A stretch of 28,001 nucleotides of DNA. It comes from an uncultured Bacilli bacterium. Lineage in GTDB: Bacteria > Bacillota_I > Bacilli_A > RF39 > UBA660. The notes under the pieces are model-generated. The model was not told the origin of the DNA. It ran no database searches and was given only the letters and a program-made list of their open reading frames with translations. Positions 1-28,001 of this stretch are shown here, piece by piece (the stretch's first letter is position 1; each line of letters begins with the position of its first letter). Where the stretch lies: contig CANQFH010000001.1 of assembly GCA_947598425.1 (NCBI GenBank), positions 1-28,001 of the forward strand. Direction: 5' to 3'. A program made the translations under genes and the position numbers.

Positions 1-16
1 TATATTATACATATTT

Positions 17-43
17 ATTATATAATACCCCCCCCGGAGTCAA
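17..43 (-). promoter_or_regulatory. Leftward sigmaA-like promoter with a G8 tract in the spacer (gene outside window)
   Basis: Minus strand TTGACT (43-38), CC-G8-TATTA, TATAAT (22-17); spacer 15 nt, which is suboptimal. Confidence 0.4.
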
Positions 44-55
44 GAATTTTTGCTA

Positions 56-84
56 TTGTATATTTTATTAATTAATGATAAAAT
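56..84 (+). promoter_or_regulatory. sigmaA promoter with extended -10
   Basis: TTGTAT (56-61), 17 nt, TAAAAT (79-84), preceded by TGn (76-78). Confidence 0.55.
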
Positions 85-90
85 TAGTTT

Positions 91-223
91 AGGTTGATGA
101 TATTATGTACAACGGCGTCTTTTTAATTAATAATATTATTACTAGCAATATCTTATTTAAAGATTTTTGTACATTTACTTCATCTCCTTACCAAGTTTAT
201 GAAACCAAAGGGTTTCATTTTTT
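91..223 (+). ncRNA. Candidate structured small RNA (~135 nt)
   Basis: Lies between a promoter and a terminator. Rod-like pairing: GATGA 96-100/TCATC 180-184, ATGTACAA 105-112/TTGTACAT 167-174, TCTTT 118-122/AAAGA 159-163, ATATT 133-137/AATAT 147-151. No family recognised. Confidence 0.35.
199..223 (+). terminator. Intrinsic terminator
   Basis: ATGAAACC-AAAG-GGTTTCAT followed by a T run to 223; the T tail is on the + strand only. Confidence 0.7.
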
Positions 224-293
224 ATTTAATAAAAAATACACAATATATCGAAAATATTGTGCATCTTAAGTTATTAATAATTATCTATTTAAT

Positions 294-1298
294 TTATTTA
301 AACATTTCTCTAGCAGTTCTTAACATTTGACAAGTATAGCCTAATTCATTATCATACCATGCTACTAATTTATATAATTTTTTACCATTAACATCGACAA
401 CATTAGTAAGAAGTCCATCTACTAAACATCCTAATCTTTTACCAATAATATCACTAGATACAATGGGATCTTTAGTTATTCTTATTGTATCATTTTGATT
501 ATTTAATAAAACATTATTTACCTCATCCACTGATGGATTATTCTTTAATTCTAAAGTTACATCTATAACTGAGCCATCTGGTACAGGAACTCTATAAGCT
601 AAGCCATCTAATCTACCATTTAATTCTGGTATAACTAATCCAATGGATGCCGCTGCTCCAGTAGAAGCTGGAATTATATTTTGACTGGCTGCTCTTCCCC
701 TTCTAGCATATATTCCTTTTTTATGAGTAATATCTAAAGTTTCTTGATCATTAGTAAAAGCATGAATTGTACTCATAAAGCCTTTTTCAATTCCAAAATT
801 ATCATTTATAACTTTTAATAATGGCGCTAAACAATTAGTAGTGCAACTAGAGGCTGAAACAACTCTCTCACTACCATCTAACATATGATGATTTACACCA
901 TATACTATTGTTTTCATATTTCCTTTACCTGGAGCACTTATTAATACCTTTTTAGCTCCAGCTTTAATATGTTTTAAAGCATCTTCTTCTTTAGTAAAAG
1001 CTCCAGTACATTCTAATACTAAATCAATATTTAAACTACCCCAAGGAAGTAATTCGGGATTGCTTTCTTTAAATACTTTTACTACTTTTCTATTAGCAAT
1101 AATTATATTATCATCTTTAAAAGTTATTTCATTTTCATGAAAAGATCTATGAACAGTATCATACTTTAATAAATGCGCTAATTCTTCGGCACTAGATAAA
1201 TCATTTATTGCCACTACATCAAAGACATTGCTAGTAATAATCTCTCTAAAAGCTATTCTTCCTATTCTACCAAAACCATTGATTGCTACTCTAATCAT
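294..1298 (-). CDS. gap: Type I glyceraldehyde-3-phosphate dehydrogenase
   Basis: INGFGRIGR Rossmann motif, catalytic ASSCTTNCLAP, WYDNE; GGAGG RBS. Confidence 0.98.
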   Translation of the reverse strand: MIRVAINGFGRIGRIAFREIITSNVFDVVAINDLSSAEELAHLLKYDTVHRSFHENEITFKDDNIIIANRKVVKVFKESNPELLPWGSLNIDLVLECTGAFTKEEDALKHIKAGAKKVLISAPGKGNMKTIVYGVNHHMLDGSERVVSASSCTTNCLAPLLKVINDNFGIEKGFMSTIHAFTNDQETLDITHKKGIYARRGRAASQNIIPASTGAAASIGLVIPELNGRLDGLAYRVPVPDGSVIDVTLELKNNPSVDEVNNVLLNNQNDTIRITKDPIVSSDIIGKRLGCLVDGLLTNVVDVNGKKLYKLVAWYDNELGYTCQMLRTAREMFK

Positions 1299-2934
1299 CT
1301 AATCCTCCTATAAACTCTCTTAAAATTGAATCTTTACTTATATATTCTCCCGGTATTGGAAAAAACATTTTTAAAAAATTTAATAATCTTCTAGCTTCTT
1401 CATAATAAATGCTTTCCACATTAATTGATCTTAATAAAGGTTCTACATATACTTTTAATACACCAACTTCATAAGGCAAAGCAGTATTAATAATAATATC
1501 AGCTTGATGAATATAAGGGAAAATATATTTTTCCTCGCCATTTCTAACACTTTGCCACTTATGAATAGTATTAGCTACTTTATATGCTCTAGTTCGATTA
1601 TCCCTTACTATTCTTCTTATTAATCTTAAATCTACTGTTGAGATATAATTATGTCTATCAATATTTAGAGGAATAAAAGGACTTAAATATATTTTATACT
1701 TATATTTATTATCTATACTAGGAAGTAATTCGTCATTTAAACAATGTAATCCTTCAATTAAAATAATACTATTATCTTTTAATTTTATTTTATTATCATT
1801 ATATTCTTTTTTACCGGATACAAAATTAAATGTTGGAATATCTACTTCTTCTTTATTTAATAGTTTCTTTAAAGTATTATTAAATAATTCTAAATCAATC
1901 GCATCTAATCTTTCAAAGTCATATTCCCCATTTTCATCTTTAGGACTTTCATCTCTTTCTTTAAAAAAGTCATCTGTAGATAATTTAACCGGGTTAAATC
2001 CTGCTGCTAAAAAATATGATGCTAATCTTTTAGTTGTAGTAGTCTTACCACTTGAAGAAGGACCCGCTATTAAAACAAATTTAATATTTCTATTACTAAT
2101 AACTTTATCTACTACTTTAGAGATATCTAAATTAAATACTAATTCACAAGAATTAATAAATTCTTTAATATGACCATTACTAATATTTTCATTAATTGCT
2201 GTTGCATATTGCATATTTAATTTTTCTAACCATTCTTTACCTACTAGAAAAGAATTAATTATATTATCATAATGGACATACTCTGGTAAGGCCCCTTTAC
2301 TTAATTTACTAGGGATAACAAATATTAAACGATTGCGACCTAAATAAATGATATCAAATTTAGTAATACTTCCAGTACTATAAGGCATATCAGAATAAAA
2401 ATAATTATAATGACCTTTTAATTCATATAATGTTACTACTTTATCAGAGATATTTTGAATATTTAAAGCTTTTTCTTTTTGATTAATCTTCTTATAATAT
2501 AAGATAGCATCTTTCTTCTTAATATTCAATTTATGAAAGACAATATCTTCTTTAATCATTAAAGCCATTAAACTTTTAATTTTACTTAAATCTTCTTGAG
2601 TAAGTATTTTATCTCCAATTATTTCTCCTAAGAAACCTTTAGGGACACTATGTTGATAAGTTATTTCTAAATCACTATATAATTCTTTTAAAGCCACTTC
2701 AAATAAAAATTCTAAGGCACTTTTATACATTTTATTACCAGTAATATCTGTTAAGTCTATAAATTCAATTTCTTCTTCAGGTATTATAACTTCATCTAAA
2801 GATAAAACTTCATTTCTTAATTTTACTCCTAATACTACTTTATTTAAATTAAGATTCTTAACTACATCATAATAAGTAGACTTCTTAGGAAACTCATAAG
2901 ATTTACCATATATTTTAATATTAACATTCTCCAC
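1291..2934 (-). CDS. Nucleoside (uridine) kinase family protein with N-terminal TGS/ThrRS-like domains
   Basis: IAGPSSSGKTT P-loop, STDDFF, IEGLHCLN, DLRLIRRIVRD; N-terminus resembles the ThrRS N-terminal region; GTG start with GAGGG RBS; overlaps gap by 8 nt. Confidence 0.85.
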   Translation of the reverse strand: MENVNIKIYGKSYEFPKKSTYYDVVKNLNLNKVVLGVKLRNEVLSLDEVIIPEEEIEFIDLTDITGNKMYKSALEFLFEVALKELYSDLEITYQHSVPKGFLGEIIGDKILTQEDLSKIKSLMALMIKEDIVFHKLNIKKKDAILYYKKINQKEKALNIQNISDKVVTLYELKGHYNYFYSDMPYSTGSITKFDIIYLGRNRLIFVIPSKLSKGALPEYVHYDNIINSFLVGKEWLEKLNMQYATAINENISNGHIKEFINSCELVFNLDISKVVDKVISNRNIKFVLIAGPSSSGKTTTTKRLASYFLAAGFNPVKLSTDDFFKERDESPKDENGEYDFERLDAIDLELFNNTLKKLLNKEEVDIPTFNFVSGKKEYNDNKIKLKDNSIILIEGLHCLNDELLPSIDNKYKYKIYLSPFIPLNIDRHNYISTVDLRLIRRIVRDNRTRAYKVANTIHKWQSVRNGEEKYIFPYIHQADIIINTALPYEVGVLKVYVEPLLRSINVESIYYEEARRLLNFLKMFFPIPGEYISKDSILREFIGGLDD

Positions 2935-3034
2935 TAGTTATACCCTCTTATCATAAAAATATTTTAACATAAATTAATTATTTTTTGAATAAAAATTGAG
3001 TAAATTTTATATTATATTTATAGGTGACAAAAAT

Positions 3035-3604
3035 ATGAATATTATTCCAACAGTAATTGAAAAAGAAAGTAATAAAGAATATGCTTATGATTTATATTCG
3101 CGTTTATTAAATGATCGCATTGTTTTTATTAATGGGGAGATTAATGATAATACGGCTTGTATTGTTGTTTCTGAATTATTATATTTAGATAGTCTTAATC
3201 ATCAAGATATTTATTTATATATTAATTCTCCGGGAGGGATGATTACCAGTGGAATGGCTATCTATGATACTATGAATTATATTAAAAGTGATGTCAGAAC
3301 TATATGTATTGGACTTGCAGCTTCGATGGGAGCATTTTTACTGGCTAATGGAACTAAAGGAAAAAGATGTAGTCTCGCAAATAGTGAGATTATGATTCAT
3401 CAACCTCTTGGAGGTACTAAAGGACAAGCAACTGATATTAAAATTGCTGCGGAACATATTCTGAAAATTAGAAGTAAATTAAATAAAATACTTGCTAATG
3501 TTACAGGTAAAAGTATTAAAACAATCGAAAGAGATTGTGAAAGAGATAATTATATGGATCCAAAAGAAGCCCTAGAATATGGGCTTATAGATGAAGTAAT
3601 TTAA
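3035..3604 (+). CDS. clpP: ATP-dependent Clp protease proteolytic subunit
   Basis: YINSPGG, GLAASMG (Ser), MIHQP (His), ERDNYM (Asp). Start moved from 2996 to ATG 3035 (AGGTGA RBS). Confidence 0.97.
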
Positions 3605-3888
3605 TGCCATTTAATAATGGTATCACCTTCACTAGATAACATATATTTTTCTTTAGCATAACGAGCTAAATACTCATCATCCCCAAGTTTAGTAATTTCG
3701 GCACTTAATTTTGTTTCTTCATCAAGCAATGCTTGATATTTTTGTGTTAATTCTCTTTCTAATCTTCTATTTTGTAATATTTGATTCCAATCATTATATA
3801 CACTTCCAACTAAAAGAGTTAACAAGCCAATACTTGTTAAAGTAATTAAAAAAAGTCTTTTTCTTTCCTTTTTACTCTTTCTATGCAT
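3601..3888 (-). CDS. divIC: Septum formation initiator DivIC/FtsB family
   Basis: Basic N-terminus, one TM helix, coiled coil, [13 protein letters not shown]; directly follows yabQ. Confidence 0.8.
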
Positions 3889-3922
3889 ATAATCATCCTT
3901 AAACTGATACTAGCACAGCTAT

Positions 3923-4234
3923 TTAATATTTGCAATTCTTAAATTGGAGTTTTACAATGAATTTACTAACAATTTTATTATATAATACATATCCCGTAAA
4001 AAATCCTACAAATACCATTAATATAAAATAGATATGAAAATATCCTTTATTTAAATGATATATTAATATAATATATATAATAGTTATATCTAAAGTATAT
4101 ATAAAAGTTATAATATGTTTTAAATATACTTTCATATTTTTGATTAATCTAAAATTAAAGATAGTTAAATAATAAAAGAAGATTCCATATATAAAAGAAG
4201 TCAAAAGGGTTATTAATTGCATATTACTATTCAT
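3923..4234 (-). CDS. yabQ: Spore cortex biosynthesis protein YabQ-like membrane protein
   Basis: Three hydrophobic segments, GxxRxY-like GYFHIY motif; lies between yabP and divIC. Confidence 0.7.
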   Translation of the reverse strand: MNSNMQLITLLTSFIYGIFFYYLTIFNFRLIKNMKVYLKHIITFIYTLDITIIYIILIYHLNKGYFHIYFILMVFVGFFTGYVLYNKIVSKFIVKLQFKNCKY

Positions 4235-4512
4235 TATTTAAATAACTTAGTAAGCAAACTTTCTTCTTTATTTTTCTTCATATTTTCAATATAAGCAATA
4301 CTTATTAATTTTCCTTTTATTTTTAAATTACCATCATGGGTATCTAATTTAACTATTTCTAAACCTTCTCCTTTTAATAATATAACTCCCATATTAGATT
4401 CCATTAAAAATTCTTGATCATCAAAACTACTTATCTTATTTATACCTGTTAAATTAATGATACTTCTATCAGTTATTTTTACTTCATGGCTACCATAATT
4501 ATTTTGTTCCAT
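4234..4512 (-). CDS. yabP: Sporulation protein YabP/YqfC family
   Basis: INLTGINKISSFDDQEF, MGVILLKGEGL, LKIKGKLISIAY; GGAGG RBS. Confidence 0.9.
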   Translation of the reverse strand: MEQNNYGSHEVKITDRSIINLTGINKISSFDDQEFLMESNMGVILLKGEGLEIVKLDTHDGNLKIKGKLISIAYIENMKKNKEESLLTKLFK

Positions 4513-4528
4513 AGCATCCTCCCTTTAA

Positions 4529-4536
4529 ATACTATG
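4529..4536 (-). promoter_or_regulatory. Possible sigmaE/sigmaK-type -10 element for yabPQ
   Basis: CATAGTAT (CATAnnnT pattern) just upstream of the yabP RBS; yabP is sigmaE-controlled in B. subtilis; -35 unclear. Confidence 0.35.
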
Positions 4537-4544
4537 TTTTATCA

Positions 4545-4573
4545 CAAAGAAAAAGAACTAATTACTAGTTCTT
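4545..4573 (-). terminator. Intrinsic terminator after spoVG
   Basis: AAGAACTA-GTAAT-TAGTTCTT followed by TTTCTTT. Confidence 0.6.
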
Positions 4574-4583
4574 ACTTATATCA

Positions 4584-4850
4584 TTAATTTTCTTCAGTTG
4601 GATTATTATATTCTTCTAATATTTTATTTTCAAACATTTCTCTAGTTTCAGAGTTTGTTGGATGAACAATATCTTCAAATCTTTCGTTATTAACCTTTCT
4701 TGAAGGCATTGCACAGAATAATCTATTTTCTCCTTCTATAATTCTAATATTGCTTACTACAAAGCAATCATCGATAGTTACAGTTGCATAACCTTTAAGT
4801 CTAGAACCTTCTCTATCTATTTTGTGAACACGTACTTTTGTAATTTCCAT
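4584..4850 (-). CDS. spoVG: Septation regulator SpoVG
   Basis: MEITKVRV, LKGYATVTIDDCFVVSNIRII, FCAMPSRK, DIVHPTN. Start set at ATG 4850 (AAGGAG RBS). Confidence 0.95.
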   Translation of the reverse strand: MEITKVRVHKIDREGSRLKGYATVTIDDCFVVSNIRIIEGENRLFCAMPSRKVNNERFEDIVHPTNSETREMFENKILEEYNNPTEEN

Positions 4851-4888
4851 ATAACCACTCCTTATCTTGAATATCACAACTTATAATA

Positions 4889-4917
4889 ATTGTAAATCAA
4901 TAATTTCTTTTTTGCAA
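4889..4917 (-). promoter_or_regulatory. sigmaA-like promoter of spoVG
   Basis: TTGCAA (4917-4912), 17 nt, TACAAT (4894-4889). Confidence 0.5.
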
Positions 4918-4926
4918 CTATTTTAT

Positions 4927-6090
4927 TTAACTTAATTTATTTTTAAGACTATCCTTACCATCATAAGTACTTAAGACATTGGATTCAAAATTAGTAATTT
5001 TCTTTTTATTTTCTTTATAATTATTTATAGCACCATCTATTAAGTCATTTAATAATTCATGGTATTCTTTTTTCATTGGAGTAAAGAAGAAAAAGGCAAG
5101 TGAACCCGGAATAGTATTAGGTTCATTAACATAAACTTCTTTAGTTTTACTATTTACTAAAAAGTCAAATCTAGTTACTCCACTTAAATCTAATACTTTA
5201 AAAGCTTGAATACTTAAATCATATATTTTATTAGTTAATTCAGAATCTAATTTAGCTGGTATTTTAAACCCAGTATTACTAGATTTACTCTTAGATGATT
5301 TTAAATATTTATCTTCAAATGTTAAATAATCACTACTGGTTAACATTTCTCCAATTAAAGAATGTACTAATTGATCTTTATAACCAACAACAGCACAATC
5401 AACTTCCATTAAATTAGGAACCATTTTTTCTACTAATATTTTTTCATCATAACTAATAGCGTCTTCAATAGCCTCTTCTAATTCTTCTTTATTCTTAGCA
5501 ACATTAATACCAACACTACTACCAAGTCTAGCTGGTTTAACAATTACTGGATAAGTTAACTTTTCAATTTTTTGGATAAGATCTTTTTGATTATTTTGAT
5601 ATTCATAATCATAAAACCAAACAAAATCAGTTACAGGTATTCCTTCACTTTTTAATACTAATTTTTGGACTACTTTATCTTGACCTAAGGAAGCTCCTAA
5701 GATTGATGGACCTACATGAGGTATTCCAATTAATTCCAAGTAACCTGCTAAAGAACCATCTTCTACTCCTTTACCATGCACTATAGGAAAAGCAATATCG
5801 ATAGTGTTAACAATTTTTTTAAATAAAGAATTTTTATCTTTTAAAACATATTCATTACCATTCTTTTCTAATATTACTTCTTTAGCTATCTTTTTAATAT
5901 TATCTAAATTTTTATAACTACTCATTTTTCTTAAAACATCACCAGTATACCAACATCTATCTTTACTGATATATAATGGAATTACTTCATATTTATCTTT
6001 ATCTATATGATTCATCGCTTGGACAGCAGTTATAATACTTATTTCATGTTCAACAGATTCTCCTCCAAATATTACACCAACTTTATACAT
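4927..6090 (-). CDS. ddl: D-alanine--D-alanine ligase
   Basis: FGGESVEHEIS, HGKGVEDG, VKPARLGSSVGI, EDKY omega loop, NEPNTIPG. Start ATG 6090 (AAGGAG RBS overlapping the murF stop). Confidence 0.95.
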   Translation of the reverse strand: MYKVGVIFGGESVEHEISIITAVQAMNHIDKDKYEVIPLYISKDRCWYTGDVLRKMSSYKNLDNIKKIAKEVILEKNGNEYVLKDKNSLFKKIVNTIDIAFPIVHGKGVEDGSLAGYLELIGIPHVGPSILGASLGQDKVVQKLVLKSEGIPVTDFVWFYDYEYQNNQKDLIQKIEKLTYPVIVKPARLGSSVGINVAKNKEELEEAIEDAISYDEKILVEKMVPNLMEVDCAVVGYKDQLVHSLIGEMLTSSDYLTFEDKYLKSSKSKSSNTGFKIPAKLDSELTNKIYDLSIQAFKVLDLSGVTRFDFLVNSKTKEVYVNEPNTIPGSLAFFFFTPMKKEYHELLNDLIDGAINNYKENKKKITNFESNVLSTYDGKDSLKNKLS

Positions 6091-6095
6091 ATATC

Positions 6096-7673
6096 TCACT
6101 CCTTACTATTTTCATTATATAAATCTGGTAAATCGCTTTGTAATAATACATAAGTGTCTTTATCTTTTAACTCTCTTATTAATTTAAATGAATCCATTAT
6201 ATTATTTAATATATGTACTTTATTTAAATTATAATTATTCTCTTTTAAACCATCATATATTGGTTCTGTTTGCTTCTTTCCTATTAAAATAACTTCATCT
6301 ATTTGATATTTACTTATTAAATAACCAATATTTTTATTTTCTTCATAATACTTATTACCTAACTCGATCATTCCGGAAGTAATAATAATCTTTTTACCAT
6401 TCATTTTACTTAAAACTTCAATCGCCATCTTACTACCTAAAGGATTATTATTATAAGAGTCATCTATTAAATTAATATCATAATATAATTTTCTTTCTAA
6501 ACGATGGCTTACAGGTTTTAAGGCTTTAACACTTTTTATTAAGTCCTCTATTTTTATTCCTAATTTTCTACCTAACGCTATTCCTTCTAAAATATTATAA
6601 ATATTATAATTACCTAATAATGTTGTCGTAAATTCATAATCTTTATTTTCATCTTTAAAATGCACTTTAAAACTAGTTTTATTACCATCTAATTTAATAT
6701 CTTTAGCATAAATATCAACATCATGATTATCTATACCTATCCATACTATTTCACAATTATTCTTTATTTGATAATTAAGTTGTTTGGGATCATCACCATT
6801 TAAAATTCCAATACCATCACTAGGTAAGCTTTCAATTAATTCAAATTTAGTATTAATAATATTCTCTTCACTTTTAAATGTTTCTAAATGCGCTATTCCT
6901 ATTCTAGTTAGAATACCATATTTAGGATGTACTAAATCACATAATTCTTTAATATCTCCTTTTTTACAAGCTCCCATCTCGACTACAAAATAATCATTAA
7001 ATTTATCTAGATAATTATTGATTGTGAGTAAAATTCCATTTGGAGTATTATAATTTTCTGGAGTTTTATACACACTATAAGTAGAATTTAAAATACTATA
7101 AACAATATTTTTAGAACTTGTTTTACCATAACTACCTGTAATTCCAATAACATCCATCTTATTCATTGTAGCTAACTTATTTAAAGCTAACTTCTTATAA
7201 TGAGTATATACTAAATATTCTAAAGGTTTATTAATAATATTAATGATAATTATTATAAAATATAATAGATATAAAGTAATATTTAGTATTTGGTAACAAA
7301 TGTTATTATCAAATAAATTAAAGATAATTATGGTTAATAAGAGATAAAAAATATTAGTGGTTAAAAATAATCTTTTAACTCTACTAGTATACTTTAAAGG
7401 TATTTTATCTTGAGTATTTTTTTTATTAATAATAAATAATATAATTAGTAATAAATAAATAATACTAAATAAATATTCGATATTAGTAAAAAACATTATT
7501 ATAGTTATTAGTACTAATAAATTAACATTAATTAAAATATTCTTTAAATGTTTAAATAACCATTTTAGATATCTATTATCTAAATTATATTTATTTTGTT
7601 GAAACATATGAAGTACTTTGGTATTCATTAAATTTAAATAAATAAAATAAATGATAATATTTATATATAACAT
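6096..7673 (-). CDS. murF: UDP-N-acetylmuramoyl-tripeptide--D-Ala-D-Ala ligase with N-terminal membrane extension
   Basis: IGITGSYGKTSSK, FVVEMGA, GIAHLETF, LNGDD, LIDDSYNNNP; adjacent to ddl. The start could be 7673, 7679 or 7682. Confidence 0.88.
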   Translation of the reverse strand: MLYINIIIYFIYLNLMNTKVLHMFQQNKYNLDNRYLKWLFKHLKNILINVNLLVLITIIMFFTNIEYLFSIIYLLLIILFIINKKNTQDKIPLKYTSRVKRLFLTTNIFYLLLTIIIFNLFDNNICYQILNITLYLLYFIIIIINIINKPLEYLVYTHYKKLALNKLATMNKMDVIGITGSYGKTSSKNIVYSILNSTYSVYKTPENYNTPNGILLTINNYLDKFNDYFVVEMGACKKGDIKELCDLVHPKYGILTRIGIAHLETFKSEENIINTKFELIESLPSDGIGILNGDDPKQLNYQIKNNCEIVWIGIDNHDVDIYAKDIKLDGNKTSFKVHFKDENKDYEFTTTLLGNYNIYNILEGIALGRKLGIKIEDLIKSVKALKPVSHRLERKLYYDINLIDDSYNNNPLGSKMAIEVLSKMNGKKIIITSGMIELGNKYYEENKNIGYLISKYQIDEVILIGKKQTEPIYDGLKENNYNLNKVHILNNIMDSFKLIRELKDKDTYVLLQSDLPDLYNENSKE

Positions 7674-7683
7674 AACCATCACC

Positions 7684-8409
7684 CTATTCTAAAAATGATT
7701 TTAAAATTGCTATTGTTTGATTTAATCTTTCTAAGTAAGCATAGTGAGTACATCCTTCATATATAGAAAGACCAGCATCAGGGATTAATTTAGCAAGTTC
7801 ATAAGCATCATTAACATCAACTGCAGCATCTTCATCACCCCAAATAATAAAAGTAGGACATTTAATTTTAGTGGCATCATTTGTTAGATCAGTATTTACA
7901 TGTTTAACTAATATCTCACGCATTCTTGGAGTGGCATTACGATAATCAACAGAGCCTTTTTGAATTTTAATATAATTAGCTAATCTACCGATTAAAGGTA
8001 ATTTACTAAGTTTTTTTAATAATTTAACTTGCCATGATATTTTTTTAATTTTAACTTTATAAGGACTTGCTAATAATACTAAACGATGTACTGGATAAAT
8101 TGAAGCATATAATAATGCTAATTTACCTCCGAAAGAATGACCAACAATACTTGGATTTTTAATATTTAAAGAGTCTAATAAAGCATGAAGCATTGTTACA
8201 TAATCATTTAGGGACCAAGAAGTTTTCGGCTCTTCACTTTGGCCAAATCCTGGTAGATCAACAATAATTATACGATGGGTATCTTTTAGGGGATTGGCAA
8301 GCATTTCCATCATTTCAATATTTTGTCCCCAGCCATGCAAAAATAAAACTGCATTATTACCATTTCCATAATCTTTATAATTGATATTAATATCTTTATA
8401 ATTAAACAT
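7684..8409 (-). CDS. Alpha/beta fold hydrolase
   Basis: FLHGWG oxyanion motif, GHSFGG nucleophile elbow, WGDED (Asp), GCTHY (His). Confidence 0.92.
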   Translation of the reverse strand: MFNYKDININYKDYGNGNNAVLFLHGWGQNIEMMEMLANPLKDTHRIIIVDLPGFGQSEEPKTSWSLNDYVTMLHALLDSLNIKNPSIVGHSFGGKLALLYASIYPVHRLVLLASPYKVKIKKISWQVKLLKKLSKLPLIGRLANYIKIQKGSVDYRNATPRMREILVKHVNTDLTNDATKIKCPTFIIWGDEDAAVDVNDAYELAKLIPDAGLSIYEGCTHYAYLERLNQTIAILKSFLE

Positions 8410-8432
8410 TACATCACCTAAACTTCATCTAT

Positions 8433-8461
8433 ATTTTAGCAAATAGCTAGCTTAAAGTCTA
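8433..8461 (-). promoter_or_regulatory. sigmaA promoter of the hydrolase-murF-ddl operon
   Basis: TAGACT (8461-8456), 17 nt, TGc-TAAAAT (8438-8433). Confidence 0.55.
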
Positions 8462-8463
8462 GA

Positions 8464-8676
8464 TTATAAGAAACGTAATTTAATATCCCCCGTGATATAA
8501 TCATTATAAGAAAAACTTTTTTCAATTCCATCATTAATTATTGTAAATATATTTGGATATAATTTATATAATATTCCTTCGTAACGATTTATTTTATTAC
8601 GCATCCCATAAACTGTTACAATCACTTTTTTACCAAGATTAATAGCTATCTTATTTTTAACAATATCTATATTCAT
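8464..8676 (-). CDS. veg: Veg family protein
   Basis: GKKV..GMRNK..EGILYKLYPNIF, SFSYNDYITG; follows yabG as in B. subtilis. Confidence 0.92.
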   Translation of the reverse strand: MNIDIVKNKIAINLGKKVIVTVYGMRNKINRYEGILYKLYPNIFTIINDGIEKSFSYNDYITGDIKLRFL

Positions 8677-9432
8677 CTAGGATACCCCACATACATAAGA
8701 CCATTACCCATAATACCACCCATACCATCACTACCATACTTAGTTTTATCTAACATTTCTTTTAAATTAACTTCTTTATTTCTTTCAGTAAGGGCAATAG
8801 TAACAGCAATAATCATGAATATTTACTCTTTTCGGACTTGAAGCATAATTAGCCCCAGCTTTAATTAATTCTTCATAATTACTTTGACAAGCTCCAGCAA
8901 TAATTACTAATTTATCATGACTTTTTTCATAATTACGAGCAGCTTTAACGGCTTTAATAAAATTCTTCGTATTTTTATAATTATTATTATCTTTAATATC
9001 CCCTTTTTTCTTATAATAAGCATCATGACCCGTAATAATTAAAATATCCGGTTTATATTCTTTTAAAAGAATTCCAACTTGTTCATACATATCTTCTTCT
9101 TTAATTCTTTTACCAATAGCCAGTAATCCTACTTTTTTATAATACTTTAAACATTTATCTAAATATTCATTATCTCCATCAATATGCAATATTTTACCAG
9201 GTAAATAAAAATAATCATTATCTACTATTTCTTTAGCTCTTTCATTATTATTACTATTATTATCTTCTTCAATATATTCACTTTTAACTAAATCATTATA
9301 TGGACTATCAGCATATAATCTAACTTCAACTCCCTTTAGATAATACACACCATCTTTAATATTAATAACTTTAAATATAGTATCATTATCATAACTTTTC
9401 CTAGTTACAAAATCCCCTTTATTTATTTCCAA
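8673..9432 (-). pseudogene. yabG: Sporulation peptidase YabG, frameshifted by an apparent 14-nt deletion at 8814/8813
   Basis: VTRKSY, ITGHD, AGACQS, ASSPKRVNIH, then the frame reads DYCCYYCPY*. The YabG-like tail IIAVTIALTER...GMGGIMGNGLMYVGYPR* continues in the next frame (8813-8673) and ends in an ATGA overlap with veg. Confidence 0.88.
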
Positions 9433-9478
9433 ATGAATCACCACTTAATTTTATGCATAAATAAAATATCTATTACAT

Positions 9479-9505
9479 AAGAAAAATGCTCATAATAAGC
9501 ATTTT
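9479..9505 (-). terminator. Intrinsic terminator of the HA/AAA/vWA operon
   Basis: AAAATGCT-TATTATG-AGCATTTT then TCTT, overlapping the vWA gene stop codon. Confidence 0.6.
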
Positions 9506-10865
9506 ATCGAGATCTAACTCTGGTATATAAATTCTTTAATTCATATTTATCAATAGTAATTACTCTACCTCCTAAAGGTTTTATTTCTTCACCAAAAACT
9601 ATCCAAATAGCATCTAAAGGTTTTTGAGGTATACTAGCATAGCCATCAGTAAAAATTATTTTATTTTCTACTCTATTAGTAAAAGCCTCTACTGCAACAT
9701 CAAAGTTAGTACCACCACCACCTTGAAAAACCATATTTTCAATATCTTCTTCGCTTCTTATTTCATAAAATCCATAAAATTTAGTATCAAAGCAACCAAC
9801 TTTCATTCTCGAATAAGGTAAAATATTCTTACATTCTCTTAAAAAGCTTTTTAATAAATCACTATCAATAGAACCACTAGTATCTAAAAGAATTTCTGTT
9901 TCCGGTACCATTCGTTCTTCTAAATTAGCCATAACCACACCATCTTCGATATAGGCATTTTTATAAGACCAATCAACATCATAATTAATAGCCTCTCTTA
10001 AAAGATAACGCCAATCTAATAATGGCTTTCCTATTCCAATATCAGTTATATCTAGACTATCACCATTACTTTTAGTACCAAAATTCATTGCTTGTTCAGC
10101 TATATCATTTTTTAATTTATCCAATTCTTCTTGTTTTTCTTTTTGATTATGTTGAAAAGCTTCTTTTTCTCCTATTTTACTAATCTTTTTAGATTCTTTT
10201 TGTAATTCATCTTTTTTATTATTGTTATTATTACTTTCTTCATTATTGGCTTGTTTCTTCTTTTCTAAAGCTTTTTTCCACATACTATGTGAGTCATGAC
10301 CGGCATCTTTATTTTCTTGTTCATTACTATTCCCATTTTGTTTATTATCTTCCTTAACTTCATTATTACCATTAGAATTATTATTTTCATTTTGAGAATT
10401 TTGTTCATTGTTTTGTTTGTTTTCTTCATTATAATCTTCATCTTGGTTTTGATCATCACTATTTTGCATTAAGATTTCATATAATTTTTCAGCATCATAA
10501 TTAATAGCTTCAGGGATATTAACGGCACCAGAGACTAATTTTAAACCATCCTTTTTTAAAAATTGATTAATAACGGCATCGGTTGCAATATTCCAAACAT
10601 GTTCATCTTTATTTTCACTGCGATTGATATGATCAAAAGCAATATGACATACTTCATGTGCAAGGGTAAAGGTTTGTTCTGAGGCATCTAGTTTTTGCAT
10701 AAAGTTCGGATTATAATAAATGACTTCCCCATCAGTTTCTGCTGTTTTAATGGAAGTATCTATTTGATAAGTAGAATTAGCTAAAACCCCTCCAAAAAAA
10801 GGATATTTTACTAACATTTTTCTTTTAATTGTTTCAATATCAAAATTCATAAACACCTCATACAT
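9504..10865 (-). CDS. DUF2201-type protein: N-terminal HExxH metallopeptidase-like domain, low-complexity linker, C-terminal vWA domain
   Basis: TAETDG..YYNPNF, LAHEVCH, WNIATDAVIN; MIDAS elements LLDTSGS, GGGGTNF, IFTDGY. Confidence 0.88.
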   Translation of the reverse strand: MYEVFMNFDIETIKRKMLVKYPFFGGVLANSTYQIDTSIKTAETDGEVIYYNPNFMQKLDASEQTFTLAHEVCHIAFDHINRSENKDEHVWNIATDAVINQFLKKDGLKLVSGAVNIPEAINYDAEKLYEILMQNSDDQNQDEDYNEENKQNNEQNSQNENNNSNGNNEVKEDNKQNGNSNEQENKDAGHDSHSMWKKALEKKKQANNEESNNNNNKKDELQKESKKISKIGEKEAFQHNQKEKQEELDKLKNDIAEQAMNFGTKSNGDSLDITDIGIGKPLLDWRYLLREAINYDVDWSYKNAYIEDGVVMANLEERMVPETEILLDTSGSIDSDLLKSFLRECKNILPYSRMKVGCFDTKFYGFYEIRSEEDIENMVFQGGGGTNFDVAVEAFTNRVENKIIFTDGYASIPQKPLDAIWIVFGEEIKPLGGRVITIDKYELKNLYTRVRSR

Positions 10866-11241
10866 GCGCTACTAAAGAATATATTTCTTCATTAATTGTA
10901 TCTTTATTAATATTACTTGCTGTTAATATAATTACTACATTAGAAGGCAATTTAAATGTTGATATTTGCTTACTTTCTAATAATTCGATAAATTTTAATT
11001 GTTCTTCTTTAGATATAGTATCAATTCTATCTATTACAAGTAAACTCTTTTCAGCATTTAACTTCTTAAACCATTCTGGAGCAACATAACTATCATTATC
11101 ATAATGGCCACATAATTCACTTTTGGATATATTAGCAGGTATTACTACTGCATATGGTAATTTACTTACATCAAAGTTTGTTAATATCGGAGCTACATTA
11201 CTTATAATATAATTTTTTAATAATTCTTTTTTTTCTTTCAT
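10858..11241 (-). CDS. Degenerate (inactive) AAA+ core, paralogous to the neighbouring ATPase
   Basis: Aligns by eye to the upstream ATPase (PEWFKKL/PTWLKKL, LLVIDR/IVFFDE, KLPSNVVII/NLPNNARIV, IYSLVAHV/LFNRFAHV); no Walker A. Confidence 0.75.
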   Translation of the reverse strand: MKEKKELLKNYIISNVAPILTNFDVSKLPYAVVIPANISKSELCGHYDNDSYVAPEWFKKLNAEKSLLVIDRIDTISKEEQLKFIELLESKQISTFKLPSNVVIILTASNINKDTINEEIYSLVAHV

Positions 11242-13052
11242 AATCTTCGACCTTCAGCTATTCTTGTTGTGGCAATTATTTCTAAACGAGATTCATCATT
11301 ACGAACCCAAATGTTATCAAATAATGCAACAAGCTCCAAACCTAATTTTTTAACAAAATCTCGAACTTTGATAACATTTTCTTCATCTACTTGTGATAAA
11401 TTCATAACTGTAGCATACTTTGAGGCAATATTTAATGATTCGATATTTTGATCAGTATAATTATCATTAAGAACAGCATCTAAAGTGATTATTGGTTCTT
11501 TACAAAAAGTTACAAACTCTCTAGTTATACCTTCTCCAACCAAAGCTCTTAACATCTCCGGATTATTGGTAGCATATAACATTTTAGAAGCCATTTCCCA
11601 TTTTCGAGGATCAGCATTAGGTTTTTCACCATCATACTTACTGCGTAATGTTTCCCCTTTTCTATAGGCAATATAAGCACAGATAGCAGGATGAATATTA
11701 TTTTCACCAGCCCACTTTAACCAACTTTCGGGAGTTGTTTTAATATACACATGAGCAAAGCGATTGAATAATGGTTCTGCAAGTTTATTAGCTGCTAAAG
11801 AATCATTCATTTCATTACCAGCAGCAACTATTCGAGCATTATTAGGTAAATTCCAAATACCATTAACTTCTTTATCTAAAATTATATTAAAAGCAATACC
11901 TTGAATACTTGGTAAGGCATTAGTTAATTCATCAAAGAAAACTATATGTAATTTATCAGGTTCATTTTCACATAACATTTCTAATTTTTTTAACCATGTT
12001 GGTTTAATATCAATCATTTCTCCAGTCTCAGAATTATATACACTTTTACCATTTAAACTTTCGGGAGTTGCATTTCTTAGATAGATAGTTATGCAATTTT
12101 TATCTATTTGTTTAACACGAGCACTTTTTCCTTCTGATGATGGTCCATGTAAAAATACTGCAACTCCACTTTCAATGGCTCCTTTGATTATATCTTCTTC
12201 ACTTACTTTTTTTAAGTTAAAACCATAAGGATTATTTACTTTTTTTACTGTAACAAGTTCTTGAGTTAAATCAAATAACATATATCTATCTAAAAATTGG
12301 TATAATTCTGTTTTAGAAAAATCATCAAACCATTCTTCTGTTTGAGCAAATCTAATACCTCCAAGTAAACCTCTTCTAGATATTAAAGTATTTGTTTCAT
12401 AATCCACTAACCATCTAACTGGAGATACTTCTATCCATACCCAATCACCATCTTTATATTTAATACCATTTGATAAAGTTACAGATTGTTCATAATTTAA
12501 TCTCGCTTGAACTCTAACATATCTTTTATTATCATATAGATATTCTTTACAGGCTAATGGTTCAAAAGGCCTATCATCATAATCCGGAGTAGGATCGTTC
12601 TTATCAATGAAAAAATATCTTCCAGTTAATTGTAAATTCGAATGAACGACAGAAGAATTAAGTTGCTTTTGAATTTTACCATCGGCAGCATATTGAGGAT
12701 ATTCACCCAATTCTATTTCCTCGACTCCATTATAACCAATTATTCTTTCGCCTGGTGGCATTGCTGATATTTTTAATACTGGTCTAATAGCAGCGGTTCT
12801 AGTATTACAACTACAACCAAGTGGAACTACACACATTCTTACTACATGACCCATGGGGGTTACTGTTTTAGTATAAATCCAACCTGCATTACCTTTTAGT
12901 GGTCCTTCTTGAACAACTTTGGTAACATCAATATCACTATAAGCTCCAGTAACTAAAGCAAAGTCTGTAACTGCAGCTTTACTACCCCACTTCTTTATGG
13001 TCTCTAAAGAGTTATAATCATCTAATGAAAGGATACTTATATCTTCTATCAT
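11238..13052 (-). CDS. MoxR/dynein-related AAA+ ATPase (AAA_5-like) with ~280-aa N-terminal extension
   Basis: Walker A GPSSEGKS, Walker B IVFFDE, sensor I AAGN, R-finger NRF, DPRKWE; N-terminus carries an RPVL motif (DUF6273-like) plus GEYPQ and VSPVRWLV. Confidence 0.88.
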   Translation of the reverse strand: MIEDISILSLDDYNSLETIKKWGSKAAVTDFALVTGAYSDIDVTKVVQEGPLKGNAGWIYTKTVTPMGHVVRMCVVPLGCSCNTRTAAIRPVLKISAMPPGERIIGYNGVEEIELGEYPQYAADGKIQKQLNSSVVHSNLQLTGRYFFIDKNDPTPDYDDRPFEPLACKEYLYDNKRYVRVQARLNYEQSVTLSNGIKYKDGDWVWIEVSPVRWLVDYETNTLISRRGLLGGIRFAQTEEWFDDFSKTELYQFLDRYMLFDLTQELVTVKKVNNPYGFNLKKVSEEDIIKGAIESGVAVFLHGPSSEGKSARVKQIDKNCITIYLRNATPESLNGKSVYNSETGEMIDIKPTWLKKLEMLCENEPDKLHIVFFDELTNALPSIQGIAFNIILDKEVNGIWNLPNNARIVAAGNEMNDSLAANKLAEPLFNRFAHVYIKTTPESWLKWAGENNIHPAICAYIAYRKGETLRSKYDGEKPNADPRKWEMASKMLYATNNPEMLRALVGEGITREFVTFCKEPIITLDAVLNDNYTDQNIESLNIASKYATVMNLSQVDEENVIKVRDFVKKLGLELVALFDNIWVRNDESRLEIIATTRIAEGRRL

Positions 13053-14440
13053 TTTATACCACCTATCCTACTAGCTTCTTTTTCCATAAGATTACTAATC
13101 TTAATATTATATAATTTTTCAACATCTTTATTACTCATACTAAATATTGGATTTAATAACCCTTTTGCATCGATAATATATTGATTATTATTTATTAAAA
13201 TATTAATTTTAATTATTAACATTATTTTAGATATTCTTCTTAAGATATCTTTATTTAATTCTTTATTTATATGATATTTTAAACATATATCACTAATATC
13301 ATCTAAATGCTTTTTATTATTCCAAATGATTCCTAATTTATTTAATAAATATTCTCTATTTAAATATAATAGTCCTCTTTTATATGCTGTTCTTTGATTA
13401 GATAACCATACCCCTAAAGGTAAACCATCTTGGTCATAAGTAATTCCATCTTTAGTACAAAAAGCTTTATTAATATTTAAATTACCGTAATAATGATGAT
13501 AATTACAAGCTAAATCATAATATTTATTCCAAGTATAGTCTTGAACTTCCCAAATCATGCCAATACTATTTAATCTTTCAATATTATTTTCAGAAACTTT
13601 ATTATCGTAATTTGCCGCTCTTTGACTATGCAACCATTTACTTAAATTAGTACCATATTCACTTACTTCATAACCATTAGTAGTTATAAAATTATCAGGA
13701 ACATCTAAATTACCATAATGTTCATAGTAACTTTTAGCAAGGGCAAAATTGGCTTCCCAATCTAACTTACTGGCATCCCAGACCATACCTAATGCTTCTA
13801 ACTTAGCTATTTTATCTTGAGATAATTCATTATTTGTATATAGAGTTCTTTGTCTACTAATCCATCGACCTAACTTATAATCAGGAATACTATAAGTATT
13901 ATCAGTGATAAATTTAATAGGTATTAAGATATTATTATGTTTTTCTTGATATTCCTTTACTAAATGATAACTTTTCTCCCATAAGCTTTCTTGTTTAGGT
14001 ATATCGATACCATAAACTTGACTAGCCTCTAATAAAGACATATTGAATATAGGATGGACAATACCATCACTATTAGTAATACTTTCATTAACTCCTAATA
14101 AATAGTTGATTTTAATTTTAAATTCTGCCGCAGGCATTCTTTGTAAAACTTTTCGATTTAATTTATAATCTATACTATATGTTTCATATAACTTTTTAAC
14201 ACTATCTTTTGATTCTTTTAATATCCAAGTCATTCCAATATTATTTAATTTACTAACTCTCTCTGATTCTAATATTCCATTTAAATGATTGACTCTTTGA
14301 TCATGAATCCAACTACCTAAAGGAAAACCATTTTCATTATAAGTAATACCATCTTGGGTTTTAAAACTACTAGATATATACAAATTACCATGATAATGAT
14401 AGTATTTACTAGCTAAATTATAAGCCTCTATCCATTTCAT
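13049..14440 (-). CDS. Helicase-associated (HA) repeat protein A: 4 HA repeats and 2 copies of an unnamed cap domain
   Basis: Repeats of W..Y..A..Y....GNL....LG.W...QR....L......L..IG..W; no helicase motifs. Confidence 0.85.
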   Translation of the reverse strand: MKWIEAYNLASKYYHYHGNLYISSSFKTQDGITYNENGFPLGSWIHDQRVNHLNGILESERVSKLNNIGMTWILKESKDSVKKLYETYSIDYKLNRKVLQRMPAAEFKIKINYLLGVNESITNSDGIVHPIFNMSLLEASQVYGIDIPKQESLWEKSYHLVKEYQEKHNNILIPIKFITDNTYSIPDYKLGRWISRQRTLYTNNELSQDKIAKLEALGMVWDASKLDWEANFALAKSYYEHYGNLDVPDNFITTNGYEVSEYGTNLSKWLHSQRAANYDNKVSENNIERLNSIGMIWEVQDYTWNKYYDLACNYHHYYGNLNINKAFCTKDGITYDQDGLPLGVWLSNQRTAYKRGLLYLNREYLLNKLGIIWNNKKHLDDISDICLKYHINKELNKDILRRISKIMLIIKINILINNNQYIIDAKGLLNPIFSMSNKDVEKLYNIKISNLMEKEASRIGGIK

Positions 14441-14443
14441 ATT

Positions 14444-15568
14444 TTACCCCCTAACTATAGAATCTCTTTGATATAAATTGATACCATATTCTTCTATGAT
14501 ATCTTTATTAGACATCTTAAATATTTTATTTAATTTACCATTAACGTCTACAATATTTTCATTTACACTTTGTAAATAATCTATTTTTAACATTAATTCT
14601 TTTTCAGATATTCTTTTTAAAATAGCTTTATTTAATTCATAATCAATATGATATTTTAAACAAAGATCTTTAACAGTATTTTTATTTAATTTTATATCCC
14701 AAATCATATCAATATTATTTAATTTAGTTACTTTATCAGGACTTAATTTTTCTTTTTGATAATCACTTCTTTGCAGACAAATCCATTGTCCTAAACTTAA
14801 TCCTTCGATATCAGCATTAATACCATCTTTAGTAGTAAATCTTCTATTAACATTTAAATTACCATAAAATTCATAATATTTTGTAGCTAAGTCATAATAT
14901 TGTTCCCAAATATAATCATGAGTATTCCAAACCATTCCAATATCCTCTAACTTATCTATTCGATACTGACTTAACTTTCCTAATCTATATTCTTGTCTTT
15001 GTTCAGCTATCCAGTGTCCTAAACAAAGGTTATTACTTACATAATCAAAACTAACCACTAAATTACCATTACTTTCATAATATTGATATGCTAAATTATA
15101 ATAACTTTCCCAAGTATTATCATAACAGTTCCAGATCATTCCTATCAAATTTAATAAATATTCTCTTTCTTCATATAAAGTTTTTGTTTGATATTGATTT
15201 CTTTGAATATGAATCCAATTAGCTAAAGGTAGACCTTCATTATCATAATTAATACCATCTTTAGTTTTATATCCAGCTGGTACATCTAAATTACCATATT
15301 TAGTATAATAATTACACGCTAATGTATAATATTTATTCCAAGTATAATCAAATGAATTCCAGATCATTCCCAATTCATTTAATTTCACTTTTCGATATCT
15401 TAATAATGTATTTGCTTGATAAGCACATCTTTGAGAATTAACCCAGCTTCCTAAAGAAAAATTAGGAATACTATATGTAGCATCAGTTACAAACTTAGCT
15501 GGAACATTTACATTATGATTTTTATCTTTATATTCTTTTAATAAACTATAAGCCTCTATCCATTCCAT
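14444..15568 (-). CDS. HA repeat protein B: 4 HA repeats and C-terminal cap domain
   Basis: Same HA consensus four times; ends CLKYHIDYELN...IFKMSNKD. Confidence 0.85.
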   Translation of the reverse strand: MEWIEAYSLLKEYKDKNHNVNVPAKFVTDATYSIPNFSLGSWVNSQRCAYQANTLLRYRKVKLNELGMIWNSFDYTWNKYYTLACNYYTKYGNLDVPAGYKTKDGINYDNEGLPLANWIHIQRNQYQTKTLYEEREYLLNLIGMIWNCYDNTWESYYNLAYQYYESNGNLVVSFDYVSNNLCLGHWIAEQRQEYRLGKLSQYRIDKLEDIGMVWNTHDYIWEQYYDLATKYYEFYGNLNVNRRFTTKDGINADIEGLSLGQWICLQRSDYQKEKLSPDKVTKLNNIDMIWDIKLNKNTVKDLCLKYHIDYELNKAILKRISEKELMLKIDYLQSVNENIVDVNGKLNKIFKMSNKDIIEEYGINLYQRDSIVRG

Positions 15569-15570
15569 AT

Positions 15571-16449
15571 CTATTTTCCTTTTCTATTATAACTAAAAGC
15601 ATCCCAAATCATATTAATCTTATTTAGTTTATCTATTCTATCTTGAGATAATCTTTTCTTTTTATAACTATATCTTTGACTATTAATCCAAACCCCTAAA
15701 GTAATACCATCTTGATTATAATTTATACCATCTTTAGTTATAAAATCTCTTTTAACTCGCAAATCACCATAATAATTATAATATTTACTAGCTAAATCAT
15801 AACAAACTAACCAATTATAATCATGAGCATCCCAAATCATCCCAATAGCATTTAACTTAGTTATTTTATCTTTATTAATAACTCCTTCAAGATAACTACT
15901 TCTTTGATAATGAATCCAGGAACCTAAAAATAAACCACTTTTCGTTTTATAACTATAAGGAATATTTAAATTACCATTTAATTTATAATAATTTTGAGCT
16001 TCTAAATAGTATTTCTCCCAATTATTTTTATTCCATAAGATACCAATATCATTTAATTTGTTAATCTTATCTGCACTTAAAATTCCTTGTTTATAATCCC
16101 TTCTTTGAACAGATATCCAAGCTCCTAAGTTAACACCATTCTTAGTTTGATAACGATTAGTAATATCAAGATTACCATGACTTTTATAATATTTTTGAGC
16201 CTCTAAATAATTTTGATTCCATAAATATTCTCTGACATTCCAAATCATTTTAATTTTATTTAATTTAGTAATCTCTTTTTTTGTTAATAATTCCTTTTGA
16301 TAATTACCTCTTTGAATACTTATCCATCTACCTAATTTATAATTTGGCACACTATAAGTGTTATCTGTAATATATTTAAAAGGTATTAAACAATTTTTAT
16401 TCTTTTGATAATATTCGAAAGCTAAATTATATATCTCTTCCCATTTCAC
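15571..16449 (-). CDS. HA repeat protein C: 4 HA repeats, no cap domain
   Basis: HA consensus four times; GTG start with AGGGGG RBS. Confidence 0.85.
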   Translation of the reverse strand: MKWEEIYNLAFEYYQKNKNCLIPFKYITDNTYSVPNYKLGRWISIQRGNYQKELLTKKEITKLNKIKMIWNVREYLWNQNYLEAQKYYKSHGNLDITNRYQTKNGVNLGAWISVQRRDYKQGILSADKINKLNDIGILWNKNNWEKYYLEAQNYYKLNGNLNIPYSYKTKSGLFLGSWIHYQRSSYLEGVINKDKITKLNAIGMIWDAHDYNWLVCYDLASKYYNYYGDLRVKRDFITKDGINYNQDGITLGVWINSQRYSYKKKRLSQDRIDKLNKINMIWDAFSYNRKGK

Positions 16450-17497
16450 AATTTATCCCCCTTTGATATAAATCGATACCATATTCATTAATGATATCTT
16501 TATTAGACATTTTAAATATTTTATTTAAATGACCATGATTATCTATAATATTTTCATTAATACTTTGTAAATAATTTATTTTTAATATTAATTCTTTTAT
16601 TGCTATTCTTTTTAAAATATCTTTATTTAATTCATAATTGATATGATATTCTAAACAAAGATCTTTAACTTCTTTTTGATTTAGTCGTATATCCCAAATC
16701 ATCCCAATATTACTTAATTTAGTAATTCTATCGGTACTTAAAATACCTTTTTGATAATTATATCTTTGAGTATTAAGCCATACTCCTAAAGGTAGGCCTT
16801 CTTCATCATAAGTAACACCATCTTTAGTCTTAAATTTTCGATGAATATGTAGATTACCATAACTTTCATAATATTTAGTAGCTAAGTGATAATAAACTTC
16901 CCACATATAAGTAAGAACGTTCCAAATCATCCCAATGCTATTTAGTTTATTAATTCTTTCTGGACTTAAATTACCATAGCTATTTCTTTGATCATGAATC
17001 CAACTACCTAATTTAATACCATCTTCTTCATAATCTATCGGTACCACTAAATTATTATTCTTTTTATAATAATTACAAGCAGCTTGATACATTTGCTCCC
17101 AACTATCTTTTTGATAAAACCAAATGATTCCTAAACTATTTAATTTAGCTATCCGTTCAGGACTTAATTTACCTAACTTATAAGATTCTTTTTGATGAGC
17201 TAACCATCTATTTATAGAAGTATCTAAAACTAAATTAATATTCCCATATTCTTCATAATATTTTTTCAAAATATTATATTTTTCTTCCCAATTATTTTCT
17301 CTTTTATTCCAAATAATACCGATACTTTCTAATTTATTAATTTGTTCTTTACTTAACTTACCTAAACTATATTTAATTTTAATATTACTAAGCCATATAC
17401 CTAATTTAACACCATTTATAATATAATCTTTAGGTATATTTAAATCACCATGACATTCATAATATTCTTTAGCTAATTCATAATTATAATCCCACAT
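16427..17497 (-). CDS. HA repeat protein D: 4 HA repeats and C-terminal cap domain
   Basis: HA consensus four times; AAGGAG RBS overlapping the upstream stop. Confidence 0.85.
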   Translation of the reverse strand: MWDYNYELAKEYYECHGDLNIPKDYIINGVKLGIWLSNIKIKYSLGKLSKEQINKLESIGIIWNKRENNWEEKYNILKKYYEEYGNINLVLDTSINRWLAHQKESYKLGKLSPERIAKLNSLGIIWFYQKDSWEQMYQAACNYYKKNNNLVVPIDYEEDGIKLGSWIHDQRNSYGNLSPERINKLNSIGMIWNVLTYMWEVYYHLATKYYESYGNLHIHRKFKTKDGVTYDEEGLPLGVWLNTQRYNYQKGILSTDRITKLSNIGMIWDIRLNQKEVKDLCLEYHINYELNKDILKRIAIKELILKINYLQSINENIIDNHGHLNKIFKMSNKDIINEYGIDLYQRGINCEMGRDI

Positions 17498-17507
17498 ATA
17501 CTACTCC

Positions 17508-18392
17508 TTACTTCGATTTACGACTTTTTCTAAAGTTAACTTTATATACTTCATTAATATCTTTTAAAGACATATTAAATATGGGATGAAGTATGCCTTC
17601 AGAATTAACTATATCTGCATCAATACTTAATAAATAATCTATTTTAGCTTGAAATAATGCCGGGACTGTTCTTTTATAATTCTCTTTATTCTTTTCTAAA
17701 TCTATACCATAAGTTTTACATATATTATTCATAATATCTCTATTAACTCTAGTTTTCCAAACTATTCCAATATTATTTAACTTTTCTTCACGATCTGGAT
17801 ACAATTTATTATTATTTCTAAAATATTTTTGATCTCTTAACCATACTCCTAAAGGTAGACCTTCTTCACAATAAGTAATTCCATCTAAAGTTTTAAATTT
17901 ATTTTTTATTTTTAAATTACCATAATGATTATAATAAGTTTGAGCTAGGTTATAATATTGCTCCCAAACATAATCATAATAGTTCCAAATCATTCCTATC
18001 TTATTTAATAATTCTACACGAGAATCTATTAAAATACCTTGATTATATGTACATCTTTGGTAATGAATCCATGCTCCTAAATTAAAATCATTAACTACAT
18101 AATCATAAGGTATAGCTAAATTACCATTTAATTCATAGTATTTTTTAGCTTCTAAATAGTTTTGATTCCAATCTTCATCAATCATATTCCAAATAACATG
18201 AATCTCTTCAAGTAAAGATGCTCTTTCTGAACTTAAATTATCACTAGAATATAAATATCTTTGAAGTGCTAACCATTTTCCTAATTTAATATCATTGATT
18301 ATATAATCTTTTGGAATATTTAAATTACCATGAGTATGATAATAATCTACTGCGAGTTGATATATTTCATTCCATCTATTATTATTCAACAT
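17508..18392 (-). CDS. HA repeat protein E: 3 HA repeats and C-terminal cap domain
   Basis: HA consensus three times. Start set at ATG 18392 (GGGGG RBS) rather than 18407. Confidence 0.85.
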   Translation of the reverse strand: MLNNNRWNEIYQLAVDYYHTHGNLNIPKDYIINDIKLGKWLALQRYLYSSDNLSSERASLLEEIHVIWNMIDEDWNQNYLEAKKYYELNGNLAIPYDYVVNDFNLGAWIHYQRCTYNQGILIDSRVELLNKIGMIWNYYDYVWEQYYNLAQTYYNHYGNLKIKNKFKTLDGITYCEEGLPLGVWLRDQKYFRNNNKLYPDREEKLNNIGIVWKTRVNRDIMNNICKTYGIDLEKNKENYKRTVPALFQAKIDYLLSIDADIVNSEGILHPIFNMSLKDINEVYKVNFRKSRKSK

Positions 18393-18419
18393 AAAAATAA
18401 CCCCCAAAATATAGGGATT

Positions 18420-18448
18420 ATTCTAACATTATTATGATAGTTTGTCAA
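18420..18448 (-). promoter_or_regulatory. Near-consensus sigmaA promoter of the HA/AAA/vWA operon
   Basis: TTGACA (18448-18443), 17 nt, TGt-TAGAAT (18425-18420). Confidence 0.75.
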
Positions 18449-18477
18449 ATTTTTCTATTTAGATAATGTTTACTAAA

Positions 18478-18795
18478 TTATTTAATATTAATTTTACTAA
18501 TATCAACATCATTTAAAAGAATATCACTATTATTAAATTCAATAAAAGTATTACCATCTTCTATACTATAATCTAAATTATTTAAAGGTATTGCTAATTC
18601 TAAATAATATTGAGGTACTTCTTCAATACCACTAGCTTTAAGAGCACTATTTTTTAAAGAATTATAAAATAATAAGATATTCTTATTAGTAACTAAAACA
18701 TTTAAATTATAAGAATAATCATCAATTTCAACATAACAATTGTCCTTTTCAAATAATACTGTTTCTTCTTTTTTAATAAAATCATAATTATACAT
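18478..18795 (-). CDS. Hypothetical protein, possibly bacterial PH-like fold
   Basis: GGAGG RBS before ATG 18795; VLVTNKNILLF resembles the LTNKRI strand of bacterial PH domains (weak). Confidence 0.65.
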   Translation of the reverse strand: MYNYDFIKKEETVLFEKDNCYVEIDDYSYNLNVLVTNKNILLFYNSLKNSALKASGIEEVPQYYLELAIPLNNLDYSIEDGNTFIEFNNSDILLNDVDISKINIK

Positions 18796-18807
18796 AACCA
18801 TTCCTCC

Positions 18808-19581
18808 TTATATAATTTTACTAATCTCTTGAAATACTTCTTCATCTAGTTGTTCAGCTCGAACATTCTCATCTAATTGATATTTATTTAAAACATCTAA
18901 TATTTTATCAAAATCATAATTACTTAAATTATTTTTTAAAGTCTTTCTTTTCATTTTAAAACTATCATTAATTAATTTAAAATACACTTCTTTATTAACA
19001 TCTAATTTAGTAGCTCTTTTGGTAAATTTAATAATGGCACTTTCAACTTTAGGCATGGGATTAAAACACTTCTTACTTACTTTAAATAACTTAATAACAT
19101 TATAATAATACTTTAAATATAAGGTAATACTACTATAATTTGAAGTACCAGGTAATGCTGTAAAACGATCAGCAACTTCCTCTTGAACCATAAATACCAT
19201 TTCTTGAATATCTAAATCTAAGTTAATTAAATATTTAATAATTGGAGTTGTTATATAATATGGAAGATTACCAACTATATATAAATGATGATATTTAATA
19301 TCTTTAATATCTTCTTTAATATTACTTTTTAAAATATCTTGATAAATAATTTTAGTACGATTATTTTCTAAATTATTTAAATAAGGCTTTAAATCAGTAT
19401 CGATTTCATAACATATCATTTGACAATTTTTTTGTTGCAAATACTTAGTTAAGGCTCCCATACCGGGACCTATTTCTATTAATAAATCATCTTCTTCTGG
19501 ATTAATATTATCACTTATCTTATTGATAATATTTTGATCGATTAAAAAATTTTGACCTAAAGTTTTTTTAGCTTTCACCAT
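18808..19581 (-). CDS. rsmA: 16S rRNA m6,2A1518/1519 dimethyltransferase
   Basis: KKTLGQNFL, EIGPGMGALT, VGNLPYYITTPI, F.PMPKVESA, RKTL.NNL, RAEQL. Start probably ATG 19581. Confidence 0.97.
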   Translation of the reverse strand: MVKAKKTLGQNFLIDQNIINKISDNINPEEDDLLIEIGPGMGALTKYLQQKNCQMICYEIDTDLKPYLNNLENNRTKIIYQDILKSNIKEDIKDIKYHHLYIVGNLPYYITTPIIKYLINLDLDIQEMVFMVQEEVADRFTALPGTSNYSSITLYLKYYYNVIKLFKVSKKCFNPMPKVESAIIKFTKRATKLDVNKEVYFKLINDSFKMKRKTLKNNLSNYDFDKILDVLNKYQLDENVRAEQLDEEVFQEISKII

Positions 19582-20107
19582 TACCCCATCCATTTCTTAA
19601 GACATCATAAGTAATAACTTTGCGTCCTAAGTTAAGGGCATAATCTAAATTAGGACTAAGTAAATCTAAGGAATTACCACGAACACCACGATCTAAAACA
19701 ATTGCCACTATTGGTTCTTTAGATAATTTATCATAAGAAAAACGCACAATAGAGCCACAAGATAAATTACTAGAAGATGCTACAATATGAACAGTACCAT
19801 AAGTATCATCATGATAAGTAGTTTTACCATCTTTTATATAATAACTAGGCATACAACCTAAAGTTCCATTACATAAAGGACAATTAAACACATAACCAGT
19901 TAAATCACCAGTATAAGTATCTTTAGCACTATAAATATCATTAGCTTTAAACTCTAAAGCTTTTAAAGCCATGGTAGATAAATTAACAGTTTTATTAATA
20001 TTATCACTATATGATTTAGTTTCAATAACTTTTATATAATTAGAAGCTGCTACTGCAAAAAGAATAATAATAAATATACGAATAATACGATTTAATACTT
20101 TTAGCAT
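19568..20107 (-). CDS. Membrane-anchored divergent 3D-domain (YabE-like) cell-wall protein
   Basis: N-terminal TM helix; LTGY, GSIVRF, VLDRG..GNSLDL resemble the 3D domain; occupies the yabE position upstream of ksgA. Confidence 0.6.
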   Translation of the reverse strand: MLKVLNRIIRIFIIILFAVAASNYIKVIETKSYSDNINKTVNLSTMALKALEFKANDIYSAKDTYTGDLTGYVFNCPLCNGTLGCMPSYYIKDGKTTYHDDTYGTVHIVASSSNLSCGSIVRFSYDKLSKEPIVAIVLDRGVRGNSLDLLSPNLDYALNLGRKVITYDVLRNGWGNGES

Positions 20108-20131
20108 TTTTCACCTTCTTTTATTAAGACA

Positions 20132-20160
20132 ATTATACAAAAGTTATAAAATTTTGTCAA
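20132..20160 (-). promoter_or_regulatory. Consensus sigmaA promoter of the 3D-rsmA operon
   Basis: TTGACA (20160-20155), 17 nt, TATAAT (20137-20132). Confidence 0.8.
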
Positions 20161-20225
20161 AAAAAAGCAGCTTTGATAATTATGAATTGCTTTTAAAAAT
20201 GGTCGAACAATAATTAAATAAAACA

Positions 20226-20648
20226 TTATATAATATATAGATTAAATTTTTCATTATAAGCAAGCCCTTCTTTCTCATAAGAGTATCTAAATATTTGATA
20301 AGCATTTCTTAATTCTTTTAAATTTAATTCAAAATCAATATTACGATCTTCAATAGAATAATACATCTTCTTTATTTCTTCTTGATCTTTATTATTTATT
20401 AAATGATACAATTTATAAAGATTATGGATACGACGACAAGTTTGTAAATTATTATACGCTAGACTTTTTAAAAACAATTCAATAGCAAAAATCATAATAC
20501 TATTTAATTCAATAGAATGAATTAGATTTGCTCTTAAAGAGATATTTATAATATTAACATAATTACATGCTGATTTATAAACACTAAAGGCATAGTCATG
20601 ATAATCTTCTTCATTTTTATCTTTATTTTTATCTAAATCTAAATACAT
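20226..20648 (-). CDS. HEPN-like domain protein
   Basis: FAIELFLKS, IHNLYKLY, FRYSYE match the helical HEPN pattern; AAGGAG RBS. Confidence 0.6.
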   Translation of the reverse strand: MYLDLDKNKDKNEEDYHDYAFSVYKSACNYVNIINISLRANLIHSIELNSIMIFAIELFLKSLAYNNLQTCRRIHNLYKLYHLINNKDQEEIKKMYYSIEDRNIDFELNLKELRNAYQIFRYSYEKEGLAYNEKFNLYII

Positions 20649-20762
20649 AATACTACTCCTTTATTTATATAATACTAAAATATTACTAATAATTAAAGAA
20701 TTTTAACTTTTTAATATAAGTATAAATGTCTTGTTATTTAACAAAATAATAATGTGATAAAT

Positions 20763-22169
20763 ATGGCAAATAATTTAAAAAAATATAATAAAAAAAGAAA
20801 CTTTAATAAAACTAAAGAACCAATTGGTAAAAAGAAAAAATCTTCACAAAAATTAAGATTTGTAGTGCAACATCATTTAGCAAGAAAAGATCATTATGAT
20901 TTACGATTAGAATGGAATGGAACAATGAAAAGTTGGGCAATACCTAAAGGGCCTTCATATAATCCTAAAGATAAAAGACTTGCCATCATGGTTGAAGATC
21001 ATCCCATTAGTTATCGTAATTTTGAAGGTGTAATACCAAAGGGTGAATATGGAGCAGGTACCGTTATGGTTTGGGATGAAGGTTATTGGGACGCTATTAC
21101 TAAAATAAATAAGTCATTTAACACGACCATGTTTAAATTTATTTTAAAAGGTAAGAGATTAAAAGGGGCTTGGACATTAATTAATTTTAAAGATGATAAT
21201 TGGTTACTTATAAAAGAAAAAGATGAATATTATGAATATCAAGATATTAAAAAATTAAATAAAAGTATTAAAACCAATAGAACTTTTACAGAAATAAAAA
21301 ATAATGTTACTAATACTAAGACATCAATTAAAAATAATATTATAGATAATATCACCATAACTAATCCTGATAAGGTAATATTTGATAAGCCTTTAATTAC
21401 TAAATTAGATTTAGCAATATATTATCATAAAGTAGGTAAAAGAATGTTACCTTTTATAAATAAGAGAATTATAAGTACGATAAGATGTCCTGAAGGAATC
21501 AAAAAAGATAAATTTTTTCAAAAACATTTAGATAATAACAATAAGGGTATTGGAAAGATAATATTAGAGAATGATAATAATAATAAAGAAGACTATTATT
21601 ATATAAAAGATATAAGTGGTCTTATTAGTGAAGTTCAAAGAAATAGTTTTGAGTTTCACACTTGGGGCAGTTTAGTTAATAAGTTAGAACATCCAGATAT
21701 TATGGTATTTGATTTAGATCCAGATGAAAATTTAAGTATTGCTAAAATACGTGAGGGAGTTAAAGATTTAAAAAGTATATTAGATGAATTACAATTAAAA
21801 AGTTATTTAAAAACTAGTGGTGGTAAAGGTTATCATGTAGTTGTACCAATTAAAGAAAAAATGACTTGGAAAAAGTTTAGAGAAACCGCTAAAAACATTG
21901 CTAAAATAATGGAAATAAAATGGCCTGATAAATATACTAGTAATATAAGAAAAAATAAAAGAAAGGGTAAAATATTCATTGATTGGGTGAGAAATACCAG
22001 ATCATCTACTTCAGTTAGTCCTTATTCAATTAGATTAAGAAATAATTGTCCGGTATCTATGCCTATTGCATGGAGAGAATTAGATAAGATTAAACCCAAT
22101 GAGATTGGGATTAAAGATGCTATTAAAAGATTAAATAGAAAAGATCCTTGGAGTGATTTCTTTGATTAA
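20763..22169 (+). CDS. ligD: LigD-family 3'-phosphoesterase plus primase-polymerase fusion, no ligase domain
   Basis: PE: KRNF.KT.EP, HHLARKDHYDLRLE, SWAIPKGP, EDHP, GEYGAG. POL: TNPDK, FDLDP, KTSGGKGYH, FIDW.RN, VSPYS. No KxDG ligase motif. Confidence 0.88.
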   Translation: MANNLKKYNKKRNFNKTKEPIGKKKKSSQKLRFVVQHHLARKDHYDLRLEWNGTMKSWAIPKGPSYNPKDKRLAIMVEDHPISYRNFEGVIPKGEYGAGTVMVWDEGYWDAITKINKSFNTTMFKFILKGKRLKGAWTLINFKDDNWLLIKEKDEYYEYQDIKKLNKSIKTNRTFTEIKNNVTNTKTSIKNNIIDNITITNPDKVIFDKPLITKLDLAIYYHKVGKRMLPFINKRIISTIRCPEGIKKDKFFQKHLDNNNKGIGKIILENDNNNKEDYYYIKDISGLISEVQRNSFEFHTWGSLVNKLEHPDIMVFDLDPDENLSIAKIREGVKDLKSILDELQLKSYLKTSGGKGYHVVVPIKEKMTWKKFRETAKNIAKIMEIKWPDKYTSNIRKNKRKGKIFIDWVRNTRSSTSVSPYSIRLRNNCPVSMPIAWRELDKIKPNEIGIKDAIKRLNRKDPWSDFFD

Positions 22170-22188
22170 ATAATTATTTTATACATGC

Positions 22189-22217
22189 AAAAAGATGTTT
22201 TTTTCAACATCTTTTTT
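22189..22217. terminator. Bidirectional intrinsic terminator between convergent genes
   Basis: AAAAAGATGTT-TTTTTC-AACATCTTTTT(T); T tails on both strands. Confidence 0.75.
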
Positions 22218-22218
22218 A

Positions 22219-23811
22219 TTAACTTATTGATAAGACTAGTCGGAAACCAACACTAGTATCCACGTTGCCATCACCAGCACCAAAGTAGAACTGGCCGGTC
22301 AAAACTCCGTTGTTCCAATTACCACCACGACGGAACCAAGGGTGGGAAACGACAACAAAATACGAGGCATCGGCATACCAACTATTATGATTTCGATCAC
22401 TATTGTCACTATCTTTAAATGCAAAGAATGGTCCCATTTCTCCTGTGGCATCACCTAAGATTCTTTTGTCATAAGAATTTTCACTACTATCTGCAGCATA
22501 AACATCAAAGTAATCTTTATATTTTCCTGTTAAATCTGTATCATTATCAAAACCACTATTTCCAGTATTTCCACTTATATATGAAGATACATATTCATAA
22601 GCACCTCCAGACATATCATACACTCCAGTGATATTTCCTGTGGTACTGGCTAAATAGCCCGTTGCAGTATTATATGGTTGAGATTTTCCATCATCACCTG
22701 TACTTTCTGTTCCTGGATTTGTGCTTTGATCAGCATTATATGAGGAGTATCCGGTTTTATATGTTTTGTTATTATTTATATTTATTTCTCCACCTATTCC
22801 ATAGGATGAGTGTGATAGATATGCTACTGCTCCCCATTCAGTATTCTTCATCATATGACTTTTTAATTCTATTTTATAGTTATATGCTGACATAAAGAAG
22901 TTCTTTACTGTAGCTTTTCTCCATGAGTATACATTTGGTTTTATGATTATTTTTGTTGAATCTTGTTTGTTTTGTTCAGCTCCTTGTGTAGTCCATCCTT
23001 CTGGTGTTATTTGAGTTTCATTTTCTCCATCTTGGTTATATCCTGTTTCAAATTTTCCTACCCAGATTCCATTTAATTCTATATCTCCTAAGGTAAATGC
23101 TGGATGAATTAAATAGTCGTTTACATTTATACCTGTACCTCCACTTGTTCCACTTTTTTTAGTTGTACTATCAACAATTACATGATTTGTATCTCCGAAT
23201 ACCACTTCTATTATTCTAGAATTATTTAATAATTTTCTTATTGCATATTGGTCACCAGTATCTTCTTTTATATTTGCTATATCACTAAACGGAATAACTT
23301 TATTATAATCCCCTGTGTTCCATATTTTATATTTATATCTTGGGATCCATACAAAATAACTTTCTATATCTTTTTCATCTATTTCATCTCCAGTAGAATA
23401 TTTTGTCTTTGCTTCATCTACTAATATTACTGCATTCGCCCATCTCTTTTCACTATAATTATACCATTCTGTATATAAATTGGCATATTTTACTGTTCCA
23501 TCTGGATCTATTGTTACTGGTATTAATCCTTGTTCTGAACCTTCTTTACTTAGTACTGGATCTGCTCCATTTAGTATTGGATCAACCCATTTTGTTGTAC
23601 TAACCCCACTTCTTTCATATAATTCATCTATTGATTTTTGAACATTTTCATAATCTCCATGACTTTCAGTATTATCATAACTTACTTCTTCACTATCTAT
23701 TGCAGCTATGTTGTCTAATGCGTATACACTTCCAATTGATAATACTAATCCAATTAATATTCCTACTATTAATTTATAATTGTTTTTTAATGTTTTAGAT
23801 ATTCCCTTCAT
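22219..23811 (-). CDS. Exported/anchored protein with C-terminal FGE-sulfatase/C-type-lectin-like domain; putative DGR target
   Basis: N-terminal signal/TM; HPAF, WVGKFETG, NTEWGAVAYL, GNITGVYDMSGGAYEYV, WFRRGGNW...GFRLV at the C-terminus. Confidence 0.75.
   Translation of the reverse strand: MKGISKTLKNNYKLIVGILIGLVLSIGSVYALDNIAAIDSEEVSYDNTESHGDYENVQKSIDELYERSGVSTTKWVDPILNGADPVLSKEGSEQGLIPVTIDPDGTVKYANLYTEWYNYSEKRWANAVILVDEAKTKYSTGDEIDEKDIESYFVWIPRYKYKIWNTGDYNKVIPFSDIANIKEDTGDQYAIRKLLNNSRIIEVVFGDTNHVIVDSTTKKSGTSGGTGINVNDYLIHPAFTLGDIELNGIWVGKFETGYNQDGENETQITPEGWTTQGAEQNKQDSTKIIIKPNVYSWRKATVKNFFMSAYNYKIELKSHMMKNTEWGAVAYLSHSSYGIGGEININNNKTYKTGYSSYNADQSTNPGTESTGDDGKSQPYNTATGYLASTTGNITGVYDMSGGAYEYVSSYISGNTGNSGFDNDTDLTGKYKDYFDVYAADSSENSYDKRILGDATGEMGPFFAFKDSDNSDRNHNSWYADASYFVVVSHPWFRRGGNWNNGVLTGQFYFGAGDGNVDTSVGFRLVLSIS
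22240..22380 (-). other. Putative DGR variable region (VR)
   Basis: Hand count over 22241-22380: 71/140 GC and 20/140 coding-strand A, versus 45/140 GC and 52/140 A in the preceding 140 nt; encodes RGG.W...G.F.F...G......GFR. Confidence 0.65.
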
Positions 23812-24251
23812 TATTCATTCCCTTTCCATATTCCATATAATTCATCTATGGCACATTGCACTGTCCCACAATTTGTTACTCCTTCTTGAGGTTTATATAT
23901 TAAATATTTAGCTTCGGCTGGTTCAAAGTATAATGTACAATATACTGCTACTTTACTCTTGACACTTATGCCATTATTAGTTCTTTTTAAAGCATCTTTC
24001 ACTAATTCTTCTTTACTATCTATACAATAACTTCTAGTAAAATTTATTATATATCCTTTAGGAAAGGTATTACCATCATATTTTACATAATCATCTTTTT
24101 CTCTTATATACATAGCAAACATTTTACTATCTATCTTATCATTTAATCTTACTATATCTAATTCTTTACTAGCATAACTTATGGGTATTACCAAAGTAAT
24201 AATACACATTAAGATAATAAAACTAATGATTTTTACCTTATACTGCTTCAT
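23811..24251 (-). CDS. Exported hypothetical protein
   Basis: Signal-peptide-like N-terminus, Cys pairs (SYC...YCTLYF, NCGTVQC), C-terminal VQCAIDELY; TAATG-coupled to the next gene. Confidence 0.75.
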   Translation of the reverse strand: MKQYKVKIISFIILMCIITLVIPISYASKELDIVRLNDKIDSKMFAMYIREKDDYVKYDGNTFPKGYIINFTRSYCIDSKEELVKDALKRTNNGISVKSKVAVYCTLYFEPAEAKYLIYKPQEGVTNCGTVQCAIDELYGIWKGNE

Positions 24252-24275
24252 AGTGGCTCACTCCTATTTAAATAC

Positions 24276-24313
24276 ATTATATCACAAAAAATACAATTTG
24301 TAATACAATTTGT
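24276..24313. promoter_or_regulatory. Divergent promoter region with a 12-bp tandem repeat (candidate operator)
   Basis: AATACAATTTGT twice (24290-24301, 24302-24313); minus-strand TGa-TATAAT at 24281-24276. Confidence 0.55.
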
Positions 24314-24367
24314 GTAACTTACTATTAGTATTATAAAATTTTAAAATTTTATACAAGGAGTGATATT

Positions 24368-24565
24368 ATGGAAAAGTTTAAATTACCGGATATTAGCAAG
24401 GAAAAATCAGTCTTAAAAACGATAAGAATCAAATATAGTACTTTATGTAAAATTGAAGAATTATGTCAAAGTAATAACATGTCTGTTAATAGATTAATTA
24501 ATGAATGTTTAGAATTTGCTTTAAATAACATTGAAGATGATGTTAAAGAAAAGATAGGCATATAA
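24368..24565 (+). CDS. Ribbon-helix-helix (Arc/CopG-like) DNA-binding protein
   Basis: KTIRI beta strand followed by helices ..KIEELC..NNMSVNRLINECL; AAGGAG RBS. Confidence 0.78.
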   Translation: MEKFKLPDISKEKSVLKTIRIKYSTLCKIEELCQSNNMSVNRLINECLEFALNNIEDDVKEKIGI

Positions 24566-24589
24566 AAGGATGTTTTTAATTAAACATCC
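24564..24589 (-). terminator. Intrinsic terminator after spoVT
   Basis: GGATGTTT-AATTAA-AAACATCC then TTTT on the minus strand. Confidence 0.65.
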
Positions 24590-25086
24590 AATTTATTTAC
24601 TATTAACTTTTGAATTATCTTTGCATATTTTAAATCTTCTTCACTTTTTTTAACATTCATAATAACAATTAAGCCACTACTATCAGAAGAAGTAACTATA
24701 GGTACTACGGTTATATAACCTTTTATATTACATATTACATCTTCTTTTTCAGGTATATATTCTTCTCTATTATCTATTAAATTCTTATATTTATTATCTA
24801 ATTCCATATTAATTACTTGTTGTAAATTATTACTTCCCACAATTACTTTTTCTCTATCAGTAATAATTACTCCAACATTACATACTTCACTTATAATATC
24901 ACACAATAACTTTCCTAAATCTTTAATATTCTCTACTTGAGAATATTTTTTTATTATTATATTATCATCATTAGTATAAATCTCTAATGGTTCACCATCT
25001 CTTATACCTAGATTACATCTTATTTCTTTAGGAACCACTATTCTACCTAATTCATCAATTCTTCTAGTAATTCCACCTTTACTCAT
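24580..25086 (-). CDS. spoVT: Stage V sporulation protein T (AbrB-type N-terminus plus GAF-like domain)
   Basis: GITRRIDELGRIVVPKEIR..LGIRDGEPLEIY, IITDRE, ITVVPI....SSG; follows mfd as in B. subtilis. Confidence 0.9.
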   Translation of the reverse strand: MSKGGITRRIDELGRIVVPKEIRCNLGIRDGEPLEIYTNDDNIIIKKYSQVENIKDLGKLLCDIISEVCNVGVIITDREKVIVGSNNLQQVINMELDNKYKNLIDNREEYIPEKEDVICNIKGYITVVPIVTSSDSSGLIVIMNVKKSEEDLKYAKIIQKLIVNKLDV

Positions 25087-25135
25087 ATACTACACACTCC
25101 TATACTATAGTCTATATAATTTTAATAAAACTATA

Positions 25136-28001
25136 CTAATTATCTTTTATTGCTATTAATAATTTAACTAAATAATATATATAATGTTTTTCTAATCCTT
25201 TATAATATAATGTAATAATAATATTCTTATTCATATATTTAATATTAAATTTATTAGATATACTCATGGTTTCAAATAATAATTTATCTCCCTTAATATT
25301 ATTAGATAATTCTTCATTTAATACAATCTCTATTGTGCGATCATCTTTTTTAACTTTATTAATATTTAACATCTTACATAAGTTAGTAAACCATTCTTCA
25401 TACATATATATTTCCATATCTTTATCAATATTACCAAAACGATCTTTTAATTCATTTTTAACTGCTTCTAACTTTTCCATAGAGTCAATTTCATTAATTT
25501 TTTGATGTATTTCTATTTTAATATCTTCATCACTTACATACTCATCTTTAATATGCGTAGCTACTTCGATTAAATTACGATTATCATCATCTTCTTCTTC
25601 AACATATTCTCCCTTATCTTTTTTAATTTCATCTTCCACTAATTTCATATACAAACTAATACCTACAGAGTCAACAAAACCAGCTTGTTCACTACCAAAG
25701 ATATCTCCAGCCCCTCTTAAAGATAAATCTCGCATCGCAATTTTATAACCACTACCTAATTCCGTAAACTCTTTAATTGCTTGTAATCTTTTAACTGCTA
25801 TTTCATTTAACATTTTCTTTTTATCATATAAAAGATAAGCATAAGCAACACGATCACTTCTACCAACACGGCCTCTAATTTGATATAACTGAGCTAATCC
25901 AAAATTATCAGCATCATACACTATTAAAGTATTAGCATTAGCAATATCAATACCATTTTCAATGATTGTCGTACATATTAATATATCATATTTATAATTA
26001 ACAAAATCATCCATGATATTTTCTAATTCTTCTTTAGTCATCCGGCCATGAGCATAATTAATCCTAGCTTCTGGTACTAAACTTTTAATATGATCTACAA
26101 TACGATCTAGCCCATCTATTCTATTAAATAATATAAATATTTGTCCTTTTCTTCCTAATTCTTTATATATAGCATCTTTAATTAATAAATCATTTTCTTC
26201 AACTACATAAGTTTGAACAGGATATCTATTAATTGGAGGAGTATCTATAATAGATAAATCTCTTAATCCAGATAAAGCCATTTTTAAAGTTCTTGGTATT
26301 GGAGTAGCTGATAAAGTTAAAACATTAACATCATTTTTTAATTCTTTTATTTTTTCTTTATGTTTAACACCAAAACGTTGTTCTTCATCAACCACTAGTA
26401 AACCTAATTTTGCGGGTTTAATATCATCACTTAATATTCGATGAGTACCTACTAAGATATCTATAGTACCATGAGAAAAACCATCTAATATATACTTTTC
26501 TTCTTTTAAAGTCGTAAATCTATTTAATAGTCTTATTTCTACTGGAATATCTTTAAATCTTTCTTTAATAACATTATATTGTTGTTTTGATAATATTGTT
26601 GTTGGACATAAATACATAACTTGTTTATTATTAATAACTGTTTTAAATATACCTCGCATCGCCACTTCAGTTTTACCAAAACCAACATCGCCACATAGTA
26701 AACGATCCATAGGTATTGAACTATTTAAATCTCGATTGATTTCATCAATGGCTTTTAATTGATCTTTAGTCGCAGTATATTCAAAAGAAGAAGCAAATAC
26801 TTCTTGTTCTGCATAATCTTTATATGGAGTACCTTTAATTTGAGCTCTTTTCGCGTATAAATCCATTAATTCTCTTGATATATCCTGAGCTTTCTTTTTA
26901 ACTGCTAATTTAGTTTTAGCCCAACTAGCAGAATTTAATTTATTTAATTTAGGAGGTATACCATCTTTAGAAGTATATTTATATATAGAATTAATTTTTT
27001 CTACTGGAATATATATTTTATCATTACCTTCATATAATAATTGAATATAATCTTTATCTAAACCATCTTTCTTTAAAGTAACTAAACCATTATATATTCC
27101 AATACCATGATTTATATGAACTACATAATCTCCCTTTTCTAAATCATTATAACTTTTTATCTTCTTACCAACATGTAAATTATTAATATATTTTTGAGCT
27201 ACTTTAACTTCTATCCCGATATCACTTTCAGATATACATACAATATCATTTAATATAAACCCTTTACTTATCTTTTCTTTAATGATATTAGCACCAGGTA
27301 TTAAATTCTTAATTGTTTTTATTTCTTTATCTAAAGATAAATAAAAATATACTTTTTTTCCTTCTTTAATCCATTTATTATAAGTATCTTTTAAATAATC
27401 AAAATTCTCATTAAAATGAGGTATTTCGGTACTAACTATATCTGTTGGATTATTAATAGTATCAATATATAATTCATACTTAGGATTAATATCTTCTAAA
27501 TTATACAAATATTTTTGATTATTATCTTGTTGATATTCAATTAGTTCATTACATAATTTTTCATATGCTACATTTATTTGTTCTTTATTTAAATAAACCA
27601 CTATTGGATTATTAGCATAATCATATAAAGAATTATGAGAAGTAGTCTCTATTTCTTGAAAAGGTTTAATAATAATATTATCAATATCATTAATTTTTCT
27701 TTGGGTATTTTCATCAAAATATCTAATAGATTCAATAGTATTACCAAAAAACTCTATTCTTATAGGATGAAGTTCATTTACAATATAAATATCGATTATA
27801 AATCCTCTTACGGAATATTCTCCAGAAGTAGTTACTAATGATTCTTTATGATAACCAAAACTATCTAAAGTATTTAATAATTCTTCCCTATTAATAGCAT
27901 CATTTACTTTTAAAGTTAAAGAATCTTTTTCATTTAGAGAAGGTAAATATTTTAAATAACCCATTAAATTAGTAATAATTATATTATTTTTAACTTTTAA
28001 T
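25136..28001 (-). CDS. mfd: Transcription-repair coupling factor, 5'-partial (ORF open at the window edge)
   Basis: GEYSVRGFIIDIY, GDYVVH..HGIG, LCGDVGFGKTEVA, VVDEEQRFG, SATPIPRTL, QIRGRVGR, DLSLRGAG. The frame has no stop upstream of 27964 (LKVKNNIIITNL-MGY). Confidence 0.97.
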   Translation of the reverse strand, partial: LKVKNNIIITNLMGYLKYLPSLNEKDSLTLKVNDAINREELLNTLDSFGYHKESLVTTSGEYSVRGFIIDIYIVNELHPIRIEFFGNTIESIRYFDENTQRKINDIDNIIIKPFQEIETTSHNSLYDYANNPIVVYLNKEQINVAYEKLCNELIEYQQDNNQKYLYNLEDINPKYELYIDTINNPTDIVSTEIPHFNENFDYLKDTYNKWIKEGKKVYFYLSLDKEIKTIKNLIPGANIIKEKISKGFILNDIVCISESDIGIEVKVAQKYINNLHVGKKIKSYNDLEKGDYVVHINHGIGIYNGLVTLKKDGLDKDYIQLLYEGNDKIYIPVEKINSIYKYTSKDGIPPKLNKLNSASWAKTKLAVKKKAQDISRELMDLYAKRAQIKGTPYKDYAEQEVFASSFEYTATKDQLKAIDEINRDLNSSIPMDRLLCGDVGFGKTEVAMRGIFKTVINNKQVMYLCPTTILSKQQYNVIKERFKDIPVEIRLLNRFTTLKEEKYILDGFSHGTIDILVGTHRILSDDIKPAKLGLLVVDEEQRFGVKHKEKIKELKNDVNVLTLSATPIPRTLKMALSGLRDLSIIDTPPINRYPVQTYVVEENDLLIKDAIYKELGRKGQIFILFNRIDGLDRIVDHIKSLVPEARINYAHGRMTKEELENIMDDFVNYKYDILICTTIIENGIDIANANTLIVYDADNFGLAQLYQIRGRVGRSDRVAYAYLLYDKKKMLNEIAVKRLQAIKEFTELGSGYKIAMRDLSLRGAGDIFGSEQAGFVDSVGISLYMKLVEDEIKKDKGEYVEEEDDDNRNLIEVATHIKDEYVSDEDIKIEIHQKINEIDSMEKLEAVKNELKDRFGNIDKDMEIYMYEEWFTNLCKMLNINKVKKDDRTIEIVLNEELSNNIKGDKLLFETMSISNKFNIKYMNKNIIITLYYKGLEKHYIYYLVKLLIAIKDN

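What the first reader, a model, noticed from the sequence alone, without database searches (positions are those of the whole stretch)
9479..18448. Candidate new conflict/defence operon: HA-repeat array, MoxR AAA+, dead AAA and peptidase-vWA
Seen: eight co-oriented genes under one near-consensus promoter (18448-18420) and one terminator (9505-9479). Every junction is tight (gaps of 10, 2 and 3 nt; overlaps of 23, 4, 4 and 8 nt), with SD sequences encoded in upstream codons. Known: MoxR AAA+ and vWA proteins act as pairs, AAA plus DUF2201 peptidase-vWA is a recurrent gene pair, MoxR-vWA cores occur in NTP-dependent biological conflict systems, and HA domains are predicted nucleic-acid binders normally appended to SF2 helicases. 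Inference: the variable HA array is a sensor or specificity module, and the AAA/vWA-peptidase is the switch/effector. I do not know of a described system with this combination.
Basis: partly seen in the sequence, partly recalled or inferred. Interest (0 to 1): 0.85.

Follow-up and report, generated by a model that had tools for sequence, protein, structure and literature searches.

The report
HA gene array abutting sensor-ATPase cassette
The eight genes are real and tightly packed, but they are most likely two unrelated accessory modules that landed side by side. One is a family of DNA-binding-repeat proteins. The other is a widespread ATPase/protease cassette that carries its own variable sensor, so the HA repeats are probably not its sensor.

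Summary
Observation confirmed. Eight co-oriented minus-strand genes (9504-18392) have the stated gaps and overlaps, the best promoter match of the region (18448-18420), and a weak hairpin plus U-tract at 9505-9479.

Interpretation only partly supported. The last three genes are a conserved cassette: a head-plus-MoxR-like AAA+ ATPase, a dead lid-less AAA core, and a DUF2201 zincin-vWA protein. I found the cassette in 77 non-redundant loci of gut Bacillota. HA genes lay near it in only one of these, downstream and with their own promoter.

The cassette has its own specificity module. This is the ATPase's N-terminal DUF6273-like head, which diversity-generating retroelements hypermutate in at least 10 distinct relatives (TR/VR pairs differing almost only at TR adenines). 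This genome shows no reverse transcriptase and no template repeat.

HA-repeat-plus-cap genes are an independent family. A second six-gene array sits next to rpoB on another contig. HA and the ATPase share no contig in the 24 same-genus genomes searched. The recurrent neighbour of HA genes is a ~100-aa protein, which is absent here.

The block sits in the ksgA-yabG gap, a variable insertion site in the genus. PADLOC gives no usable hit, and no RNA data exist. This scan has already found the cassette on many other genomes. Only the HA juxtaposition is specific to this window.

The parts
18420..18448 (-). Sigma-A-type promoter candidate (TTGACA, 17 nt, extended -10 TG-n-TAGAAT) upstream of HA1
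   Evidence: Best consensus match in 8400-19000 (11 of 12, TG present). Sequence read. Function not tested.
17508..18392 (-). HA1: 294-aa cytoplasmic protein with 3 HA repeats and a C-terminal ~75-aa 'cap'
   Evidence: PF03457 at E 8.6e-47. ATG at 18392 with GGGGG SD. No signal peptide is visible. Cap alignment is A5.
16427..17497 (-). HA2: 356 aa, 4 HA repeats plus cap
   Evidence: PF03457 at E 8.3e-69; 44-48% identical to HA1, HA3 and HA4.
15571..16449 (-). HA3: 292 aa, 4 HA repeats, no cap, GTG start
   Evidence: PF03457 at E 1.4e-65; AGGGGG SD.
14444..15568 (-). HA4: 374 aa, 4 HA repeats plus cap
   Evidence: PF03457 at E 3.7e-61.
13049..14440 (-). HA5: 463 aa, 4 HA repeats with one internal and one C-terminal cap; its stop overlaps the ATPase start (ATGA)
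   Evidence: PF03457 at E 5.6e-59. Best non-self homologue in 5.8 billion proteins is 34-37% identical. A public contig (12857-13161) bridges the junction.
12228..13052 (-). N-terminal 'head' of the ATPase (residues 1-275): a fast-evolving DUF6273-like beta-rich domain, the likely ligand-binding specificity module
   Evidence: Model pLDDT 87.8, pTM 0.89. No PDB match: Foldseek best E 0.08, VIA-align best Z 3.9. AFDB hits are unnamed homologues and DUF6273 proteins. 7 of 32 homologous heads hit Pfam DUF6273, best 2.4e-7. Column entropy is 1.4-2.2 bits against 0.4-0.8 in the AAA core.
12771..12866 (-). Stretch equivalent to the DGR variable region of relatives (residues 63-94, ending IRPVLK). 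No template repeat was found for it in this genome
   Evidence: Mapped from the L005 VR through alignment A1. TR/VR pairs in relatives. No TR-like repeat and no RVT_1 in the 87%-complete genome.
11238..12203 (-). MoxR-like AAA+ module of the 604-aa protein (residues ~284-604): Walker A GPSSEGKS, Walker B FFDE, plus lid
   Evidence: Sequence. phrog_1297 at 1e-49. Fold matches to NorQ, CbbQ, RavA, CHU_0153, MCM and BchI at Z 8.0-8.4. Pfam AAA_5 is below cut-off (14.5 against 22 bits).
10858..11241 (-). 127-aa degenerate AAA core without Walker A, the Walker B glutamate or a lid ('dead AAA')
   Evidence: hhalign of family A3 against A1: probability 92%, E 6.3e-7, aligning residues 7-130 to ATPase residues 287-434. 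BLASTP E 0.009. Present in 56 of 77 cassette loci.
9504..10865 (-). 453-aa zincin-like metallopeptidase (HEVCH) joined by a low-complexity linker to a vWA-like domain (MIDAS DTSGS)
   Evidence: PF13203 DUF2201_N at 1.6e-33 and PF09967 DUF2201 at 2.1e-11. phrog_1314 at 6.9e-65. Motifs read.
9479..9505 (-). Weak AT-rich hairpin followed by a U-tract; likely terminator
   Evidence: Folds at -8.7 kcal/mol, z = -2.0. Sequence. Not found by the consensus scan.

Best explanation
The block is a lineage-specific juxtaposition of two independent accessory modules in the variable ksgA-yabG gap. In this genome they are probably read as one transcript.

Module 1 (13049-18392) is a tandem array of five paralogous cytoplasmic proteins made of HA repeats (DNA-binding three-helix units), most of them ending in a ~75-aa cap. 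It belongs to an 11-gene family in this 0.93-Mb genome.

Module 2 (9504-13052) is a widespread three-gene cassette of gut Bacillota. The ATPase's own N-terminal DUF6273-like head recognises a ligand. Its MoxR-like AAA+ ring, probably together with the dead AAA paralogue, converts binding into ATP-driven remodelling. The vWA domain of the third protein docks on the ATPase, as in NorQ/NorD-type pairs, and brings a zincin peptidase that cleaves a target or activates itself.

Shown here: gene order, domains, cassette conservation, DGR targeting of the head in relatives, and lack of HA linkage elsewhere. Inferred: ligand binding by the head, the MoxR-vWA contact, proteolysis, and any role in conflict with mobile elements. 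The copy in this window has no DGR and would carry a fixed specificity.
For: The AAA/small/DUF2201 trio is present in 56 of 77 non-redundant loci and the AAA/DUF2201 pair in 16 more. The remaining loci are cut by contig ends. More than 2,600 homologues of the ATPase exist at about 57% identity. The ATPase gene is tandemly duplicated in 12 loci.

An RT homologue lies within 10 kb in 18 of 79 loci. TR/VR pairs whose mismatches sit almost only at TR adenines (12/12, 10/10, 12/12, 10/10, 14/14, 11/12 and so on) fall inside the head in L002-L005, L007, L008, L012, L022, L023 (four targets), L033, L043 and L045.

Among those 77 loci, an HA gene appears only in L026, behind a terminator-like hairpin and about 500 nt of AT-rich spacer. 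The own genome has a second HA array at C3:8095-14795 beside a methyltransferase gene and rpoB, with no cassette. In 24 same-genus genomes HA occurs in 7 and the ATPase in 6, never on one contig. HA-only homologues elsewhere have no AAA or DUF2201 neighbour, but they do have a conserved ~100-aa gene just downstream.

The ksgA-yabG distance ranges from 45 nt to 9.4 kb in the genus, with unrelated cargo in other genomes. The C-terminal half of the ATPase model is an AAA+ fold whose nearest matches include MoxR-type proteins (NorQ, CbbQ, RavA).
Against: The HA5 stop overlaps the ATPase start (ATGA). No intergenic space, convincing internal promoter or terminator separates the modules, so in this genome they are likely co-expressed and could have become functionally coupled. 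MoxR-vWA pairs usually serve a client encoded nearby, and that client could here be the HA proteins. One further genome (L026) has an HA gene next to the cassette. Many comparison loci are short MAG contigs, and repeat arrays such as HA assemble poorly, so linkage could be under-counted. No biochemical or transcript data exist for any component.
Confidence: 0.7

Rival explanations
1. One reading: one integrated eight-gene conflict or defence system. The variable HA array senses nucleic acid and provides specificity, and the AAA/vWA-peptidase acts as switch and effector.
For: Single near-consensus promoter, tight or overlapping junctions, and one terminator. HA domains bind DNA and are fused to nucleases and TniQ target selectors in other systems (papers cited). 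The block is accessory and sits in a variable site. PADLOC does not catalogue it.
Against: The combination does not recur: 1 of 77 cassette loci, none of the 24 same-genus genomes searched, and 0 of 5 HA-only loci. The cassette already has a dedicated variable head. A second HA array in the same genome has no cassette. The window's array lacks the ~100-aa partner that accompanies HA genes elsewhere.
Confidence: 0.1
2. Lineage-specific client relationship. After the chance juxtaposition, the MoxR-like ATPase and vWA-peptidase came to remodel, load or process the HA-repeat proteins, as NorQD, CbbQO and RavA-ViaA each serve a dedicated client.
For: Translational-coupling-type overlap between HA5 and the ATPase. 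MoxR-vWA pairs characteristically act on neighbouring clients (established knowledge; the NorQ/NorD papers listed). The head here has a fixed sequence with no DGR.
Against: There is no direct evidence of any kind. The ATPase is only 57-63% identical to HA-less relatives yet keeps all family-invariant residues, with nothing HA-specific visible. The second HA array and the HA genes of relatives do without the cassette.
Confidence: 0.12
3. Assembly artefact: the MAG contig wrongly joins an HA array and the cassette.
For: HA arrays are repetitive. The genome is a fragmented MAG of 105 contigs. The organism is at only about 3x depth in the public runs.
Against: Error-free short contigs span 12857-13161 (HA5/ATPase), 10993-11260 (ATPase/small), 9237-9582 (DUF2201/yabG) and 18102-18496 (promoter/HA1). 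The junction is an in-phase ATGA overlap with an SD sequence.
Confidence: 0.03

Closest known systems
DGR-associated vWA-MoxR-VMAP 'ternary' conflict systems (Kaur, Burroughs, Iyer & Aravind 2020, PMC7159879; Doré et al. 2024, PMC10907252)
   Same: Both have a MoxR-like AAA+ ATPase with a vWA partner, a peptidase in the system, and a ligand-binding domain hypermutated by a DGR (in relatives of this window). Both are cytoplasmic, predicted to be recognition systems, and untested.
   Different: In the ternary systems the variable CLec/FGS domain is fused to the vWA protein. Here the variable head is fused to the N-terminus of the ATPase and is DUF6273-like, with no PDB match. No VMAP protein is present. 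The peptidase is a DUF2201_N zincin on the vWA protein, not trypsin or caspase. There is an extra dead AAA subunit. The hosts are small-genome unicellular gut Bacillota, not multicellular cyanobacteria, actinobacteria or Chromatiales. This window's copy has no DGR.
ATPase plus DUF2201_N/DUF2201 gene pair of N4-like (about 75-kb) and PA5oct-like jumbo phages (phrog_1297 and phrog_1314)
   Same: The AAA module (phrog_1297, 1e-49) and the zincin-vWA protein (phrog_1314, 6.9e-65) are homologous, and the two genes lie close together in the same phage genome, for example Acinetobacter phage At2.
   Different: The phage ATPases match only residues ~257-596, so they lack the N-terminal head. No dead AAA gene was noted. 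Their function is equally unknown; many records annotate the vWA-zincin gene as 'HNH endonuclease'.
Characterised MoxR-vWA chaperone pairs (NorQ/NorD, CbbQ/CbbO, RavA/ViaA)
   Same: AAA+ fold of the MoxR type (Z 8.3-8.4 to NorQ, CbbQ and RavA; Foldseek probability 1.0 to the NorQD complex) with an adjacent vWA protein that has an intact MIDAS motif.
   Different: Sequence similarity is below the Pfam AAA_5 cut-off. There is an extra 280-aa head, a peptidase on the vWA partner, and no metalloenzyme client nearby.
HA (helicase-associated, PF03457) domains appended to SF2 helicases, PLD/HxK nucleases and TniQ
   Same: The repeat unit is the same, with strong Pfam matches (up to 69 bits per repeat). 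The domain binds DNA according to the NMR study of BVU_0683 (Mills et al. 2013, cited).
   Different: Here there is no helicase, nuclease or other enzymatic domain: 3-4 repeats per protein (6 in one protein of the second array), usually followed by an unnamed ~75-aa cap. The genes are amplified into tandem arrays (11 genes and 40 repeats in a genome of about 1 Mb).

Membership tests
MoxR-type AAA+ ATPase (Pfam AAA_5, PF07728) | Score above the curated Pfam cut-off | tested here: not met
   AAA_5 scored 14.5 bits against a cut-off of 22 (E 0.037); AAA scored 13.7 against 21.2.
MoxR-type AAA+ ATPase (Pfam AAA_5, PF07728) | Intact Walker A, Walker B, sensor-1 Asn and Arg finger | tested here: met
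   GPSSEGKS, FFDE, AAGN and NRF are all in family-invariant columns.
MoxR-type AAA+ ATPase (Pfam AAA_5, PF07728) | AAA+ fold closest to MoxR-clade structures | tested here: inconclusive
   NorQ, CbbQ, RavA and CHU_0153 match at Z 8.0-8.4. However, ClpB (9.6), MuB, MCM and NtrC-type proteins score alike, so the clade is not resolved.
MoxR-type AAA+ ATPase (Pfam AAA_5, PF07728) | Operonic vWA-domain partner | tested here: met
   The DUF2201 vWA protein lies two genes downstream here and is adjacent in 72 of 77 loci.
DUF2201_N / DUF2201 metallopeptidase-vWA proteins | Both Pfam domains above cut-off, HExxH present, MIDAS DxSxS present | tested here: met
   116.9 bits (cut-off 23.2) and 44.5 bits (cut-off 26.4). 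HEVCH and DTSGS were read.
VMAP ternary conflict system (Kaur et al. 2020) | [quoted passage not shown] | tested here: not met
   Pfam found no VMAP-type or other family in the 127-aa protein, and only HA domains in the five HA proteins. The third gene is a dead AAA core.
VMAP ternary conflict system (Kaur et al. 2020) | Effector or variable domain fused to the vWA protein | tested here: not met
   The variable head is on the ATPase. The vWA protein carries a zincin domain.
DGR target gene | Cognate TR with adenine-specific differences and a DGR reverse transcriptase | tested here: not met
   For this window there is no TR-like repeat and no RVT_1 in the genome, which is 87% complete. The feature is met in at least 10 distinct relatives.
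HA-domain proteins (PF03457) | Repeats above the Pfam cut-off | tested here: met
   19 repeats in five proteins, E 1e-47 to 1e-69 per protein. The genome holds 40 repeats in all.
HA-domain proteins (PF03457) | Attachment to an SF2 helicase, which gives the family its name | tested here: not met
   The window's HA proteins have no helicase domain. Helicase-fused homologues do exist elsewhere.
Catalogued anti-phage defence systems (PADLOC-DB v2) | Any component matching a defence-system model | tested here: not met
   The only hit was Avs1b at E 0.0057 and 12 bits to the 127-aa protein, which is at noise level.
Single operon (co-transcription of all eight genes) | One transcript spanning 18.4 kb to 9.5 kb | not testable with these tools
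   Only DNA runs hold the sequence. The support is sequence-level only: overlaps, SD sites, one strong promoter match and one hairpin.

The most novel reading that the evidence does not exclude
In this lineage the fixed-specificity sensor-ATPase/peptidase cassette has been wired to an expanding family of helicase-less HA-repeat DNA binders. The result would be a DNA-recognising, ATP-gated proteolytic conflict system of a kind not described anywhere.
Probability: 0.08. Interest if true: 0.75.

Novelty: new variant of a known kind. Interest (0 to 1): 0.35.

Why it matters
The proposed eight-gene 'HA + MoxR + vWA' system should not be taken forward as a recurrent defence system, because the linkage is specific to one genome.

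The three-gene cassette remains of interest. Its ATPase carries a hypervariable head with no solved structural relative. It is abundant in gut Bacillota, is a DGR target in relatives, and I could not find it described in print. However, this scan has met it many times, and this copy lacks the retroelement.

A smaller new lead concerns helicase-less HA-repeat proteins. They form amplified tandem arrays in a genome of about 1 Mb and have their own conserved ~100-aa partner. This gives a starting point for working out what free-standing HA repeats do.

Tried and rejected
- **Head as a C-type lectin fold.** This was the expected fold for a DGR target. No PDB match appeared by Foldseek or by exhaustive VIA-align. 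Only DUF6273-type predicted models match, so I do not call it CLec.
- **Sequence search of solved structures.** The ATPase and the vWA-peptidase gave nothing usable; the best hit was MJ1213 minigluzincin at E 0.07.
- **NCBIfam.** No families matched any of the eight proteins submitted: five from the operon (the trio, HA1 and HA5) and three flanking ORFs.
- **PHROGs for HA proteins.** No match.
- **Homology between the HA 'cap' and the ~100-aa HA-partner.** Rejected: hhalign probability 0.5%. Pfam finds nothing for either.
- **orf107 (18478-18801) as an HA partner.** Rejected. It is unrelated to the partner family, and it occurs in the ksgA-yabG gap of HA-less relatives.
- **Defence-island context.** Other cargo at the ksgA-yabG site is miscellaneous (signal-peptidase-like/DUF5305 genes, a P-type ATPase, a CBM protein) and not defence-like.
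- **Transcript evidence.** No RNA runs hold the sequence.
- **Complex prediction.** Not used. Neighbourhood alone is a weak prior, and a negative result would not be evidence.
Full report
**Observation.** The window is a whole 28-kb contig of a 0.93-Mb, 87%-complete, ~25% GC genome assembled from rabbit-gut metagenomes. Eight minus-strand ORFs run from 18392 to 9504.
- The promoter match at 18448-18420 is the best in the region. Promoter-like hexamers in general are at chance frequency in this AT-rich DNA.
- The 3' hairpin at 9505-9479 is weak but real (-8.7 kcal/mol, z = -2) and is followed by a U-tract.
- SD-like runs precede nearly every start.
- Short contigs from public DNA runs bridge the key junctions without mismatches, so the arrangement is not a scaffolding artefact. 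No RNA data exist.

**Gene content.**
- Five proteins consist of HA repeats only, 19 repeats in all. They have no signal peptide and no enzymatic domain, and four of them end in an unnamed ~75-aa cap.
- The 604-aa protein fails Pfam's AAA_5 cut-off. It nevertheless has all the AAA+ motifs, matches a phage ATPase family at 1e-49, and its residues 283-570 fold as an AAA+ module. The nearest structures include NorQ, CbbQ and RavA, but also ClpB, MuB, MCM and NtrC-type proteins.
- The 127-aa protein is a truncated, motif-less copy of that AAA core (hhalign probability 92%, E 6e-7).
- The last protein has DUF2201_N (HEVCH) and a DUF2201 vWA domain with an intact MIDAS motif.
- PADLOC and NCBIfam recognise nothing usable.

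**What recurs and what does not.** The ATPase has more than 2,600 full-length homologues, almost all unnamed.
- In 77 non-redundant genomic loci, the ATPase/dead-AAA/DUF2201 trio (56 loci) or the ATPase/DUF2201 pair (16 loci) is conserved. The ATPase gene is tandemly duplicated in 12 loci.
- HA genes are absent from 820 kb of flanking DNA, apart from one contig-end fragment in L026. There the HA gene lies downstream, behind a terminator-like hairpin and its own AT-rich upstream region. From the HA-locus density in the genus, roughly 0.25 chance adjacencies were expected. This is my rough estimate.
- In 24 same-genus genomes, HA genes (7 genomes) and ATPase homologues (6 genomes) never share a contig.
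- The window's own genome has a second, six-gene HA array next to a methyltransferase gene and rpoB, with no cassette and only one ATPase gene in the whole genome.
- HA-only homologues from other metagenomes have no AAA or DUF2201 neighbour.
- Their recurrent neighbour is a conserved ~100-aa protein encoded immediately downstream. It is also present inside the second array of this genome but absent from the window.

**The cassette's own sensor.** In relatives, a reverse-transcriptase gene and a ~193-aa accessory gene sit directly upstream of the ATPase.
- A 78-103-nt repeat upstream of the RT gene (1-9 kb upstream of each target copy) matches a stretch inside the ATPase's N-terminal domain. 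The differences fall almost exclusively at adenines of the upstream copy, which is the signature of DGR mutagenic retrohoming. I saw this in at least 10 distinct loci, one of them with four tandem targets.
- The equivalent stretch here is residues 63-94 (12866-12771).
- The head (residues 1-275) models confidently (pLDDT 87.8, pTM 0.89) but has no match among solved structures. It is distantly DUF6273-like, and it evolves much faster than the AAA core.
- This genome shows no RT and no template repeat, so its head is a fixed variant.

**Location.** The block lies between ksgA and yabG. In the genus these two genes are 45-101 nt apart in ten cases and up to 8.8 kb apart in others, with unrelated cargo in between. 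This is a variable insertion site, not a defence island.

**Reading.** The most economical account is two unrelated accessory modules placed side by side and now probably co-transcribed.
- The cassette plausibly works as a recognise-and-remodel/cleave device: head, then AAA+ ring with a dead subunit, then vWA-tethered zincin. This is thematically close to the DGR-linked MoxR-vWA ternary systems predicted by Kaur et al. 2020 and Doré et al. 2024.
- Its architecture is different, however, and it fails their defining VMAP feature.
- A homologous ATPase/vWA-zincin pair occurs in N4-like and PA5oct-like phages. A defence role is therefore not the only possibility.

**Earlier work in this scan.** The scan has reported this cassette and its DGR link on about 48 other genomes. 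One later check there put the defence reading at low odds; I did not repeat that test. I found the DGR link independently before consulting those notes.

**Verdict.** As a combined system the HA-plus-cassette is not a recurrent entity. The cassette itself is a new variant of a known kind, and this copy is an unremarkable, DGR-less member.

Noticed in passing
G000 contig C3:8095-14795 (locus L091); partner gene at L091:13169-13474: There is a second array of six HA-repeat-plus-cap genes next to a small methyltransferase gene and rpoB. HA-only genes in five other loci (L112, L116, G001, G008, G020) are each followed by a conserved ~100-aa protein with no Pfam family. That protein is the recurrent HA partner.
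   Followed up: partly
window 9445-18807 (ksgA-yabG interval): Across about 25 same-genus genomes the ksgA-yabG distance ranges from 45 nt to 9.4 kb, with different cargo in each. G021 holds 8.8 kb of signal-peptidase-like/DUF5305 genes and G024 a P-type ATPase. This is an insertion hotspot inside an otherwise conserved origin-proximal gene block.
   Followed up: partly
window 8813: One public-run contig (X1) carries a 14-nt insertion (CGCGGGATCTAAAG) behind position 8813 inside yabG.
   Followed up: no
window 22219-22500: The 3' end of the 530-aa gene has at least nine paralogous copies on other contigs at 70-77% identity over about 280 nt (C60, C23, C14, C46, C87, C21, C57, C83, C77). No reverse transcriptase is detectable in the genome.
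   Followed up: no
L103 (G019:C28) 2708-11521: Six tandem genes of ~475-495 aa each carry a region similar to part of the ATPase head (residues ~85-290) without an AAA module. The head domain therefore also exists as a free-standing, amplified family.
   Followed up: no
L023 2398-11860 and L020: Four tandem head-ATPase paralogues match a single template repeat (L023). Two to three cassette copies occur in a row in L020.
   Followed up: partly
window 1-28001 and G000 as a whole: A genome of about 1 Mb retains sporulation genes (spoIVA, spoVT, spoVG, yabP, yabG, divIC). It devotes about 1.3% of its DNA to HA-repeat genes.
   Followed up: no
window 20226-22169: A HEPN-domain ORF (20226-20648) and a LigD primase-polymerase/phosphoesterase gene (20754-22169, plus strand) lie just beyond rnmV/ksgA. 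They are not linked to the operon.
   Followed up: no

Follow-up and report, generated by a model that had tools for sequence, protein, structure and literature searches.

A putative inactive AAA+ core encoded between a MoxR-like ATPase and a peptidase-VWA protein in gut Bacilli

An uncultured Bacilli bacterium carries, between the genes for a large AAA+ ATPase and a metallopeptidase-VWA protein, a gene for a protein of 127 amino acids. An earlier note, made from the DNA sequence alone, had described this small protein as a trimmed, inactive copy of the AAA+ core of its neighbor, retained as a regulatory subunit. Two questions follow from such a description: whether the small protein is a working part or the remnant of a duplicated ATPase, and, if it is a working part, what a protein of this kind could do beside a ring ATPase. 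The locus lies in a stretch of 28,001 nucleotides (GCA_947598425.1, CANQFH010000001.1:1-28001), which is referred to here as the window. All coordinates given below are on its minus strand.

The three-gene cassette

The pseudo-AAA+ gene occupies positions 10858..11241 (stop codon 10858-10860) and its ORF reads through 127 codons intact, with no frameshift. On its upstream side, its start at 11241 overlaps the end of the 604-aa ATPase ORF (11238) by 4 nt (ATGA). On its downstream side, its last 8 nt (to 10858) are shared with the DUF2201 ORF, which starts at 10865. The coupling on both sides that had been reported from the sequence is therefore present. No terminator-like sites were found on the minus strand between the ATPase, small, and DUF2201 genes, and promoter-like matches are at chance level. 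The small gene belongs to the operon of the ATPase.

The ATPase (11238..13052) has two major parts, an N-terminal domain (aa 1-285) and an AAA+ core followed by a C-terminal helical region (aa 286-604). The second part matches phrog_1297 over residues 286-590 (E-value 1.2e-49), and the core appears MoxR-like and active-looking in its motifs. A fold search with a model of the N-terminal domain gave no match (best Z 4.0). The 453-aa DUF2201 protein (9504..10865) is composed of a DUF2201_N zinc metallopeptidase domain (HEVCH), a low-complexity, acidic and Asn-rich linker, and a DUF2201 VWA domain with an intact DTSGS MIDAS motif; it matches Pfam PF13203 (E-value 1.6e-33) and PF09967 (E-value 2.1e-11), as well as phrog_1314 (E-value 6.9e-65). 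PADLOC and NCBIfam gave no real matches for any of the three proteins. From these assignments, the cassette is predicted to consist of a sensor ATPase and a zinc-peptidase-VWA module, with the small protein as a conserved third part.

Fold, kinship and loss of catalytic features

No family in Pfam, NCBIfam, or PADLOC was found to cover the small protein, and its family was not found in the literature searched. The Pfam model AAA_5 (PF07728) matches it at 12.6 bits (E-value 0.14), under the gathering threshold of 22 bits, and a Pfam Sigma54 match is also sub-threshold. Among 93 diverse homologues, generic Pfam AAA families, AAA_5 included, match two members each (E-value ≤ 0.01). Nothing meaningful was found when PDB sequences were compared with the profile of these 93 homologues (the best match, at E-value 0.66, is a ribosomal protein), and the sole PHROG matches of the family beyond stray ones are weak and lead to phrog_1297, the family of the neighboring ATPase. 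A word-indexed search returned 402 homologues at 90% clustering (69-223 aa), and an exhaustive phmmer search returned 179 representatives at 50% identity (E-value ≤ 1e-3); the 150 of these that were listed are all ≤233 aa in length, most of them 120-140 aa.

According to protein structure prediction, the small protein has an AAA+ fold. Its AlphaFold2 model, built from the 93-sequence alignment (pLDDT 93.1, pTM 0.86), contains in order helix 0, strand 1, strand 2, a hairpin (residues 46-53), a short helix 2, strand 3, helix 3, a second hairpin (about residues 92-97), strand 4, helix 4, and strand 5. These five strands, with the helix-2-insert and pre-sensor-1 hairpins, are the elements of an AAA+ core of the MoxR/dynein-like type, and strands 1 and 2 (residues 19-21 and 31-35) follow each other with no helix between them. 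Compared with the PDB by Foldseek, the model retrieves AAA+ ATPases only (NtrC1, NorQ, FleQ, Lon, CbbQ, and a MoxR), the top matches having E-values of about 2e-4 and TMq of 0.6-0.7. The VIA fold search, which is independent of Foldseek, returned AAA+ proteins in all 50 of its rows, the best being CbbQ2 (Z 11.2, 125 residues aligned, rmsd 3.1), with NorQ at Z 10.2, dynein AAA modules at about 10, and Mdn1 at 9.7. The fold proposed in the earlier note is thus predicted with confidence, and the outcome that it had named as damaging, a model with no AAA+ fold, did not arise.

The small protein can also be aligned with the ATPase encoded next to it. A BLASTP comparison of the two gives a weak alignment, collinear over 87 aa (residues 53-127 on 349-435) at 23% identity, with an E-value of 0.009 that holds for this single comparison. 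Between the two families, the relation is far stronger. When the 93 homologues were compared with 20 ATPases by hhalign, residues 37-111 of the small protein were placed on residues 327-415 of the ATPase (probability 96.1%, E-value 2.8e-9). An HMM of 59 ATPase cores detects 41 of the 93 small proteins at an E-value ≤ 0.01 and none of 465 shuffled controls, and its alignments extend to the C-terminal AHV(Y) of the small proteins. phrog_1297 is matched by 12 of the 93, any other PHROG family by at most 2, and the small-protein profile also matches ATPase ORFs in a related genome (E-value about 1e-6). Several non-catalytic motifs are common to both proteins, namely PxW, the Q and F of helix 3, LPxN, and AHV. 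These data argue that the small protein is a degenerate paralogue of the AAA+ alpha/beta domain of the upstream ATPase, as had been claimed when it was called a trimmed, inactive core related specifically to its neighbor. Origin by duplication and trimming of an ATPase gene is plausible, because tandem ATPase duplicates are common in these loci.

The motif pairs on which that claim was built are all present in the translations. The P-loop and the helix after it are replaced by a short linker (11152..11178, residues 22-30) where the ATPase has GPSSEGKS; none of the 93 homologues has a GK[ST] Walker A motif, and in its place is a linker of 7-9 residues with no helix following. Strand 3 and a degenerate Walker B (LLVI-DR-ID) lie at 11020..11043 (residues 67-74, of which 67-71 form the strand in the model). 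The residues at position 71 are chiefly D (34 of the 93 sequences), K (16), N (13), and E (12); those at position 72 are chiefly N (42), D (15), G (11), and K (10), with Glu outside the seven commonest residues. BLASTP, hhalign, and the model strand place Walker B in registers that lie 1-3 residues apart, and a family-wide Asp-Glu pair is absent in every one of them, the alternative register having E after D74 in only 17 of 93. The end of strand 4, with the sensor-1 position, lies at 10915..10926 (residues 106-109), where LTAS stands opposite AAGN of the ATPase in the hhalign register; K (35 of 93), S (14), and N (13) are the main residues at position 109, with no conserved Asn. YSLVAHV (10861..10881, residues 121-127) is the counterpart of FNRFAHV, and Leu stands for the invariant Arg of the ATPase (at position 123, 67 of the 93 sequences have L and 12 have Y). 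There is no lid: the small protein ends at strand 5 (AHV), at the point where the ATPase lid would begin, and its homologues stop there as well, to within a few residues. In contrast, G303, G308, K309, D374, E375, N413, and R431 are invariant in 20 aligned ATPases; R431, in an ATPase core without a useful PDB sequence match, is assigned as the Arg finger by its position and invariance.

What remains is helix 0, the five strands, the helix-2-insert and pre-sensor-1 hairpins, and helices 3 and 4; what has been lost also includes the N-terminal sensor domain. Nine positions are near-invariant in the 93 sequences. Conserved structural or surface residues are P18, P55, W57, L68, I70, D74, Q81, K83, F84, K89, P99, N101, and I104, and the pore-facing hairpins are both kept and conserved (G45, Y47, P99, N101). 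Deprived of P-loop and adjoining helix, Walker B Glu, sensor 1, Arg finger, and lid, the small protein would neither bind nor hydrolyze ATP. The losses first noticed in one protein hold across the 93 homologues, and the family is predicted to be a catalytically dead AAA+ core.

Related loci: selection, synteny and hypermutation

A scan of one genome per species gave 80 related loci, every one in a Bacilli-type MAG from the gut with a small genome; Clostridium sp. CAG:417, Coprobacillus sp. CAG:605, and Mycoplasma sp. CAG:877 are among the record names. The complete copies of the small gene are intact in all 80, across homologues that span 38-66% identity, and 79 of them encode 124-138 aa (the remaining one 163 aa). 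In the same close genome pairs, dN/dS is 0.16-0.20 for the small gene versus 0.11-0.13 for the ATPase core, as Nei-Gojobori estimates that are approximate and biased in AT-rich genes; a dN/dS above 1 at the VWA N-terminus was discarded as the result of misregistered segments. The small gene is retained under purifying selection. The earlier note had held it to be retained rather than a pseudogene and had named sporadic, neutrally evolving homologues as the contrary outcome; homologues are instead many and constrained. A functionless, decaying fragment of a tandem-duplicate ATPase, kept merely as a spacer for translational coupling, would have a plausible origin in the tandem duplicates mentioned above, and the small gene does evolve faster than the ATPase core (identity to the proteins of the window is 57% versus about 75%, with the VWA protein at 50% and the ATPase N-terminal domain at 35%). 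This explanation is already contradicted by the selection and intactness data, and the uniform lengths, the near-invariant positions, and the confident fold also speak against it; it is very improbable.

The small gene is linked most faithfully to the ATPase. An ATPase gene lies directly upstream in 67 of the 69 loci with enough sequence, and in 56 of these 67 its stop overlaps the start of the small gene by 4 nt or 1 nt. The DUF2201 metallopeptidase-VWA gene is directly downstream in 68 of 76 loci, with gaps of -14 to +11 nt in most. Five loci have the ATPase and small genes without an adjacent VWA gene, one has the order small-VWA-ATPase, and another the order small-ATPase-ATPase; in a more distant case, a 121-aa homologue precedes a 731-aa AAA_5 protein. 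Tandem ATPase arrays reach four paralogues with a single small gene, and two loci keep an intact small gene beside no ATPase or a mere ATPase remnant. An ATPase-small fusion by programmed frameshifting was rejected because the two genes are not joined in a constant frame: overlaps of 4 nt, overlaps of 1 nt, and gaps all occur among the loci. The HA-repeat genes upstream in the window were likewise rejected as part of the cassette, being carried by none of the 80 related loci.

The distribution of the small gene is patchy. It occurs in 4 of 25 genomes of the genus sample (that of the window counted), in 4 of 49 genomes of the family besides that of the window, and in none of 349 genomes from 29 other families of the class. 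A tblastn search with the small protein found no match in 50,697 phage records, and a search of IMG/VR gave one locus only. A 134-aa ORF between the ATPase and VWA genes of Acinetobacter phage At2 is not related (hhalign probability 0.5%). Two-gene versions, with the ATPase and DUF2201 genes and without the small gene, are found in a genome of the same genus (beside an integrase-family gene), in a second genome (G036), and in the N4-like Erwinia phage S6. In that phage (vB_EamP-S6), gp035-gp036 are a pair of the same two families, phrog_1297 and phrog_1314, and differ from the cassette in comprising two genes, with a short ATPase (~340 aa) that has no N-terminal domain, and no pseudo-AAA protein. 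Since such systems exist without it, the small protein is an accessory part rather than a mechanistic necessity.

The gene directly upstream of the ATPase encodes a reverse transcriptase of the DGR type (phrog_1423, E-value 2.8e-106) in at least 21 of the 80 loci, and the single IMG/VR locus shows the same placement. An 80-100 nt template repeat upstream of the reverse transcriptase matches a variable region in the ATPase N-terminal domain, at codons ~64-98. In the template-variable pairs of 16 related loci, 166 of 190 mismatches fall at template adenines. These patterns indicate that the ATPase N-terminal domain is a target of DGR mutagenesis in many relatives. Together, the template repeat and reverse transcriptase point to a fuller cassette in those relatives, a context absent from the earlier note and composed of template repeat, reverse transcriptase, variable-N ATPase, pseudo-AAA+ protein, and peptidase-VWA protein. 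Recoding under genetic code 4, considered as an explanation for stops in some N-terminal domains, was rejected because the stops are a mixture of TAA, TAG, and TGA.

The ATPase of the window has no DGR-target signature of the kind found in those 16 loci, and neither a reverse transcriptase nor a template repeat was found in the window or in its 87%-complete assembly. The counterpart of the variable region is a segment at aa ~58-92 of the N-terminal domain (12777..12881; GW..T...RPVL). Its R90 and P91 are invariant, and its GC content is 0.40, compared with about 0.25-0.30 nearby.

Possible roles and known counterparts

The interpretation of the earlier note is supported in part: the trimmed, inactive core and its retention are borne out, and the regulatory role, as ring poison, cap, or adaptor to the VWA protein, is a proposal. 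In AAA+ rings, the face formed by helix 3, helix 4, and the Arg finger of one protomer completes the ATP site of its neighbor, and the P-loop face together with the lid receives the next protomer. Only the first of these faces is kept by the small protein, and it lacks the Arg, so that the small protein could take one terminal, hydrolysis-dead position and stop further stacking. Its docking site would be the nucleotide side of an ATPase protomer, contacted by the preserved face of helix 3, hairpin, and helix 4 (a face argued from general AAA+ topology, not from coordinates), and Leu would be presented there instead of an Arg finger. Because its other side has no lid or P-loop face, the next protomer would have nothing to stack on, and the ATPase ring or spiral would terminate at a position unable to hydrolyze ATP. 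A position of this kind could control how the motor assembles and whether it fires, and also where the peptidase-VWA partner is placed. That the small protein sits in register with the ring is suggested by its retained pore-side hairpins. A VWA finger enters the AAA+ pore in NorQD (PMC13036017) and CobST (10.64898/2026.10.09.757910).

This reading of the small protein as a one-sided protomer mimic, capping or bridging the ATPase ring or spiral, is preferred here and is given about an even chance of being correct. It agrees with the persistence of the small gene beside an ATPase in loci where the VWA gene is missing or the gene order is altered. On the other hand, several ATPase paralogues per small gene in the arrays are a poor fit to a 1:1 inhibitor, two loci keep the small gene with no ATPase or only a remnant of one adjacent, and the two-gene systems of the same genus and of Erwinia phage S6 do without the small protein.

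The same missing parts are compatible with a pure negative regulator, a ring poison or anti-oligomerization guard that keeps the sensor ATPase monomeric or open until a ligand binds the N-terminal domain. A protein with neither an Arg finger nor a ring-extending face would suit this role, as would a start codon that overlaps the ATPase stop in most loci; AAA+-like cofactors are reported to negatively modulate the oligomeric state of Torsin (PMC5638581), and a guard of the off-state would be sensible for the DGR-written, hypervariable sensor domain of relatives. However, as many as four ATPase paralogues in an array share a single small gene, and conserved pore-facing hairpins would be needless in a simple interface blocker. 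A purely inhibitory role is considered unlikely. A more elaborate scheme, in which the small protein caps the sensor ATPase and blocks closure of the active ring until an N-domain ligand displaces it, whereupon the ring closes on the VWA finger and the peptidase is released, is speculative and seems quite unlikely as a whole. If true, bacteria would have their own, inhibitory version of the Torsin-LAP1 principle, built into a programmable sensor-protease.

The protomer mimic would be a variant of a known theme, that of a non-catalytic AAA+ paralogue partnering an active ring ATPase, with the partner role inferred. The closer analogues are the non-hydrolyzing AAA+ module of ChlD/BchD and the LAP1/LULL1 cofactors of Torsin. 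LAP1 and LULL1 have an AAA+-like fold without nucleotide-binding motifs and are partners of the active Torsin ATPase (PMC4358337). They share with the small protein this motif-less fold and an active AAA+ partner, but they are eukaryotic and membrane-anchored, and LAP1 has a strictly conserved Arg finger and activates Torsin, whereas the small proteins have mostly Leu (or Tyr) at that position. Neither LAP1 nor LULL1 is among the top Foldseek or VIA matches of the small protein.

ChlD is the bridge between motor and client in magnesium chelatase (PMC6604950, PMC3789969). As in ChlD/BchD with ChlI/BchI, a non-motor AAA+ paralogue here stands beside a MoxR-related motor, a VWA/integrin-I domain, and an acidic linker. 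The ChlD module is, however, fused to its linker and VWA domain, while the small protein is encoded by a gene of its own, has neither a P-loop helix nor a lid, and accompanies a VWA protein with a zinc peptidase. The AAA+ module of ChlD keeps its lid, and the lack of one in the small protein counts against a direct equivalence. The small protein could nevertheless be a ChlD/BchD-like bridge that has been split into its own gene, a dead core on the ring, perhaps as a second tier, that holds the peptidase-linker-VWA protein, the small and DUF2201 proteins jointly corresponding to the single chain of ChlD. In most loci, the small and VWA genes overlap or adjoin each other, and the DUF2201 protein has the acidic low-complexity linker and intact MIDAS of ChlD. 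ChlD links the ChlI motor with ChlH, its integrin I domain governing ChlH binding (PMC6604950), and CobT is anchored on CobS by its N-terminal domain (10.64898/2026.10.09.757910). Against such a bridge, no form fused to the VWA protein or to the ATPase was found, either in a search limited to longer proteins or among the 150 matches listed; in addition, five loci have no adjacent VWA gene, and the two-gene systems need no bridge. A split bridge is considered unlikely.

The cassette also belongs beside the MoxR/VWA pairs NorQ-NorD, CbbQ-CbbO, CobS-CobT, and RavA-ViaA, which likewise combine a MoxR-like ATPase with a MIDAS-bearing VWA partner and include CbbQ2 and NorQ, to which the model of the small protein is structurally closest. 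The VWA finger of these pairs reaches into the pore and touches the helix-2 inserts (PMC13036017). They differ from the cassette in being binary, with no free dead AAA+ subunit, and in having VWA partners without a DUF2201_N peptidase. Most known examples of a non-catalytic paralogue that tunes a ring ATPase are fused modules (ChlD, dynein, clamp loaders) or come from eukaryotes (LAP1/LULL1). A bare 127-aa bacterial AAA+ core with no lid or nucleotide pocket would be the smallest such partner, and a tractable model of how a single dead protomer controls the assembly of a MoxR-type motor.

The earlier note had compared the small protein with the inactive NTPases of ternary MoxR-vWA systems. These are conflict systems whose third component can be an inactive NTPase (PMC7159879), and in some of them DGRs diversify the sensors (PMC10907252). 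The analogy is conceptual only, in that both have a MoxR and vWA core with a third component; the ternary third parts are large, multidomain, and of other NTPase clades (iSTAND, or a double FtsH module with an inactive N-terminal copy). Searches of Pfam and PADLOC gave no match to third components of the VMAP, iSTAND, FtsH, or beta-propeller types. DGR-linked MoxR/vWA systems are already published (PMC10907252), and that paper also cites AAA ATPases fused to CLec DGR targets. In the ternary systems, the DGR variable regions lie in C-terminal CLec domains of the vWA protein or of other targets. In the relatives of the present cassette, it is the ATPase that carries the variable region, in its N-terminal domain, and a bare core of 127 aa forms the third part, an arrangement that would couple targeted hypermutation of an ATPase sensor domain to a peptidase-VWA effector.

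A retroelement target in the ATPase N-terminal domain

In relatives of the window's cassette, a diversity-generating retroelement (DGR) lies beside the ATPase gene. At locus L090, a DGR reverse transcriptase (4704-6370) is encoded directly 5' of the ATPase, and the same gene order is found in L014, L017, L013, L025, L026, L036, L041, and L016, as well as in L055, L070, L071, L075, L079, L080, and L083. Across L090 and the 15 other loci, a template repeat located 5' of the reverse transcriptase matches a variable region within the ATPase N-terminal domain, at codons ~64-98, and 166 of the 190 mismatches between the two repeats fall at template adenines. In the window's own MoxR-like ATPase, the equivalent segment occupies 12777-12881 (- strand), with a slightly elevated GC content of 0.40. 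Because neither a reverse transcriptase nor a template repeat was found in the window or in the 87%-complete assembly, the segment is an orphan or lapsed DGR target.

The N-terminal domain that carries this segment (residues 1-285; window 12198-13052, - strand) has no Pfam family and no fold match in the PDB (best Z 4.0). Its structural model has a pLDDT of 76, and the low-confidence stretch coincides exactly with the variable segment.

Tandem, fused, and interrupted ATPases

Tandem arrays of ATPase paralogues are present in L047 (the whole locus), L021, L033, L035, L058, and G172:C16. Within an array, the cores of the paralogues are near-identical (70-90%) and the N-terminal domains are divergent (23-45%), with a single small gene and a single VWA gene common to all of the ATPases; L047 comprises two complete cassettes plus additional ATPases. 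Protein P0271 (1018 aa) has a single N-terminal domain followed by two complete tandem ATPase modules, each with an intact Walker A motif; tandem paralogues have either become fused here, or the protein is an artefact of assembly or gene calling. In L005 (7518-9854; genome G019), a single in-frame TGA splits the ATPase into ORFs of 556 and 192 aa, and the adjoining small gene is intact.

The small gene and its surroundings

The small gene is also intact in L051 (6735-7393), where the adjoining ATPase is reduced to an 88-aa remnant, and in L020 (7001-7393), where neither an ATPase nor a VWA gene adjoins it. Both loci could represent cassettes in decay; alternatively, the small protein there could act with a partner encoded elsewhere. 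Several clusters in the ESM Atlas, mostly viral, 140-200 aa in length and annotated AAA_5/AAA, may be further short AAA+ forms, although scores of 0.86-0.87 against the small protein make them leads only.

Upstream of the window's ATPase and on the same (-) strand, five genes that encode helicase-associated (HA) domain repeats span 13049-18407. Since such genes occur in 0 of the 80 related loci, they are no part of the conserved cassette. On the other side of the small gene, the DUF2201 protein contains a long low-complexity linker, rich in Asn, Gln, Glu, Asp, and Lys, between its peptidase and VWA domains (window ~10100-10480, - strand). This linker accounts for its surplus length over the DUF2201 proteins of two-gene systems (ATPase and DUF2201 without the small gene), which measure 380-403 aa.

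Follow-up and report, generated by a model that had tools for sequence, protein, structure and literature searches.

The window, by which we mean the whole 28,001-nt stretch of DNA analysed here, carries at positions 22240–22377 of its minus strand what is very probably a DGR-type variable region (VR), located at the C-terminus of a membrane-anchored or exported protein of C-type-lectin fold. The original prediction of a DGR target, which had been made from the letters of the window, proves correct in substance: the fold of the encoded protein, its paralogues, the variation at codon positions 1 and 2, and the presence of DGR cassettes in congeners all bear on it. The VR and the features surrounding it are collected in Table 1.

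Table 1. Location of the target gene, its variable region and neighbouring features in the window
Feature	Position	Strand	Basis
Target gene, 530 aa	22219..23811	-	ORF
Variable region proper, 46 codons (Y479-R524)	22240..22377	-	Paralogue alignments, TR adenines of congener G017, composition
Small partner gene, 146 aa, N-terminal hydrophobic segment	23811..24251	-	ORF
Promoter-like site, ATTACA-17-TATAAT with TG	24276..24304	-	Consensus scan only
Hairpin flanked by A/T runs, between the convergent LigD-like and target genes	22190..22216	.	Read from sequence
Divergent 65-aa ORF	24368..24565	+	ORF

Results

A GC-rich, A-poor segment at the 3′ end of the target gene

The last 167 nt of the target gene are 46.1% GC and 18.6% A, compared with 30.6% GC and 43.3% A in the remaining coding sequence, and the 147 nt of codon columns 72–120 (49 codons from Y479) reach 49% GC and 16% A. 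The abrupt rise in GC and drop in A that had been predicted is thus real, although its claimed magnitude (51% GC, 14% A) was slightly too high. Third-position A occurs in 2 of the 46 codons of the VR (GGA and CGA), which agrees with the 2 of 47 counted before; it occurs in 6 of the last 47 codons of the gene when the final six are included, and in 238 of the 475 codons outside the VR. Across the 930-kb genome, 150-nt windows with at least 45% GC make up 0.2%. About half of those at or above 46% are paralogous copies of the VR segment, and tRNA genes account for 4 of the 9 other GC-rich regions that were checked. That the compositional switch is not due to chance is hereby confirmed. Horizontal gene transfer was ruled out as the source of the GC jump, because the jump covers a mere 140 nt within one gene and is shared by 14 paralogues.

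At the protein level, the predicted scaffold is found as PWF.RGG.W..G...GQF.F....G......GFR, with related versions at the end of each of the 14 paralogues. When these are aligned, the VR is GC-rich and A-poor throughout, with NNY hypervariable codons alternating with invariant scaffold. One GGA codon within the VR retains its A in 14 of 14 copies, though a change there would be synonymous; this adenine is either absent from the template repeat (TR) or seldom mutated. The GGTTTCCG end is conserved and a hairpin lies past the stop codon, with IMH and IMH* being distinguishable only with a TR.

Fourteen paralogues, six of them with an identical scaffold

The genome is represented by a 930-kb MAG of 105 contigs (25.1% GC, 87% complete, no contig below 2.5 kb). 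Paralogues with a common scaffold, anticipated by the original prediction, do exist in it: besides the window's own, there are 13 further copies of the 3′ segment, at 68–81% nucleotide identity, giving 14 in total. All 13 end ORFs of the same family, nine of which are truncated on the 5′ side by a contig end. The possibility that any of the 14 copies is itself the TR was rejected, as their homology extends far upstream into the coding region and every one of them ends an ORF.

In the nucleotide alignment of the 14 paralogues, codons that vary at positions 1 and 2 and keep C or T at position 3 stand amid an invariant scaffold. Six copies, on contigs C60, C23, C21, C14, C83 and C12, are scaffold-identical, with 103 of 147 columns invariant and 44 variable. 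Variation falls where the DGR reading would place it, with 39 of the 44 columns that vary among the six copies lying at codon positions 1 and 2, versus 40 of 68 just upstream (Fisher p=7e-4; the upstream comparison spans 49 complete codon columns). The 105 nt immediately upstream of the segment differ pairwise by 8–30 nt among the same six copies. Such an identical scaffold next to diverged flanks is the product of repeated copying from a single template. The six-copy scaffold is, admittedly, defined from the very copies on which it is measured and hence partly circular, which is why an independent control, namely a mask made from the TR of the congener G017 (see below), matters.

Further afield, a pattern scan with the six-copy scaffold gave 0 matches in JGI metagenome contigs and 0 in IMG/VR. 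In Logan contigs from rabbit-gut runs, which had ~3x depth and were crowded with paralogous and related sequence, the bins over the VR were the most thinly covered, a pattern that speaks neither for nor against microdiversity in the VR.

Cassettes and templates in congeners

A TR and a reverse transcriptase (RT) beside homologues of the target, with A-specific TR/VR mismatches, were found in two genomes of the same genus, G011 and G017. In both, a small gene, the target, the TR, a MutS_I-like gene, bAvd and the RT follow one another, and the cassette-adjacent target homologues are 52% identical to the window protein. The MutS_I-like proteins measure 125–140 aa and the RTs 345–351 aa; bAvd of the G011 cassette matches PF22296 (E=1.9e-16), the G017 cassette contains ORFs that match the G011 accessory genes in size, sequence and order, and the translated RTs of both genomes contain IGNxTSQ and YMDD.

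Between the TR of G017 and its adjacent VR, 12 of 148 positions are mismatched, and at 11 of these the TR has an adenine. Besides the TR, this genome holds 16 family members. The single TR matches eight VRs, seven of which reside on other contigs, with mismatches at 0–6 of 114 non-A and 11–20 of 34 A positions (L049, contig C18; L051–L067), and the remaining eight family members show 13–37 non-A mismatches to it. In G011, a TR match exists only for the cassette-adjacent VR, the nine remote paralogues having 18–68 non-A mismatches. More mismatches go with lower GC3 and higher A3 in both genomes, which amounts to a graded decay series.

The adenines of the G017 TR provide a mask that is independent of the window's genome. 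Over the 14 paralogues, columns at G017 TR adenines have a mean entropy of 1.30 bits and all others one of 0.50 bits (Mann-Whitney p=1.6e-10). Within the scaffold-identical set of six, these adenines account for 28 of the 44 columns that vary but for 6 of the 103 that do not (Fisher p=2e-13).

Between the target and the MutS-like, bAvd and RT genes of G011 lie four tandem units of ~460–560 nt (L048:5400–7340, contig C3), each composed of a ~150-nt TR-like repeat and a conserved flank of ~300 nt. Compared among themselves, the four TR copies show 11–23 differing positions. The adjacent VR looks chimeric, showing adenine-only differences to unit 4 over its 5′ two-thirds and to unit 1 over its 3′ third.

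Surveying the genus, we find the family in 12 of 42 genomes, with up to 18 copies each, and an RVT_1 gene in 31 of 42.

Fold and family of the target protein

The N-terminus of the target protein is a hydrophobic helix (signal or anchor); a beta-rich part follows in the middle, and the C-terminal domain is C-type-lectin/FGE-like. The VR spans residues 479–524 of 530, at the C-terminus of the C-type-lectin fold. The AlphaFold2 model of the protein, with 119 homologues in the alignment, has a pLDDT of 88.9 and a pTM of 0.87. Searched with this model, Foldseek ranked TaqVP first (5vf4, E=1e-8), followed by the Mtd variants 1yu0–1yu4 and then by FGE and Treponema TvpA (2y3c, rank 20). Judging from this ranking, the predicted structure is the C-type-lectin/FGE fold as used by DGR targets, and the CLec-like fold that had been proposed from the sequence is upheld by the model and its matches to TaqVP and Mtd. 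At the sequence level, the sole chain matched by phmmer among PDB sequences was again 5vf4 (E=0.0018), which is the DGR variable protein of Thermus aquaticus. Pfam reported no family for the full protein at E<=0.01, and FGE-sulfatase (PF03781) stayed below threshold on the C-terminal part (15.5 bits versus a cut-off of 23.3 bits, E=0.014); some homologues exceed this cut-off (e.g. P0041, with 28 bits). Kinship to FGE-sulfatase is at the level of the fold.

The family comprises more than 7,900 proteins at E<=1e-5, nearly all of them singleton clusters at 90% identity. They stem from uncultured Bacilli MAGs from rabbit, human (Hadza) and mouse gut, and the runs that contain parts of the window are rabbit-gut metagenomes. 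Among 79 family loci in other uncultured Bacilli MAGs, only 3 had an RT nearby, in flanks of up to 6 kb retrieved on each side. Fifteen of these 79 loci contain at least two family genes each.

Discussion

A proposed route of diversification and its missing cassette

How might this VR have been written? A cassette made up of a TR, a MutS-like gene, bAvd and an RT, shown in relatives and presumed here, would transcribe the template repeat. The TR RNA would be reverse-transcribed with misincorporation opposite adenines, and target genes would then receive a copy of the cDNA at their 3′ end, with the outcome that non-A positions stay identical to the TR and AAY codons become randomised to NNY. 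The window copy would have been written by the same DGR process and would later have drifted from the current scaffold, mainly by synonymous C-to-T changes; AT-biased neutral drift is expected to act on a VR that is no longer overwritten.

Neither a TR nor an RT, both of which had been expected from the prediction, turned up in the window's own, 87%-complete assembly. The RVT_1 HMM gave no RT match in this genome, tblastn with the RT, Avd and MutS-like proteins of G011 found none there, and blastn against the assembly for TR-like non-coding copies returned neither such a copy nor any match restricted to the VR part. None of the other GC-rich windows of the genome resembles the inferred TR. With no RT, Avd, MutS-like gene or TR in the assembly, the template is therefore inferred rather than seen. 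From the perfect scaffold that six copies share, differing only at hypervariable columns, we infer that a TR and RT would have acted in trans in this genome very recently.

These components are probably still present but unassembled; otherwise they have recently been lost. We rate an assembly gap the likelier of the two because homogeneity among the six VRs equals that of the TR-matched set in G017, because the MAG is 87% complete and has no contig below 2.5 kb, and because RT genes in this genus commonly lie 0.5–2 kb from a contig end. The alternative, wherein the core DGR was lost from the lineage and all 14 VRs are remnants of a once-active element, is less probable but has precedent. Apart from the window's own assembly, which yields no RT, Avd or TR, the congener G015 likewise has 14 copies and no RVT_1 match at 91% completeness, and orphan targets have been published for Treponema denticola, some isolates of which keep targets without an RT or TR (Nimkulrat et al. 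2016, PMC4891356). Against loss, the six VRs still agree at 103 of 103 scaffold columns, in spite of flanks that differ at 8–30 of 105 nt, and the G017 set that they equal in homogeneity belongs to an intact cassette. Besides, a MAG of this completeness, in 105 contigs of which none falls below 2.5 kb, may well have dropped the locus: with RT genes so often 0.5–2 kb from a contig end, the TR/VR repeat would break up cassette contigs, which then easily go missing.

As a more general observation, many RT genes of the genus lie within this distance of a contig end, and there are some whose entire contig measures just 2–3 kb. It appears, then, that the TR/VR repeat is where short-read assemblies break, and MAGs may be losing DGR cassettes systematically.

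Is the window's own copy still a target?

Of the 103 columns invariant in the six-copy scaffold, 18 are mismatched in the window VR. Third positions hold 13 of these mismatches, synonymous changes likewise make up 13, and C-to-T changes 10. Its scaffold is at least 17 of 97 columns away from that of any other paralogue, a distance about equal to the divergence of its own flank. GC3 is 0.45, as opposed to 0.53–0.59 in the six copies, and falls within the decay series of G017 and G011; A3 is 0.08, and AAY codons are intact (e.g. AAT TGG AAC AAC). Despite its 18 scaffold mismatches, the copy fits the hypervariable pattern, and it resembles the mildly diverged class in G017. Since the window VR is off the scaffold at 18 of 103 columns, mostly through synonymous C-to-T changes, a lapsed target appears, on balance, a better description of it than one currently being rewritten. 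The original prediction had spoken of a surface protein diversified in trans, or formerly so. Family and congener evidence lend weight to this claim as a whole, and, as the window VR is not homogenised with the six paralogues, 'formerly' is the likelier half where the window copy is concerned.

One might object that the window VR is a current target of a second TR with a scaffold of its own. Its retained TR-like design (the low A3, the GC3 of 0.45 and the intact AAY codons) would suit such a template, as would the occurrence of multi-TR cassettes both in the genus (G011, with four different tandem units) and in the literature (PMC6642488). We nevertheless consider this unlikely: the window's scaffold variants occur in no other paralogue, the nearest scaffold being 17 of 97 columns away; the differences are mostly synonymous C-to-T changes, as in AT-biased decay and not as in a designed alternative template; and the extra TR units of G011 come without separate matched targets.

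Explanations that dispense with a retroelement altogether, in which a paralogous surface-protein family has its C-terminal loops under diversifying selection and its scaffold kept by gene conversion, draw on the size and fast evolution of the family (with its more than 7,900, mostly singleton relatives at 90% identity) and on the many members far from any RT, but are highly improbable, given that gene conversion would homogenise the variable columns as well, that selection leaves unexplained both the C/T third positions of hypervariable codons and the GC-rich, A-avoiding synonymous scaffold codons in a 25%-GC genome, that the variable columns coincide with adenines in a relative's TR, and that congeners contain direct TR/VR pairs with A-only mismatches.

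Relation to known DGR systems

Remote DGR targets have been catalogued before, with up to seven in Treponema, as have cassettes with MutS-like and Avd accessory genes (both PMC5758913). Trans activity at incomplete DGR loci was shown by metagenomics (PMC10907252), and cassettes with more than one TR were reported (PMC6642488). With remote and orphan targets already documented, what we describe is thus no new kind of system. Like the DGR targets of Treponema, the one studied here is a surface protein with a C-terminal VR on a CLec/FGE-like fold; as in Treponema, one TR serves several dispersed paralogous targets in trans, and some genomes have targets but no RT or TR. Unlike in Treponema, whose cassette is of the HRDC type, the cassette of this genus combines a MutS-like gene with bAvd, corresponding to architecture D of Wu et al. 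(PMC5758913), the host belongs to an uncultured gut Bacilli lineage with genomes of ~1 Mb, and copies are more numerous, at 10–18 per genome. The likeness to Treponema TvpA is confined to the fold (Foldseek rank 20), with negligible sequence identity.

TaqVP (5vf4) and Mtd of BPP-1 (1yu0–1yu4) similarly present a VR on the CLec fold of a DGR variable protein. Identity to them is, however, as low as 11–18%, and TM-scores amount to just 0.25–0.41 because the query has extra N-terminal domains. Mtd, moreover, is a tail-fibre protein of the Bordetella phage BPP-1, whereas the window target is a chromosomal bacterial gene. With Legionella pneumophila and other MSL-containing DGRs (architecture D, PMC5758913), the congener cassettes share a small MutS_I-like protein, Avd and the RT; in contrast to Legionella, the target is not of the LdtA lipoprotein type, and no cassette was found in the window's own genome.

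Three features go beyond the routine: the many copies that such very small genomes carry, the graded decay of ex-targets, and a congener's TR array of four units. We hereby assign a mechanism to these surface proteins of uncultured small-genome gut Bacilli, a family that is very large (more than 7,900 relatives), has no name and for most of its members draws a blank in Pfam. That reduced genomes commit 10–18 genes to DGR-type lectin heads is in itself worth noting; these lectin-head proteins are probably adhesins or receptors for the surfaces of host or neighbours. Our analysis further implies that a DGR target is recognisable from sequence alone even when the MAG comes without a cassette. The recognition signs are homogenised, A-avoiding paralogue scaffolds together with variable columns that match the TR adenines of a relative, and a decay series in GC3 by which current targets can be told from lapsed ones.

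It is tempting to extend this to the genus as a whole. Tentatively, and with doubts that outweigh our confidence, we propose a genome-wide repertoire in which a single cassette rewrites many dispersed paralogous lectin-fold surface genes in trans, sometimes with up to four different tandem TR-spacer units used combinatorially, and in which unmatched copies decay along a GC3 gradient, in a birth-and-death turnover. If true, the window copy would be either a decaying ex-target or one kept by a second TR unit.

Genomic context of the target gene

Directly upstream of the target lies a small partner gene, whose stop overlaps the target start by 1 nt. In G011 and G017, too, a homologue of this gene lies ahead of the target, measuring 163 and 150 aa, respectively. 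The two-gene operon proposed earlier is therefore supported, both by the overlap and by conservation of the small gene in relatives. Upstream of the small gene, the promoter-like site at 24276..24304(-) is a candidate promoter of the operon; the number of promoter-like sites returned by the consensus scan in the region is not above shuffled expectation. At the opposite end, the hairpin between the convergent genes is probably a shared bidirectional terminator, which the consensus scan missed because its stem has few G-C pairs; other paralogues also end with a hairpin and a T-run. The divergent 65-aa ORF had been labelled an RHH regulator, a label that found no Pfam support, the ORF giving just a weak, unrelated EnY2 match (E=0.0047).

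The convergent neighbour on the other side (positions 20754–22169, plus strand) encodes a LigD-like protein with phosphoesterase and primase-polymerase domains, in which Pfam detected no ligase domain. An exact look-up of this protein with either start codon, in search of other strains, returned no record.

Pfam likewise assigned no family to the small partner. Its own family has 22 tblastn matches in the 930-kb genome, exceeding the 14 targets. The C-terminus of the small partner (…VQCAIDELY…) resembles a motif near the N-terminus of the target (…VQKSIDELYERSG…).
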